Source of the DNA: Rhizobiaceae bacterium
Lineage (GTDB): Bacteria > Pseudomonadota > Alphaproteobacteria > Rhizobiales > Rhizobiaceae
Assembly (NCBI GenBank): GCA_017643025.1
Contig: JAEPOG010000004.1
Coordinates: 480,141-544,140, forward strand
Reading direction: 5' to 3'
Length of the DNA stretch: 64,000 bases
Part shown: in pieces, positions 1 to 64,000 of the stretch
How positions within the stretch are numbered: position 1 is the stretch's first letter
Layout: the number at the start of each line of letters is the position of its first letter
Position numbers and translations under genes: made by a program
Notes under the pieces: generated by a model
The model's database searches: none
What the model was told of the DNA's origin: nothing
What the model saw: the letters and a program-made list of their open reading frames with translations, nothing else

Positions 1-1173
1 GGCGCCGATGACATAGGCAACATCTGCTTGCGCGAACTCCGAATTGATATCCTCGAGCTCGAACACCTCGTCATAGGGCACATTGGCCTCGGCGAGCAGC
101 ACGTTCATGTGGCCGGGCATGCGCCCCGCCACCGGGTGGATGGCGTATTTTACCTCGACGCCTGCAGCCTTCAGCTTGTCGGCGAGTTCGCGCAACGCGT
201 GCTGCGCCTGCGCCACCGCCATGCCATAGCCGGGCACGATGATCACCTTCTGCGCATTGGCCATCAGATAGGCGGCGTCGTCGGCCGAGCCCATCTTCAC
301 CGTGCGGTCTATTCCGTCGTCAGCCGCTGCCGCCACCTCGCCGCCGAAGCCGCCTAGGATGACGGAGATGAAGGAGCGGTTCATGCCCTTGCACATGATG
401 TAGGAAAGGATGGCGCCCGACGAGCCGACCAGCGCGCCTGTGACGATCAGCGCCAGATTGCCCAGCGTGAAGCCGATGCCGGCCGCCGCCCAGCCCGAAT
501 AGGAGTTGAGCATCGACACCACGACGGGCATGTCGGCGCCGCCGATCGGGATGATGATCAGCACGCCCAGCACAAGGGCCGCCAAGACGATCAGCCAGAA
601 GATCGTCGTGCTCTCGGTGGTGACCAGCAGCACGACGAGCACGACCAGCGCGATGGCCAGAGCCGCATTCACCGCATGGCGCGCCGGCAGCAGGATCGGT
701 TTGCCCGACATGCGCCCGTCGAGTTTGAGGAAGGCGATGATGGAACCGGTGAAGGTGATGGCGCCGATGGCGACGCCGATCGACATTTCGATCAGCGCCT
801 GCGTGTGGATGTCGTCCACGGTGCCGATGCCGAAGCTCTCGGGCGCGTACATCGCCGCTGCCGCCACCATTACGGCGGCGAGGCCGACGAGGCTATGGAA
901 TGCGGCGACCAACTGCGGCATCGCCGTCATGGCGATACGGCGCGCGATTACCGCGCCGATGGAGCCGCCGATGGCAATGCCGACAACGATCATCACCAGC
1001 CCGCCGAAGGAGGGCGTCGCCAGGAGCAGGGTCGTGACGACGGCGATCGCCATGCCGACCATGCCGAAGAGATTGCCCTGCCGGCTCGTGGTCGGGTGCG
1101 ACAAGCCCCTCAGGGCCATGATGAACAGGACGCCCGAGACGAGATAGAGGAAGGCTGCGAGGTTCTGCGACAC
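1..1173 (-). CDS. pntB: NAD(P) transhydrogenase subunit beta (3' end runs off the window)
   Basis: Not in the ORF track. My own translation from GTG at 1173 gives VSQNLAAFLYLVSGVLFIMALRGLSHPTTSRQGNLFGM, followed by multiple TM helices and a GYGMAVA motif. It lies directly downstream of pntAB. Confidence 0.95.
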   Translation of the reverse strand, partial: MSQNLAAFLYLVSGVLFIMALRGLSHPTTSRQGNLFGMVGMAIAVVTTLLLATPSFGGLVMIVVGIAIGGSIGAVIARRIAMTAMPQLVAAFHSLVGLAAVMVAAAAMYAPESFGIGTVDDIHTQALIEMSIGVAIGAITFTGSIIAFLKLDGRMSGKPILLPARHAVNAALAIALVVLVVLLVTTESTTIFWLIVLAALVLGVLIIIPIGGADMPVVVSMLNSYSGWAAAGIGFTLGNLALIVTGALVGSSGAILSYIMCKGMNRSFISVILGGFGGEVAAAADDGIDRTVKMGSADDAAYLMANAQKVIIVPGYGMAVAQAQHALRELADKLKAAGVEVKYAIHPVAGRMPGHMNVLLAEANVPYDEVFELEDINSEFAQADVAYVIGA

Positions 1174-1182
1174 TGGCGGCCC

Positions 1183-1605
1183 CTACTTCTCTTTTTTCTT
1201 GTACATCGCCAGCATGCGCTGGGTGACGAGGAAGCCGCCGAAGATGTTGACCGAGGCGAGCACCAAGGCGATGAAGCCGAAGCCGGTAGCGAGCCCCGAG
1301 GCGGAGATGCCGACGGCGAGCAGCGCGCCGACCACGATGACCGACGAGATGGCGTTGGTGACCGACATAAGCGGCGTGTGCAGCGCCGGCGTCACCGACC
1401 ACACCACGTAGTAGCCGACGAAGATCGCCAGAACGAAAATCGCGAAGCGGAACACGAACGGGTCGATTGCGCCGCCGGAAGCTGCATGGGCGGCTGCACC
1501 CGCCGCATCGGCGGCAGTCTCGGCATCCTCAACGGCAAAGCGCATGGCTGCGACTGCCTGGTCGAGCTTGTCGAGCGCCTGTTGAAGCGCGGATTCTTCT
1601 TCCAT
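1183..1605 (-). CDS. pntAB: NAD(P) transhydrogenase subunit alpha part 2 (membrane)
   Basis: Contains [22 protein letters not shown] and [13 protein letters not shown] motifs. Confidence 0.95.
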
Positions 1606-2984
1606 CAGCCCTTGCCTCCCTTGGCGGCGGCCTTGCGTGGCGCTGCGCGCTTCGCGACGGCTGCCGGACCCTTCGAAACTGCGCCGGACTTCAGCGGCGC
1701 CGCCGCCTTGGCGGCTGCATCAGCCGCGGGCACCGCATCCTGTTTCGAAGCGGTTGCTGCTGCCTTGGAACGCGGCGCTGCTTTTGGCTTCGCAGGAGCC
1801 TTTGCCGACTTGGCCTTGCCCGCCGCCGGCTTGGCCGCAGGCTTCGGCGTGCTCTTGCCGTTTGCGAAATTGGGGTGAACGACCGCGCCGCCATGCGTCA
1901 GCAGCGTCGCCTTCACCAGCTCGTCCTCGAGGTCGATCGAGAAGGCTTTCGTTTCCTTGTCGACCATCGTCTCCAGGAACGCATAGAGGTTCTTGGCGTA
2001 GAGCAGTGACGCCGAAGCCGCGACGCGGCCTGCGACGTTGAGGTGGCCGATGATCTTCACGCCGTTGGCGGTGACCACGACCTCGCCGGCCTTCGCGCCT
2101 TCGACATTGCCGCCGCGCTCGACCGCCAGATCGACGATGACGGAGCCCGGACGCATCGACTTCACCATGGCCGCATCGACCAGCTTGGGCGCCGGGCGGC
2201 CCGGGATCAGCGCTGTGGTGATGACGATGTCCTGCTTGGCGATGTGCCCGGCGACGAGTTCCGCCTGCGCCTTTTTCTCCGCCTCGGTCAGTTCGCGGGC
2301 ATAGCCGCCTTCGCCGGATGCATCTTTCAGCGCATCGGTCATGACGAACTTGGCGCCGAGCGAAGCCACCTGCTCGGCGGCGGCGGCGCGCACGTCGGTC
2401 GCGGTCACGACCGCGCCGAGGCGGCGCGCGGTGGCGATCGCCTGAAGGCCGGCGACGCCTGCGCCCATGACGAACACCTTGGCCGCCGGCACGGTGCCAG
2501 CCGCCGTCATCATCATCGGCATGGCGCGGTCATACGCTTCGGCGGCGTCGATCACCGCCTGGTAGCCGGCAAGATTGGCCTGAGAGGACAGTACGTCCAT
2601 CGACTGCGCGCGCGTGATGCGCGGCATGAATTCCATGGCGAACGCCGAGACGCCCGCCTTGCCCATTGCGGCAACATCGCCCTCGTTACCGTAAGGGTCC
2701 ATCGCGGCGAATACGGCAGCGCCTGTCTTGTAGCCCTTCAGTTCGGCGGCAGAAGGACGGCGCACCTTAAGGATGATGTCGGCCTTGCCTGCGTCGGCGG
2801 CTTTACCGATTTTGGCGCCCGCGTTGGCGAATTCATCGTCCGGGATGCGCGAGCCGCCACCGGCCCCCGCTTCGACCACGACGTCGAAACCGAGACCGGT
2901 GAAACGTTTCACGGTCTCCGGCGACGCCGCCACACGTGGCTCGCCGGCTTCGCTTTCGCGGGGAACGAATATCGTCAGGCCCAA
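1605..2984 (-). CDS. pntAA: NAD(P) transhydrogenase subunit alpha part 1, with Lys/Ala/Pro-rich C-terminal tail
   Basis: Contains [33 protein letters not shown] and [11 protein letters not shown] motifs; TTG start. Confidence 0.95.
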
Positions 2985-3058
2985 TCTGCCCTCCCGTTCG
3001 GACTGGTGCGCCCGGCCCGTCTGTCAGCGGAAATCCGAGCCCTCGCAGGCTGCAGCCA

Positions 3059-3286
3059 TCAGCGCAAGATGTAGATGCCGACCGCGACGATCAGGATGAA
3101 CAGCACCGTCGCCGAGAAAAATCCGGCGCTGGTGAAGAAGCCGAACGCCATGGCGATGAGCAATGCCGCCGTGTGCAGGGACCCGTATTTGGCCAGAGCG
3201 AGGAAGAGCGAATAGGTCCTGTCGTGCTCTTCGTAGTCCATGGCGGCGCCGGTTTCGACTGGGCCGGTGGGCGTGTTGTCTGCCAT
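3059..3286 (-). CDS. aa3-type cytochrome c oxidase subunit IV
   Basis: MADNTPTGPVETGAAMDYEEHDRTYSLF followed by TM segments (MDY.EH..TY..F signature). ATG at 3286 is preferred over the upstream track start. Confidence 0.8.
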   Translation of the reverse strand: MADNTPTGPVETGAAMDYEEHDRTYSLFLALAKYGSLHTAALLIAMAFGFFTSAGFFSATVLFILIVAVGIYILR

Positions 3287-3346
3287 CGTCAATCCCCGTG
3301 GGTAGATACTGTGCGGCTGATAGCGAAAACGGTGCACAAGGGCAAT

Positions 3347-3361
3347 GCCGCTATTGCCGCA
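3347..3361 (-). promoter_or_regulatory. Candidate RegR/ActR (RegA-family) box
   Basis: Minus strand reads TGCGGCAATAGCGGC, one mismatch from the YGCGRCRWWNGNCGC-type consensus, about 60 nt upstream of the oxidase subunit IV ATG. Confidence 0.35.
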
Positions 3362-3404
3362 CGGGGGTCTCCGAACGAACTCAATCGATTAGGCGCGGGC
3401 GACG

Positions 3405-5783
3405 CTACTCCACCGTGATGCCGGTTTCGAACAGCACCACTCGGCTGTCGGCATTGTAGTAGCGCAGCAGATACGATCCCGGCTCCGCCGGCGCCTTGAT
3501 GCGAACCTGCTTCTCGTCGTAGCTGCCGCTGCTCAGTCGCGCAGATGCGAGCAGCTTGCCGCGCCCGCCCTGCGCTTGCGGGTCGAATACCTCGACCTGA
3601 TCGCGGTATGCTCCCGGACCCACCCAACTCGCCTCAAAATACTCGCCGGCCGGCACGGAAGACGGCGCGTCGAGCGACACCGGCACGCCCTCGACCGTGA
3701 TCGGCCGCGTGGCCAGCGCTTCGCGCCCATCGCCGCTGTAGTAGCGAAGTTCGTAGGTGCCGGGCGCGGCAGGCATGATCAGATCGACCGTCTGCGCATT
3801 CATGTCCCCGTTGAGGATCCGCTTCGAGAACAGCACGTCGCCCCGGCCCGCCTGTGCACCGGGATCGAATACCTCGATCTGGTCGCGCGCTGCACCCGGT
3901 CCTTGCCACTTCACCTCGATTGTATGCCCGATTTTCGCGGTGTCCGGCGCTTCCAGCGAAACATCGACGCCGACAATTGCGATCGGGCGCGTCGCGAGCA
4001 CGGCCCGGCTGTCGCCGTTGAAATAGCGCAGTTCGAAATTGCCGGTATTGGTCGGCGCGATGAGATCGACCGTCTGCTTGTCCATGTCGCCATTGACGAT
4101 GCGCTTGTAGTACAGCACGTCTCCCCGGCCTGCCTGCGCTTGAGGATCGAAAATTTCGATCTGGTCGCGGCGTGCACCCGGCCCTTCCCACGCGACGGAG
4201 AATGTAGCGCCGATGCCGACCTCGTCAGGTGCGTCCAGCGAAACCGGCAGTTCGACGATCGTCACGTCAAGGGTGGCGAGCACCGCCCGGTTGTCGCCAT
4301 TGTAGTAGCGCAGCGTGTAAGTCCCAGGCGCGGTGGGCGCGACGAGTTTCACTGTCTGGGCGTCCATGTCGCCATTGACGATGCGCAGTGACGAGACGAC
4401 CTTGCCTCGCCCCGCATCCGCCGTCTCGTCATAGATCTCGATCTGGTCGCGCCGCGCGCCCGGTCCCTGCCACGCGACGGTAAAGCTGGTGCCCATTGCC
4501 ACCTCGGCCGGCGCATCAAGCGTGACCGGCGCCTCCAGCACCTCGATCTGGCGCGAGGCCAGCACCTCGCGGCCATCGCCGCTGTAGTACTGCAGCTCAT
4601 AGAAGCCGGGCTCGGCCGGCGCCTGAAGCGACACGCGCTGATTGTCGATATCGTCGTTTACCAGCCGCTTCTCGCGCAGCACGTTGCCCTCGCCTTGGCG
4701 GGCCGCGGCATCGAAAATACGAATGGTGTCGCGACGGGCGCCGGGACCGACCCATTCGACCGTGAATGTGCGGCCGATGGCGACGTTGGCCGGCGCATCG
4801 AGCGAGACCGGCGCCTCAACCACCTCGATGACGCGGGTAGCTAGTGCCTCCTTGCGGTCGCCCTGCCACATGTAGCGAAGCTCGTAACTGCCGGGATTGA
4901 CCGGCGCGATGAGATCGACCGTCATTGCGTCGAGGTCGCCATTGACGACGCGCTTCGCGCCGACGCGCACGCCTTCGCCCTGGCGAGCGTCGGGATCGTG
5001 CATTTCGATCACGTCACGGTTTTCGCCCGGACCGGTCCAGCCGATGGTGAAGGTGCGGCCGATCTCGATGCTGTCCGGTGCGTCCAGCGATGCTTCGGGG
5101 CGCTCGACCGCCGGCTCGGGTTCAGGCTCGGGCTCCGCCGCTTCGGCAATCTCGGTGAAAGGCGTGGTGAGAGCGTCGGTCAGCTGTTCGGCATCGTCGG
5201 CAGGCAGGTAGAGGCCACCGGTCTCCTCTGCAAGGCATGCCACTTGCCGGCCTTCGTCGGCGGAGAGCCCGAAACCAACGACATGCGCCGTGAAATCTAC
5301 CCCCAGCCGTTCGAGTTCGCGCCCGAGCGCGCAGGGGTCTGCCTCGCAGGTCTCAACGCCGTCGGTGATGAGCACCACAGTCGCCTTGTCCTCGGTGTAT
5401 TTGAGCTCTTCAGCGGCTCGGCGCACCGACGCCGTCAGCGGCGTCTTGCCGAGTGGCGAGAGTCCGTCCGCTGCACCCGAAATCGTGGCTGCCGAACCGG
5501 CGGCGGGCGCAACCAGCGTCTCGATGTCGCCGCACTGGCCCTTCTGCCGGTGCCCGTAAGCCATCAACCCGAGTTCAATCTCACCCGGCACAGTGCCCAG
5601 CACGTCGGACAGGACACGCCGCGCTATGCTGATCTTGGCCTCGCCTTCGATCTGGCCCCACATCGATCCCGACGCGTCGAGCACGATCATCGTGCGTTCG
5701 GCCGCGAATACTGGCGAGGATATTGCCAGAGCGGCGCTGAACGCGCCTGCTACGGCGGCGACACGAAGGGCGTTTGAGGCCAT
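3405..5783 (-). CDS. Secreted von Willebrand factor A domain protein with six tandem beta-rich (Ig-like) repeats
   Basis: Signal peptide ending AFA-A; MIDAS residues DASGS, GKT and TDG; acidic EP linker; six repeats of the form SLDAP...W.GPG..RD.I...AP..PG.Y.LRY. Confidence 0.85.
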   Translation of the reverse strand: MASNALRVAAVAGAFSAALAISSPVFAAERTMIVLDASGSMWGQIEGEAKISIARRVLSDVLGTVPGEIELGLMAYGHRQKGQCGDIETLVAPAAGSAATISGAADGLSPLGKTPLTASVRRAAEELKYTEDKATVVLITDGVETCEADPCALGRELERLGVDFTAHVVGFGLSADEGRQVACLAEETGGLYLPADDAEQLTDALTTPFTEIAEAAEPEPEPEPAVERPEASLDAPDSIEIGRTFTIGWTGPGENRDVIEMHDPDARQGEGVRVGAKRVVNGDLDAMTVDLIAPVNPGSYELRYMWQGDRKEALATRVIEVVEAPVSLDAPANVAIGRTFTVEWVGPGARRDTIRIFDAAARQGEGNVLREKRLVNDDIDNQRVSLQAPAEPGFYELQYYSGDGREVLASRQIEVLEAPVTLDAPAEVAMGTSFTVAWQGPGARRDQIEIYDETADAGRGKVVSSLRIVNGDMDAQTVKLVAPTAPGTYTLRYYNGDNRAVLATLDVTIVELPVSLDAPDEVGIGATFSVAWEGPGARRDQIEIFDPQAQAGRGDVLYYKRIVNGDMDKQTVDLIAPTNTGNFELRYFNGDSRAVLATRPIAIVGVDVSLEAPDTAKIGHTIEVKWQGPGAARDQIEVFDPGAQAGRGDVLFSKRILNGDMNAQTVDLIMPAAPGTYELRYYSGDGREALATRPITVEGVPVSLDAPSSVPAGEYFEASWVGPGAYRDQVEVFDPQAQGGRGKLLASARLSSGSYDEKQVRIKAPAEPGSYLLRYYNADSRVVLFETGITVE
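3408..5093 (-). repeat. Six tandem intragenic repeats of about 282 nt (94 aa)
   Basis: Repeat starts at 5093, 4808, 4526, 4244, 3962 and 3680, giving spacings of 285, 282, 282, 282 and 282 nt. Confidence 0.9.
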
Positions 5784-5994
5784 GATTTATCTCCCGCTTG
5801 GTCGTCGGCCGGCATTAGGGCGGCGCAATTCCGCAGCGTCAAGTAACAGGAATGACAGACGGGGTGAATTGACCGGTAAAGCCGAATACCGTGCAGATGT
5901 TCAGACTTACTTGGCGCGATCCGAGAGTCGTGCGTCGGAATTCAGAATATTCGTGCTAGGGTCTTGATTAGGGCATTATCGTTTTTCGGGGCAA

Positions 5995-6972
5995 ATGAAC
6001 GACGTCTTCATTTCATATGCGCGGGAAGACAGGCAGCGGGCTGCCGATCTAGCTTCGTTGCTGGAACGCAACGACATTTCAGTCTGGTGGGACTGGAACT
6101 TGATCGGTGGCAGCAAGTACCGAGATGTGATCGCGTCAAAGCTGAGAGAATCGGCCAAGGTGGTCGTGCTTTGGTCAGCGAGTTCCGTTGCCTCGTCATT
6201 CGTCATAGATGAGGCGCAGGAGGCGAAAGACGCCGGCAAGCTAATACCGATTGCGATCGACGGTGTTCGACCGCCCTTCGGGTTCCGTGATCTCCACACG
6301 ATAACACTTGACGAAAATGGAACCGAACTTCCGGCGTTGCTTGCCGCGATCAACGAAGAACCAATTCGGTCGCCAGCAACTTCAACTCCGCCTAGTCCTC
6401 GCGCCAAACGAAGTTATGGTCGAATCGCGGCGATCGGCCTTGGGGCTTTGGCTGCGTTGGCGTCGGTGGCCATCTTAGCGGTAGTTCTCTTGTCAAACCC
6501 ACGGTCGGCCGAGATCGAACCGGTCTTTTCGACTTTCATGACATCGGACCTCGGCCTAACGATCGTCTATCCCTCGAACATATTGAGCGTCGACACGACC
6601 GAAGAGAACCAGCGCCGCATACGGCTGAGAGATGAAAACGGCGATCCGGTCGTCCTGTTTTCCAGAACCAGTCTTCCGGACCACGCCGATGTCAAGATCG
6701 GGCGGTACAAGGAGGCGGCCGACCTGCGCGGAAGGCAGTTTGTGGTGACGTATGAGGCACCACAGCGGGAACGGAACTGGAGCAACTGGTATTCGCTGTC
6801 GGGCCTCTACCGCGGCTCGGTTTTCTACTTCAAACGCTGGTACACGCAGGACAGCGTGGTCTCGATCGAATTTGAGTATCCGAAGAGCTCGCAGCCGCTT
6901 TACGAAGAGCTGATCCCCAAGATGACCCGTGAGTTCGGATTCACCGGCATCACACCAATCGGATTGGAATGA
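5995..6972 (+). CDS. TIR-domain protein with one TM helix and a C-terminal extracytoplasmic domain
   Basis: DVFISYAREDR...VWWD...VVVLWSASSVASSFVIDEA matches TIR_2 with the catalytic-position Glu. A Pro/Ser linker, basic RAKRSYGR and a hydrophobic helix (aa ~144-167) precede a beta-rich C-terminal domain. Confidence 0.85.
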   Translation: MNDVFISYAREDRQRAADLASLLERNDISVWWDWNLIGGSKYRDVIASKLRESAKVVVLWSASSVASSFVIDEAQEAKDAGKLIPIAIDGVRPPFGFRDLHTITLDENGTELPALLAAINEEPIRSPATSTPPSPRAKRSYGRIAAIGLGALAALASVAILAVVLLSNPRSAEIEPVFSTFMTSDLGLTIVYPSNILSVDTTEENQRRIRLRDENGDPVVLFSRTSLPDHADVKIGRYKEAADLRGRQFVVTYEAPQRERNWSNWYSLSGLYRGSVFYFKRWYTQDSVVSIEFEYPKSSQPLYEELIPKMTREFGFTGITPIGLE

Positions 6973-6973
6973 A

Positions 6974-6990
6974 GGCCGTACCGTACGGCC
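6974..6990. terminator. Short hairpin between convergent genes
   Basis: GGCCGTA-CCG-TACGGCC immediately after the TIR stop codon; no U-tract. Confidence 0.35.
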
Positions 6991-7020
6991 ACGCTTCGAA
7001 TGGCGGGTGACCGAGTTCGA

Positions 7021-7857
7021 TCATGAGAGCCAGCGCTTGCGGCGCTTGTAGTGCTTCACATTTCGGAAGGAGCGGCGGCCCTCGCCGCCGACGCCGAGGT
7101 AGAACTCCTTGACGTCCTCGTTCTGGCGCAGCGCCTTGCCCTCGCCGTCGAGAACCACGCGACCCGACTCCAGAATGTAGCCGTGCTGGGCGTAGCGAAG
7201 AGCAATGTTGGTGTTCTGCTCGGCGAGCAGGATGGACACGCCCTGGTCCTCGTTGAGTTGCTTCACGATCTCGAAGATTTCCTCGACCAGCTGCGGGGCA
7301 AGGCCCATCGACGGCTCGTCGAGCAGGATCATCTTCGGATTGGACATCAGCGCGCGGCCAATGGCCGTCATCTGCTGTTCGCCGCCGGATGTATAGCCGG
7401 CCTGGCTGTTGCGGCGTTCCTTGAGGCGCGGGAAATAGGAATAGACAAGCTCCAGATCGGCCTTGACCGCGGCACCGCCGTCGCGCCTCGTAAATGCGCC
7501 GGTGAGCAGGTTCTCTTCAACCGTGAGGTGGCCGAAGCAGTGCCGGCCCTCCATCACCTGGATGCAGCCGCGCCGCACCAGTTCGTTGGGCGACAGCGAT
7601 TCGACCCGCTCGCCCTCGAAGCGGATATTGCCCTTGGTCACTTCGCCGCGCTCGGCGTTGAGCAGGTTGGAGATCGCCTTGAGTGTGGTCGTCTTGCCGG
7701 CGCCGTTTGCGCCAAGCAACGCCACGATACCACCCCGTGGAACCGTGAGCGAAACGCCCTTCAGCACCAGGATGACGTGGTTGTAGATGACTTCGATATT
7801 GTTGACCTCGAGCAAGGCTTCCGCCTGGTCGGTCGCTATCGCGGCGTCGGCCATCAA
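7021..7857 (-). CDS. LivF-like ABC transporter ATP-binding protein
   Basis: Walker A GANGAGKT, signature-like TSGGEQQM, and LLDEPSMGL. Confidence 0.92.
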   Translation of the reverse strand: MMADAAIATDQAEALLEVNNIEVIYNHVILVLKGVSLTVPRGGIVALLGANGAGKTTTLKAISNLLNAERGEVTKGNIRFEGERVESLSPNELVRRGCIQVMEGRHCFGHLTVEENLLTGAFTRRDGGAAVKADLELVYSYFPRLKERRNSQAGYTSGGEQQMTAIGRALMSNPKMILLDEPSMGLAPQLVEEIFEIVKQLNEDQGVSILLAEQNTNIALRYAQHGYILESGRVVLDGEGKALRQNEDVKEFYLGVGGEGRRSFRNVKHYKRRKRWLS

Positions 7858-7924
7858 CTATTCTCCGCTGCTCGGGATAAGTTGGCTCCGGGCCGGTAAG
7901 CCCGGAGCCTTTGGTTAGGTCAGA

Positions 7925-9220
7925 TCAGCTGCCACAGGCAACTGGCTCGATACCGGCTTCCTGAGCATAGGCGGCCGAATCTTCCATGATGAGCGGATCG
8001 ACCACTTCGCGGTCGGCGCCCATGAAGTCGGTCACCAGCGACCAGGTCTTGCTCGATGCATCCCACTGCGAGATCGCGCCGAGGCCGGGCCCGCCGTGAT
8101 TGGAGCACGTCACGTTGATTTCCGGTCCGAAGTCCGGAATGCCGAGCTCGGCCATGCGCGCGTTGTCGAGCACCAGTGCTTCCATGCCATCGCGCATCAT
8201 CGCAGGCGTGATGTCGGTGGTGTCGTGGAGCTTCATCGCGGTGCGTGCGGCTTCTACCGCCAGCATCGCGGCATAGACGCCACGGTTGTAGAGCACCTCG
8301 CCGAGATGGCTGCCGTCACCCGCTGCCTTGCCGGCATCGATGACGTATTTCTGGATGTCGTCGAAGAGCGGGAAGTCCGAGCCAACGCCGTGGAACGCGA
8401 TGGCCTTGTAGCCATCGGCGCCGTCGCCTGCCGGCAGAACGTCGTTCTCAGACGCCGACCACCATACGCCGATGAAGTGGTCCATCGGGTAGCGAATGTT
8501 GGCCGCTTCCTGAATCGCCACCTGGTTCATGACGCCCCAGCCCCACATCAGCACATAGTTGGGCTGATCGCGGCGGATCTGCAGCCACGTTGCCTTCTGC
8601 TCCTGGCCCGGATGGTCGACCGGGTAGAGCGATAGCTCGTAGCCGTGCTTCGCAGCCAGTTCCTCAAGGGTGCGGATCGGCTCCTTGCCGTAGGCGGAGT
8701 TGTGGTAGACAAGCGCGATCTTCTTGCCATTGAGGTCGCCGCCCTCCTCGTCGAGGATGTGCTTGACGATGATCGACGCTGCATCCCAGTAGGTGCCCGG
8801 ATAGTTGAAGATCCACGGAAACACCTTGCCGTTGGCGGCCGAGGTGCGGCCATAACCCATCGAATGGACGGGGATGCCGTCAGCCGTCGCCTTGGGAATC
8901 AGCTGGTAGGTGATGCCCGTCGACAGCGGCTGGTAGAGCAGTGCGCCCTGGCCCTTGGTGGATTCGTAGCACTCCACGCCCTTCTCGGTGTTGTAACCCG
9001 TCTCGCACTCGAGAAGGGTAATCTTCTGGCCCTCGATGCCGCCGTCCCGCTCATTGATGAGCGTGAAGTAGTCTGCATAGCCGTCAGCGAACGGGATGCC
9101 GTTCGGTGCGTACGGACCCGTGCGGTAGGACAGCGACGGGAACACGAGATCGGCCAGGGCCGGGGCGGTGCTCATGACCACCGCGGCTGCCGCCGATGCT
9201 ACAAGTAGCTTCAGTCTCAT
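7925..9220 (-). CDS. Liv-type (periplasmic binding protein type 1) ABC substrate-binding protein
   Basis: Signal peptide MRLKLLVASAAAAVVMSTAPALA; YRTGPYAPNG and ECETGYNT motifs; RBS GGGAGG upstream of ATG 9220. Confidence 0.9.
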   Translation of the reverse strand: MRLKLLVASAAAAVVMSTAPALADLVFPSLSYRTGPYAPNGIPFADGYADYFTLINERDGGIEGQKITLLECETGYNTEKGVECYESTKGQGALLYQPLSTGITYQLIPKATADGIPVHSMGYGRTSAANGKVFPWIFNYPGTYWDAASIIVKHILDEEGGDLNGKKIALVYHNSAYGKEPIRTLEELAAKHGYELSLYPVDHPGQEQKATWLQIRRDQPNYVLMWGWGVMNQVAIQEAANIRYPMDHFIGVWWSASENDVLPAGDGADGYKAIAFHGVGSDFPLFDDIQKYVIDAGKAAGDGSHLGEVLYNRGVYAAMLAVEAARTAMKLHDTTDITPAMMRDGMEALVLDNARMAELGIPDFGPEINVTCSNHGGPGLGAISQWDASSKTWSLVTDFMGADREVVDPLIMEDSAAYAQEAGIEPVACGS

Positions 9221-9296
9221 TGACGTTCCTCCCATGTGAGACGTTTCCTCTTCAGTTTCCTCCCGGATTTCTCACCGGTTGGCTCCAGCTTAACTC

Positions 9297-10373
9297 CTAG
9301 TAGGGGAATGGCCAAAGCCTCAGTTTCTCCTTCGCCAGCCGCCACAGCTGCGCCAGCCCATGCGGTTCGACGATGAGAAAGAAGATGATCAGTCCGCCGA
9401 CGATCATGATCTGAAAATGCGCTGCTAGATCGGTCGGCCAGCCGAGCTGGTTCACCATCAATATCTTCAGCCCAACCGGGAAGAGAATGATGAACGCGGC
9501 GCCGAGGAACGAGCCCAGGATCGAGCCCAGCCCGCCGATGATGACGATGAACAGCGCGGTGAACGACTTGTCGATATTGAACGCTTCGGTGACCTCGGCC
9601 GCCCCGAGATAGATCGAGAAGAACATCGCTCCGCCCATACCGATATAGAAGGAGCTCACGGCAAAGGCGGAGAGCTTGGCGCGGAAGGGAGATACGCCCA
9701 TGATCTCGGCTGCGATATCCATATCGCGCATGGCCATCCAGCTGCGACCGACGCGCCCGCGCGTCAGGTTCTTCGCCACCCATGCGAAAACGAAAACCAG
9801 CGTGAGGCAGGTGAGATAGGTCGCCCAGGGCGCCGCATTGGGTCCGGTGACGGCAATGCCGAAGATCGTGCGCTCCGGTGCGCTGATCTGGCCAGAGGCC
9901 GAGTAGTTATAGAACCAGGCGAACTTGTTGAAGAACCAGACCAGGAAGAACTGCGCCGCCAGTGTCGCAACCGCCAGGTAGAAGCCCTTGATCCTGAGCG
10001 ACGGGAGGCCGAAAAGCACGCCGACCCCGGCCGTGACCAGTCCCGACAGCAGGATGCAGAAGATGATGTTGAGGTCCGGGAAGGCGGTCATGAACTTATA
10101 GCAGGCGAATGCGCCTACAGCCATGAAACCGCCTGTGCCGAGCGACACCTGCCCGCAATAGCCCGTGAGGATGTTCAGCCCAAGCGCGATCATTGCCCAG
10201 ACGAGCAGCGGCACCAGAAGCGACTTCTCCACATAGTCGGTGATGAAGAACGGAACGACAAGGAAGGCGACCGCCATCGCCGCCCAGAACAGGTATCGCT
10301 CCAGCTTGATCGGGAAGGTCTGGAGATCGGCGGCGTAGCTCGTTTTGAAGTCACCTGCTTCGCGGTACAGCAT
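9297..10373 (-). CDS. LivM-like ABC permease
   Basis: LNILTGYCGQVSLG and LRIKGFYLAVATLA motifs; multiple TM helices. Confidence 0.92.
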   Translation of the reverse strand: MLYREAGDFKTSYAADLQTFPIKLERYLFWAAMAVAFLVVPFFITDYVEKSLLVPLLVWAMIALGLNILTGYCGQVSLGTGGFMAVGAFACYKFMTAFPDLNIIFCILLSGLVTAGVGVLFGLPSLRIKGFYLAVATLAAQFFLVWFFNKFAWFYNYSASGQISAPERTIFGIAVTGPNAAPWATYLTCLTLVFVFAWVAKNLTRGRVGRSWMAMRDMDIAAEIMGVSPFRAKLSAFAVSSFYIGMGGAMFFSIYLGAAEVTEAFNIDKSFTALFIVIIGGLGSILGSFLGAAFIILFPVGLKILMVNQLGWPTDLAAHFQIMIVGGLIIFFLIVEPHGLAQLWRLAKEKLRLWPFPY

Positions 10374-10382
10374 GCTCGGACC

Positions 10383-11384
10383 CTAAACCCTCTCGATGAT
10401 GCGCTCGCCGAACAGCCCCTGCGGACGGAACAGCAGGAACACCAGCGCCACAACATAGGCGAACCAGTTTTCGATGGCGCCGCCCACAAGCGGCCCGATG
10501 TAGAGTTCGGCCAGCTTCTCGCCGACGCCGATGATCAGCCCGCCGACAATGGCGCCGGGGATAGACGTGAAGCCGCCGAGGATCAGCACCGGCAGCGCCT
10601 TGAGCGCGATCAGCGACAGCGAGAACTGCACACCCGACTTGGCGCCCCACATGATCCCCGCTACCAGCGCCACGAAGCCGGCGATCGACCACACGACCAC
10701 CCAGATAGTGCGCAGCGAGATGCCGACCGAAAGAGCGGCCTGGTGATCGTCGGCGACGGCGCGCAGCGCGCGCCCGAACTTGGTGTATTGTGAGAAGGCG
10801 ACGAGGGCGGACACGAGCACCAGAGCGACGATCGCGGCGACCACGTCCAGCTTGTCGATATACATGCCGAAATAGCCGGAATCTTCGGGCGCCCAGGTGC
10901 GCGTCACGTCCTCCCACCAGAACGACCCGCCGGACGGAATGCCGACGTCCATCGCCTTGATGTTGGCGCCCCACATCAGGTCGCCGAAACCTTCGAGGAA
11001 ATAGGCCAGCCCGATGGTCGCCATGAACAGGATTATCGGTTCCTGGTTGACCAGGTGCTTCAGCACCAGCCCCTCGAAGAGATAGGCGAAGGCCACCATC
11101 ACGCCGAGCGTGCCAACGATGGCGATGATCGCCGGTAGTTCCCAGCCGAAATGGTGGATCTGCGTGCCGAAGATCGCATTGATGAGGTGCGCAAACGGCA
11201 CCTGTCCGGTCTGCAGCCCGACCAGCGTCAGCGCGGCAAACAGCGCCATCACGCCCTGGGCGAAATTGAAGATGCCCGACGCCTTGAAGATCAATGCGAA
11301 GCCGAGGGCGACGAGCGAGTACATCACGCCGGCCATCAGGCCGTTGAGCACTGTTTCGATGAAATAGAGGAATTCGGGGTTCAT
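10383..11384 (-). CDS. LivH-like ABC permease
   Basis: YSLVALGFALIFKASGIFNFAQG and TKFGRALRAVADD motifs. Confidence 0.92.
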   Translation of the reverse strand: MNPEFLYFIETVLNGLMAGVMYSLVALGFALIFKASGIFNFAQGVMALFAALTLVGLQTGQVPFAHLINAIFGTQIHHFGWELPAIIAIVGTLGVMVAFAYLFEGLVLKHLVNQEPIILFMATIGLAYFLEGFGDLMWGANIKAMDVGIPSGGSFWWEDVTRTWAPEDSGYFGMYIDKLDVVAAIVALVLVSALVAFSQYTKFGRALRAVADDHQAALSVGISLRTIWVVVWSIAGFVALVAGIMWGAKSGVQFSLSLIALKALPVLILGGFTSIPGAIVGGLIIGVGEKLAELYIGPLVGGAIENWFAYVVALVFLLFRPQGLFGERIIERV

Positions 11385-11394
11385 CGCCGGCCCG

Positions 11395-11541
11395 CTAACC
11401 CAACAGGCCGGGGAACAGCCCCAGCACGCCTACGAGGATGAGGTAGATCGCCACCGCGTAGTTGAGGAAGCGCGGCGCGATCAGGATGATGATGCCTGCA
11501 ATCAGGGCGACGAGCGGCAATATCTCGAGCTGAAGCGTCAT
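11395..11541 (-). CDS. Small membrane protein, DUF3096-like (48 aa)
   Basis: MTLQLEILPLVALIAGIIILIAPRFLNYAVAIYLILVGVLGLFPGLLG. Its ATG overlaps the upstream stop (ATGA at 11538-11541). In the track it appears only as the tail of a longer shadow ORF. Confidence 0.75.
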   Translation of the reverse strand: MTLQLEILPLVALIAGIIILIAPRFLNYAVAIYLILVGVLGLFPGLLG

Positions 11542-12395
11542 GCGGTCTGCTGCTCCTCGTCCATCTCGCCATGCGGCACGCCCAGATAGGCGTCGATGAC
11601 GTCCTTGTTCTTGGCGATTTCGTCCGGCTTCCCGTCGCCGATCTTGCGTCCGTAATCGAGCACGACGATGCGGTCGGAAATATCCATCACCACGCCCATA
11701 TCGTGTTCGATCAGCGCTATGGTGGTGCCGAACTGGTTGTTCACGTCGAGGATGAAGCGGCTCATGTCCTCCTTTTCCTCGAGGTTCATGCCGGCCATCG
11801 GCTCGTCGAGCAGCAGCAGAGACGGCTCCGCCGCCAGCGCCCTGCCGAGCTCCACCCGCTTCTGCAGGCCGTAGGGCAGCCGCCCGACCGGCACCTTGCG
11901 GATATGCTCGATTTCGAGGAAATCGATGATCGCCTCTACGGCGCGCCGGTGTTCGATCTCCTCGCGCTCGGCCGGTCCCCACCACAGGCCCTGCCAGAAC
12001 AGGTTGCGCTTCTGCAGCGTGATCCTGCCGGTCATGATGTTGTCGAGCGTCGACATGCCGCGGAACAGCGCGATGTTCTGGAAGGTGCGCGAAATGCCCT
12101 GGCGCGCGGCATCCGTGGTGCGCATCGAATGGCGCGGCACGCCGCGATAGGTGATCGTGCCCTGCTGCGGCGTGTAGAAGCCGTTGATGACGTTGAGCAT
12201 CGACGTCTTGCCGGCGCCGTTCGGGCCTATGATGGCGCGTATCTCGCCCTTCAGAATGTCGAAGGATACGTCGGTGATCGCCTTCACGCCGCCGAAGGCA
12301 AGCGACACGTTCTTGACGTCGAGCAGCACATCGCCCTTGGCAATGCCGTCGTCGCGGGCGCCTGTGAATTCGCTGCGAGCGGGCTGCATGTTCAT
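11538..12395 (-). CDS. LivG-like ABC transporter ATP-binding protein
   Basis: GPNGAGKTS, RTFQNIALF, LPYGLQKRVELGRAL and LDEPMAGM motifs. Confidence 0.92.
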   Translation of the reverse strand: MNMQPARSEFTGARDDGIAKGDVLLDVKNVSLAFGGVKAITDVSFDILKGEIRAIIGPNGAGKTSMLNVINGFYTPQQGTITYRGVPRHSMRTTDAARQGISRTFQNIALFRGMSTLDNIMTGRITLQKRNLFWQGLWWGPAEREEIEHRRAVEAIIDFLEIEHIRKVPVGRLPYGLQKRVELGRALAAEPSLLLLDEPMAGMNLEEKEDMSRFILDVNNQFGTTIALIEHDMGVVMDISDRIVVLDYGRKIGDGKPDEIAKNKDVIDAYLGVPHGEMDEEQQTA

Positions 12396-14392
12396 TCTGC
12401 TGCCTCCCGCATCGGTTCGGCGGCAACGTCATACACCTTGGCGTCGGCAATTTTCACCGTCGCACGCAGCTTGCCCTTGCGGCCGTCCTCATAGGTCACT
12501 TCCGTTTCGACATATTTTTCGGTCGATCCGTCGTAGAGCGCGTCGATGAGCTCGCCGTAGCGATCGCCGATGAAGCCGCGCCGCACCTTCTGCGTGCGGG
12601 TGAGCTCGCCATCATCCGCGTCGAGCTCCTTATGGAGCACCAGGAAGCGCTTGATCTGCGCCCCCGCCATCATCGGCTCCTTGGAGAGCTTCAGGTTGGT
12701 ATCGTCGACATGCGCGGCGATCATCTCGTAGACGCGCGGATGGCTGGCGAGTTCCTGATAAGAGGCATAGGAGATGTTGTTGCGCTCGGCCCAGTTGCCG
12801 ACCGCCGTCAGGTCGATATTGATGAACACCGCGCAGAAGTCGCGATCGTGGCCGAAGGCGACGGCTTCCTTGATATTCGGGAAGAATTTCAGGACGTTCT
12901 CGACATATTTGGGCGAGAACAGCGCTCCCGTATTCAGCCTGCCGACGTCCTTCGCGCGGTCGATGATGCGCAACTGGCCGTCCTTGTCGAAGAAGCCCGC
13001 GTCGCCCGTCTTGACGTATCCGTCCTCGGTCATCGTCTCGGCCGTCTTGGCATCGTCGAGATAATAGCCGCTGAACATGCCGGGCGACTTGAACTGCACC
13101 TCGCCATCCTCGGAGATGCGCACATCGACATTGGGCGCCGCGGGCCCAACGGCGTCGGCGCGCACCGCGCCGTCCTCCTGGCAGGTGACGTAGAGAAACG
13201 CCTCGGTCTGACCGTAGAGCTGCTTGAGATTGATGCCGAGCGAGCGGAAGAAGGAAAACAGATCCTCGCCGATCGCTTCACCCGCTGTGTAGGCAACCCG
13301 AACCTTCGACAAACCAAGCGTGTTTTTCAGCGGGCCGTACACAAACAGCTCGCCCAGGGCATACGAAATTCGCCCCGACAGTGGGACGGGACGCCCCTCT
13401 AGTATGGCTTCGCCATATTTCCGAGCGACGCCGATGTACTTGTTATACAGCCACTTCTTGATGCGCCCCGCATCCTCCATGCGGATCGTCACCATCGTGA
13501 GCAGGCCCTCGAACACGCGCGGTGGGGCGAAGTAGAATGTCGGGCCGATCTCCCTGAGATCCTGCGTGACAGTCTCCGGGCCTTCCGGGCAGTTCACGCA
13601 GAAGCCAGAAACATAGCCCTGTGCGTAGTTGAGATAGTGGTCGCCCACCCAGGCAAGCGGCAGGTACGCGAGCACGCTGTCATGCTCGTTCAGGTGGTCG
13701 AACTTGGCCGTATCGACCGCCGCCTGCACGGCCGCCGCCGCGCCAATGACGACGCCCTTCGAGCGTCCCGTCGTGCCCGATGTGTAGAGCATGATGGAAA
13801 TGTCATCGCCGCTGGCGTCGCGGATGTTCTGTTCCCAGCGCGCTGCGGCGCTGCGGTCCGCCTCCATCTGCCGGCGGCCGGCTTCCTGTACGTTGGCGTA
13901 GGAGATAAGCCGCGAATGATCGTAGTCGCCGAGCCCTCGCTCCTCGTCATAGATAATCATGCCGAGATTGGGGATTTTCTCGGAGAAGGAGAGTATTTTG
14001 TCGACCTGCTCCTGGTCCTGCACGACCGCGAATTTCACGCCTGCGTGATCGAGCACATAGGCGAGTTCTTCGGCTACCGCATCGGCGTAGACAGGAACCG
14101 GAACCGCGCCGAGGCACTGAAGCGCCGCGATCGTCCAGTAGAGGCGTGGCCGGTTGGCGCCAACCACCGCGACGCGCTCGCCATGCGCAACGCCAAGCGT
14201 TTCCAGCCCGATGGAAAGCGCTCGAACCTCTTCGAGCTGTTCCTTCCAGCTCCAGCTCTGCCAGATGCCGAAATCCTTGTGGCGCATGGCCGGCAGGGCG
14301 CCGAAGCGCTCGGCATTGAGCAGCAGATATTTGGGAAACGTGTCGAGCTTCGGCTCGTGTCCAGCCAATGCCTGGTTCCTCCCAGCGGGCAT
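12392..14392 (-). CDS. Long-chain fatty acid-CoA ligase (AMP-binding, FadD-like)
   Basis: YTSGTTGRSKG, YGQTE and KTGDAG motifs. ATG 14392 is preferred over the track start at 14557. Confidence 0.9.
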   Translation of the reverse strand: MPAGRNQALAGHEPKLDTFPKYLLLNAERFGALPAMRHKDFGIWQSWSWKEQLEEVRALSIGLETLGVAHGERVAVVGANRPRLYWTIAALQCLGAVPVPVYADAVAEELAYVLDHAGVKFAVVQDQEQVDKILSFSEKIPNLGMIIYDEERGLGDYDHSRLISYANVQEAGRRQMEADRSAAARWEQNIRDASGDDISIMLYTSGTTGRSKGVVIGAAAAVQAAVDTAKFDHLNEHDSVLAYLPLAWVGDHYLNYAQGYVSGFCVNCPEGPETVTQDLREIGPTFYFAPPRVFEGLLTMVTIRMEDAGRIKKWLYNKYIGVARKYGEAILEGRPVPLSGRISYALGELFVYGPLKNTLGLSKVRVAYTAGEAIGEDLFSFFRSLGINLKQLYGQTEAFLYVTCQEDGAVRADAVGPAAPNVDVRISEDGEVQFKSPGMFSGYYLDDAKTAETMTEDGYVKTGDAGFFDKDGQLRIIDRAKDVGRLNTGALFSPKYVENVLKFFPNIKEAVAFGHDRDFCAVFINIDLTAVGNWAERNNISYASYQELASHPRVYEMIAAHVDDTNLKLSKEPMMAGAQIKRFLVLHKELDADDGELTRTQKVRRGFIGDRYGELIDALYDGSTEKYVETEVTYEDGRKGKLRATVKIADAKVYDVAAEPMREAAE

Positions 14393-14582
14393 GCGCCCGT
14401 AGTTCCCTAACCTCCGTATCGAGCGGAGATTTCTTGTTGTTTCGGCCAAGTTTCCACGAATCGGGGCGTTGTTCAACTCGCCGCTTGACAGACAAGAGGC
14501 CAGACTGTCTCTTAAATGGCCGACATTGTTTGCGCCGTTTGGCGCCGGACCCAGCACACCGCTTCCGCCAAATTGCGAAAAC

Positions 14583-15260
14583 TCAAGCCTCGTAGCGTGC
14601 GAGCTTCGTTCTGTCGAAGACGCGGATGCTGCCTCGTTCGAGCTTCAGCAGACCCTCCGCCTCCAGTTCCTGCAGCGCCCTGTTGACCAGCGGACGTGAC
14701 ACTCCGGCGAGCAGAGCGAGTTCCTCCTGCGTGATCTCGATCTCGCCCCGTGTTCCGGGATAGAGAACCGGGTTGAAAAGCCAGCCGAGATTGCGCGCCA
14801 CGCGTTCCTTGGGCCCCAGTATCCGGTCCTGCTCGATCGTGGCGATGAACTGCCCCATGCGCTCGTTGAGCTGAAGCACAAGGAACCGGTTGAACCCGGT
14901 GGAATTTTCGAACAGCCACATGAATACCGAGCGCGGCATCATCGCCAGCCGCGTGTCGCGGATGGCGACGAGATCGTATTGCCGCGGCTCGTTTTTGATC
15001 AGCGAACCCTCGCCGAACCAGCCGCCATCGCCAACGCCGGCAAACGTCATCGCCTTGCCGGTACGGGAGATCGTGCTGATTTTCACAAGGCCTGTAACGA
15101 CACCGGTCCAGTAGTCGAGCCGGTCCCCGCGATGGCAGATGTAGGCGCCCTTCTGAAAGTGGCGTTCGACAAGCCCGCGGCGGGCGCGTTCGATCTCGTC
15201 CTCGGCAAGTTCGGCGGCCCAGACGGCCGCGCGAACGGCGTCTGCTTCAGTAGCGCCCAT
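14583..15260 (-). CDS. Crp/Fnr family transcriptional regulator
   Basis: cNMP-binding fold (GGWFGEGSL) plus HTH ITQEELALLAGVSRPLVNRALQEL. Confidence 0.92.
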   Translation of the reverse strand: MGATEADAVRAAVWAAELAEDEIERARRGLVERHFQKGAYICHRGDRLDYWTGVVTGLVKISTISRTGKAMTFAGVGDGGWFGEGSLIKNEPRQYDLVAIRDTRLAMMPRSVFMWLFENSTGFNRFLVLQLNERMGQFIATIEQDRILGPKERVARNLGWLFNPVLYPGTRGEIEITQEELALLAGVSRPLVNRALQELEAEGLLKLERGSIRVFDRTKLARYEA

Positions 15261-15349
15261 GGATCCTCGCGGCTGCGGCCCAAGCGCCGCATCAGTCGCT
15301 TATGAACGTGCCGACTGGCGCTTGCAAGGCGACAGGCCAATCACCGGTG

Positions 15350-16141
15350 TCAGGCGGCAGCCTGCACATATTTGGCCGTGGGCAAGATGGTCAGCGGGGC
15401 AAGCTCGCCAGCCCCTTGCTTGCCGAACATCATGTGCTGTTCCCGCTTCGATGCGAAGAAGAAGGGGTACCGCTCGAAGGAGCGCTGGCGGATCGCGTTT
15501 ACGTCAGCACGGTAGAGTTCGACACGCGCGGTTACGCCCGGATAGGGCCTCGCCTCGCCCAGCCGCTCGGACATGTAGATGCGCCGGTAGAACGCCGCAT
15601 GGTCATCGCGGATGGTCGAAAGGCAATAGGGCGCTTCGAAATAGAAGCAGGCCATGCCGGCCAGCCTGAGCGTGATGTACGGAATCTGCGGATATATCTT
15701 CGACCACTCCGGATCGGCGGCGAAGCGGCTCGGATCGATGAAGGTCAGTCCCCGGTCGAGCATCGGATGGACGATGTCGCCGAACGCCTGTGTTGAAGGC
15801 CCGGCCCGGTGCTCGCTGTCGAGGTGATGGATACGCAGCGTGCTGACGAGCTGCTGGTCGACATAGACACCGAAGCGGTAGACGTTGTCCGTTTCGTCCA
15901 GAGGATCACGGATCGCGCCGTCGTGCATGTCGCCGACCACGCCATGGGCGCGATAGGCCTTGTAGCGCAAACGGTAGATGTCCTCGAGGTCTTCGCCCTT
16001 GTCGCAACGCCGGTACTCGGTCCGCTCAAGAACTTCAAAAACGCTCTTGGTGAAAGCAGAATACTCGCCGCGGGCCTGCCCTGAGGCCAAGTCTCGCGAT
16101 CCACTGCCCGCGCCGGGCAACGCCGTCAAACGCGCACTCAT
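15350..16141 (-). CDS. FeeM-like N-acyl amino acid synthase / GNAT-fold acyltransferase
   Basis: EDLEDIYRLRYKAY, D..DE..N...FGVY and FIDPSRFA motifs. Start is uncertain (16141 or 16222). Confidence 0.75.
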   Translation of the reverse strand: MSARLTALPGAGSGSRDLASGQARGEYSAFTKSVFEVLERTEYRRCDKGEDLEDIYRLRYKAYRAHGVVGDMHDGAIRDPLDETDNVYRFGVYVDQQLVSTLRIHHLDSEHRAGPSTQAFGDIVHPMLDRGLTFIDPSRFAADPEWSKIYPQIPYITLRLAGMACFYFEAPYCLSTIRDDHAAFYRRIYMSERLGEARPYPGVTARVELYRADVNAIRQRSFERYPFFFASKREQHMMFGKQGAGELAPLTILPTAKYVQAAA

Positions 16142-16237
16142 AGTCCCAATCCTCGTACTTCCGCCACAACCAGCGTAACTCAACCGGTTATTCAGTAAAG
16201 GCGAAAATACCTTCGATAGCATTTACCTAACGTTAAG

Positions 16238-16254
16238 GTTAACAATCGGTTAAC
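16238..16254 (-). promoter_or_regulatory. CtrA binding site (TTAA-N7-TTAAC)
   Basis: GTTAACCGATTGTTAAC is a perfect full site, with an extra TTAA at 16233-16236, in the AT-rich gap upstream of the FeeM-like gene. Confidence 0.75.
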
Positions 16255-16339
16255 GGCAATTAGGCGATCGCGTAATACGATCTCCCTACCATTCGAGTTT
16301 GCTAATGTAGAGAATTTGCGCGCGGCCGGGTTACTCTGC

Positions 16340-18652
16340 CTACAGCGGAATAACGTTCGAGACCTTGCGCAGTTCCTTGGCGAACGGCCAGGTCACGTTG
16401 GACATCGTCTCGATGCCCGAGGCGGTCAGGGCCGAACCGAACAGGAAGCCCTGCACGAGATCGGGCCGCACATTCGCCGAAAGAACCCGGATCTGGTCGA
16501 AGGTTTCGACGCCCTCCATCGTGACCTGCAGTCCGATGCCGCGCGACAGGCCGACAACACCCTTAAGCAGTTCCAGCGAGCGGGAATTGTGGGTGATGTC
16601 GAGCAGGAAGCTGCGATCGATCTTCACCTTGTCGAGCGGCAGCGTATGCAGGTAGCTCAGGCTCGAATAGCCTGTGCCGAAATCGTCGAGCGCGATCCGT
16701 ACGCCGAGCGACTTGAGCTCGGCCAGGAAATTGCCGGTCGATGACTTGTCGTCGAGCAGCGCCGTTTCGGTGACCTCGATTTCGAGCCGGTGCGCAGCAA
16801 GGCCCGACTTCGCAAGCGCTGCACGCACCTTGTCCACGACCTCGCGGCTATGGAAGTCCTTGGCCGACAGATTGACGGAAACGCCGATCTCCTCAGGCCA
16901 TTTCATGCATTCGCTGGTCGCCTGTTCGAGCACGATCGTGCTGATGTCGGAGATGATGCCCATCTCTTCGGCGAGCGGAATGAAAACAGCCGGAGACACT
17001 GGACCGAGCTCCGGATGATCCCAGCGGCAGAGCGCTTCGCAGCTTGCGATGCGCATGGTCTCCATCGAGACGATCGGCTGATAAACGACACGCAGGTCGC
17101 GCGCCTCCACCGCGCCGCGCAAATCCGACTTCATCATCTGCCGGTTGCGGAAGGCGGCATTCATCTTGGCTTCGAACAACCGCCAGCCGTTCTTGCCCGA
17201 TTCCTTTACTTTGTAGAGCGCCAGATCCGCCTTGACGATCATGTCGTCGACATCGGTGGCGCCGACCGTCGAGATCACCGCACCGGCGCTCATCTGGACC
17301 CGCAATGCATGACCGGCGACGTCGACATAGCCGCTCAGGTCGGCAAAGATGCGGTCGAGCAGCAGCGCAAGCTCTTCTTCCCCACCGATCGAATTGACGA
17401 AGATCATGAACTCGTCGCCGCCGAACCGGCTCACCGTCACGTCGTCGGAGGCGATAGCGGACAGCTTTTCGGCGACAGCGCTGATCAGCCCGTCGCCGAC
17501 GGGATGGCCGAGCGTGTCGTTGATGCTCTTGAAGTCGTCGAGGTCGAACACGGCCAGCGCACAGCTGCGTTCCATGTCGCCGCCCGCGACGAGTTCTGCC
17601 ACGAGTTCGTGGAAATAGGCCCGGTTGGGCAGGTTTGTGAGCGAATCGTAACGCGCCATGTGGCGAATGCGGGCTTCCGCTTCCACGCGCGCTGTCACCT
17701 CCTCGAATGTGATGACGCCAAGCTCGTCATTGCCCGGGCGCGCCGAGAACTCGAAATAGCGGCCATCGGTCAGGCGCAGCTGAAGCTTGCGGTTGCGGCT
17801 TTCCTTGAGCGCCCGCGTCAGCTGGCTCTCGGCATAGCGGCTGTCCTTGAGGCTGATGAGTCCGCCCGCCACCCCGCGCATGAGCACGGCGCGCAGGGAG
17901 CGCCCGAGCAGCTGTCGTGGATCGTCCTTGCGCAGCAGCAGCGTCGCTTCGGCGTTGGCGACCACGACCTTGCCGTCTGGACCCAGCATGACCAGGCCGT
18001 GCGACATGGTGTTGAGCGCGCGGTCGAACCGCTGGGCGAGCTTGTTGGCCTTCTTTTCCTCGAAGACCGCGGCAAACAGCACGTCGCGCACATTGCCGGC
18101 GAAGCGACGGATAGCAAAGAAGAACGGGATCGACAGGAAGCCCAGCAGGACATGGAAAACATCGCCGCGCATGAGGAAGCCGGCGGAAATGGGCATGGTC
18201 AGGAAGAAAATCAGCACCATCACCATGCGCGGCGAACCGTAGTTGCGCCCGGCGATGGATGTAGCGGTGGCCAACGTCACACAGACCGAGGCGATCTCGG
18301 CGAACTGGTCGTGCGCAGCATAAATGCCGGCAAAACAGAACGCGCCCAGCCCAATGGCGTGCGCTGTTCCCCATGCGATGTAGATGTTTTCAAGCCGCCG
18401 CGCGTCTTCGCGCGTCTCAGGCGGTGGCGCTGCATTGACGCGCCGCACGCTCGCAAGGCGCATGGCGCCGATACCCAGTATCGCCGCAGCAATGGCAAGA
18501 TAGATCGGATGGCCCGTCTTGATGAAGACGATGACGGCGAGGAATGACTGTGCCGTGATGCCGACCGCAAGCGTAACGCCGTCGCGAAAGAGCGTGCGAA
18601 CGAACGGTATATAGATGTCGAGCGGCAGCTCGGTGTTAGTTCTTGCCGGCAT
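16340..18652 (-). CDS. Membrane-anchored PAS-GGDEF-EAL diguanylate cyclase/phosphodiesterase
   Basis: About 6 N-terminal TM helices, a PAS-like segment, SRFGGDEF (no RxxD I-site), EALCRW, DDFGTGYSS, EGVE and QG. Confidence 0.93.
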   Translation of the reverse strand: MPARTNTELPLDIYIPFVRTLFRDGVTLAVGITAQSFLAVIVFIKTGHPIYLAIAAAILGIGAMRLASVRRVNAAPPPETREDARRLENIYIAWGTAHAIGLGAFCFAGIYAAHDQFAEIASVCVTLATATSIAGRNYGSPRMVMVLIFFLTMPISAGFLMRGDVFHVLLGFLSIPFFFAIRRFAGNVRDVLFAAVFEEKKANKLAQRFDRALNTMSHGLVMLGPDGKVVVANAEATLLLRKDDPRQLLGRSLRAVLMRGVAGGLISLKDSRYAESQLTRALKESRNRKLQLRLTDGRYFEFSARPGNDELGVITFEEVTARVEAEARIRHMARYDSLTNLPNRAYFHELVAELVAGGDMERSCALAVFDLDDFKSINDTLGHPVGDGLISAVAEKLSAIASDDVTVSRFGGDEFMIFVNSIGGEEELALLLDRIFADLSGYVDVAGHALRVQMSAGAVISTVGATDVDDMIVKADLALYKVKESGKNGWRLFEAKMNAAFRNRQMMKSDLRGAVEARDLRVVYQPIVSMETMRIASCEALCRWDHPELGPVSPAVFIPLAEEMGIISDISTIVLEQATSECMKWPEEIGVSVNLSAKDFHSREVVDKVRAALAKSGLAAHRLEIEVTETALLDDKSSTGNFLAELKSLGVRIALDDFGTGYSSLSYLHTLPLDKVKIDRSFLLDITHNSRSLELLKGVVGLSRGIGLQVTMEGVETFDQIRVLSANVRPDLVQGFLFGSALTASGIETMSNVTWPFAKELRKVSNVIPL

Positions 18653-18685
18653 TGAGCAGTTGTCCCGCCTCCGCCTGAAATATGG

Positions 18686-18700
18686 CAGTGCGGCATTAAG
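18686..18700 (-). promoter_or_regulatory. CtrA-like site (CTAA-N7-TTAA)
   Basis: Minus strand reads CTAAGCCTTTCTTAA, 34 nt upstream of the GGDEF-EAL ATG. Confidence 0.5.
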
Positions 18701-18791
18701 AAAGGCTTAGCCGGGTAGCCGATTGTGATTTCAGCAGCTTGTGCAGGATTTTCCTGTGTTGCCGAGGCCGCCCGAAAATACGGGTAGAGAC

Positions 18792-21700
18792 CTACTCCGC
18801 GGCCTCGAGTTCGGGCTTGGCTGTCGCACCGCGAAAACGGGCCAGGAGCCGCGCCCGTTCTTCAGCCGCCCGCGCGGCGCTGGCCTCCTTGATATGGCCA
18901 TAGCCACGAACCAGCTGTGGCACCGATGCCAATGCCGCGGCTGCGTCGATGCGTTCCACCGTCAGCTCACTGGCGATCATCGCAAGGTCGCTCTCATAGT
19001 CAGCCAGCAGCCGGCGCTCCATGCGCCGCTCGGCGGTACGGCCGAAAACGTCGAATACTGTCCCGCGCAGCCGTTTCATGCAGGCAAGCAGCCGGAATCC
19101 TGTCATCATCCATGGACCGAAGCTGGACTTGCGCGGCTGCCCGCTCGCGTCCTTGCGCCCAAGTATCGGCGGCGCGAGGTGAAATTCCAGTCTTTCGTAG
19201 CCAGCGAATTCCGAGGCTAGCTGCTTCTGGAACGAACCGTCTGTATAAAGCCGCGCTACTTCGTACTCGTCCTTGATCGCCATAAACTTGAAAAGGCCCC
19301 GCGCAGCGGCCTCGGCAACAGTGGTAGAGCCCGGAACTGCGTTGTCTTCGGCGGCGCGGATGGCGGCAACGCCGGCGCGATAGCGGCCGGCGTAGGCCTC
19401 GTCCTGATAGTCGGCGAGGAAGGCCGCGCGACGCTCGATGATCTCGTCGAGCGTTTGCGGTGCCTGCTTCTCCTCGGCTCCGGCTTTGTTGACCAGACCC
19501 CGCACATGCTCCGGGTCGTGCGCGGCGCGCCGACCCCAGCGGAAGGCGGCGATATTCATCGGAACGGCCTGACCGTTGAGCTCAATCGCTCGTTCCACCG
19601 CTTCCGGAGATACCGGCAGCCCGCCGCGCTGGCTGGCGATGCCGAGCATGAACATGTTGGCGCCGAGCGAGTTGCCGAACAGTGCCGAAGCGGTCGCCGT
19701 GGCGTCGAAGAATACCGCCTTGTCGTCGCCGACCGCACCGCGGATAGCCTTCTTGATGCGTTCCGAGGGCAGCGAAAAATCGGCGTTGCGGGCGAAATCG
19801 CCCGGCATCACTTCAGCGGTGTTGGCAACAAACAGCGTCTCACCCGAACGCGCAGCCGACAGCACCTTGCGCGAGCCGGAAACGACGAGATCGCACCCCA
19901 GTACCAGGTCGGCCTTGCCGGCCGAGACGCGGATGGCGCTGATGTCCGCAGGCGTGCGGGCCACACGCATATGGCTGTAGACGGCGCCACCCTTCTGGGC
20001 GAGGCCGGCCATGTCGATCAGGCCAGTGCCCCTGCCCTCGAGATGTGCGGCCATGCCGATGATGGCGCCGATGGTGACGACGCCGGTGCCGCCGATACCG
20101 TCAATGATCGCGGCCCAGCCATCATCGCCCAGCGCGAACACCTCAGGCTCCGGCACTCCCACAAGCGGGTCCGCCTCGCCGGCCGAGCCCTCGGCCTTCC
20201 TGCGCTTGGCTCCGTGCACGGTGACGAAGCTCGGGCAGAAGCCGTTGACGCACGAGAAATCCTTGTTGCAGCTCGACTGGTCAATGCGCCGCTTGCGGCC
20301 GAACTCTGTTTCGACGGGCTGCACCGACACGCAGTTGGACTTCACCCCGCAGTCGCCGCACCCTTCGCAAACAAGCTCGTTGATGATCACCCGCTTGTCG
20401 GGGTCGGGGAAGGTGCCGCGCTTGCGGCGGCGACGCTTCTCCGCGGCACAGGTCTGGTCATAGAGCAGAACGGAAACGCCCTTCTCCTCGCGCAGTTGGC
20501 GCTGCACGGCGTCCATGTCATCGCGGTGGTGGACGGTCGCGCCTTCGGGGAAGGTCAGGTGCCCTTTGTACTTCTCGGGCTCGTCGCTGACGACCGCGAT
20601 CCGCTTCACGCCCTCGGCGCGCACCTGATCGGCGATCATGTCGACCGTGAGACCGCCCTCGTGCGGTTGGCCGCCGGTCATCGCCACCGCATCGTTGTAG
20701 AGAATCTTGTAGGTCATGTTGGCGCCGGACGCGATCGCGAAGCGGATCGCCAGCGAGCCGGAGTGGTTGTAGGTGCCGTCGCCCAGGTTCTGGAAGAAGT
20801 GCTCGCGCTTCGAGAACGGCGCCTGGCCAACCCACTGCGCGCCTTCGCCGCCCATCGCCGTGAAGCCGATGGTCGAGCGGTCCATCCACATCGCCATGAA
20901 ATGGCAGCCGATGCCGGCGCCGGCGATCGAGCCCTCGGGCACCTTGGTGGACGAATTGTGCGGGCACCCCGAACAGAAATAGGGCTGCCGCGCCCCTACA
21001 TCTTTCGTGTCGGCAAGCATCGCCTGATACTGCCGCAGCCGGCTGACCCGGTCCGCCAGATCGCCGCTCGGCCCGACGATCTTCAGGATACGCTCGCCCA
21101 GCGCTATCGCGATGTCATTGGTGTCGAGCGCGCCCTTGGCCGGGAAAAGCCAGTCGTCGCGCTCGTCTTTCTTGCCGACGATGACAGGCTGGTTGGCGGT
21201 GCCGTAGAGATGCTCGCGCATCTGCACTTCGAGCAGCGACCGTTTTTCTTCCACCACCACCACGAGTTCCAGCCCTTTGGCGAACTCGCTGATATGCTGG
21301 TAGTCGAGCGGCCAAGGTGCGGCCACCTTGAACAGGCGGACCCCGAGGAGCTTGGCTCGCTCCTCGTCGATGCCGAGATCATCCAGTGCCTGGCGGGTGT
21401 CGAGATACGACTTGCCGACCGTTATGATGCCGATCCGCGCATTGCTGCCGCCCGAATAGATGATGCGGTTCAAGTCGTTGGCGCGGATGAATGCCGCAGC
21501 CGCTGCGCGCTTGTATTCGTGCAGCCGCGCTTCCTGCGCAAGCTGGTCGACCTCGTGGCGGATATTGAGCCCGCCGGGCGGCATGTCGAATTCCGGCACG
21601 ACGATCTTTACGCGATCGAGCGAGGCATCGACCGAGCCGGTCGATTCCACGTTGTCCTTGACGCATTTGATTGCCGCCCAGGTGCCGGCGAAACGCGACA

Positions 21701-22268
21701 GCGCATAACCGTAGAGGCCGTAGTCGATCAGTTCCTGTACGCCGGCCGGGTTGAGGATCGGGACCATCGTATCGACGAACAGGAACTCGGTCGCATGGGC
21801 GACCGTGGACGACTCGGCCATGTGGTCGTCGCCCATCAGCGCCAGCACGCCGCCATTCTTCGATGAACCTGCAAGATTGGCGTGGCGGAACACGTCGCCC
21901 GAACGGTCGACGCCGGGTCCCTTGCCGTACCAGACCGAGAAAACGCCGTCGTGCTTACCTTCGCCTAGCAATTCCGTCTGCTGCGAACCCCAGCATGCCG
22001 TCGCGGCAAGCTCCTCGTTGAGCCCCGGCTGAAACACGATGTCGGATTGCTGAAGCTGCTTGCGCGCCTTCCACAGCTGCAAATCGAGGCCGCCGAGCGG
22101 CGAACCGCGATAGCCGGAGACAAAACCTGCAGTCTTTAGCCCGGCAAGCCTGTCGCGTTCGCGCTGCATCAGCAGCATACGCACAATCGCCTGCGCGCCG
22201 GAGACGAAAATCCGATTCTTCGACAGATCGAATTTGTCGTCCAGTGAAACGTCGTGAAGGGTCATCAC
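18792..22268 (-). CDS. Indolepyruvate ferredoxin oxidoreductase family protein (fused alpha/beta)
   Basis: SGYRGSPLGG, TPP-binding GDGTYNHSG, ferredoxin CEGCGDC...CP cysteines and GLAQKGGAV. Confidence 0.92.
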   Translation of the reverse strand: MMTLHDVSLDDKFDLSKNRIFVSGAQAIVRMLLMQRERDRLAGLKTAGFVSGYRGSPLGGLDLQLWKARKQLQQSDIVFQPGLNEELAATACWGSQQTELLGEGKHDGVFSVWYGKGPGVDRSGDVFRHANLAGSSKNGGVLALMGDDHMAESSTVAHATEFLFVDTMVPILNPAGVQELIDYGLYGYALSRFAGTWAAIKCVKDNVESTGSVDASLDRVKIVVPEFDMPPGGLNIRHEVDQLAQEARLHEYKRAAAAAFIRANDLNRIIYSGGSNARIGIITVGKSYLDTRQALDDLGIDEERAKLLGVRLFKVAAPWPLDYQHISEFAKGLELVVVVEEKRSLLEVQMREHLYGTANQPVIVGKKDERDDWLFPAKGALDTNDIAIALGERILKIVGPSGDLADRVSRLRQYQAMLADTKDVGARQPYFCSGCPHNSSTKVPEGSIAGAGIGCHFMAMWMDRSTIGFTAMGGEGAQWVGQAPFSKREHFFQNLGDGTYNHSGSLAIRFAIASGANMTYKILYNDAVAMTGGQPHEGGLTVDMIADQVRAEGVKRIAVVSDEPEKYKGHLTFPEGATVHHRDDMDAVQRQLREEKGVSVLLYDQTCAAEKRRRRKRGTFPDPDKRVIINELVCEGCGDCGVKSNCVSVQPVETEFGRKRRIDQSSCNKDFSCVNGFCPSFVTVHGAKRRKAEGSAGEADPLVGVPEPEVFALGDDGWAAIIDGIGGTGVVTIGAIIGMAAHLEGRGTGLIDMAGLAQKGGAVYSHMRVARTPADISAIRVSAGKADLVLGCDLVVSGSRKVLSAARSGETLFVANTAEVMPGDFARNADFSLPSERIKKAIRGAVGDDKAVFFDATATASALFGNSLGANMFMLGIASQRGGLPVSPEAVERAIELNGQAVPMNIAAFRWGRRAAHDPEHVRGLVNKAGAEEKQAPQTLDEIIERRAAFLADYQDEAYAGRYRAGVAAIRAAEDNAVPGSTTVAEAAARGLFKFMAIKDEYEVARLYTDGSFQKQLASEFAGYERLEFHLAPPILGRKDASGQPRKSSFGPWMMTGFRLLACMKRLRGTVFDVFGRTAERRMERRLLADYESDLAMIASELTVERIDAAAALASVPQLVRGYGHIKEASAARAAEERARLLARFRGATAKPELEAAE

Positions 22269-22466
22269 ACGGTTCCTCGACGGCGAGACCTGACCGGAAT
22301 GCGGATTCGGCTGACCATCATAGGCATAGTGTTTCCCGCAGGGAACCTCGCGTCAAACGAAATCCGGGGCTTGGCATCAGATAGAAAGAAAGCAGGTCAG
22401 CGCAGCACGCTCGCCGGCGCGCAATTTCGCCGGCGAAGTAGCGCGCGCAAGAAAACTACGCGGGCG

Positions 22467-22820
22467 TCAGCGCGGTCGGCCCAGCAGGCTCGCCAGCTCA
22501 CGCTTGAACCGCTGCGGGTTGGTGTAACCGTTGAAACGGCCAATCTCCGCCCCGTTCTCCACAAGTATGAAAACGGGCGTATACGGGGGCCTGTCGACAT
22601 TTCTGAGGTCGGCGGGCCAGCGTTGCCTCAGATTGACGCGCCGCAACGGAACCTGCTTGCCGGTTTCGCTCGCCTGATAGGCATCCGCCATCTGCCGGTT
22701 GAAGCGAATGCAGTAGACACATCCCATGACCTCCACGAAGACGAGCTCGGCCGCGTACGCGGTGGAGGGCGTTGGAAGGGCGGCAAGCGCCAAGAACAGC
22801 GCAGCAAGAAGTCTGGTCAT
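22467..22820 (-). CDS. Periplasmic thioredoxin-fold protein, SoxS-like
   Basis: Signal peptide, CVYC motif, YTPVFILVENGAEIGRFNGY. Confidence 0.75.
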   Translation of the reverse strand: MTRLLAALFLALAALPTPSTAYAAELVFVEVMGCVYCIRFNRQMADAYQASETGKQVPLRRVNLRQRWPADLRNVDRPPYTPVFILVENGAEIGRFNGYTNPQRFKRELASLLGRPR

Positions 22821-22934
22821 TTGTCAGGCGATCCGGTTGCAGCAGGTTGCGGGCCGGCTATGCCGAATTTATGCCGCGCAAGACAGAAGCGTTGCGCGGA
22901 ATGGTTAGCCGATGATTAAGTTCGGCCGGCATGA

Positions 22935-22960
22935 AAAAGGCGGGCTGGAGCCCGCCTTTT
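22935..22960 (-). terminator. Rho-independent terminator after rpsP (possibly bidirectional)
   Basis: AAAAGGCGGGC-TGGA-GCCCGCCTTTT, with T-runs on both strands. Confidence 0.85.
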
Positions 22961-22984
22961 CGCATTTAGGAAGTCAGTGGCGCG

Positions 22985-23482
22985 TCAGGACGCGGCCTCT
23001 TCCTTCTTCTCATCCTCGGCCGGAGCCTCTTCTGCCGCGGCTTCCTCGGCGGGAGCTTCGGGCGCAGCCTCCTCCGCCGGCGCCTCGGCGGCAGCAGCCT
23101 CGGCTTCCGCGGCGGCGGCCTTCTCCTCTTCGGCCTTGGCCTTGGCGTCTTCCTCGGCCTGCTTGGCCGCGGCAATACGCTCCTGCGCCTTCTGGCCCGG
23201 CTGGGCCTTGTTCGGATTGTTGCGGGCCGGGCGCTTGGCAATGCCGGCCTCGTCGAGGAAGCGCAGCACGCGGTCGGTCGGCAGGGCGCCATTGTCGAGC
23301 CAGTGCTTGATGCGCTCCTCGTTCAGCTTCACGCGCTCGCCATCCTTGGGCAGCATCGGGTTCCAGAACCCGACCTGCTCGATAAAGCGGCCGTCGCGCG
23401 GGCTGCGCACGTCGGCAATGACGACGTGGTAGTAGGGGCGCTTCTTGGAGCCCGCACGCGCGAGCCTGATTTTCAATGCCAT
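22985..23482 (-). CDS. rpsP: 30S ribosomal protein S16 with acidic C-terminal extension
   Basis: [35 protein letters not shown]. Confidence 0.98.
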
Positions 23483-23527
23483 TTCAAAGTCTCCTGGGTG
23501 GTTCGTTGTATTTCGGGTTGTTGTTGG

Positions 23528-23839
23528 TTACCGGCCTTCTGCTGCTGTTTCGGCAGCGATGGCGCGGTGGTGACGGGTCGCTTCATCAATGATGAAGCGG
23601 AGGAATTGCGCGGCAAAGTCGGGGTCGAGCCCGGCTTCTGCCGCAAGTTTGCGGATGCGCTCGGCCTGGGCGGCTTCGCGATCCGGATCGGTCGCCGACA
23701 GGTGGTGCTCGGCCTTGAGTTTGCCGACTGCATGGGTGCAGCGGAAGCGCTCGGCCAGTATGTGGATCAGCGCGGCGTCGATATTGTCGATCGAGGCGCG
23801 ATGCCCCGCTAGAACCGCCCTCATTTCGGCCTCGTTCAT
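23528..23839 (-). CDS. Chorismate mutase (type II)
   Basis: RASIDNIDAALIHILAERFRCTHAVGKLKA...DPDRE; typical position between ffh and rpsP. Confidence 0.9.
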   Translation of the reverse strand: MNEAEMRAVLAGHRASIDNIDAALIHILAERFRCTHAVGKLKAEHHLSATDPDREAAQAERIRKLAAEAGLDPDFAAQFLRFIIDEATRHHRAIAAETAAEGR

Positions 23840-24360
23840 GCGGCCGCCCTCCCATTGCCGACGGCGGGATGCCGCCAGACGAACAATCTTGTTTCGCGCA
23901 ATTTGACCTCGCGCTCGCGCACGGCGCCAAGTTTCTCGGCGACCCTGATGGATGGGGTATTGCCCGGGTCGATATAGCTGACCAGGCGCTCCGGTCCGCC
24001 CAGCCGGGCGATCTCCGCGCGCGCTGCGAGCGCGCCTTCGGGGGCATAGCCCCTGCCCTGAAAGGCCGGGAATATCGTCCAGCCGATCTCCGGCTCCGGC
24101 CAGTCCGGCGGATTGAGATAGCCCATGAACCCGGCCAGTGCACCGCTCGCCTTGTCTTCAACCGCCCACTGACCAAGGCCGTAGAGCTGCCAGTGGCCGA
24201 CGAACGACGAAACGATGCCGAAGGCTCTGTAATGCGGCACGGTGCCACCAATGTAGCGCGTGGCTTCATCGTCGGCCCAGAATGCCGCCAGCGGCTCGTA
24301 GTCGTCGGCGCGGAACTCGCGCAGCAGAAGCCTCTCGGTCTCGATACGTGGTGCGCTCAT
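23836..24360 (-). CDS. RimJ/RimL-family GNAT N-acetyltransferase
   Basis: IETERLLLR, PEIGWTIFPAFQGRGYA and NTPSIRVAEKLG motifs; ATGA overlaps at both ends. Confidence 0.9.
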   Translation of the reverse strand: MSAPRIETERLLLREFRADDYEPLAAFWADDEATRYIGGTVPHYRAFGIVSSFVGHWQLYGLGQWAVEDKASGALAGFMGYLNPPDWPEPEIGWTIFPAFQGRGYAPEGALAARAEIARLGGPERLVSYIDPGNTPSIRVAEKLGAVREREVKLRETRLFVWRHPAVGNGRAAA

Positions 24361-25913
24361 TTCCGCCCGCCTTTCGGCAGTCCAGGCAGCCCGCCGCCGG
24401 GAAGACCCGGCAATCCCCCGCCGCCGAGACCCGGCAGGCCCTTCGGCAGGCCGCCGCCCATGCCTGCGGCCTGAGCCTGCTTCTGCAACGCTTCGAGCTG
24501 TTTCGGGTCCATCTTCGACAGGTCGGGCATGCCGCCCATTCCACCCATGCCGCCGAGGCCCATCTTGGAAGCAAGGCCGCCCATTGCGGCACGCATCATG
24601 CCGCCGCCTTTGCCCTTGCCGCCCATGGCCTTCATCATGTCGGCCATCTGGCGGTGCATCTTGAGCAGCTTGTTGATCGCCGCAGCGTCCGTGCCGGAGC
24701 CTGCCGCGATGCGCTTCTTGCGGCTGTGCTTCAGGATGTCAGGGTTGGAGCGCTCGGCCTTGGTCATCGAGCCGATGATGGCAAGCTGCTGCTTGAACAC
24801 GCCGTCGTCCAGCCCGGCGGCGGCAATCTGGTCCTTCATCTTTCCCATGCCGGGCATCATGCCCATGATGCCGCCCATGCCGCCCATCTTCTGCATCTGG
24901 CGCAGCTGATCGGCGAGGTCGTTCAGGTCGAACTTGCCCGACTGCATCTTCTTCGCCATCGCCGCGGCCTTTTCCGCGTCGATGGTCTCGGATGCCTTCT
25001 CGACCAGGCTGACGATGTCGCCCATGCCGAGGATACGGTCGGCAACGCGCTTGGGATGGAACTCCTCCAGCGCGTCCATCTTCTCGCCGACGCCGACCAG
25101 CTTGACCGGCTTGCCGGTGACGGCGCGCATGGAAAGTGCGGCGCCGCCGCGCCCGTCACCGTCCATGCGGGTGAGCACCAGGCCGGTGATGCCGACGCGG
25201 TCGTCGAAGCTGGTGGCGAGATTGACGGCGTCCTGACCGGTCAGCGCGTCTGCGACAAGCAGGATCTCGTGCGGGTTCGAGGCCTTCTTGATGTCGGCCA
25301 TTTCGGCCATCAGCGGCTCGTCGATATGCGTGCGGCCGGCGGTGTCGAGGATGACGACGTCATGCCCGCCGAGCTTCGCCGCCTGCACGGCGCGCTTGGC
25401 GATGTCGACCGGCGTCTGGCCTTCGACGATCGGCAGCGTCGGGATCGAGCCCTGCTCGCCGAGCTGGCGCAGCTGCTCCTGAGCCGCCGGCCGGCGCGTG
25501 TCGAGCGACGCCATCAGGACCTTCTTGCCCTGACGGTCCATCATCCGCTTGCCGATCTTGGCCGACGTGGTCGTCTTGCCCGAGCCCTGCAGGCCGACCA
25601 TCATGACCACTACCGGAGCCGGCGCGTTGAGGTCGATCGTCTCGCCCTCTTCGCCGAGCATGGCGACGAGCTCGTCATGGACGATCTTGACCACCATCTG
25701 GCCGGGTTTGATCGACTTCAGAACCTCGGCGCCGACGGCCTTCTCGCGGACGCGGTCGGTGAAGGAGCGCACCACGTCGAGCGCGACGTCGGCCTCGATC
25801 AGCGCACGGCGCACCTCGCGCAGCGCTGCGGAAACATCGGTCTCCGAAAGCGCGCCGCGACCGGTCAGGCCGTTCAATATGGAGCCAAGGCGTTCCTGAA
25901 GGCTCTCGAACAT
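24357..25913 (-). CDS. ffh: Signal recognition particle protein
   Basis: GLQGSGKTTT, DTAGR and TRMDGDGRGG motifs, M domain and Gly/Met-rich tail. Confidence 0.98.
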   Translation of the reverse strand: MFESLQERLGSILNGLTGRGALSETDVSAALREVRRALIEADVALDVVRSFTDRVREKAVGAEVLKSIKPGQMVVKIVHDELVAMLGEEGETIDLNAPAPVVVMMVGLQGSGKTTTSAKIGKRMMDRQGKKVLMASLDTRRPAAQEQLRQLGEQGSIPTLPIVEGQTPVDIAKRAVQAAKLGGHDVVILDTAGRTHIDEPLMAEMADIKKASNPHEILLVADALTGQDAVNLATSFDDRVGITGLVLTRMDGDGRGGAALSMRAVTGKPVKLVGVGEKMDALEEFHPKRVADRILGMGDIVSLVEKASETIDAEKAAAMAKKMQSGKFDLNDLADQLRQMQKMGGMGGIMGMMPGMGKMKDQIAAAGLDDGVFKQQLAIIGSMTKAERSNPDILKHSRKKRIAAGSGTDAAAINKLLKMHRQMADMMKAMGGKGKGGGMMRAAMGGLASKMGLGGMGGMGGMPDLSKMDPKQLEALQKQAQAAGMGGGLPKGLPGLGGGGLPGLPGGGLPGLPKGGRK

Positions 25914-25996
25914 CCGTTATCCTCTTGTTCCCGGGGTCGATCCGAACCCGAGAGGTAATGCCTGCGACGGCGAAACCCAACAGCCAAAGCCGAAAA

Positions 25997-26078
25997 GCAC
26001 CCGGGGGCGCATCGCGCTGCCGGGTGTTGACCTCCTGGATCGTCAATTCGCTAGGATTGCGCCCAGGTCGGCGGCTCG
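25997..26078 (-). ncRNA. ffh leader RNA motif (alphaproteobacterial)
   Basis: Minus strand GGTCAACACCCGGCAGCGCGATGCGCCCCCGGGTGC with a CACCCGG/CCGGGTG stem in the ffh 5' UTR. It resembles the known ffh leader family as I recall it; 5' boundary approximate. Confidence 0.65.
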
Positions 26079-26110
26079 GAGTTTGCACTCGTCGCTGAAT
26101 TCCGGCGCGG

Positions 26111-26138
26111 ATAGACCTGAAACCGGGAGGAAAGTCAA
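26111..26138 (-). promoter_or_regulatory. Housekeeping promoter for ffh
   Basis: TTGACT-N16-GTCTAT on the minus strand just upstream of the leader. Confidence 0.5.
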
Positions 26139-26155
26139 GGCTGGGGCGGCGCGGC

Positions 26156-26169
26156 TTGACACGGATCAA
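26156..26169 (+). promoter_or_regulatory. FNR/FixK/FnrN box
   Basis: TTGAC-ACGG-ATCAA (consensus TTGAT-N4-ATCAA) upstream of the DUF2189 gene. Confidence 0.7.
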
Positions 26170-26215
26170 GGACTCCGCCACCGCCGATCCTTCCTTGTTT
26201 CCCACGATCGTCAAA

Positions 26216-27031
26216 GTGGAGGAACGCGCCGTGCCGGCAGAGAGCCCGCGACCGAAAGCGCCGCTTTCCATGCCTGAGGTCAGGGCGCTGTCGGCCGCCG
26301 ACCTCCGCGCGGCGCTTTTGGCGGGAATGTCCGACTTCGCGCATGCCCCGCGCTATGGCGTCGGCATTGGTGCAATATTCGCGGCGATCGGTGTGGTTAT
26401 CGTCCTTGCACTGACGGTGTGGGACATGCCGTGGATGATCTACCCCTTCGCCATCGGCTTCCCTCTGATAGGTCCCTTCGCCGCCGTTGGCTTGTTCGAG
26501 GTCAGCCGCAGATTGGAACGGGCCGAACCATTGAATTGGACCGTCATCCTATCCGCGATATGGATCCAGCGCGGACGCGAACTCTCCTGGATGGCGTTCG
26601 TCATGCTGTTCGTGTTCTGGATCTGGATGTACCAGGTGCGGCTGCTCATCGCGCTGTTTCTCGGGCGGCTGTCGTTTGCGACCCTCGACAAGTTCATCTC
26701 GATTGTCTTCACGACAACCGAGGGCTGGTTGTTCCTTGCCGTCGGCCATGCAGTCGGTGCGGCCCTCGCGCTGGGATTGTTTTCCATCACGGTGGTGTCG
26801 ATCCCGCTCCTGATGGAACGCGAGTGCGACTTCGTCACGGCCATGATCACCAGTGTCAAAACTGTGCTTGCCAACCCGGTCGTGATGCTCGGCTGGGGTG
26901 TCTTCGTAACCGTGGCCGTAATCGCCGCAAGTCTGCCTCTGTTCGCCGGGTTGCTGGTAGTGCTTCCGATCCTCGGCCACGCAACATGGCACATCTTCAA
27001 GGCGGCAATTGCGCCCGCCGAACCTGCCTGA
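26216..27031 (+). CDS. DUF2189 integral membrane protein
   Basis: GFPLIGPFAAVGLFEVSRR and PILGHATWH motifs. The track's TTG start lies inside the FNR box, so the real start is more likely GTG 26216 or ATG 26270. Confidence 0.85.
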   Translation: MEERAVPAESPRPKAPLSMPEVRALSAADLRAALLAGMSDFAHAPRYGVGIGAIFAAIGVVIVLALTVWDMPWMIYPFAIGFPLIGPFAAVGLFEVSRRLERAEPLNWTVILSAIWIQRGRELSWMAFVMLFVFWIWMYQVRLLIALFLGRLSFATLDKFISIVFTTTEGWLFLAVGHAVGAALALGLFSITVVSIPLLMERECDFVTAMITSVKTVLANPVVMLGWGVFVTVAVIAASLPLFAGLLVVLPILGHATWHIFKAAIAPAEPA

Positions 27032-27050
27032 GCAACACGGACAAATGGCG

Positions 27051-27096
27051 TTGACGCGCCACGCACTTCCCCCATAAGTTAACCTGATGGTTAGCT
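27051..27096 (+). promoter_or_regulatory. Promoter plus palindromic ArsR-family operator overlapping the start codon
   Basis: TTGACG-N16-CATAAG, and AGTTAACC-TGAT-GGTTAGCT spanning ATG 27087. Confidence 0.6.
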
Positions 27097-27428
27097 TTAA
27101 TACCGACGCCACCCGCGTCGACCGCACATTCTTCGCCCTGTCGAACCGCACCAGGCGCAGCATGACGGAAATGCTGCTCCGCGAGGGCGAAAAGCCCATG
27201 CGTGAGTTGGCGAAGCCCTTCGGCATCTCGCTGCCGGGCGCAATGAAGCATATCGGCGTGCTGGAGGACGCGGGCATCGTGCTGTGCCGCCGGCAGGGCC
27301 GCGAGAATTTGTGCTCGGTCAATCCGTCCGCGCTCAAGGACGCCGCTGGCTGGTTCGAATTCCATGCACGGTTCTGGAGCGAGAGCTTCGAGCGGCTTGG
27401 CCGCATGCTGGCGGAGCGCAAGTCATGA
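27087..27428 (+). CDS. ArsR/SmtB family regulator
   Basis: FFALSNRTRR...ELAKPFGISLPGAMKHIGVLEDAGIV; no obvious metal-binding Cys/His cluster. Confidence 0.9.
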   Translation: MVSFNTDATRVDRTFFALSNRTRRSMTEMLLREGEKPMRELAKPFGISLPGAMKHIGVLEDAGIVLCRRQGRENLCSVNPSALKDAAGWFEFHARFWSESFERLGRMLAERKS

Positions 27429-27871
27429 GCGGTGAGACGCTCGTCCTTACCCGCGTGTTTCCCGGCGTGGACCCGCAGGCGATGTACGATGCCTGGACCA
27501 GGCCCGACCTCGTTGCCGACTGGTACGGGCCGGAGGGTTTCACCAACGAAATCCACGAAATGGATGTGCGGCCCGGCGGCAGGTACCACCTGACGATGCA
27601 GGCGCCCGACGGCTCGCGCTACCCGCTGAGCGGCGAGTTCCGCGCGGTCGAACCGCCGCACAGGATTTCGTTCTCATGGAAGTGGGAAAACCAGCCCGCT
27701 TCGGTCGGTGACGGCACGACGCTCGTGACGGTAGACATCAGACAGGTCGGGCGCGGCACCGAGGTCACTCTGACGCACTCGGGCTTTGAAGCCGCAGAGC
27801 ATCGCGACAACCATCGCTCCGGTTGGGAACCGGCGCTGGACAAGCTTGCCCGGACGCTGTCCGGCGACTGA
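27425..27871 (+). CDS. SRPBCC/AHSA1 domain protein
   Basis: LTRVF...YDAWTRP...WYGP...DVRPGG...GW; ATGA overlap with the ArsR gene. Confidence 0.88.
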   Translation: MSGETLVLTRVFPGVDPQAMYDAWTRPDLVADWYGPEGFTNEIHEMDVRPGGRYHLTMQAPDGSRYPLSGEFRAVEPPHRISFSWKWENQPASVGDGTTLVTVDIRQVGRGTEVTLTHSGFEAAEHRDNHRSGWEPALDKLARTLSGD

Positions 27872-27898
27872 CTTCAACTCGGAAGGGGAGGCATCGAA

Positions 27899-28279
27899 AT
27901 GGAAGAACTCACCACAAATGTCAGCTGGACCGCCGTCATCGTCGGCTTCGTCGCCGCCTATGCCGTCGGTTTCCTGTGGTACGGCGTCATTTTCCAGAAG
28001 GCATGGGCGCTCGGAAACGGACTGCCCGAAAAGCCGGAGAAGTTTCCGGTCATGGCGATGGTGCTGCAGCTCGCCGGCACCTTTCTCTACTCTTGGGTGT
28101 TCGGCATCACGGCTGCCCGCGAGATGCTGGCGACGGTGATCCTGATCGTGCTCACCATCACCTGCCTGATCGCAGCCGGCGCTCTTTACCGCCTGAGGCC
28201 GCCCGGAGTCGCGATGATCGACGCCGGCTACATCCTCGCTATGGGCATCGTCCTGTTCATCTGCCAGGCGATATTCTAG
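27899..28279 (+). CDS. DUF1761-like membrane protein
   Basis: W.AV...VGFLWYG..FQKAW motif, 4 TM helices, GGGGAGG RBS. Confidence 0.75.
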   Translation: MEELTTNVSWTAVIVGFVAAYAVGFLWYGVIFQKAWALGNGLPEKPEKFPVMAMVLQLAGTFLYSWVFGITAAREMLATVILIVLTITCLIAAGALYRLRPPGVAMIDAGYILAMGIVLFICQAIF

Positions 28280-29520
28280 GCCCGGGACGCCTCCAGCGAT
28301 GCAATCACCTGTCGGGCGACGGCCTCTCCCGACAGCCGCGCGCCGCCGCAGGTCTGGATGAGCGGCCCCGCCAGCGCCTCACCAGCGAAATAGATGCGCT
28401 CGGCAACCGGCTCCATCAGTACCTGCCTTGCCGCCGCTTTGCCCGGTCGTGCAGCGGCATAGGCGCCGCGCACGTAACGCTCTCCACCCCAGCGGGTCAT
28501 CATCGAGCGGCCGATTTTCGGGCGAATGTCGTTGCCGAAGATGTCCGCCAGCCGGTCGGTCACGAAATCGACGCCGGCCTCGGTGCCCGCAGCCTCCATT
28601 TCCCAGGCGAAATCGCCGCCGACGAAGCCGACCATCAGGTCGAGGTCGAAGGGAAAGCAGAGGAAATAGAGGTCGTGGCGCGCATGGCGCTCGATAAGCA
28701 TATCGGCAAACGGCTCCAGGCCGAGGCGCGTTCCCTTGATCTCCACGGGTATCTTGGTGAGCATGCCCATCGGCAAATCGAAGAAGGCTTCGATGTAGGT
28801 ATCGGGCAGCAGCGGATCGAATGCGATCTCCTCGAAGGCAAGCACCGCCGGCGATGTCGTGACGATGACCCGCGAGGCGCGGATCGTCCCCTTTGCTGTC
28901 TCGACCGACACGCCCGGCCCACGCCAGCCTATGCGCGTCACCGGCGTCGATAGCGACACCGGCACGTCGGCGCCATACCGCGCGACAAGTGCGCCGAAAC
29001 CCTCTTTGGTGAAGTAGTTCGGGTCGAGATCGGCGGCTGCCCTGAAATCGGCGATGGAGATCTCGTCCTCGTCCTGGCCGAAATCCATCGGCCCGCTGAA
29101 GGTCGCCGCCGCGCGCAGTGCATGTCCCTTCTCCAGCAGTGAACCGAGGCGGTCGTCCGGACCTTGATGCGCCTCGATCAGCTCCTGCAGCCGCGCATCC
29201 GCCGCCGTCATTTCGGCGATCTCGGCATCCGGCGCGCGCGCCGCTCCGAAATAGAGATGATCGACGTTCATGTCGTGGTGGAACAGCGTCCAGCCGGCTG
29301 ATTTCGCTTCCGGATAATACGGATTGCGGTCGGCGGCGTGTATCCAGGCGCAGCCGACGTCGAACGGAACGCCGAATGGCTGGTCGGAAGTCCAGGCGCG
29401 GCCACCGATGCGGTCCATGGCTTCAATGAGATGAAATGTCTTGCCCGCCCGCTGAAGCTCCTTTGCAGCGGCCAGACCAGCCGAACCGGCGCCGACAATT
29501 ATAACTTCGACATCTTCCAC
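28276..29520 (-). CDS. Flavin monoamine oxidase family protein
   Basis: GAGSAGLAAA, EAMDRIGGRAWT and IYFAGEA motifs. Confidence 0.88.
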   Translation of the reverse strand: MEDVEVIIVGAGSAGLAAAKELQRAGKTFHLIEAMDRIGGRAWTSDQPFGVPFDVGCAWIHAADRNPYYPEAKSAGWTLFHHDMNVDHLYFGAARAPDAEIAEMTAADARLQELIEAHQGPDDRLGSLLEKGHALRAAATFSGPMDFGQDEDEISIADFRAAADLDPNYFTKEGFGALVARYGADVPVSLSTPVTRIGWRGPGVSVETAKGTIRASRVIVTTSPAVLAFEEIAFDPLLPDTYIEAFFDLPMGMLTKIPVEIKGTRLGLEPFADMLIERHARHDLYFLCFPFDLDLMVGFVGGDFAWEMEAAGTEAGVDFVTDRLADIFGNDIRPKIGRSMMTRWGGERYVRGAYAAARPGKAAARQVLMEPVAERIYFAGEALAGPLIQTCGGARLSGEAVARQVIASLEASRA

Positions 29521-29631
29521 CGGCGATGATCCCCGAACAGCCGTAACCGAAATGCCTGCAACTGGCCGGAGCGTAGTTAACTTCGCGGGGTCGCGCCAGC
29601 GGTCATGATCGTCGCGGTTCGCGGACCGAAC

Positions 29632-29665
29632 GCCGGAAGCCGGCCGTATGAGGGCGGCTTCCGGC
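29632..29665 (-). terminator. 11-bp stem-loop downstream of the DUF1236 gene
   Basis: GCCGGAAGCCG-N12-CGGCTTCCGGC; no clear U-tract. Confidence 0.5.
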
Positions 29666-29674
29666 AGTCATCGC

Positions 29675-30340
29675 CTAGCGAACGATGTAGACGATACGGC
29701 GGTCGGTCGGTTCAACGATTACCGGCTGCCCGTTCACATACGCGTAGCGGTATTCGTAGTCCGGAATCTCGTAGAGACGGACCGGCTCGGGCACTCCGGC
29801 GCCAATCACGACCTCGCCTTCGAGGTAGACCGGTTCGACTTCGTTCTCCAGAATGTAGGAGCGGGTCTGCTGGGGCGGGTCGATAGCGATTGCCGTTGCC
29901 GCGCCGAGGTTGGCACCTGCAACGCCACCTACCGCGGCGCCAATCGGGCCGCCGATAATGGCGCCTGCCACGGCGCCGCCGGTCGCACCGACCGCTGCAC
30001 CTGTGCCTGTCTCGTCTTCATATTCGACAACCGGTATTTCGACCTCCGCCGGACGCTGCGCGACAACCATGTCGCGGCCCGAATATTCCGCGATCAGATA
30101 GTCGGAGTAGGCCCAGCCCTGCGTGCCGTTGTAGCTGACGCGGCACCACTTGCTGGCCTGGAGGCAGCCCTCGAGGTCAGCCTGGCCATCGACGGCGATC
30201 ACGCCGACAACCGGATGGTGCGGACCGGGGCCGCTGCGAATATTGAGGTCGGAGGTCGCCGTGACCATCGTTTGTGCATGGGCGGCACCCGCCATCAGGA
30301 GCGCGGCTGCAGCCGCTCCGAGTGCGATCTTGTGATACAT
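29675..30340 (-). CDS. Secreted bacterial SH3 plus DUF1236 domain protein
   Basis: Signal peptide, LNIRSGPG...WC.V...GWAYSDYL, Gly-zipper, and YAYVNGQPVIVEPTDRRIVYIV. Confidence 0.88.
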   Translation of the reverse strand: MYHKIALGAAAAALLMAGAAHAQTMVTATSDLNIRSGPGPHHPVVGVIAVDGQADLEGCLQASKWCRVSYNGTQGWAYSDYLIAEYSGRDMVVAQRPAEVEIPVVEYEDETGTGAAVGATGGAVAGAIIGGPIGAAVGGVAGANLGAATAIAIDPPQQTRSYILENEVEPVYLEGEVVIGAGVPEPVRLYEIPDYEYRYAYVNGQPVIVEPTDRRIVYIVR

Positions 30341-30626
30341 AGTTCACTCCTTCGGTTGGCCCCCAGCCTGAAGTTCGGCCACCATAGGCGGACGACCGGC
30401 ATCATTGTGTCGGACGCGCCACGAATGGTCGGCGGCGCCGATCGAAATGTGCAAATGGCCGCAATCTGACCAAGTTTGCCGCCGCAACCTGCCGGAATCC
30501 GGGGTAACGCCTTCTCAACGGAGCTCTGCCAAATGTGATTCCGGCATTCATCGAAAGATGACAGCACCGGCCTTTGTTGGCAGACTTTCCCCAAGGGCAA
30601 TTCGCGATTCGAAACGGGAGCGTGGC

Positions 30627-31439
30627 ATGACAGGGTGGGCAGGTTTCAACGTTGCAGCAGCAATCGCACTTTCGGTCGTCTTGGTGCCCAGCGCAGCGCT
30701 TGCGGCACGTTGCGGCAACGACGCAGGCGGGTTTGAGCGCTGGAAACAGGAGTTTCGCGAGGAAGCGCGGCAGCGCGGCGTCGGACGCAGGGGCCTGTCG
30801 GCGCTCGACCAGACGGTCTATGCCACCAAGACGATCAACGCCGACCGCAACCAGCGCAGCTTCCGTCTGTCGCTGAGCCAGTTCATGGCCAAGCGCGGTG
30901 CGAACTCCATCATCAGCAGGGGCAGGTCGCTCAAGCAGCAGAATGCGCGGCTATTCGCGTCTATCGAAAGCCGCTATGGCGTGCCGGCTGGACCACTGCT
31001 CGCCATCTGGGGCATGGAAACCGGATTCGGCAGCTATCTGGGCGGCTCCAACATCGTTTCGGCAGTCGCCACCCTTGCCTATGACTGCCGTCGATCCGCC
31101 TTCTTCACCGAGCAGCTATACGGCGCGCTGCAATTGGTCGACCGCGGCTCGCTGTCGGCCAACTCGATCGGCGCCATGCATGGCGAGATCGGGCAGACAC
31201 AGTTTCTACCCGCCAACGTCGTCAAGTATGGCGTGGATATGGATGGCGGCGGTGTCGACCTGATCCGTTCACGTGCGGACGCACTCGCTTCTACAGCCAA
31301 CTTCCTGCGCGCCCATGGCTGGCGGGCAGGCGGCGGCTACCAGCGAGGCCAGTCAAACTACCGCGCGATACAGGGTTGGAACGCCGCTGGGGTCTACCAA
31401 CAGGCGATCGCAATCATCGGCGCCGAGATCGACAAATAG
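30627..31439 (+). CDS. Lytic murein transglycosylase (MltB/SLT_2 family)
   Basis: AIWGMETGFG, GEIGQTQFLP and DALASTANFL motifs; ATG 30627. Confidence 0.9.
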   Translation: MTGWAGFNVAAAIALSVVLVPSAALAARCGNDAGGFERWKQEFREEARQRGVGRRGLSALDQTVYATKTINADRNQRSFRLSLSQFMAKRGANSIISRGRSLKQQNARLFASIESRYGVPAGPLLAIWGMETGFGSYLGGSNIVSAVATLAYDCRRSAFFTEQLYGALQLVDRGSLSANSIGAMHGEIGQTQFLPANVVKYGVDMDGGGVDLIRSRADALASTANFLRAHGWRAGGGYQRGQSNYRAIQGWNAAGVYQQAIAIIGAEIDK

Positions 31440-31462
31440 GGCGCAGTTCCCGAGCGTGAGGC

Positions 31463-32686
31463 CTAATTCCGGCGGTTCCGCGCCCCCAGCGTCCTCAACC
31501 TGAGCGCATTGAGGCGGATAAAGCCCTCCGCGTCCTTCTGGTCGTATGCGCCGCGGTCGTCCTCGAAGGTAACGAGCGCATCCGAATAAAGCGATTTCGG
31601 CGAGCGGCGGCCGGTGACGATCACATTGCCCTTGTAGAGCTTGAGCCGCACCTCGCCCTCGACCTCTTCCTGGCTCTTGTCGATCAGCGCCTGCAGCATC
31701 TCGCGCTCGGGCGAGAACCAGAAGCCGTTGTAGATCAGCTCCGCGTAACGCGGCATGATGTCGTCCTTGAGGTGTGCGGCGCCACGGTCGAGCGTGATCG
31801 ATTCCATCGCCCGGTGCGCGGCAAGCAAGATCGTGCCGCCCGGCGTCTCGTACACGCCGCGCGACTTCATGCCGACGAAACGGTTTTCAACCAGATCGAG
31901 CCGCCCGATGCCGTTGTCGCGGCCAAGGTCATTCAGCGCAGCAAACAGTGTAGCGGGTGACAGTTCCTTGCCGTCGAGCGCAACGGGATCGCCCTTCTTG
32001 AAGGCGATTGTGATCTCGGTTGCCTTGTCCGGCGCCTCCATCGGCGAAATCGTGCGCATGTGCACATATTCCGGCGGCTCGCCCCACGGATCTTCAAGCA
32101 CTTTGCCTTCGGAGGAGGAGTGCAGCAGGTTGGCATCGACCGAGAACGGCGCCTCACCCTGCTTGTCCTTCGGTACCGGAATCTGGTGGTCGCGGGCGAA
32201 GTTGATCAGATCGGTGCGCGACTTGAACGACCAATCGCGCCACGGCGCGATGATCTTGATGTCCGGATTGAGCGCGTAGGCGGAAAGCTCGAAACGCACC
32301 TGGTCGTTGCCCTTGCCGGTCGCGCCATGCGCGATGGCGTCGGCGCCGGTTTCTTCGGCGATCTCGACCAGCCTGCGCGCAATCAGGGGACGCGCGATCG
32401 AGGTGCCGAGCAGATAGACGCCCTCATACTGGGCGTTCGCGCGGAACATGGGAAAGACGTAGTTGGAGATGAACTCCTCGCGCAGGTCTTCGATGTAGAT
32501 CTCGCGGATGCCGAGCATTTCGGCCTTGCGCCGCGCCGGCTCCAGTTCCTCGCCCTGCCCGAGGTCTGCGGTGAAGGTGACGACCTCCGCGCCGAATTCG
32601 GTCTGCAACCATTTCAGAATGATCGATGTGTCGAGCCCACCGGAATAGGCGAGCACGACCTTTTTGACGTCTTTGAACTTGGTCAT
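31463..32686 (-). CDS. argG: Argininosuccinate synthase
   Basis: [24 protein letters not shown] and [10 protein letters not shown] motifs. Confidence 0.98.
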
Positions 32687-32883
32687 TGGAAATCCCGTAA
32701 GCGTGCGGCCGGGCCGTCGGAAAGGGCCTGCCGAATTCGGGCGGCACTAATAGCAGGAAGGACATGGGCGACAAGTGCCACAGGCCTGTCGCGTGCTGCG
32801 TCACGTTTGCGCTATGGCGCCGTGCAGGGCTTGCCGCATGCGGCATGTTGGGTAGACTTGGCGTTGATTCAGCCTGAAATACA

Positions 32884-33852
32884 ATGAGGTACAAGCAGTT
32901 GGCCGGTGACGATGCGAACGAGTTGAGCTTGAGAAAGTGTTTCCGGGGAGCAGCTGCATTGTTCTTCGGACCGTTGCTGGCGCTTTCAATCACAACGCCA
33001 GCCGCCGCCCAGACGGCCTGGACGGCGCCGGAAGACATGACCTTCGCTTCCTATGCGATCATGCCCGATCCCGAACCCGGCACCCCCGTCAGCGGCGGCA
33101 TACTCGTCTGCGAGGAGCAGGTTTGGACGCTTTCCCTGGCTGTGCGGCCGGGCGAGACGCTAGTGGGCGCTGAAGGGCGCGCCACACTGACTGCGCGCGG
33201 CGTGCCCTTTAGCGTCGAATCCACCGGCGGCAGCGGCACCGTTGACCTTAACGTTCCTTACCAGGCACTGGAGCCGATGAAGGCGGGCGTCCGGCTCCAC
33301 ATCGAATTCGAGGGTGAACGCCGGCCGATCCGCTTCCCGTTGACAGGCTCGCGGCGCGCCATCACGGCAGTTGAAGACGCCTGTTCCGCGCGCGAGCTCC
33401 CGACGGAAAACCTCGTTGAGCTTCAGGCCGGGTCTCCCTGGCTGGAACTCGGCAGGCGGCTTCGCGCCGACGACATTCGCGACTTCGTCGTCTCGACCAA
33501 CGACCTTCCCGACCTGCGCGTTGCGATGATGGACCTCGAAGGTGCTCGCCAGCTCTTCTTCGTCGAGATCTGCGGCTCCTCCTGGTACTATGGCGTGTCG
33601 GGTTGCAACATCGCCGGCTTCGCCCGCATCGGCGGCGGGTCCAGCCCCAACGCCGACACCGAAGGCTGGGAGCAGGTATTCGAATCCGAAGGCGTGCACG
33701 TCTACACCGTCCCCGGCGAATTCAGGGACGGCTGGCCCGACCTGATCGCAGTCCCGCTCAAGCCCGGGTCCGCGGACAAGCTGTGGGCCTGGGCAGGTCA
33801 GCGTTACGCCGTGCAAGGAAGCATCCAGGCCGAGTTGCGCACCGGCCAGTAG
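32884..33852 (+). CDS. Exported two-domain hypothetical protein
   Basis: Signal-peptide-like segment ending AAA-Q (start may be TTG 32929); strong coding codon bias; F.L.GS..AI..V...C motif followed by a CGSS...GC domain. Confidence 0.7.
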   Translation: MRYKQLAGDDANELSLRKCFRGAAALFFGPLLALSITTPAAAQTAWTAPEDMTFASYAIMPDPEPGTPVSGGILVCEEQVWTLSLAVRPGETLVGAEGRATLTARGVPFSVESTGGSGTVDLNVPYQALEPMKAGVRLHIEFEGERRPIRFPLTGSRRAITAVEDACSARELPTENLVELQAGSPWLELGRRLRADDIRDFVVSTNDLPDLRVAMMDLEGARQLFFVEICGSSWYYGVSGCNIAGFARIGGGSSPNADTEGWEQVFESEGVHVYTVPGEFRDGWPDLIAVPLKPGSADKLWAWAGQRYAVQGSIQAELRTGQ

Positions 33853-33942
33853 GAGCTGGTGCATAACATGATGCGAACTGCGGTCTTGGCGGGCGCCCCC
33901 ATTGACGATAGGGCTGCCTGAACCTCCCCCAGGACGCCACAG

Positions 33943-34584
33943 ATGCAGTATTTTCCCGACACGGCAATTCTGATCCAGTTCGCGATCGCGACCTTCGTGA
34001 TCGCCATCACGCCCGGCCCGGACATGACCCTGTTCGTCGGCCGCGCGCTCACCAACGGACGCGCCGCGGGCATGGCCTGCATGATGGGCGCGATGACCGG
34101 CATCCTCATCCACACCGCCATGGTGTCGCTCGGCCTCTCGGCGCTGATCGTCGCGTCACCCCAGGCGTTCCTGGTGCTCAAGGTGTTCGGCGCCGGCTAC
34201 CTGCTGTGGCTCGCCTGGCAGGCGATCCGCCGCGGCTCCGCCTTCTCGCCGGAAAATGCCGGCGGCAAGCAGCGTTCGCTGTTCGAGAACTGGGCAACCG
34301 GGCTCGGCATCAACCTGCTTAACCCGAAGATCATCCTGTTCTTCATGACCTTCCTGCCGCAATTCGTGGCGACCAGCGACCCGCACGCGCCGGGCAAGCT
34401 GTTCGTGCTGGGGCTGCTTTTCATCCCGCTGTCGTTGCCGGTAACGATACCGATGGTGATCGCCGCTGACGGGTTTTCGAAGCTGCTCAGGAAAACGCCG
34501 ACGGTGACACGGGTGCTCGACTACCTATTCGCGGGCGTGTTCTCCGCCTTCGCGCTCAAGATTCTGACGGCTCAGGCGCGCTAG
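33943..34584 (+). CDS. LysE family translocator
   Basis: AITPGPDM and NLLNPKIILFF motifs. Confidence 0.93.
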   Translation: MQYFPDTAILIQFAIATFVIAITPGPDMTLFVGRALTNGRAAGMACMMGAMTGILIHTAMVSLGLSALIVASPQAFLVLKVFGAGYLLWLAWQAIRRGSAFSPENAGGKQRSLFENWATGLGINLLNPKIILFFMTFLPQFVATSDPHAPGKLFVLGLLFIPLSLPVTIPMVIAADGFSKLLRKTPTVTRVLDYLFAGVFSAFALKILTAQAR

Positions 34585-35056
34585 GTTCGACCCGGCGGCG
34601 CCAGCCGCCCGAGCCGCGCCCGGCAATCAGCCAGTAAGCGAGGCCGCCGACCATGCCGGCTGCCAGTGCATATGCCAGCGACTGCGGTCCCAATGCCGCA
34701 ATCGTGGACGCCCCGCCGTCGCGGTATGCCGCTCGCGTCGTTTCGTAGAGCAGTCGCGCCGCCACCGCAGAAAGACCGCCCGCGAACGCGAAATAGAGCC
34801 AGGACCGATATCTCTGCAGTTCCGCCAGTCCGACGAAAACGGCCGCCGGAACGAACGCGTAATAGGAGCCGAACAGCGCCGCCAGCAGAACCGATACCGC
34901 CAAGGCCGTCTTCGCCGCGAAGTCCGGCGTTTCACCATCGAAGCCGAGGCTGGGCCAGGCAAGCAAATGCAGGAACAGGCTGGCAACCAGGATCGCGAAT
35001 GCGTAGCCGATCAGGATCAGGCATAGGCGAACGAAGATGGCTGCGAGACGGCTCAA
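34556..35056 (-). CDS. Membrane protein, about 4-5 TM helices
   Basis: TTG start overlaps the rlmN stop (TTGA); hydrophobic helices and [11 protein letters not shown]. Confidence 0.7.
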
Positions 35057-36279
35057 GCCTCGCCGTGCCCCGCAATCATCATGGCCTCGAGCGCCAGCCG
35101 CTCGGTCTTCCTGAGCCGTTCCGATTGCGACTTGAGCTGGCCGCAGGCAGCGAGAATGTCGCGTCCGCGCGGCGTGCGGATCGGCGAAGCGTAGCCGGCA
35201 GCGTTGATGTAATCGGCGAACTTCTCGATCGTCTCCCACTCCGAGCACTGGTAGTTCGTGCCGGGCCAGGGATTGAACGGGATCAGATTGATCTTGGCCG
35301 GAATGCCTCTGAGCAGGCGCACCAGTTCCTTCGCGTCTTCGATCGAGTCGTTCACGTCACGCAGCATCACATATTCGAAGGTGATGCGCCGTGCGTTGGA
35401 GAGGCCTGGATAGGCTCGGCAGGCGTCGAGCAGTTCCTTCAGCGGGTACTTCTTGTTGATCGGCACCAGCATGTCGCGCAGATCGTCGCGCACTGCATGT
35501 AGCGAGATGGCAAGCATGACGCCGATTTCCTCGCCGGTGCGGTAGATCTCGGGCACGATGCCGGAGGTCGACAGCGTGATACGCCGCTTCGACAGCGAAA
35601 GCCCGTCGCCGTCCGAGGCGATCAGCAGCGCCTTCTTTACCTCTTCGAAATTGTAGAGCGGCTCGCCCATGCCCATCATGACGATGTTGGACACCTTGCG
35701 GCCCTCTGCAGGTACAATGGCGCCGTCGGGCGTGTCGCGGTCGGGAAAATCCCCCAGCCTGTCGCGGGCGGTCAGCAGCTGGGCGAGAATTTCTTCTGAG
35801 GTCAGGTTGCGCACCAGCTTCTGCGTGCCGGTGTGGCAGAAGGAGCAGGTCAGCGTGCAGCCGACCTGGCTGGAGATGCAAAGCGTCCCCCTGCCCTCTT
35901 CCGGAATGTAGACGGTTTCGATCTCGACCGGCCGGCCTGCCCCACGAGGCGGAAACCGGAACAGCCATTTGCGCGTGCCGTCGTTCGAGACCTGCTCCTC
36001 GACGATTTCCGGGCGAGCCACGGTGAAGCGCTCGGACAGCAGCGCGCGCAGCTCCTTGGAGATGTTGCGCATCTCGGCGAAGTCGGAGACGCCGCGCACA
36101 TAGAGCCAATGCCAGAGTTGCTGCACGCGCATCTTCACCTGGCGTTCGGGCACGCCGGCATCGGCCAGGGCAGCGCCGAGCTCCTCGCGCGTCAATCCGA
36201 CAAGCGACGGCTTGTCGGCGGAAGGGGCGATAGCCGGCGCGCGAGGCCGGTCGCCAGTGAGATCGATCGTTAGTGCCAT
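35053..36279 (-). CDS. rlmN: 23S rRNA/tRNA m2A methyltransferase
   Basis: [25 protein letters not shown] and [12 protein letters not shown] motifs. Confidence 0.98.
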
Positions 36280-36418
36280 GGGTCGCGAAGATATGGTCGG
36301 GCGGTCCCGAATGCCAGTCGGAGGCGCACATAGCAGAAGCGAATGCTCGCGTCACCGTGCACGCCAAAACGAAAACGGCGGCCGGAGCCGCCGCGATCAT
36401 TCGAGTCTACGCCCGTCG

Positions 36419-36922
36419 TCAGCGGCAGTTGGAAATGGAGTCGAGCGCCGCGGTGATGCCGCGCAGCGAGAATTCGTAGGATGTCGGATTGCCGCGGCCC
36501 GAAGTCGCCTGAATCCTCATTGTGGCGCCAGCTTTCATAGATGCCACCAGTTGCGGTTCCTCGGCGGCATTTTCCAGCCACGCCGAATTGCCGCGTGTGA
36601 ACATCGAGAAGCTGCGGTCGCCGACAGTCACGCTGACCTTGGAGGCCTCGCGGAAATTATAAGCCGCGATGAACTGCGGCTCATAGGCGATGTTCTGCCC
36701 CGGCTTCTGGCTGACGAAGAAGAAGATGTCGCCATGGTCGAGATTGGACGGCTGCTTGGCGGTCGGCACCGACAGCACGTAGCAGACCTTGCCCCTCTCG
36801 GACTGGTAGGAATAGGTGCCCCAGGCGTTGCTCTGGCCGATCTTGGTCGCGGTCTGCGCGACGGCCGAACCTGACGCCAGCACCATGCACAGGATCGAAA
36901 CGGTCGAAATCAGTCCACGCAT
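36419..36922 (-). CDS. Invasion-associated locus B (IalB) family protein
   Basis: Signal peptide, WG.Y...KVCY and FSLRGITAALDSISNC; usual neighbour of rlmN. Confidence 0.85.
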   Translation of the reverse strand: MRGLISTVSILCMVLASGSAVAQTATKIGQSNAWGTYSYQSERGKVCYVLSVPTAKQPSNLDHGDIFFFVSQKPGQNIAYEPQFIAAYNFREASKVSVTVGDRSFSMFTRGNSAWLENAAEEPQLVASMKAGATMRIQATSGRGNPTSYEFSLRGITAALDSISNCR

Positions 36923-37246
36923 TGTCGCTAGAATTCCCTTGTCTCGCGTATCTCGGCTGAAGCGAAAGCCGCCGCGCGACTCCCGGCTACCCATTTAGAT
37001 AAAATTTGAGTTACCAAACGGTGAAGCCCAAGACACCGAATTGTCCGCCATTGTCCTCGCCGCGTAGCGCGGCGCTACTATCGCGCGAAAGCGCGAATTC
37101 CCTCATCATGTTGAAAGGCAGGAAAACGGCAACAGTTTGACTGCTTCCGAGGCGCGCCACCGCAAGAGTGTGACGGATTCGGCTGGCAAACCCTCTCCCG
37201 AAGCAGATAGTGAATAGCGACCACCGATATTCGTCCGAGGGGTGAA

Positions 37247-38461
37247 ATGAAGATCACCGACGTGAAGACCTACGTGGTCGCCAACCCCCCGCCGCAGATC
37301 GGCGGGCGCTATTTCATCTTCGTCAGGCTGACCACCGACAGCGGCGTTGTCGGCTATGGCGAGGCCTACAACGCTACATTCGGGCCGCTCGTCACGGCGA
37401 AGATGATCGAGGATTGCGCCGAGCGCCATCTGGTCGGGCGAGATCCGCACGACATCGAAACCTTCTTCCGCCGCGCCTATTCGTCCGGCTTCACCCAGCG
37501 GCCCGACATCTCGATGATGGGCTGCGTCTCGGCGCTGGAGATGGCCTGCTGGGACATTGTCGGCAAGGAGGCCGGCAAGCCGGTTTACAAGCTCATTGGC
37601 GGCCAGGTGCACGAGAGGCTGCGCTCCTACACCTATCTCTACCCGCAGACGGGCAGCGTCTATCCGAACGAAACCGAGAGCGACAGAAACGTCTACAACA
37701 ATCCTGAAATCGCCGCCCAATGCGCTGCGGAGTATGTCCGTCAGGGCTTCAATGCAGTGAAGCTCGACCCGGCCGGCCCGTACACTGCCTTCGACGGCCA
37801 CCAGCCACGCCTCGTCGACATCGAACTTTCTGCTGCAATGCTGAAGGCGATCCGCGAAGCGGTCGGCACGAAGGCCGACATCCTGTTCGGCACCCATGGC
37901 CAGTTCACCGCCTCCGGCGCCCTGCGCATGGCTCGTGCCATCGAGCCCTACGATCCGCTCTGGTTCGAGGAGCCGGTGCCGCCGGACATGCCCGAGGTGA
38001 TGGCGCAGGTGGCTCGGGGAACCTCAATTCCCATCGCCACGGGCGAACGCCTGGCGACCAAATGGGAGTTCGCCCGAGTGATCGAGCACCGCGCCGCTTC
38101 GATCCTGCAGCCGGACCTTGGACGCTCAGGCGGAATTCTGGAGACAAAGAAGATCGCCGCGATGGCCGAGGCCTACCACATCCAGATCGCGCCGCACTGC
38201 TACTGCGGACCGATCGTCGCCGCCGCCAATATCCAGCTTGCCGCAACGCTTCCGAACTTCCTCATCCTGGAATCGATCAAACAGTGGGGCGGCTTCCATG
38301 CCGAGCTTCTGAAAAAGAAGATCGAATGGCAGGACGGCTGGGTTATTCCGTCGAAAGAGCCGGGCCTTGGCGTCGAGCTCGATGAGGCGGTTTGCGAGGC
38401 GCATCCATGGAAGGGCGGACCGCTGCATCTGGAAATGACGCCGGACCCGCTGTTTCCGTAG
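37247..38461 (+). CDS. Mandelate racemase/muconate lactonizing (enolase superfamily) dehydratase
   Basis: GYGEA, SALEMACWDIVGK, KLD, WFEEP, ATGER, QPDLGRSGG and APH motifs. Confidence 0.9.
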   Translation: MKITDVKTYVVANPPPQIGGRYFIFVRLTTDSGVVGYGEAYNATFGPLVTAKMIEDCAERHLVGRDPHDIETFFRRAYSSGFTQRPDISMMGCVSALEMACWDIVGKEAGKPVYKLIGGQVHERLRSYTYLYPQTGSVYPNETESDRNVYNNPEIAAQCAAEYVRQGFNAVKLDPAGPYTAFDGHQPRLVDIELSAAMLKAIREAVGTKADILFGTHGQFTASGALRMARAIEPYDPLWFEEPVPPDMPEVMAQVARGTSIPIATGERLATKWEFARVIEHRAASILQPDLGRSGGILETKKIAAMAEAYHIQIAPHCYCGPIVAAANIQLAATLPNFLILESIKQWGGFHAELLKKKIEWQDGWVIPSKEPGLGVELDEAVCEAHPWKGGPLHLEMTPDPLFP

Positions 38462-38528
38462 CGGAAATCACGTTTTCGGCTCGTGGGAATCGGTTATGGT
38501 GCGCCGCCAGGTCGGGGAGGACCTCTAG

Positions 38529-38960
38529 ATGACGCTGATCCAGAAACTCGGGATCGCCTATGCGATCATGTTCTTTGCCGTTGTCGGCATCGGCTACGTG
38601 CCCGCCTTCAATGACGAGAACGGCTACCTCTTCGGCCTGTTCTCGCTGCAATGGTACGATGATCTGTTGCACGCCTTCTCCGGCGTCTGGGCTCTGGCCG
38701 CATCGATCGTCTCGCATGCCCAGACGGTTCTCTATTTCCGCCTCTTCGGTTCGGTCTATCTGTTCGACGGCGTGCTTGGCCTGGTAACCGGCTCCGGCTG
38801 CCTCGACGGAGGCATTTTCATAGACGGCTTCCGTTCCTTCAACGACATCGAACTGCCTGTGCGGTTTTTCGCCAATGCGCCGCATCTTGCCATCGGCGGC
38901 ATCGCGGTGCTGATCGGCTTCTGGTTGGGGAGCAGACCACAGAAACCGGCCCTCGCCTGA
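38529..38960 (+). CDS. DUF4383-like membrane protein
   Basis: 4 TM helices, LFGLF...DDLLH..SG motif. Confidence 0.7.
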   Translation: MTLIQKLGIAYAIMFFAVVGIGYVPAFNDENGYLFGLFSLQWYDDLLHAFSGVWALAASIVSHAQTVLYFRLFGSVYLFDGVLGLVTGSGCLDGGIFIDGFRSFNDIELPVRFFANAPHLAIGGIAVLIGFWLGSRPQKPALA

Positions 38961-38973
38961 GCGGGTTAGCTTG

Positions 38974-40095
38974 ATGTGGAGGTGGCTTCGCCGGCTGATT
39001 GTCGCGATCGTCGCGATCGTTCTGATCGCGGTCGCCATTCCCGCCATTGGGCTCGCATACGGCTTCCTCACCAGTGACCCGGTCGTCATCGAGCGGCCTG
39101 AACCGCCGCGGGGCGAGGCGCTGGCGATTTCGGGACGGCTCGCAGCTGAAATCGAGGGCTACAAGCGCGCCGAGGAATCGACCTTTCTTACCTATCCGGA
39201 ATGGTCGATCGTCTACGCCGCGCGCGAATACGCCGGTTCCGTGGGCCGCGAGCTTCCTTCATCCTTCCCCTATTGGGCCTATGTCGGCCGTTTCTGGCAG
39301 GATTATGCGCTCATGATCCGCGCCACGGAGGCCTACCCGTTCAATTTCCAGAACCATTTGATGCTGATGGTTATCGGGGTCAGCCACACGGTCGAGCACG
39401 CGGTCCAATGGGCTTACGAAAATACGATCGGCAGGCTGACGGAACTGGCGGCTTCATGGCAGCCTACGCCAGAGGACGGCTATCAGGCCGCCGTCGCGGC
39501 CGAATACGCGGCATTTCTCGACCAGGTGCCCTGGTACCGGTTTCCCTATGCCGAACGGCGCGGCGGCCTGTGGGATGTCGAACCGGCTCGGGGCTGGACG
39601 AGCATTCGCTCTTGGGAGCGCAAGCTCGGCTTTGGCATCGCCTATTCGATCAAGCAGGGCTACGCCGACCTGATCAAATCCGGTCTCGACGCCACATCCG
39701 ATGCGGCGCTGCTTGATATCCATGTCTGGGCGCAGGGTCCCGTTGAGATTGCGATAGCCGGCGAAGCGGACACGAGGCTGGTGCGCGACCTTGGCGCCGA
39801 CGGCGCCGTGTTTGTGACCCAGCGCTATCAGGTGTTCACCGACATGATCCCGCGCTTGGTGGAAAAGGGTGTGCGCTTCGTCGAGATTGGCGGCAACAGG
39901 CTGATTTTCCTGACTGTTCTTTCCGGCGGCAGCCTGCCGCTGCCGGACGCAGCCGAACCTGTGCTTGACTACCAGCTGCCGGCATCCGCCGAGGTGCGCC
40001 GAACCGGAATTGCCGTTCCCGTTGCCCGGCTACACGAATTCTTACCGTTTCTGGAACAGAATGGCGCGAAGCTGGAGCATGTCTATGACTATTGA
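38974..40095 (+). CDS. Membrane-anchored hypothetical protein (TFLTYPEW motif)
   Basis: N-terminal TM helix; aromatic-rich motifs TFLTYPEWSIVY, FPYW, YENTIGRLTE, PWYRFPY and WERK; strong coding bias. Confidence 0.8.
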   Translation: MWRWLRRLIVAIVAIVLIAVAIPAIGLAYGFLTSDPVVIERPEPPRGEALAISGRLAAEIEGYKRAEESTFLTYPEWSIVYAAREYAGSVGRELPSSFPYWAYVGRFWQDYALMIRATEAYPFNFQNHLMLMVIGVSHTVEHAVQWAYENTIGRLTELAASWQPTPEDGYQAAVAAEYAAFLDQVPWYRFPYAERRGGLWDVEPARGWTSIRSWERKLGFGIAYSIKQGYADLIKSGLDATSDAALLDIHVWAQGPVEIAIAGEADTRLVRDLGADGAVFVTQRYQVFTDMIPRLVEKGVRFVEIGGNRLIFLTVLSGGSLPLPDAAEPVLDYQLPASAEVRRTGIAVPVARLHEFLPFLEQNGAKLEHVYDY

Positions 40096-40113
40096 GAACG
40101 GTCCCCCGCGTTG

Positions 40114-41157
40114 ATGACGCTGCTCAGGCTTTCAGCCATTCTGCTCGCGACTCTCTTTGGTGCGGGGGCGCTGATCCTTGCGGCGTTTGCCGGCATGTCG
40201 TCGCTGCGAGAGGTGCTGCCGCCTGGCACGGGACCGGGTGAGCAGGCCCGTCACGCGACCGTCGATGGTCTGAACCTGCATTACCGTCAGTGGGGACCAG
40301 ACGACGGGCCTCCGGTCGTGCTCGTTCACGGCGCCGTGGCTTGGTCCGAGACCTGGCGCGATATTGCGACGCCGCTCGGTGATGCCGGGTATCGTGTTCT
40401 AGCTCCCGACCTGCCGCCCTTTGGTTATTCGGAACGCCCCGTCGATGCCGACTATTCGCGCCCCGCACAGGCGCGCCTGCTTCAAGGGTTCGCGGAGGCC
40501 CTTCGGCTCGACGACTTCATACTGGTCGGCCATTCCTTCGGCGGCGGCGCAACGATGGAAGCGGCGCTGGCGATGCGGGAGAAAATCGACGCACTGGTGC
40601 TGATCGACGTTGCGCTCAACCTGTCTCCCACGCGGCCCAAGCCGCTCGTCGGGCTGCTGCTGAAAACGCGCCCGACACGCACGGCGGCGGCCGCCACCAG
40701 CTTTGCAAATCCGATTGTCGTCTCTCTCGGCTTGCGATCCTTCGTTTTCGACAAGGCGCTGGCGACGAATGAAAGGCTGACGCTCTATCACGCGCCACTC
40801 GACGTTGAAGGAACGGCGGCGGCTACAGGCGACTGGATCAGGACCGGGCTGTTCGGCGACCTGTCTGCAGCGCCTTCCGCGCAGCGCGACAACCTCGCCG
40901 CCCTCGACATTCCCACGCTCGTTGTCTGGGGCCGCGAGGATACGGTGACACCACTGGAGCAAGGCGAAGACATCGCCGGACTTCTGCCCGACGCGCGCCT
41001 CGTCATACTCGATGCGGTGAACCACATTCCCCATATCGAGCGGCCCGATCTCGTGGTGGAAGCGCTCTTGGAATTCCTGCTCCACCCGGGATTGGCGGAT
41101 GGTGATTTGACGGCGTCAACCCGGCCCATTGAGAGTATTGGCGAGGTCGCGGACTGA
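40114..41157 (+). CDS. Alpha/beta hydrolase with N-terminal TM helix
   Basis: HG oxyanion loop, GHSFGG nucleophile, WGREDT and NHIPH. Confidence 0.9.
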   Translation: MTLLRLSAILLATLFGAGALILAAFAGMSSLREVLPPGTGPGEQARHATVDGLNLHYRQWGPDDGPPVVLVHGAVAWSETWRDIATPLGDAGYRVLAPDLPPFGYSERPVDADYSRPAQARLLQGFAEALRLDDFILVGHSFGGGATMEAALAMREKIDALVLIDVALNLSPTRPKPLVGLLLKTRPTRTAAAATSFANPIVVSLGLRSFVFDKALATNERLTLYHAPLDVEGTAAATGDWIRTGLFGDLSAAPSAQRDNLAALDIPTLVVWGREDTVTPLEQGEDIAGLLPDARLVILDAVNHIPHIERPDLVVEALLEFLLHPGLADGDLTASTRPIESIGEVAD

Positions 41158-42027
41158 CGCTTCGAATAGCTGCCGACCGCCCGGTCGCCAGCCAAGCGAT
41201 TTGAGCTTGGCGCAGTTCATCGGGGAAAGCGATACGGGATCGGCGCGTTCCGGCAATGGACGCGCAACGCCAGTGACCGAATTCACGATCGCAGCAATGT
41301 CGGCACTGTCGACAACGATATCCGAAACGCAGAATACCTCGTGCGGCCTGTCCAGCTTTGCCGTCAGTGTGGTTAGCACGGCCCATGCGACATCCTCTCC
41401 ATGGACTTCGGTGCCGATACGCGAAGGCAGCTTTCTGCCGGCTAGATGGTCGGAAACCAGCGCTGCCCATTTGTGTGCTCGTCCGGGCGGCGGCGGGCCA
41501 TAGACGCCGGTGACACGCAGGCTGATACCACTGAAGCACTCGTCGGCAAGCTGGCCTAATCCCCGCTCGGCGGCGAGCTTGACCTCGCCGTAGAGCGTGT
41601 CCGGACGCGCCTCTGTCTCCTCGGTCAATTCCGCGCCGTTTGCCTCGTCGCCGTAGACCGCCCGCGAGGACAGAAAGACGACGCGCTTAGCGCCCACTTT
41701 CTTCGCCGCCTCGAACCGTCGGAGCGACGCATCCACGTTGCGTCGCCGAAAACCCTCAGGATTGTTTCCTTCCCCGCCACGGTACTTGCCCGGCAAATGG
41801 TCGAACGCGCAGTGGACGAAGAAGTCGGCGCCGGCGAAGGTTTCCGCGTGGTCCTCGTCCGGCTCAAGTTGATCGGCGACAAATGTGACCGGCCGCGAGA
41901 AAAAATCTCTCGCAGGCTTCGTGCGGCCCGTCACCGTGACTTCATGCCCCTCGTCGAGCAGCCGTTCAACGATGAACCGCCCCACATAACCCGTGCCGCC
42001 GGAAACGACCGTGCGCGGCGCACTCAT
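41116..42027 (-). CDS. sqdC: NAD-dependent epimerase/dehydratase of SQDG synthesis
   Basis: GGTGYVG, SSRAVYG and YGEVK motifs; third gene after sqdB-sqdD; ATG 42027 overlaps the sqdD stop. Confidence 0.8.
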   Translation of the reverse strand: MSAPRTVVSGGTGYVGRFIVERLLDEGHEVTVTGRTKPARDFFSRPVTFVADQLEPDEDHAETFAGADFFVHCAFDHLPGKYRGGEGNNPEGFRRRNVDASLRRFEAAKKVGAKRVVFLSSRAVYGDEANGAELTEETEARPDTLYGEVKLAAERGLGQLADECFSGISLRVTGVYGPPPPGRAHKWAALVSDHLAGRKLPSRIGTEVHGEDVAWAVLTTLTAKLDRPHEVFCVSDIVVDSADIAAIVNSVTGVARPLPERADPVSLSPMNCAKLKSLGWRPGGRQLFEASVRDLANTLNGPG

Positions 42028-42842
42028 TGAGCCGGCTTTGCCGGATTGGGGAGCGATCCAACATCGGGAATGCTCTCGCCGTCGAAATAGGCCTGCCAGA
42101 GGTCGATCAGCGGCCTGAGGCGATCGGCCTTGGCATGGTCGTCCTGCCAGGGCTTCTCGTACTGGTAGTGCACGACCGAGACCGACGCCCAGTCCCACAA
42201 TTCCGGTAGGTTGAACCAGACATATTGCAGCATGTTGTAGAACACCGGCAGGCCGTGCCAGTGGGGGAAGAACGACTGTAGGAATGTCTGGTCAGTGCGC
42301 GGCCAGAGCGCATCGGGCGCATCGAGCTTATCCAGCATGGCGGCGAAGGTCGCCCGCGACGGCTTCGCCACGAACACGCCGGAATTGAGCCGGCGGAAAT
42401 CAGCGAGCGTCTCATAGACATTCGGCGCGGCCGAAAACTCCGGATAACCGAACAGCTTGTCGATGTTCCGGACCACGATGGCGTCGGCATCGATGAAGAC
42501 GACGGTGTCGTACTCGTCCAGTTCCCAGAGCCTGAGCTTGGCGAAATTGTCGAGCGGCGTATGGAAAGCCGGCTTGTCGCCCTTTGTGAAAGGGTGGTCG
42601 GCGTGGATCTTCGCCCGGGCATGCCGCTCGTTGAACCCGGCCGAGGTCGGCAGCAAATCCGCTTTCACAAGCTCCGCGCCGAGATCCTCCAGCGCTACGA
42701 GATCGTCCACGGCGACGCCGCCGGTGTGCATCACGACGATATCGGCTTCTGTGCCTGTCAGCTTGAGCGAACGCACCAGCGCGTACGCGCCATCTGCATA
42801 GTCTGCATTGGTGACCAGCGTCACATAGGCGTTGCGGGGCAT
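42024..42842 (-). CDS. sqdD: GT8 glycosyltransferase, sulfoquinovosyltransferase
   Basis: DADA (DxD), NSGVFV, DQTFL and HYQYEKPW motifs; adjacent to sqdB. Confidence 0.85.
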   Translation of the reverse strand: MPRNAYVTLVTNADYADGAYALVRSLKLTGTEADIVVMHTGGVAVDDLVALEDLGAELVKADLLPTSAGFNERHARAKIHADHPFTKGDKPAFHTPLDNFAKLRLWELDEYDTVVFIDADAIVVRNIDKLFGYPEFSAAPNVYETLADFRRLNSGVFVAKPSRATFAAMLDKLDAPDALWPRTDQTFLQSFFPHWHGLPVFYNMLQYVWFNLPELWDWASVSVVHYQYEKPWQDDHAKADRLRPLIDLWQAYFDGESIPDVGSLPNPAKPAQ

Positions 42843-42859
42843 TTGGCGGCGTCTACCGG

Positions 42860-44080
42860 TCAGGACACCTTCCTCAGCCGCTTGCCTTCCGGGTCGCTGT
42901 CGAGCGTCGGCGCGATGTCCTTCGTCCAGGCCGATAGCGCAGGGATGCGGCTGCGGTCGACGCGATAGGCGAACTTCTTCGCCACGTCGACCACCTCCGA
43001 CAACAGCCCCTCTGCCAGAGTCGTCGGCTTCAGTCCCAACTCCAGGAACTGCTCGTTGCGAACGACGAGATCGTTTTCGGCCGCTTCCTTGCGCGGGTTG
43101 GGCACATAGGCGACCCTAGCGCCGGTGATCTTCGCTACCAGTTCGGCTAGATCGCGCACGCGGTGCGTCTCGGTCATCTGGTTGAATATCTTGACTCGGT
43201 CGCCTCTGGCCGGCGGGTTTTTCAGCGCCAGTTCGATGCAACGTACCGAGTCCTGAATATGGATGAAAGCGCGCGTCTGTCCGCCCGTGCCGTGGACTGT
43301 CAGCGGGTAGCCGATCGCCGCCTGGATCAGGAAGCGGTTCAGCACCGTGCCGTAATCGCCGTCGTAATCGAAGCGGTTCACGAGCTGCGGGTGCCGCCTC
43401 GTCTGGTCCGTGTGAGTGCCCCACACGATGCCCTGATGCAGATCGGTGATCCTGACGCCGTCATTCTTGGCGTAGAACTGGAACAGCAGCTGATCGAGGC
43501 ACTTGGTCATGTGGTAGACTGAGCCGGGATTTGCCGGATAAAGAATGTCCTGCCGCGCGGTATCGCCGGCAAGCGTCTCAATGCCGACGGGCAGATACCC
43601 CTCGGGGATCGCCGCGCCGACGCTTGAATAGCCGTAGACGCCCATGGTGCCGAGATGCACCAGATGCGCGTCGATGCCGGTCTCAACAATGGCGTTCAGC
43701 AGATTGTGCGACGCATTCACATTGTTGGAGACGGTGTAGTTCTTGTGCCGGTCCGACTTCATCGAATAGGGCGCGGCGCGCTGCTCGGCGAAATGCACGA
43801 TGGCGTCGGGCCGGTGTTCGGCCAGCCAGCCCTTGAGTAGGTCGTAATCCTTCGCGATGTCGAGCAGGTGGAAACGGATGCGCCGCCCCGTCTCCTGGTG
43901 CCAGATGCGCGTGCGCTCCTGGATCGAATCCATCGGCGTCAAAGACTGCACGCCGAGTTCCGTGTCGATCCAGCGCCTGGAGAGGTTGTCGAGGATGTGC
44001 ACCTCGTGGCCGAGCTCCGACAAATGGAGCGAGGTGGGCCAGCCGACGAAACCGTCGCCGCCGAGTACCGCGATCTTCAT
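42860..44080 (-). CDS. sqdB: UDP-sulfoquinovose synthase
   Basis: GGDGFVGWPT, HFAEQRAAPYSMK, LGTMGVYG and YHMTK motifs. Confidence 0.96.
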   Translation of the reverse strand: MKIAVLGGDGFVGWPTSLHLSELGHEVHILDNLSRRWIDTELGVQSLTPMDSIQERTRIWHQETGRRIRFHLLDIAKDYDLLKGWLAEHRPDAIVHFAEQRAAPYSMKSDRHKNYTVSNNVNASHNLLNAIVETGIDAHLVHLGTMGVYGYSSVGAAIPEGYLPVGIETLAGDTARQDILYPANPGSVYHMTKCLDQLLFQFYAKNDGVRITDLHQGIVWGTHTDQTRRHPQLVNRFDYDGDYGTVLNRFLIQAAIGYPLTVHGTGGQTRAFIHIQDSVRCIELALKNPPARGDRVKIFNQMTETHRVRDLAELVAKITGARVAYVPNPRKEAAENDLVVRNEQFLELGLKPTTLAEGLLSEVVDVAKKFAYRVDRSRIPALSAWTKDIAPTLDSDPEGKRLRKVS

Positions 44081-44151
44081 CGAATCAGTCCCTTCCTGAT
44101 CAATGGAAGCGCCGTCCTAACTGCCAATTGTGACAGCCATGCATCCGCCGG

Positions 44152-45762
44152 CTAACTGCCTGTGGAGCCCTCCGCCAACCGCGAAACCGCCCGCCAGAAG
44201 GTCGACACGAACAATTCCCCGGGATCGTACTCGCGCTTCTTGGCCACGAACGCCGGAAGCTCGGGATAGGACGCGAGCAGTTGGGCGGCGGTGTAGTGGA
44301 GTTGGTAGGGCAGGAAGAACCGCCCCTTGTGCTCGATGGTCAGGTCGATCAGCGCCCGCGTGAGCGCTCGCATGCCGGCATTTCCGGCTTCGTCCGTCGT
44401 CTGGTTAATGTAGAGCACCAGCGAGAAGGCCGGCTCGGTCGCGTAGGGAAGCGCGATATCGGCCGCGTCGACCACGCGCACCGAGGCATTCAGGAGGTTT
44501 GCGTCGTGCGCGAGCAGGATCTCCCGCGCCCCGGCGATGAACTCCGGGAAAGCCGCGCGCGGAAAGAAATACTCATGCAAGATGTCGGTCTCACCCTTCA
44601 GGTCGTTGAAGAGATAGGGCACGGAGTCGTGCATCGGGTCGTTGCGGGTGACGAGGCAGGCCTCGCCCTCCGCCATCGCCGCCGTGCGCGGCACTGTGCA
44701 GCTTTCGAACTTCGGTTCGAGCGACTTTTCGACATACCATTTGAGGTCGCGGAACCACGCGCCGTGTTTCGACAGGTTCAGGATAAGCCGCTTGACCGCG
44801 ACCATGCCCGGCTCGCCCAGCGGCGGCAGGTCTGTGGGCAGTTCGTCGCCCTCGCGGTCGTACCGATAGACAACCATTTCGTCGAACAGTGTCCCCGGCG
44901 CCGTCGACAGATGCCCGTAGAAGAGGCCCAGGCCGTTGTCGCCGGCGATCCGCTCGGAAAAATATGACGGAAAGTCCGCTGTCGGTATCAGCGCGCGCGA
45001 GGTTCGGTAGATCGCATTGTCGACCACCTCCAGCTCGGCAGATAGGATCACACCGAACAGCCCGTAACCGCCGACGACGTGGCGGAACAGGTCGGCGTTC
45101 TCGCTGCGTGAACAAGCGACGACCGATCCGTCGGCGAGCATGATCTCAAGCGAACGGATCGAGCCGTCCACGGCGCCGGCGTGGTGGTCCATTCCGTGCG
45201 CATTGACCGACACCGAGCCGCCTACGGAGAAGATGTCGGTCGACTGCATAGCCTTCACCGCGAAACGCGGGTGGATGGCGTTCTGGATGGCGTGCCACGT
45301 CGCGCCGGGCCCGACGCGCACGGTCTTCGCCTCGGCGTCGAGTTCGATCGCATTCATGCCGCGCATGTCGAGCACCACGGCATGGTCGTCGAATGCGTGG
45401 CCGCCCATCGAATGACGCACTGCCGCTGTCGCGATCTTCAGCCGGTTGGACCTTGCGAAAGTCAGCGCCTTGGCCACGTCCTCGCGCGACTTGACCGCTA
45501 CGACACCGAAGACCGGCGTGCGCGACAGGCCGCTCGCGTCGTTGAGGCTGCCCTGCGTCATCGCCCAGGGAAGCTCGGGATCGTGCGGCGGCAGATAGGG
45601 CGGCGGATCGGTCTCGAGCGCGAGGCCGTCAATGTCACGGACGCGACCGGCATCCTTGGGTGCCGATGGTGGCGCTGCCATCCGCGCGGCCGACCATCCG
45701 GCCCAGCCGGCTACTCCAAGCGTGGCTCCGCCGCCCAGCAACAACCGACGTGAAACCTTCAT
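44152..45762 (-). CDS. Tat-exported FAD-binding oxidoreductase (VAO/PCMH fold)
   Basis: MKVSRRLLLG twin-arginine signal; RHSMGG, SVGGSVSVNAHG, GGYGLFGVI, LPYQLHY and K..YDP..LF motifs. Confidence 0.88.
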   Translation of the reverse strand: MKVSRRLLLGGGATLGVAGWAGWSAARMAAPPSAPKDAGRVRDIDGLALETDPPPYLPPHDPELPWAMTQGSLNDASGLSRTPVFGVVAVKSREDVAKALTFARSNRLKIATAAVRHSMGGHAFDDHAVVLDMRGMNAIELDAEAKTVRVGPGATWHAIQNAIHPRFAVKAMQSTDIFSVGGSVSVNAHGMDHHAGAVDGSIRSLEIMLADGSVVACSRSENADLFRHVVGGYGLFGVILSAELEVVDNAIYRTSRALIPTADFPSYFSERIAGDNGLGLFYGHLSTAPGTLFDEMVVYRYDREGDELPTDLPPLGEPGMVAVKRLILNLSKHGAWFRDLKWYVEKSLEPKFESCTVPRTAAMAEGEACLVTRNDPMHDSVPYLFNDLKGETDILHEYFFPRAAFPEFIAGAREILLAHDANLLNASVRVVDAADIALPYATEPAFSLVLYINQTTDEAGNAGMRALTRALIDLTIEHKGRFFLPYQLHYTAAQLLASYPELPAFVAKKREYDPGELFVSTFWRAVSRLAEGSTGS

Positions 45763-46071
45763 GTCCCGCTCCCGCCGCCGATTACATGCGCGCAGGGTCG
45801 CAGGATTCGCACCGACCGCCAAGCGGCATGGCCGCAAACAAATGGGCCGGCCCCTCGCGGAGCCGGCCCGGTATTGCCTGAGACCGGTCCAATATGCCCA
45901 TGGCGGACGGCGCTCGCAACCGCATTGCTGTTAACGCCGGTTACGCAAAGTGATCTGGCGCCCAGCATACCACCGCAATATTGCCACGCGCGGCTCTTTC
46001 CCTACGTAATGCAAGGGCCCGCCAATCCCGCGTACCCCCACGCGGTACGATCCGGGCCAGGAGGCCGCCAG

Positions 46072-46284
46072 ATGAAGGTGCAGCGCAGAGTAACGAGCAT
46101 GCCGCCGCGCGACAAAGCGGCAAAGACGTCTGACGATCGGGTCGCGGAAGCCGTGGACGCGGTCTGCGACGAGCTGGGCATCACCGACCGGCGAGGACGC
46201 GCCCTGATCGCGCGCCGCGTAACCGCCGCCTATTTGAGCGGGCCGCGCCAGCCGCTCAATCTGGTAAGCGCCGGTCTCGGATAG
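46072..46284 (+). CDS. Small hypothetical protein (70 aa)
   Basis: AGGAGG RBS; AVDAVCDELG..R..IA.R...AY.SG.R.P..L helical pattern; start could instead be ATG 46099. Confidence 0.5.
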   Translation: MKVQRRVTSMPPRDKAAKTSDDRVAEAVDAVCDELGITDRRGRALIARRVTAAYLSGPRQPLNLVSAGLG

Positions 46285-46427
46285 CAGCCGCTACCATCTA
46301 CAGGCTAACTGGCAGCGCCGTTCGCTCTTGCCAACCCTTCACGCCCTCGCGGTTGCACGCATCGCATGCGCCATGCGAAGCTGGCGGCTGACGCACACAG
46401 CGCCACCATCAGATGCTGGACGTCGGT

Positions 46428-46733
46428 ATGAGCGACATCGTCACGAAGCAAGACGTGAAGACCCGGAGGAAGGTCGAGCGGCCGAAGCTGCACAAGGTCA
46501 TCCTCGTCAACGACGATTTCACGCCGCGCGAATTCGTGGTGCAGGTGCTGAAGGCCGAATTCCGCACCACCGACGACGAAGCCTACCGCATCATGATCAC
46601 CGCCCATCAGCGTGGCGTCTGCGTCGTTGCAGTCTTCACGAAGGACATCGCCGAAACGAAGGCCACCAGAGCAACGGACGCTGGCAAGGCAGCAGGCTTT
46701 CCCCTGCTGTTCACGACCGAACCCGAAGAATGA
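46428..46733 (+). CDS. clpS: ATP-dependent Clp protease adaptor (ClpS2-type)
   Basis: KVILVNDDFTPREFVV...MITAHQRG...FPLLFTTEPEE. Confidence 0.95.
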   Translation: MSDIVTKQDVKTRRKVERPKLHKVILVNDDFTPREFVVQVLKAEFRTTDDEAYRIMITAHQRGVCVVAVFTKDIAETKATRATDAGKAAGFPLLFTTEPEE

Positions 46734-46766
46734 TGCGATAGCAGGGACGCTCAGCGGGCTCTCTGC

Positions 46767-47720
46767 CTACTCGGCCGCGAGCGCCGACTCCTCGCTAACC
46801 GCCCTCGTCTCCTTGCGCCACGCCTTCCAGTGGGCGCGCCAGCGGCGACCAAGCGCCTCAGGCCGGTCGGCAAAAAGCCGGGCGCCTGCACCAAGGGCTT
46901 CGCCAAGAAGCGCGTCCTGCCTCGTCCTCGCGCGGCGCAACAGCGCCTCCTGAATCTCCGGATTGCCGGCGAGCGAGAAATCCTCCGTCAACGCCGCCGC
47001 GAAGACCGACAGGTCGTTGTGATCGCCGAGCAGTTCGCTCAGCCGGCGGGTCTCGCCGATCCATACCTCCATTACCGGTGGCCAGACCGGCGCCAGCAGC
47101 CGCGTGTGATAGCAATGGTACTTCACGCGCTTGCGCCACTCGTGAATGTTGTCCGGCGAAGGGTCGTCGCGCACCGTGCGCATGGCACTGCGGCCGCGGC
47201 GGTACGTTTTCTCCAGTCCGCCGGCGAGCGCCTTGAAACCCTTTGAAGATAGCCGCCAGCGGTCCACGCGCTTGCGCGCCGCTACCATCTCCTCGCGGAA
47301 CCGGATCAGCCGAAGTTCGATATCCGCCCCGGGAGCGCCCGGCAGCGTCCGGTTGGTGTCCCTTCGGGCGACGAGTCGCTCGCGCACACCGCCGATATCC
47401 TCGGCGGACATGTCATCGAAACCTGCCGCGGCCAATGCATCGAAGGTTCCGATCAGAACATCGTCGTCACGCAGACCCGATAGAGTGCGCGCCGCATCGC
47501 GGATGGCGGCATTCTCCCGGGCGTAGTCATCGAACACCGGACGCACCAGCCGTATCAGGCCGCGCAGTTTTTTGCAGCGCTTGCGCACCTGATGGACCGT
47601 TTCGGCATGTGGCAGAGCATCGTCGTCGATTTCGGCCATGGCCTTGTCGATCTGCTCGCGCGCAATGCGGCGCAGGCCTGCATCGACGCGGTCGTCATCT
47701 TCTGTGAAGCGATAAGGCAT
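46767..47720 (-). CDS. CHAD domain protein
   Basis: HQVRKRCKKLR, RD.DV, HEWRKRVKYH and LGDHNDL motifs. Confidence 0.92.
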   Translation of the reverse strand: MPYRFTEDDDRVDAGLRRIAREQIDKAMAEIDDDALPHAETVHQVRKRCKKLRGLIRLVRPVFDDYARENAAIRDAARTLSGLRDDDVLIGTFDALAAAGFDDMSAEDIGGVRERLVARRDTNRTLPGAPGADIELRLIRFREEMVAARKRVDRWRLSSKGFKALAGGLEKTYRRGRSAMRTVRDDPSPDNIHEWRKRVKYHCYHTRLLAPVWPPVMEVWIGETRRLSELLGDHNDLSVFAAALTEDFSLAGNPEIQEALLRRARTRQDALLGEALGAGARLFADRPEALGRRWRAHWKAWRKETRAVSEESALAAE

Positions 47721-47910
47721 GGCTGCCGAATATCCTCAGGCACGCGTTGTCGCGCCGCCGGCGGCCGGTGGCAAGTACCGCAGACGCTACGCTCGCGCCG
47801 GACCCGAACCATCCATGCATCGATGCATATCACTCTTACCCATTTCTGCAGTTCCTATTCGTCTTGCGCATGGGTATTTCAGCACCCGATACCGAGACAG
47901 GATCAAGCCA

Positions 47911-48534
47911 ATGCCCGACACGAAGACTTTCTGGGACCGCATCGCCAGGAAATATGCCGCCAATCCGATCAAGAACGTGGAAGGCTATAACCGGACGGTG
48001 GAGCGCACCCGCGCCCATCTGTCCAGGGATGACCGGGTGCTGGAGGTGGGCTGCGGTTCGGGCACGACGGCGCTGCTGCTCGCGCCGCACGTCGCACACA
48101 TCACTGCCAGCGACATCTCCTCGGAGATGACCGCGATCGGCGCGGAAAAAACGGCGGACCAGAAAGTGACGAATGCCGAATTCGTCTGCGCAACGCCGTT
48201 CGATGACGCGTTCCCCTCGGCGCCGTTCGACGCTGTTCTGGCATTCAACTTCCTGCATCTTACGTCTGATGTCTCGGCGACCTTGCGGCGGCTGGGCGAC
48301 CTTTTGAAGCCGGGTGGGGTGCTGATTTCAAAAACCGCCGCAATCGGCGGTGCCAAGCAGTATCTGATCCGCCCTCTGATTGCCGTGATGCAGCTGTTCG
48401 GCAAAGCCCCATCCGGCCTGAGCTACTTCACCGCGAAGCAGCTTGAAGCGAAGATGCGCGAAGCGGGGTTCGAACTCGTCGAATCGGATTTTCATGGCGA
48501 CTCGCGACCTTTCATCGTGGCGCGCAAGAATTAG
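47911..48534 (+). CDS. Class I SAM-dependent methyltransferase
   Basis: FWDRIARKYA, LEVGCGSG, DIS and LKPGG motifs. Confidence 0.92.
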   Translation: MPDTKTFWDRIARKYAANPIKNVEGYNRTVERTRAHLSRDDRVLEVGCGSGTTALLLAPHVAHITASDISSEMTAIGAEKTADQKVTNAEFVCATPFDDAFPSAPFDAVLAFNFLHLTSDVSATLRRLGDLLKPGGVLISKTAAIGGAKQYLIRPLIAVMQLFGKAPSGLSYFTAKQLEAKMREAGFELVESDFHGDSRPFIVARKN

Positions 48535-48611
48535 TATCCACGCCGGCGGATGCCTTGCCCGCACAAGTCGTGTTAGTCGCCTTGCCAGCGCACATGATCG
48601 GAGGCGATACG

Positions 48612-49097
48612 ATGAATTGGGCCGATATGTTTTTTCAGAACTGGCAGGGCATTGTTCGCACGCTCGCCGTCGGAGTGCTCGCCTATGCCTGTCTTGTCCT
48701 GTTTCTCCGCATATCGGGGAAACGCACGCTGGCCAAACTGAACGCCTTCGACCTGGTCGTCACTGTCGCACTCGGCTCGACGCTTTCAGCCATCCTGCTT
48801 CAGGAGAGCATATCGCTGGCGGAAGGTGCGACGGCGCTTGCGCTGCTCATCGTGCTCCAGTTCCTTGTGACCTTTGTCTCGGTCCGGTGGCCGCGTTTTG
48901 CGAAGATGGTTCGTTCCGATCCGAGTCTGCTGGTCCGCAACGGCGAATATTGTCATGCCGTGATGCGGCGCGAACGAATAACGAGTGACGAGGTCTTGAG
49001 CGCGATCCGCTCCAGCGGCGCGAACGACCTTGGCAGTGTCGCCGCGGTAGTGCTTGAAAGTGATGGAACCATCAGCGTCATCCCCTCACCAAGCTGA
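48612..49097 (+). CDS. DUF421 (YetF-like) membrane protein
   Basis: GKRTLAKLNAFD and LESDGTISVIP motifs; GGAGG RBS. Confidence 0.9.
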   Translation: MNWADMFFQNWQGIVRTLAVGVLAYACLVLFLRISGKRTLAKLNAFDLVVTVALGSTLSAILLQESISLAEGATALALLIVLQFLVTFVSVRWPRFAKMVRSDPSLLVRNGEYCHAVMRRERITSDEVLSAIRSSGANDLGSVAAVVLESDGTISVIPSPS

Positions 49098-49108
49098 ATG
49101 GCTACAGG

Positions 49109-49303
49109 CTAGTTGATCCACAAAAGCCAAACCAGCACCCCACCCAGACAGAGCGCGAAGCACGCTATGCCGCCAAGCACAAGGCCAGCGATACGATGCC
49201 GACGCCAGCGCCACGCGCCAACTGCCGCACCGATCACCAGGCCCGGCGAGCCGCCGATCAGCGCCAGCAGCACCAGATCGAAGGTTGAGAATATATCCGA
49301 CAT
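49109..49303 (-). CDS. Small 2-TM membrane protein
   Basis: Two hydrophobic helices flanking WRWRRHR; ATG abuts the upstream stop (TGAATG). Confidence 0.6.
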   Translation of the reverse strand: MSDIFSTFDLVLLALIGGSPGLVIGAAVGAWRWRRHRIAGLVLGGIACFALCLGGVLVWLLWIN

Positions 49304-49761
49304 TCACGCCGATTGTGCCGTCGTGCAGGCGCGAAAGGCCTGCACCTCGGGCGCCGCTCCGTCCAGCGGGAACGGGACCGCGGCATCGCCGGCGAGCGCC
49401 GTCGCCGTGCCGTTGAATTCGAGCCCGTTGAGCACATTTCCAAAACCGGTGTCGGTGACCGTGAGCGTGCGCCCGCTATTGCTGAGTGTCTGCCGGTTGG
49501 TGACGATGGTCTGCCCGCGCGGACCGTCGAACCGCATCGAAAAGATCGGCGCGTCGGGCCACGGTTCTGGCGCCGTCACAGCGATGGCGTAGGGTTCCGC
49601 GAGCCGCGGATCGAACGTGACGACAAGATCAGCCGACTCTGTTCCATGAGACAGCGTGCAGACGGGTCGGGGCGTGAATTCCCACCCCACCGCAGACATA
49701 GTCATGATGAGCAAGCTGATCGCTGCGCCAGCCGCGAAGAGCGGATGGGCGCACGCTTGCA

Positions 49762-49762
<1 letters not shown>
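49304..49762 (-). CDS. Exported hypothetical protein
   Basis: Signal-like N-terminus, WEF...CTL and FPLDGAA..V.AFRAC; TGATG overlap with uvrB. Confidence 0.7.
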
Positions 49763-52797
<3,035 letters not shown>

Positions 52798-52866
52798 GAT
52801 CGCAATATGGTCAGAGTCCCCGGCGAAGGGAAGGCCGGCAGGTGCATTCTGGCGCCTGCGAAACGC

Positions 52867-52892
52867 CATCCTGACAGAAGGCTGTCAGGATG
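52867..52892. terminator. Perfect 11-bp hairpin after the SBP gene
   Basis: CATCCTGACAG-AAGG-CTGTCAGGATG; weak U-tract. Confidence 0.55.
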
Positions 52893-52908
52893 ACGGGCAG
52901 ACTGCCAG

Positions 52909-54483
52909 CTACTGACCGACGTTAACCCAGCGCAGCATGAAGAAATTGTCCGGGCGCTGCACCAGCTCGACATTGTCACGCGCCGCCCATGCCAGCGGCT
53001 CGACATACATCGGCACGTAGACCATCTCGTCCTGGATGATGCCGGCAATCTCGTCGAGCATCGCCTGGCGCTTGGCGGGTTCCAGTTCGCTCTGCACGGC
53101 CGGCAGAAGCTCATCGACGCGCGCGCTTGAGAAGCCGCCGAAGTTCCACGTGCCGAGGCTGTCTGACGGCGTATGGACGAGGAAGCGAATCGGGTGCTCC
53201 GCGTCGAACGTGCCCGGCGACCAGCCGAGCAAATACATATCGAAGCGGTCCTCGCGCAGCTCCGTCCAGTAGTTGCGCACCGGGATCGTCTCCAGCTGGG
53301 CGTTCAACCCCGCTCGCTGCAGCATGCCGGTGATCGCCTGGCAGACTGCCTCGTCGTTGATGTAGCGGTCATTGGTGCAGCGCAGGCTGAACGAGAAGCC
53401 GTCGGCATAGCCCGCTTCCGCAAGCAGTGCGCTTGCCTGCGCCTCGTCATAAGCCGGGCGCTCGTCATGGGCCTGCGAATAGCCGGAAAGGCCTTCGGGC
53501 AGGAGCTGACTGGCCGGTTCCGCCATGCCCGACATGAGGATGGTATCGATCGCCTCGACATTGACAGCGTGGGCGACCGCCTGACGCACGCGGACGTCCT
53601 GGAACGGATTGACGTCCTCGGTTTCGAGAGATCCGTAGAGCGCGTCATGGTCATGGGCGAAGCCAAGCATGATCACGCGCGTCTCCAGCCCCTCGAATGT
53701 GCGAATACCGTCGATCGTGCGCAGCCGTTCGACATCCTGCACCGGAACTGTCTGCAGCATATCGATCTCGCCCGAGACGAGCGCCGCCAGCGCGGTCGCC
53801 GCCGAGCCGATCGGCGTGAACACCGCCTCGGTCACGTTGTGCTGCGGTTCGTCCCACCAGCCTTCGTTGACTGTCAGACTGGTACGCACGTCGGGCTCGC
53901 GCTCGTTCAGCTTGAACGGGCCGGTGCCGTTGGCGTTCAGAGTTGCGAAGGTCTCGGCGTCCTTGGCCGGCGTCACCGCGTTGTTCGCCTCGGCCCAGCC
54001 GCGATCCATGATCATCCAGTTGGCGATGCTCTCCGGGAACAGCGGGTTCGGCGCCTTCGTCACGAAGTCGACTGTGTAGTCGTCGACGACACGAACCTCG
54101 GCCACCGGCGCGAACCAGGAGCGCACATCCGACTGCTCCGAAGTGCCGCGTTCATAGGAGAACAGCACATCGTCGGCGGTGAAGTCGGCGCCATCGTGGA
54201 ACTTGACGCCCTGCCTGAGCGTGAAACGCCAGCCGTCCTCGCCCTCGAGCAGTTCCCAGCTGGTCGCCAGCGACGGCTCGATCTTCATGTCCGGTCCGCG
54301 ACGGACCAGACCTTCGTAGATGTTGTTCAGAAACGACGTGACCGGCGCCAGGTTCGCGGCGTGCGGATCCATCGTCTGCGGGTCGGTCGTCGCCGACCAG
54401 CGGAAGGTCTCGGCGCCCGCACTGCTCGCAAATATCGTCGTCAATGCCGCTGAGGCCAGCGCAATTGCCGTTCTCGAAATCAT
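52909..54483 (-). CDS. Family 5 (peptide/nickel) ABC substrate-binding protein, no adjacent permeases
   Basis: Signal peptide; IYEGLV...PSLATSW...LRQGVKFHDG and NGTGPF motifs. Confidence 0.92.
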   Translation of the reverse strand: MISRTAIALASAALTTIFASSAGAETFRWSATTDPQTMDPHAANLAPVTSFLNNIYEGLVRRGPDMKIEPSLATSWELLEGEDGWRFTLRQGVKFHDGADFTADDVLFSYERGTSEQSDVRSWFAPVAEVRVVDDYTVDFVTKAPNPLFPESIANWMIMDRGWAEANNAVTPAKDAETFATLNANGTGPFKLNEREPDVRTSLTVNEGWWDEPQHNVTEAVFTPIGSAATALAALVSGEIDMLQTVPVQDVERLRTIDGIRTFEGLETRVIMLGFAHDHDALYGSLETEDVNPFQDVRVRQAVAHAVNVEAIDTILMSGMAEPASQLLPEGLSGYSQAHDERPAYDEAQASALLAEAGYADGFSFSLRCTNDRYINDEAVCQAITGMLQRAGLNAQLETIPVRNYWTELREDRFDMYLLGWSPGTFDAEHPIRFLVHTPSDSLGTWNFGGFSSARVDELLPAVQSELEPAKRQAMLDEIAGIIQDEMVYVPMYVEPLAWAARDNVELVQRPDNFFMLRWVNVGQ

Positions 54484-54590
54484 GATTGCCTCCAATGTTG
54501 TTATCGGAATTGCGGGCAGGGGAACCGCCACCTCGACACGCCTTGTCGCGCGTCAGCCCCGCACAGGGAAATCACACCGGCGTTAGCGCC

Positions 54591-55061
54591 TCATCCCGTC
54601 TTGACCAGAACAGCGCTGTCGAAGGTCAACACCGGCGCGCCATCCTGATTGTGCGCTTCGCAACGGATGGTCAGGATACGCCAGCCGGGACGCGACGCCA
54701 TCGTTCGGTGACTGATGGCTGTGCGGGTAAAGGTGATGGTGTCGCCGGCATAGACCGGCTTCAGCCATTTCAGGTCGGTGAACCCCGGTGACGGGCCGAA
54801 TTCCGGCCTCGGCCCCGGTCCATTCCATGGCCGCGCGGCGGTATCCTCACGCTTTTTCAGATTGTAGCGCATCCACATCGACGCGGTATGCCAGCCTGAC
54901 GCGCACAGCCGGCCGAAAACGCTGCGCTTGGCCGCCTCCTCGTCGACGTGGAATGGCTGCGGATCGTATTTGCGCGCGAACGCCTTGATCTCGTCCGGCT
55001 CGAAAGTGTGCGACCCCAGCGTGATCGTCTCGCCCAGGCCGAAGAATGCGTCGAGGCTCAT
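54591..55061 (-). CDS. MaoC family dehydratase
   Basis: FARKYDPQPFH...ASGWHTA and LKWLKPVYAGD motifs. Confidence 0.92.
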   Translation of the reverse strand: MSLDAFFGLGETITLGSHTFEPDEIKAFARKYDPQPFHVDEEAAKRSVFGRLCASGWHTASMWMRYNLKKREDTAARPWNGPGPRPEFGPSPGFTDLKWLKPVYAGDTITFTRTAISHRTMASRPGWRILTIRCEAHNQDGAPVLTFDSAVLVKTG

Positions 55062-55519
55062 GCCGCTGCCTCGCGCTTGATGAACATGCCGGTATTTTCC
55101 AGTTCGAGCACCACCTCGCCGCGCTGGTTCGAAAGCTCGTGGCGCACGGTTACAAAGCCGAGATTCTGACGCGACGCGGATTCGCGCTTCGCCGTCACGG
55201 TCGAACGCCCGGTCAGCGTGTCGCCCGCAAGCACGGGCTTTTTCCAGCGTGCATAGGCGATGCCCGGAGAGCCCTGCGATGTCGAGTCGAGCAGGAAGCC
55301 GTCGCACATCATGCGCATGAACATACAGCAGGTATGCCAGCCCGACGCGGACAGCCCGCCGAGAATGCTTGCCTTGCCGGCCTCCTCGTCGAGATGCATC
55401 GGTTGGGCGTCGAACTGCGAGGCAAATTCGATGATTTCTTCCGCTGTCACCGACTTGGAACCGAGCTCAAGCACACCGCCTTCCTCGAAATCCTCGAAGG
55501 CCCACTTCTTTCCGTTCAT
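55058..55519 (-). CDS. MaoC family dehydratase
   Basis: FASQFDAQPMH...ASGWHTC and WKKPVLAGD motifs; ATGA overlap with its paralogue. Confidence 0.92.
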   Translation of the reverse strand: MNGKKWAFEDFEEGGVLELGSKSVTAEEIIEFASQFDAQPMHLDEEAGKASILGGLSASGWHTCCMFMRMMCDGFLLDSTSQGSPGIAYARWKKPVLAGDTLTGRSTVTAKRESASRQNLGFVTVRHELSNQRGEVVLELENTGMFIKREAAA

Positions 55520-55627
55520 CAGGTCAATCCTGTTCAGACTTGAACAATCATTGTGGGCGCGGGCGATGCTAAAGGCAATTCCCCCGGCAGTCATTGCGCC
55601 AACGGTTTCGGCCCTGTGGACGACCGC

Positions 55628-56248
55628 TCAGGAACCGAGACTGAAAATCCAGAATGTCGGCACCGCTACATAAAGCGCCAGCACGACAAGCAGCGCGAAT
55701 CGCAAGAGCCATGAGCGGTAGCGCCGGAACAGAATGACGACCAGCAGTACGCCGACCGCCGCTTCGAACAAGCCGAACCACTCGCCGTAATAACGGTTAT
55801 CCCAATAGGATACCGGAGAGCGGAACCGCCACTCCGTGAACGGCCACAGATGCATGTGCGCGTCGTCGCGGTGGCAGAGAAAGTCGATAAAGGAATGGAG
55901 CAGCGCCGAGGCCGAAAAGGCAAAGGCGAGAGGCGCGTTTCCTGCCCTATCGGCCAGCATATGGCCTTGGACATTCCGTTGCCGGCAGATGAGAGCTCCT
56001 GAGATGGCAGCCAATCCGCCCCAGATCCAGAACGAATGACCGAGTCCGTTGGCGATCTGCCACCAGTGCTCCCAGTAGATTTCGCGGAAGATCTCGTGGA
56101 AGGAATGGCCGCTCGTGCGCAATGCCCCGATGATGACGAACATCGGCAGGTCGGGCACAAGGCCGCCAGCCGCTGCGGCCCAGGCGACACGCGGCATCGG
56201 TTTGCCGAACAGCGCGGCACCCATAATGATGTGCGTCTGTGAATTCAT
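55628..56248 (-). CDS. Membrane metal-dependent hydrolase-like protein (YdjM-like)
   Basis: T-H, PD, HS and H..D..CH..DAH motifs with TM helices. Confidence 0.7.
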   Translation of the reverse strand: MNSQTHIIMGAALFGKPMPRVAWAAAAGGLVPDLPMFVIIGALRTSGHSFHEIFREIYWEHWWQIANGLGHSFWIWGGLAAISGALICRQRNVQGHMLADRAGNAPLAFAFSASALLHSFIDFLCHRDDAHMHLWPFTEWRFRSPVSYWDNRYYGEWFGLFEAAVGVLLVVILFRRYRSWLLRFALLVVLALYVAVPTFWIFSLGS

Positions 56249-56379
56249 GGGTCGCGGAACCTAGCGATCCAGCGGCGACAGGCAATCGCAATTGCTTGCG
56301 CCAGCTTTCCGGCGTCCAACTTACGCAGGCGCTCCCGAATGGTGCGGCTACAGCGTTAGTGTAACTCAGGCAGCAGGGA

Positions 56380-56574
56380 TCAGGCCGCTTTCTTGCGGGC
56401 CGGCGCCTTCCGCGCCTTCTTGGCGGGCCCGTTCTCGTTCGAAGCGATTGTCTCAGCAGCATACCAGTCGGCTTCGGCGGTGCCGTCGGGCTGGCCGGCG
56501 TCGAGCCAGAGCTGGTAGGCGATTTCGCGGATGCGTTCGATTGCGGGAGTGGCAGCAGGCTTCGTGGCGGGCAT
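56380..56574 (-). CDS. DUF2934 domain protein
   Basis: RIREIAYQLW..AG.P.G....DW..AE with a basic tail. Confidence 0.85.
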   Translation of the reverse strand: MPATKPAATPAIERIREIAYQLWLDAGQPDGTAEADWYAAETIASNENGPAKKARKAPARKKAA

Positions 56575-56654
56575 GGCTGAACCCTCGTTTGGACGACACA
56601 TCCTAACTGATTCCATGCTGCACTGCACTATCAGACATGAGGGGCCCGGCAGGG

Positions 56655-57758
56655 CTACGTGTTGAACTTGAACAGCATCACGTCGCCGTCCTGGACGACA
56701 TATTCCTTGCCTTCGTCGCGCGCCTTGCCGGCCTCCTTGGCGGCGACTTCGCCGCCCAGCGCGACATAGTCGTCATAGGCGATCGTCTGCGCGCGGATGA
56801 AGCCGCGCTCGAAGTCGGTGTGGATTTCGCCGGCAGCTTGCGGCGCCTTGGCGCCCTTGTGCACCGTCCAGGCCCGCGATTCCTTCGGCCCCGCCGTGAA
56901 GAAGGTGATGAGGTCGAGCAGGCGGTAGCCCTCACGGATCAGCCGGTCGAGCCCCGGTTCCTCGAGTCCCATCGCTTCCAGATATTCCTTCGCCTCGGCA
57001 TCTTCGAGTTGCGCCACTTCCGCCTCGATCGCCGCTGAAATGGCGACGGTGCGCGCGCCCTGGGCGGCAGCCATGTCTTCGACCGCCTTGGTATGGACAT
57101 TGCCGGTGGCAGCATCGGTCTCGGCCACGTTGCAGACATAAAGCACCGGCTTCGACGTCAGCAAATTGAGCCGCTGCAATATCCGCAGGTCTTCCGCCGC
57201 GATGCCTGGTAGCAGCAGCCGCACCGGCTTGCCGTCCTGCAGCAGCGCCAGCGCCTTTTCCATCATCGGCAGGACGGTCATCGCCTCTTTTTCCTTGCCG
57301 GTGGCGCGCTTGCGCGTCTGGTCGGTGCGCCGCTCCAGGCTTTCGAGATCGGCGAGCATCAGCTCGGTCTCGACCGTCTCCGCATCCGCCACCGGATCGA
57401 TGCGTCCCTCGACATGCGTGATGTCGTCATCCTCGAAGCAGCGCAGCACGTGCACGATGGCGTCGACCTCGCGGATATTGGCGAGGAACTGGTTGCCGAG
57501 CCCCTCGCCCTTGGACGCACCGCGCACCAGCCCGGCGATATCGACGAAGGAGATGCGCGTCGGGATCACTTCCTTGGACTTGGCTATCCCGGCGATCTTC
57601 GCCAGCCGCGGGTCGGGCACCGCGACCTCGCCGGTGTTGGGCTCGATGGTGCAGAACGGATAGTTCGCCGCTTGCGCCGCCGCCGTCTTGGTCAGCGCGT
57701 TGAACAGCGTCGATTTGCCGACATTCGGCAAGCCGACAATGCCGCATTTGAAGCCCAT
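56655..57758 (-). CDS. ychF: Redox-regulated ATPase
   Basis: GLPNVGKST, NYPFCTIEPN, DIAGLV and DGDVMLFKFN motifs. Confidence 0.98.
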   Translation of the reverse strand: MGFKCGIVGLPNVGKSTLFNALTKTAAAQAANYPFCTIEPNTGEVAVPDPRLAKIAGIAKSKEVIPTRISFVDIAGLVRGASKGEGLGNQFLANIREVDAIVHVLRCFEDDDITHVEGRIDPVADAETVETELMLADLESLERRTDQTRKRATGKEKEAMTVLPMMEKALALLQDGKPVRLLLPGIAAEDLRILQRLNLLTSKPVLYVCNVAETDAATGNVHTKAVEDMAAAQGARTVAISAAIEAEVAQLEDAEAKEYLEAMGLEEPGLDRLIREGYRLLDLITFFTAGPKESRAWTVHKGAKAPQAAGEIHTDFERGFIRAQTIAYDDYVALGGEVAAKEAGKARDEGKEYVVQDGDVMLFKFNT

Positions 57759-57857
57759 GGTGGTGAGGTTCCTACAGGGGTGGAAAATGTGCTCCGGCGT
57801 ATGGGCGAAACGAACGGTCAACGTCAAGGCTCCGGCCAGCCGATGCGCGGCGAGCCG

Positions 57858-58592
57858 TCAGTCTTTTCCGAACAACCTCTTCAGCATCGCAGCCATCGGG
57901 CCGGTTTCCGGCACCTTGACTTCCGGCTTCTTCGGCCGCGCCTGGCGGATATGGCTCTGGCCCTTGGCGGCGGGCTTGCCAGCCTTGCTGGCCGCCCTTT
58001 GCGCGGGCGCGCTTGGAGGCGCCTTGCCCTGCACGGCGAGGCTGACCTTGTTCATGAAGCCGTTGTCGTCGCCGGAAACCAGCATGGGCGCAGCATCGCC
58101 GATGGCGTCGAGCAGCGGCTCGAGCCATTCGGCATCCGCCTTGGCAAAGTCGCCCAGCACATGACCGTGAACCATCTCTTTCACGCCCGGATGGCCGACG
58201 CCGATACGCACGCGGCGGTAGTCCTTGCCGATGTGGGAATCGAGCGAGCGGATGCCGTTATGGCCGCCGGAACCGCCGCCGGTCTTCACCCGCACCTTGC
58301 CCGGCGCCAGGTCGATCTCGTCATAGAGAACGACAAGATCGGCCGGCGTCAGCTTGTAGAAGCGCATCGCCTCGCCGACCGCCTGGCCGGACAGGTTCAT
58401 ATAGGTCTGCGGCTTGATGAGGAGCACTTTGTCGCCGCCGAGACTGCCCTCGGCGATGAGGCCCTGGAACTTTTTCGACCAGGGCGAAAAGGAATGGCGG
58501 CGGACGATCGCGTCCGCCGCCATGAACCCGACATTGTGCCGGTTGTTCTCGTATTTCTGGCCGGGATTGCCGAGACCCGCGATGATGCGCAT
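57858..58592 (-). CDS. pth: Peptidyl-tRNA hydrolase
   Basis: GLGNPG, RHNVGF and GGHNGIRS motifs. Confidence 0.98.
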
Positions 58593-58616
58593 GTCGTCTC
58601 CCGCCGGGCGCGGAGC

Positions 58617-59282
58617 TTACTCCTCGCTCTCGCCCTCTTCGCCTTCGGTCTCTTCGTCCTCGCCCTCTTCGGCTTCCTCGGCCTCGGCGGCTTCCTCTTC
58701 CTCGCTCTTCAGGCTGGCAGGAGCAGCCACGGTCGCGATGGTGAAGTCGCGGTCCGTGATCGTCGGCTTCATGCCTTCAGGCAGGGTAACTGCGGAGATG
58801 TGCACGCCGTCGCCGATGTCGAGCCCGTCGAGATCGACAGTGATGTATTCCGGGATCGCCGTCGCCGGCACCGTGAATTCCACCTCGTGGCGGACGATGT
58901 TGAGCACGCCGCCGCGCTTGATGCCGGGCGACTTCTCTTCGTTGATGAAGTGCACCGGGATGTTCACCGTCACGATCGAGTCCTTGCCGATGCGCAGGAA
59001 GTCGACATGCATGGTGAAGTCGCGGACCGGGTCGAGCTGATAGTCCCTCGGCAGGACCTGAATCTTCTCGCCACCGACGTCGATCGTCGCGAGCGTCGTC
59101 ATGAAGCCGCCAGCATGCAGCTTCAGGTGGACGTCCTTGTAGGGGAGCGAAATCGCAAGCGGGGGCTTGCTGTCGCCGTAGATGACGGCGGGTATCATGC
59201 CGTTGCGCCGAAGTGCCCGGGCGGACCCCTTACCGACCCGATCGCGCGCCTCGGCCTTGAGCTCGTAGCTCTCGTGGCTCAT
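58617..59282 (-). CDS. rplY: 50S ribosomal protein L25/Ctc
   Basis: [20 protein letters not shown] and HVDFLR motifs, acidic tail. Confidence 0.98.
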
Positions 59283-59403
59283 GGCTGTTCCTTTCAACAA
59301 AGTCTGGAGCGTTCAGGGTGCAGCTTGCGCCCGAAACGTCGAAAGCGGCCGAAGCCGCCCTCCCCCGCGTTGCCTCCAAGGGTGTCTGCGCGGGTGGCGG
59401 CTC

Positions 59404-59430
59404 TATAGCGGAAGGGGTTGCGGGGTGCAA
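59404..59430 (-). promoter_or_regulatory. Housekeeping promoter for rplY
   Basis: TTGCAC-N15-GCTATA on the minus strand. The same layout occurs upstream of prs (62644-62669) and argG (32748-32774). Confidence 0.55.
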
Positions 59431-59514
59431 GACGCGGCTGACATGCGCCGGCGGCCTTGCATCGCGTGGTATCGGTCGCTCTTATGAGCGCATAGCACAG
59501 TGGAGACCAGACAC

Positions 59515-59922
59515 ATGGACCATTTCCCCAGCGGCTCGCGGCCGACGCGCAAAGCACCCTCGGACTGGTTCACCGGAACCGTCTGGCAGGACCCGATCGT
59601 CGAGACGCCCGAGCCGGCTCGCGTGCGGGCCGTGACGGTGCATTTCGACCCCGGCGCACGCACCAACTGGCACACGCACCCGCTCGGTCAGACGCTCCAC
59701 GTCGTGGCCGGTTTCGGTCTCGCGCAAAGCTGGGAGGGGACGCCGATCCAGCTGAAACCCGGCGACACCATCTGGATTCCGCCCGGCGAGAAGCACTGGC
59801 ATGGCGCCGCGCCCGGCAACCGCATGACACATATAGCCATCCAGGAGGCTCTCGACGGTAAGCCTGTCGACTGGCTGGAGCCCGTGACCGACGCGCAGTA
59901 CCAAGCAGCAGCAGGCGGCTGA
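59515..59922 (+). CDS. Cupin domain protein
   Basis: FTGTVW, PGARTNWHTHPLGQTL, EKHWHGA and HIAIQE motifs. Confidence 0.92.
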   Translation: MDHFPSGSRPTRKAPSDWFTGTVWQDPIVETPEPARVRAVTVHFDPGARTNWHTHPLGQTLHVVAGFGLAQSWEGTPIQLKPGDTIWIPPGEKHWHGAAPGNRMTHIAIQEALDGKPVDWLEPVTDAQYQAAAGG

Positions 59923-60046
59923 GCACGGCCGCTGGCTTGCCGGGAAACGACCGTCATTGTAACGTCATCGCGCGGGGGCATGGGTGGACTCCCCGCCGCA
60001 GGCTTCGGCCCAAGCTCCGCCCTTCGTATTCATTGCGGAGGGAACC

Positions 60047-60370
60047 ATGCCCCGTTCGATTGCTCCCCACAAAGCCCTGCAGCTTATGGAAACCGCCACG
60101 TTCCTCGATGTCAGGAAGGAACCGGCTCGGCTGGAAAGCGGCGAGACCATCAGCGGCGCGCGGCGCCGGCTACCGGGCGATGTCACGCAATGGCGTGAGG
60201 AGTTCACAGGCGAGCGTGTATTCGTTTTTTGCGTTCACGGGCACGAGGTAAGCCAGGGCGTCTGTGACGCTCTTCTCGCCATCGGCTGCGACGCGCATTT
60301 TCTCGAAGGCGGTTTCGAAGCCTGGCGTGCGGCCGGACTGCCGGTCGAACGGATCGGGCGCGACGCATGA
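60047..60370 (+). CDS. Rhodanese-like protein (ChrE-like)
   Basis: LDVRK, FCVHGHEVSQ active-site loop and LEGGFEAW. Confidence 0.85.
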   Translation: MPRSIAPHKALQLMETATFLDVRKEPARLESGETISGARRRLPGDVTQWREEFTGERVFVFCVHGHEVSQGVCDALLAIGCDAHFLEGGFEAWRAAGLPVERIGRDA

Positions 60371-61668
60371 GCACCTCCAAAGCGCCGCCGCCGATGGGAG
60401 AGCTGTTCCGCGTCTTCGGCCGCATAGGCGTGCTGTCCTTCGGCGGGCCTGCAGGGCAGATCGCGCTGATGCACCGCGTCTTGGTCGACGAAAAGAAATG
60501 GCTCGACGAGGCGCGTTATCTGCACGCATTGAACTTCTGCATGCTGCTGCCGGGGCCTGAGGCAATGCAGCTTGCCACTTATGCCGGCTGGCTGTTGCGC
60601 GGCGTCACAGGCGGGCTGATCGCCGGCCTGCTCTTCGTCCTTCCGGGCGCCGCGGTGCTCACCATTCTGTCGGCGCTCTACATGGCCTTCGGCGACGTCC
60701 CTGCCGTCGAAGGGCTTCTTTTCGGCCTCAAGGCAGCTGTGCTTGCGGTGGTGCTGGAGGCGTTGATCCGCATTTCCAAGCGGGCGCTGAAATCGGCGCG
60801 CGCGGTGTTGATCGCGGTGGTAGCGTTCGCCGGCATCGCCTTCCTGAAGCTCCCCTTCCCGCTGATCATCCTGCTTGCAGCCATCGCCGGCGCCCTCGCT
60901 CTGCCTGCCGCCGCAAATGGCGACATGGAGACAACGCTCGCCGATGCGCGCCGGCCCACCTTGCTCCGCTTCCTGACCACTACGGCCACATGGCTGGCGA
61001 TCTGGCTGGTGCCGCTTGGCCTGCTCATGTGGTCTTTGGGCGGAGAACATGTCTTCGCGGCGGAGGCGCAGTTCTTCTCGGTCATGGCGACTGTCACCTT
61101 TGGCGGCGCATATGCCGTGCTCGCCTACGTCGCGCAGCAGGCGGTCGAGGTCTATGGCTGGCTGCGGCCTGATGAGATGCTGACCGGGCTCGGACTGGCC
61201 GAAACCACGCCCGGCCCCCTGATCCTCGTGCTCGTCTTCGTCGGCATCCTTGCCGGCGCGCGGGAGGCCGGCATCGACCCGCTGGCCGGAGGCCTGATCG
61301 GCGCTGCGGTGACCTTGTGGTTCACCTTCGTGCCCTGCTTCCTGTGGATATTCGCTGGCGCGCCATACATCGAGACGGTACGCAACGTGCGTTGGCTTGC
61401 GTCAGCGCTTGCCGGCGTCACCGCGGCCGTGGTCGGTGTCATCGCCAACCTGGCGCTGTGGTTCGCTGTGCATGTGCTGTTCGGCGATGTAGGCGAGTTT
61501 GCCGCGGGGCCGATCTCGATCCCGCTTCCCGATCTAACGACTTTCGACCCGGCAGCAGCGTTGATCGCGATTGCGGCCGGCGTTGCGCTGCTGCGCTACC
61601 ACGTGAACCTGATTCTGCTGCTCGGATTGGCTGCCGCGGCCGGTGTGGCGGCCATGCTTCTTGCCTGA
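60367..61668 (+). CDS. chrA: Chromate efflux transporter (long-chain CHR)
   Basis: SFGGPAGQIA, LLPGPEA, TFGGAYAVL and ETTPGPL motifs. Confidence 0.93.
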   Translation: MSTSKAPPPMGELFRVFGRIGVLSFGGPAGQIALMHRVLVDEKKWLDEARYLHALNFCMLLPGPEAMQLATYAGWLLRGVTGGLIAGLLFVLPGAAVLTILSALYMAFGDVPAVEGLLFGLKAAVLAVVLEALIRISKRALKSARAVLIAVVAFAGIAFLKLPFPLIILLAAIAGALALPAAANGDMETTLADARRPTLLRFLTTTATWLAIWLVPLGLLMWSLGGEHVFAAEAQFFSVMATVTFGGAYAVLAYVAQQAVEVYGWLRPDEMLTGLGLAETTPGPLILVLVFVGILAGAREAGIDPLAGGLIGAAVTLWFTFVPCFLWIFAGAPYIETVRNVRWLASALAGVTAAVVGVIANLALWFAVHVLFGDVGEFAAGPISIPLPDLTTFDPAAALIAIAAGVALLRYHVNLILLLGLAAAAGVAAMLLA

Positions 61669-61675
61669 GGGTTCC

Positions 61676-62608
<933 letters not shown>

Positions 62609-62998
62609 GCTCGATTCCCGCTGCCAGGGATGTTGACCGGGCTTTTAGCGGCGTCAGCCCACATTGCAAGACCGAGTGCGTTGCGCGAGGCCACCTTTGC
62701 CCAGGAAAGCCTGAGGCCGGACCAAGCAGGCGCACCTGGCTCGTTACGCCCGCTCCATCACATCAAGTAATATTGCGTCTCATTTTGAGCAGTGACCATC
62801 TGCTTTCCAATATTTCCGCGGTAACGGAATATATCATTCTGAAAAAATCGAATGCGTATTCGATGTTACTAATGAGACCGAAGAACAAGTCAATTTTTCG
62901 ACTTAATCGCTCCATGAATCAGCCTTTTTTCGGCACCAGCTTCCCGACCGGCAACAGCCCGTGGGCATATGGGCAGTATCCACTGAGGAGTTATCCAA

Positions 62999-63229
62999 AT
63001 GAGGCACATTCTCGCAGCTCTGACCGTTGTCGCATTCACCGCGCCCGCGCTCGCGCAGGACGAGATGATGAAGGACTTCGCTACGGTCGATGCCGACGCC
63101 AGCGGCTCCGTGACGTGGGAAGAGGTGCAGGCCGCCCTCCCTGAGGTGACCGAGGACATCTACCAGTCGGCAGACGCCGACGGCAGCGGCGACCTTTCGG
63201 AAGAAGAGTTCGTCCAGATCTCCGGCTGA
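62999..63229 (+). CDS. Small secreted acidic EF-hand protein
   Basis: GAGGAG RBS, signal peptide, two loops DADASGSVTWEE and DADGSGDLSEEE. Confidence 0.88.
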   Translation: MRHILAALTVVAFTAPALAQDEMMKDFATVDADASGSVTWEEVQAALPEVTEDIYQSADADGSGDLSEEEFVQISG

Positions 63230-63254
63230 TCGGACATCCATCATCATCGCAGCG

Positions 63255-63279
63255 TGCCGGCCGGGAACCCCGGCCGGCA
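63255..63279. terminator. Hairpin between convergent EF-hand and lipoprotein genes
   Basis: TGCCGGCCGGG-AAC-CCCGGCCGGCA followed by TTCTGCTTCTT. Confidence 0.6.
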
Positions 63280-63292
63280 TTCTGCTTCTTGA

Positions 63293-63901
63293 TCAGCCCG
63301 CGGCCGAAGCTAGCCAGACAGCGAGGTCGTCAATGGTTCGGTCGGCAATCGCTTCCATTGTCGATGGCGTGACGGCGGCCCAACCTTCGCCCGCTCCGGG
63401 CTGCTTCTGTTGACCTTGTATCCTGTGCAACCGGTTGCCAGCTGGGTCGAGCACATCCCAGACATAAATGACCGTGGTTTCACGCGCCTCAGTGAAGGCC
63501 GAGAAATAGCCCTTCATGACATGGGTCGTGCCGGCATCGCTGGCCGCTGCCACACCAACGCCGCGCTGCGCCGCCCGTGATCGAAGGCGCGCGGACAAGG
63601 TTGGTATCGCCTCGGCGGACACACCGATTACCGGTGCGAACTGAACACGGGCGTTGGTGTTGATCGTAGCAACTTGCGGCGCGGCGGCAGGCGCCTGGCC
63701 ATTTCCCGAAAACAGCGTACCGGTCTGCGCAGAGCCCGGCTCCCCCGCCCCGGTTGGCGGCGGCAGCGGTCCGTCGGAGCGCAGTTCCTCGGCGGTTAGC
63801 GGCTGAAGGGAAGACGGCTCAACGACCTGTCCCGGTCCGGTGCATGCCGACACGACCAACACGGCCGATATGGCTGCAGTGATGCGAAGCGGGTGTTTCA
63901 T
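63293..63901 (-). CDS. Lipoprotein of unknown function
   Basis: Lipobox VSA-C; KGYFSAF...YVWDV.D..GNRLHRI motif; usual prs neighbour. Confidence 0.85.
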   Translation of the reverse strand: MKHPLRITAAISAVLVVSACTGPGQVVEPSSLQPLTAEELRSDGPLPPPTGAGEPGSAQTGTLFSGNGQAPAAAPQVATINTNARVQFAPVIGVSAEAIPTLSARLRSRAAQRGVGVAAASDAGTTHVMKGYFSAFTEARETTVIYVWDVLDPAGNRLHRIQGQQKQPGAGEGWAAVTPSTMEAIADRTIDDLAVWLASAAG

Positions 63902-64000
63902 CCGTGCCCATTCCCACCCGACGCCGTTACGCCGATGGCGCCCGGTCGCCCGTTTTCTCCCTTCATTGTGACATTCAACGGACGATCAAGTCGAGATCAT

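Follow-up and report, generated by a model that had tools for sequence, protein, structure and literature searches.

A FeeM-like acyltransferase gene and an adjacent membrane GGDEF-EAL gene as a candidate two-gene lipid-signalling module in Rhizobiales

The closest known logic to the locus analysed here is that of RpfF-RpfR, the BDSF system of Burkholderia cenocepacia and Cronobacter, in which the gene of a fatty-acid signal synthase lies beside that of a PAS-GGDEF-EAL receptor, itself a binding partner of the synthase (PMC6361424). In this system an enzyme of c-di-GMP turnover reads the signal directly, and the coupling of receptor and synthase is both functional and physical (PMC6361424). 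At the present locus a putative lipid-signal synthase gene likewise adjoins a PAS-GGDEF-EAL gene, and the two are conserved as a pair. A second kind of precedent is provided by agr of Staphylococcus and comQXPA of Bacillus, where the signal enzyme and the membrane part of the sensor diversify as matched types while the cytoplasmic output and the flanks are conserved. The polymorphism of comQXP is described in PMC4408185. Links between FeeM-type enzymes and second messengers also have precedent, since the FeeM-like N-acyl amino acid synthases (NAS) Nas343/354 are fused to a PilZ c-di-GMP-binding domain (PMC4897644), and NasP is activated by cAMP, as cited in PMC4897644.

The window, i.e. the whole 64-kb stretch of DNA that was analysed, belongs to a 4.0-Mb genome assembled in 21 contigs with 91% completeness. 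The original prediction had joined a GGDEF-EAL gene, a FeeM-like gene, a Crp gene, an acyl-CoA ligase gene and an ABC importer into one lipid-signalling circuit, and had pointed to their common orientation; every gene of the set, from the GGDEF-EAL gene through livF, does lie on the minus strand. Its core idea, a single signalling unit made up of the synthase and the membrane GGDEF-EAL protein, is supported indirectly by co-inheritance, co-diversification and promoter boxes. The membership of Crp, ligase and importer was not upheld, their block being patchy beside the pair and having a history of its own. The real functional unit is the two-gene pair of synthase and GGDEF-EAL gene. A scan of positions 14400-19000 against Rfam for riboswitches or other RNAs in the spacers gave chance-level matches alone, and a scan for terminator and promoter consensus sequences between the genes gave nothing convincing.

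The FeeM-like gene (15350-16141, minus strand) encodes a 263-aa N-acyltransferase of predicted LuxI/GNAT fold, which is the putative signal synthase. Its longest ORF covers 15350-16222; translation likely begins at the ATG at 16141, behind a GAGGA ribosome-binding site kept in relatives. The product matched PF21926 over the full profile (positions 1-158) with a score of 160.2 bits (cut-off 27; E 4.5e-47). When its AF2 model (pLDDT 87.9) was compared by Foldseek, the best match was FeeM (2G0B, E 1.3e-11, TMt 0.82), followed by a glyphosate N-acetyltransferase and by the AHL synthases LasI, EsaI and BjaI. The predicted structure is that of a GNAT/LuxI-like fold nearest to FeeM, and the protein shares both Pfam family and predicted fold with the FeeM/NAS enzymes, although it is only about 16% identical to FeeM. 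When the PDB was queried with the single sequence no relevant match emerged, FeeM being recovered through fold comparison alone, and a search with the family profile reached EsaI alone (E 0.005). No NCBIfam family matched at E <= 0.001, the exosortase-associated acyltransferase model included. Unlike the FeeM/NAS enzymes with their cNMP or PilZ fusions, the protein carries no such domain; it has a conserved C-terminal tail of 40 residues (...PLTILPTAKYVQAAA) that ends in -AA, a terminus found in 115 of 120 homologues. Its genetic partner is a membrane GGDEF-EAL gene, not a biosynthetic cluster or an exosortase system.

The catalytic glutamate of these enzymes is Glu95 in FeeM and Glu103 in Nas354. 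Among 22 orthologues of the present protein, the core has no invariant Glu; at least 90% of them have the aspartate D136, which lies within a conserved IDPSRFA motif. We take DPSRFA to resemble the ELSRFA block of LuxI, and by analogy with the LuxI motif D136 presumably stands at the expected position of the catalytic Glu. The product would be a hydrophobic acyl-amide, in all likelihood an N-acyl amino acid.

The adjacent gene (16340-18652, minus strand) encodes a 6TM-PAS-GGDEF-EAL protein of 770 aa, with Pfam matches to EAL (1.6e-64), GGDEF (4.9e-36) and PAS_7 (2.7e-09). It is a putative bifunctional c-di-GMP cyclase/phosphodiesterase. As had been claimed, the protein has an intact GGDEF motif, RFGGDEF, and intact EAL motifs (EAL, N, EIEVTE, DDFGTGYSS, KIDRSF, EGVE and QG), and it has no RxxD I-site; the motifs are invariant or nearly so across 85 orthologues. 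The two catalytic domains (aa 333-739; 16436-17656, minus strand) are conserved and follow the species tree. They are preceded by a PAS domain (residues 213-326) which the original prediction did not mention.

The N-terminal part of this protein is a hypervariable membrane sensor domain (aa 10-195; 18068-18625, minus strand), for which six transmembrane (TM) helices were predicted, in agreement with the sensor of about six helices expected earlier. The periplasmic loops are about 3-6 residues long, and in the AF2 model (pLDDT 86.6) TM6 runs as a single helix into the PAS domain. No Pfam family matched the domain even at E <= 10, and Foldseek against the PDB returned no fold match, all matches covering the PAS part. 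The domain is only 38-41% identical to that of relatives from the same clade, whereas the catalytic part is 82-87% identical. This divergence is located in the TM helices and is strongest in TM1 and TM2 (24-30% identity). A cytoplasmic loop, GRNYGSPRM, is conserved, and type-dependent variation is also seen in the N-terminus and in the cytoplasmic loop of residues 69-90. The architecture differs from that of RpfF-RpfR in several respects. RpfF is a crotonase while the synthase here is a FeeM-like protein of GNAT/LuxI fold, the N-terminus of RpfR is a soluble FI domain and not a membrane domain, and the variable, presumably ligand-specific part here is the membrane domain rather than the PAS domain. 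The pair here also shows CtrA boxes and a diversification into types.

The synthase and sensor genes were found to be inherited together. The two stand side by side in each of the 20 relatives compared, some of them from other genera and from a second family, Pelagibacterium, and they do so at every one of the 80 named loci with enough flank except one; at locus L079 the FeeM-like gene is present with no sensor within 10 kb. An adjoining sensor was present in all genomes that bear the synthase (22/22). Of 19 genomes without the synthase, 17 gave no match to the TM domain and two had weak paralogues only. Weakly similar paralogues of the TM domain were also seen in four genomes with no FeeM-like gene within about 6 kb. 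The surroundings of the pair in eight distant genomes were inspected for a further conserved partner, but they vary from genome to genome and include genes for LacI, GNAT, P450, M20 peptidase, aldo-keto reductase, acyl-CoA dehydrogenase, TPR and alanine dehydrogenase proteins. The only recurring neighbours were Crp-family genes, at two of the eight distant loci and in a different arrangement. A literature search for FeeM together with GGDEF, or for N-acyl amino acids together with CtrA, found no paper, and no publication describing the synthase-sensor pair was found.

The evolution of the pair was followed in genomes chosen as one per species. The TM domain and the FeeM-like protein share one phylogeny, which is at odds with that of the catalytic part located between them and with that of the flanking genes. 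Their pairwise distances are correlated with r 0.92, and the partial r given a flanking gene is 0.87-0.91, as against 0.34-0.38 for the GGDEF and EAL domains. The TM and FeeM-like trees have 66-70% of their well-supported splits in common and conflict in 11-15%, whereas each of them conflicts in 39-49% with the physically intervening catalytic region; the supported splits of the catalytic region conflict with the IOR tree in 10-15%. Sliding DNA identity revealed two separate foreign patches, one over the TM domain (18650-18050) and one over the FeeM-like gene (16140-15400), in a backbone that is otherwise species-like. Alternative placements were rejected by AU tests, for groups that had been defined after the trees were seen. 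At a coarse cut there are four FeeM-like types, four TM types and four combined types, in one-to-one correspondence, and three matched types occur in the closest clade of the window, each genome being a different species. On a species-proxy tree, 27 type changes were counted for the FeeM-like protein, 25 for the TM domain and 30 for the combined label, so that changes in the two almost always coincide. Adjusted Rand indices were swamped by one large Mesorhizobium cluster, and the comparison of splits and the counting of changes were used instead.

As far as these trees can tell, the synthase and the sensor are matched, exchangeable specificity types attached to a conserved catalytic output. 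The pair thus resembles agr and comQXPA in that synthase and sensor co-diversify while the output domain and the flanks are conserved. It differs from them in that the putative signal would be a lipid amide and not a peptide, that the output would be c-di-GMP turnover and not a histidine kinase, and that the diversity is found between species of a genus. An assembly chimera might conceivably be present at the locus in the window genome, which consists of 21 contigs and is 91% complete; against this, the matched-type pattern recurs in other assemblies, among them single-contig ones. At the level of sequence, the co-diversification proves coupling, not a diffusible ligand, because the pattern would be no different if the two proteins interacted directly or if the sensor were acylated. 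The further claim that the sensor reads the output of the synthase gains indirect support, as the TM domain co-diversifies with the synthase against the species tree.

CtrA-type sites had been reported in front of both genes. At the FeeM-like promoter this stood: a perfect TTAA-N7-TTAA box, TTAACCGATTGTTAAC (16239-16253, minus strand), is present in tandem with a second box with one mismatch, TTAACGTTAGGTAAA (16222-16236, minus strand). At the GGDEF-EAL promoter the box is imperfect and had been misplaced, as positions 18686-18700 hold merely a TTAA half-site, and the conserved box is the cTAA-N7-TTAA sequence CTAAGCCTTTCTTAA (18696-18710, minus strand), located 58 nt 5' of the start codon. 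The perfect box of the FeeM-like promoter is the sole one in the window (0.02 expected). The genome contains 17 perfect boxes, compared to 0.23 expected from its TTAA count, and the one at the FeeM-like promoter is alone among them in having a second box within 40 nt. Two of the surroundings in which other perfect boxes of this genome occur are those of an Omp25-like porin gene and a WecG transferase gene. A perfect or one-mismatch box was found in 91 of 93 orthologous FeeM-like spacers, and the density of perfect boxes is 1.65 per kb in these spacers, versus 0.0034 per kb across the remaining loci (background density of one-mismatch boxes, 0.06 per kb). In about 77 of 93 orthologous GGDEF-EAL promoters, a [C/A]TAA-N7-TTAA box lies 56-60 nt 5' of the start. 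Such conserved boxes argue for the CtrA-type control of both genes that had been proposed, and CtrA would bind at both promoters. With such boxes in front of both genes, expression of the module probably falls within a window of the cell cycle.

On the other side of the FeeM-like gene, the spacing of about 90 nt between its stop and the start of the Crp gene was measured as 89 nt. The Crp-family regulator (14583-15260, minus strand) has cNMP-binding and HTH domains and is followed by an AMP-binding acyl-CoA ligase of long-chain type (12392-14557, minus strand), whose nearest NCBIfam model, FadD11, was matched below its cut-off. The neighbouring operon (7021-12395, minus strand) encodes a Liv/HAAT-type ABC importer, with LivG (11538-12395), a small DUF3096 ORF (~11395-11520), LivH (10383-11384), LivM (9297-10373), the binding protein (7925-9235) and LivF (7021-7857), all on the minus strand. 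The block is co-oriented and comprises two ATPases, two BPD_transp_2 permeases, a Peripla_BP_6 binding protein and the AMP-binding ligase. It may serve in the uptake and CoA activation of hydrophobic carboxylates; Rhodopseudomonas binding proteins of this class bind fatty, dicarboxylic and aromatic acids (PMC3223731).

The block lies 3' of the pair in 10 of 12 same-genus genomes with flanks (the window and 9 of 11 others), and in the same-genus genome G002 it is visible up to the contig end only. The whole block including Crp was found in about 24 of the 80 named loci, and at further loci Crp is missing or the contig breaks off. The block is present beside the pair in several genera of the family, while the majority of Mesorhizobium loci and each of the nine loci compared from outside the genus are without it. 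Crp itself lies 3' of the FeeM-like gene in a subset of loci only, and it belongs to the conserved backbone outside the variable module, with 72-87% identity in the genus versus 45-52% for the FeeM-like protein. LivG, LivH, LivM and the binding protein evolve together as a module apart (r 0.90-0.99), and the transport genes show a partial r of only about 0.3 with the FeeM-like protein, compared to 0.9 for the TM domain. All four combinations of FeeM-like type and binding-protein type were found, and a recombination breakpoint lies between the FeeM-like gene and Crp. By its distribution and its trees, the Crp-ligase-ABC block is a separate, lineage-specific operon with its own history, which abuts the pair in part of the family.

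Taken together, these features suggest a mechanism in which the FeeM/LuxI-fold enzyme would turn an activated fatty acyl donor into a hydrophobic acyl-amide. The adjacent inner-membrane protein would sense this product, or the synthase itself, by its fully membrane-embedded six-helix domain, the continuous TM6-PAS helix would relay the signal to the GGDEF and EAL domains, and the balance between c-di-GMP synthesis and breakdown would shift. We give this two-gene module about an even chance of being correct. The acyl-amide would most likely be the cognate intramembrane ligand of the six-helix sensor; the binding of product to sensor and the direction of the c-di-GMP change are both conjectural. 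As the lipid would be read inside the membrane by a GGDEF-EAL sensor, it would be converted directly into changes of c-di-GMP. More tentatively, and with somewhat less than an even chance, the pair could serve, in rhizobia-like bacteria, for a hitherto undescribed cell-cell or self-signalling by a lipid amide specific to the strain or species type, with specificity types that do not cross-react, as in agr and comQXP, coupled to c-di-GMP and gated by CtrA, with possible proteolysis through the -AA terminus.

The co-diversification data would also fit a direct coupling without diffusible signal, with docking of the FeeM-like protein on the six-helix domain from the cytoplasmic side, or acylation of the domain there. 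Such a coupling would be akin to the binding of RpfF by the FI domain of RpfR, or to an acyltransferase and its cognate protein substrate, and the co-variation would mirror the contact between two proteins or between enzyme and substrate. The type-dependent loop 69-90 and N-terminus would suit such an interface, and RpfR binds and inhibits its synthase (PMC6361424). However, divergence peaks inside TM1 and TM2 and not solely in cytoplasmic parts, the one stretch under strong conservation is a loop on the cytoplasmic side, and characterised enzymes of the FeeM family yield free N-acyl amino acids (PMC4897644), so this explanation appears unlikely, though it deserves some weight. A bulk structural aminolipid, made at a set point of the cell cycle while the GGDEF-EAL protein senses the general state of the membrane, would offer no reason for enzyme and sensor helices to co-diversify by type, and we consider it improbable. 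CtrA regulons include envelope genes, and the perfect boxes beside the porin and transferase genes mentioned above would fit it. Moreover, many bacteria have N-acyl amino acids and related aminolipids in their membranes (PMC11631085).

The matched types might also reflect neutral linkage, the TM domain and the FeeM-like gene being merely two fast-evolving segments of one locus without selection for matching. Bacterial recombination swaps patches bordered by high identity, and it would homogenise IOR, the catalytic domains and Crp but not the divergent segments, which would therefore keep an older shared history; the segments that follow the species tree are exactly the conserved ones. Crossovers in the flanking gene and in the catalytic region should, however, swap the TM domain or the FeeM-like gene alone as easily as patches arise within the catalytic region, and the joint changes (30) are near the single counts (27 and 25) and not their sum. 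With types that are one-to-one at the coarse cut, and with strict co-occurrence and adjacency across families favouring function, there is only a slim chance that linkage is the whole explanation. A similarly small chance is left to the full nine-gene circuit, in which importer and ligase would recycle the acyl moiety and Crp, through cAMP, would regulate the synthase. The common orientation and tight spacing in the window, the presence of the block behind the pair in several genera, the Crp-family genes near the pair in two distant genomes and the activation of NasP by cAMP (cited in PMC4897644) speak for it. Against it stand the absence of the block from the majority of Mesorhizobium loci and from each of the nine loci compared outside the genus, the independence of the transport module from the FeeM-like gene, the free combination of FeeM-like and binding-protein types, and the breakpoint that separates the FeeM-like gene from Crp.

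If the two-gene module is correct, a physiological role would be assigned to the FeeM-type N-acyl amino acid synthases, which are known mostly from metagenomic clones, and a new membrane sensor domain would be defined together with a candidate ligand. The pair is carried by Mesorhizobium, Aminobacter, Aquamicrobium, Rhizobium, Ensifer-like genera, Pararhizobium and Pelagibacterium. These Rhizobiales, a large group from soil, sea and plant-associated habitats, would then have a second, lipid-amide channel beside AHL quorum sensing, one that is tied to the cell cycle and feeds straight to c-di-GMP, a switch between motile and attached life. The matched-type pattern provides an experimental handle by type swaps and raises the question of lipid-based kin or species discrimination in Gram-negative bacteria.

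The relation of the pair to LuxI/LuxR is one of predicted fold. LasI, EsaI and BjaI would share a related synthase fold with the FeeM-like protein, but the latter lacks a match to PF00765 (Autoind_synth), both in the Pfam comparison and in a genome-wide search, and it has no LuxR partner, the candidate receptor being a membrane cyclase/phosphodiesterase. The circuit had been called LuxI-independent, which holds in the sense that it is separate from LuxI; the genome nevertheless also encodes two LuxR-LuxI pairs, and the genome-wide PF00765 search found two other loci, both of them true LuxI genes located elsewhere.

The IOR gene, of the indolepyruvate-ferredoxin-oxidoreductase family (18792-22268), is followed by genes for a 770-aa GGDEF-EAL protein (16340-18652), a FeeM-like protein (15350-16141; PF21926, E 4.5e-47), a Crp-family regulator (14583-15260), an AMP-binding acyl-CoA ligase (12392-14557) and a Liv-type ABC importer composed of LivG, a small DUF3096 ORF, LivH, LivM, the binding protein and LivF (7021-12395). 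All lie on the minus strand and are thus co-oriented, as the original prediction had it, and the spacing of about 90 nt that it gave between the FeeM-like stop and the Crp start was measured as 89 nt. The longest version of the FeeM-like ORF extends to 16222; the ATG at 16141 was taken as the start because it is preceded by a GAGGA ribosome-binding site that is kept in relatives.

The source organism was placed in the Mesorhizobium/Aquamicrobium group of Rhizobiales. When about 19 kb around the FeeM-like gene were compared in 20 relatives, including other genera and another family (Pelagibacterium), the GGDEF-EAL gene was directly upstream of the FeeM-like gene in all 20. The order IOR, GGDEF-EAL, FeeM-like is nearly universal in 80 named loci, with L079 as the single clear exception. 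The synthase occurs in 22 of 41 related genomes, each time with the six-helix sensor of the GGDEF-EAL protein adjacent, while 17 of the 19 synthase-free genomes have no sensor match and two have weak paralogues only. The FeeM-like family is also found in Rhizobium tropici, Ensifer-like species, Pararhizobium, Neorhizobium, Shinella and Hoeflea, and its members are always annotated as hypothetical or "FeeM domain-containing"; strong full-length FeeM matches of this kind are rare class-wide. In eight distant genomes the genes flanking the pair are unrelated from genome to genome, the sole recurring neighbour being a Crp-family gene, divergent upstream, at two loci (L037:15374-16057 and L040:2334-3092). 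This arrangement is unlike that of the downstream Crp gene of the window and is a weak hint that a link to Crp may recur. In one genome only, Pararhizobium mangrovi, an 817-aa M20-family peptidase gene (L039:15507-17960) is directly upstream of the pair; since the M20 family includes N-acyl-amino-acid amidohydrolases, this peptidase might degrade the synthase product.

The sensor and the synthase also change type, that is, matched sequence class, together. In same-clade genomes, IOR is 80-89% identical to its counterpart in the window, the GGDEF and EAL domains 82-87% and Crp 72-87%, but the six-helix (TM) domain reaches only 38-41% and the FeeM-like protein 45-52%, whereas the more distant Aquamicrobium, Aminobacter and Mesorhizobium reach 58-75% and 57-76% for these two. 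Among 83 genomes, one per species, pairwise distances measured for the TM domain correlate with those for FeeM (r 0.92), and the partial correlation to FeeM given IOR is 0.87 for TM, 0.61 for PAS and 0.38 for GGDEF and EAL. In maximum-likelihood trees, IOR and the catalytic region put the window in one clade together with five close relatives, while TM and FeeM both group it with genome G004, Aquamicrobium sp. LC103 and A. aerolatum; identical sub-clades appear elsewhere in the TM and FeeM trees, for example locus L027 with L029. AU tests rejected a species-like position of TM (p 3e-5) and FeeM (2e-62) as well as a type-like position of the catalytic region (8e-44) and IOR (0.016); the groups compared were picked post hoc, with the trees already seen, although the likelihood differences are 80-450 units. 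Across the 83 genomes, the TM and FeeM trees have 66-70% of well-supported splits in common and 11-15% in conflict. Conflict with the catalytic region amounts to 39-49% of splits for TM or FeeM, despite its position between both, and to 10-15% between the catalytic region and IOR.

At the DNA level, sliding-window identity showed that the window resembles the other type in two separate patches (18650-18050 and 16140-15400), and that the DNA around and between them is species-like. FeeM and TM type clusters correspond one-to-one at a coarse cut, with four changes each for FeeM, TM and both combined on a species-proxy tree; at a fine cut, the numbers are 27, 25 and 30, so that changes of the two coincide. 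If the two parts were merely linked neutrally, patches covering TM only or FeeM only should arise as readily as those homogenising the catalytic region, yet mismatched TM/FeeM pairs are essentially absent. Neutral linkage is therefore disfavoured and appears quite improbable, while functional coupling of the TM domain and FeeM is strongly favoured. Together, co-inheritance and co-diversification indirectly support the proposal that the synthase and the GGDEF-EAL protein form one unit.

As predicted, the GGDEF-EAL protein starts with a membrane part of six TM helices, lacks an RxxD I-site and retains intact GGDEF and EAL motifs, the catalytic motifs being (near-)invariant in 85 orthologues; it also has a PAS domain, which had been missed. 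In the predicted sensor model (pLDDT 86.6), the loops that join the six helices on the periplasmic side are about 3-6 residues long, and TM6 is one helix (165-214) that continues into PAS. Type differences are distributed across the TM helices, with 24-30% identity in TM1 and TM2, while the cytoplasmic loop GRNYGSPRM is nearly invariant. The six-helix domain belongs to no Pfam family, and no relative of it is found among solved structures. On this model, a hydrophilic periplasmic ligand would be ruled out, and the shape would fit an intramembrane lipid ligand as well as an intramembrane or cytoplasmic protein contact. Direct contact between synthase and sensor, or acylation of the sensor, in place of a ligand seems rather unlikely. 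The likeliest mechanism, read from the sequences, is a two-gene signalling module with a ligand, which has about even chances of being right. In such a module, the product of the acyltransferase would be a hydrophobic acyl-amide that is recognised type-specifically by the six-helix domain of the enzyme encoded next to it, the PAS-GGDEF-EAL part would turn this recognition into a c-di-GMP change, and CtrA would limit expression of the pair to part of the cell cycle. Four loci, L123-L126 (genomes G012, G021, G038 and G020), encode weak paralogues of the six-helix domain, 23-27% identical in the TM part. Their outputs comprise GGDEF alone, a 541-aa protein and a second complete PAS-GGDEF-EAL, and none of the four has a FeeM-like neighbour.

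The predicted model of the FeeM-like protein (pLDDT 87.9) has FeeM 2G0B as its top structural match (E 1.3e-11, TMt 0.82), and the next matches are GNAT acetyltransferases and the AHL synthases LasI, EsaI, BjaI and TofI; EsaI is also reached at sequence level by the family profile. Conserved residues include R59, D79/D82, R103 and the block IDPSRFA, which resembles the LuxI ELSRFA block holding the catalytic Glu, with D136 as a candidate counterpart of that Glu. In FeeM-type enzymes the catalytic residue is Glu, and links to second messengers are known, namely NasP with cAMP and Nas343/354 fused to PilZ (PMC4897644). Identity of the gene as a LuxI was rejected, as there was no PF00765 match. 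Of 120 Phyllobacteriaceae-type homologues, 115 have the -AA with which the tail PLTILPTAKYxxxAA (15350-15400) ends; the residues just before it vary, and Rhizobium/Ensifer-type proteins lack it. It is possible, if speculative, that this ending is a C-terminal degron of the ClpXP type, through which the synthase would also come under proteolytic cell-cycle control.

CtrA-type sites had been predicted before both genes. The FeeM-like promoter indeed bears a perfect box, TTAACCGATTGTTAAC (16239-16253), the only TTAA-N7-TTAA in the window (0.02 expected), and a second box with one mismatch (16222-16236). At 18686-18700, before the GGDEF-EAL gene, only a TTAA half-site is found; the conserved element there is cTAA-N7-TTAA at 18696-18710, and about 77 of 93 loci have [C/A]TAA-N7-TTAA at 56-60 nt upstream of the start codon. 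The GGDEF-EAL/FeeM spacer measures 130-300 nt in all loci, and 91 of 93 distinct spacers contain a perfect or one-mismatch box. The density of perfect boxes is 1.65/kb in spacers versus 0.0034/kb in the other 1.8 Mb of fetched loci. The 4.0-Mb genome of the window has 17 perfect sites versus 0.23 expected from its TTAA count, 14 of them outside long ORFs, and the FeeM-like box is the sole one with a second box within 40 nt. Neighbours of the other perfect boxes include, by Pfam, DnaB, an Omp25-like beta-barrel (porin), DUF1465 (two boxes) and a WecG glycosyltransferase, together with a hybrid-kinase gene and, by inspection only, FtsK-like and PBP1A-like genes. Part of this set is what would be expected for a rhizobial CtrA regulon, and the 17 boxes make up a candidate compact regulon.

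Closest in logic is RpfF-RpfR, where the gene for a fatty-acid signal synthase likewise adjoins that of a PAS-GGDEF-EAL receptor, which binds both signal and synthase (PMC6361424). However, the synthase and the sensing domain of the present pair are both unrelated to those of that system. The co-diversification pattern matches that of agr and of comQXPA (PMC4408185), and here it is seen at the level of species within a genus. In those systems, the signal enzyme and the membrane sensor part of the receptor diversify together while the output part is conserved. As for LuxI systems, the true LuxR-LuxI pairs of the window genome, both canonical (C13:46527-47738 and C21:47421-48713), sit apart from the FeeM-like gene; further LuxR-type solos are present. 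No paper on the GGDEF-EAL/FeeM-like pair was found in the literature. The pair is regarded as belonging to a known kind of system, in a variant not described before, and deserves experimental follow-up.

Inclusion of the Crp-ligase-ABC block in this system was not upheld, as it is beside the pair in some loci only. In the window and in nine of 11 fetched same-genus genomes, the block comes directly after the pair; in a further same-genus genome, G002, it is visible only up to the contig end. Of the 80 named loci, about 24, spread over several genera, have the whole block with Crp; a few others have ligase and ABC genes without Crp, and a few more end at a contig edge. Most Mesorhizobium loci lack it, and so does each of the nine loci fetched from outside the genus. 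LivG, LivH, LivM and the binding protein, which served as a control, are a third module with its own history (r 0.90-0.99 mutually); the ABC genes have no special tie to FeeM (partial r about 0.3-0.4), and FeeM types and binding-protein types were found in each of their four combinations. Within the genus, these four genes (7925-12395 in the window; loci L025-L034) exist in two deeply divergent forms, with identities of 42% against 93% for the binding protein, while those of LivF and the ligase remain within 75-95%. The locus thereby shows a second mosaic, which is independent of that of FeeM and TM. Together, ligase and Liv-type transporter match the alphaproteobacterial hydrophobic-carboxylate uptake class (PMC3223731). 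Just past the ABC operon, a TIR-domain protein gene (5995-6972, plus strand) lies in a stretch of lower GC (0.567).
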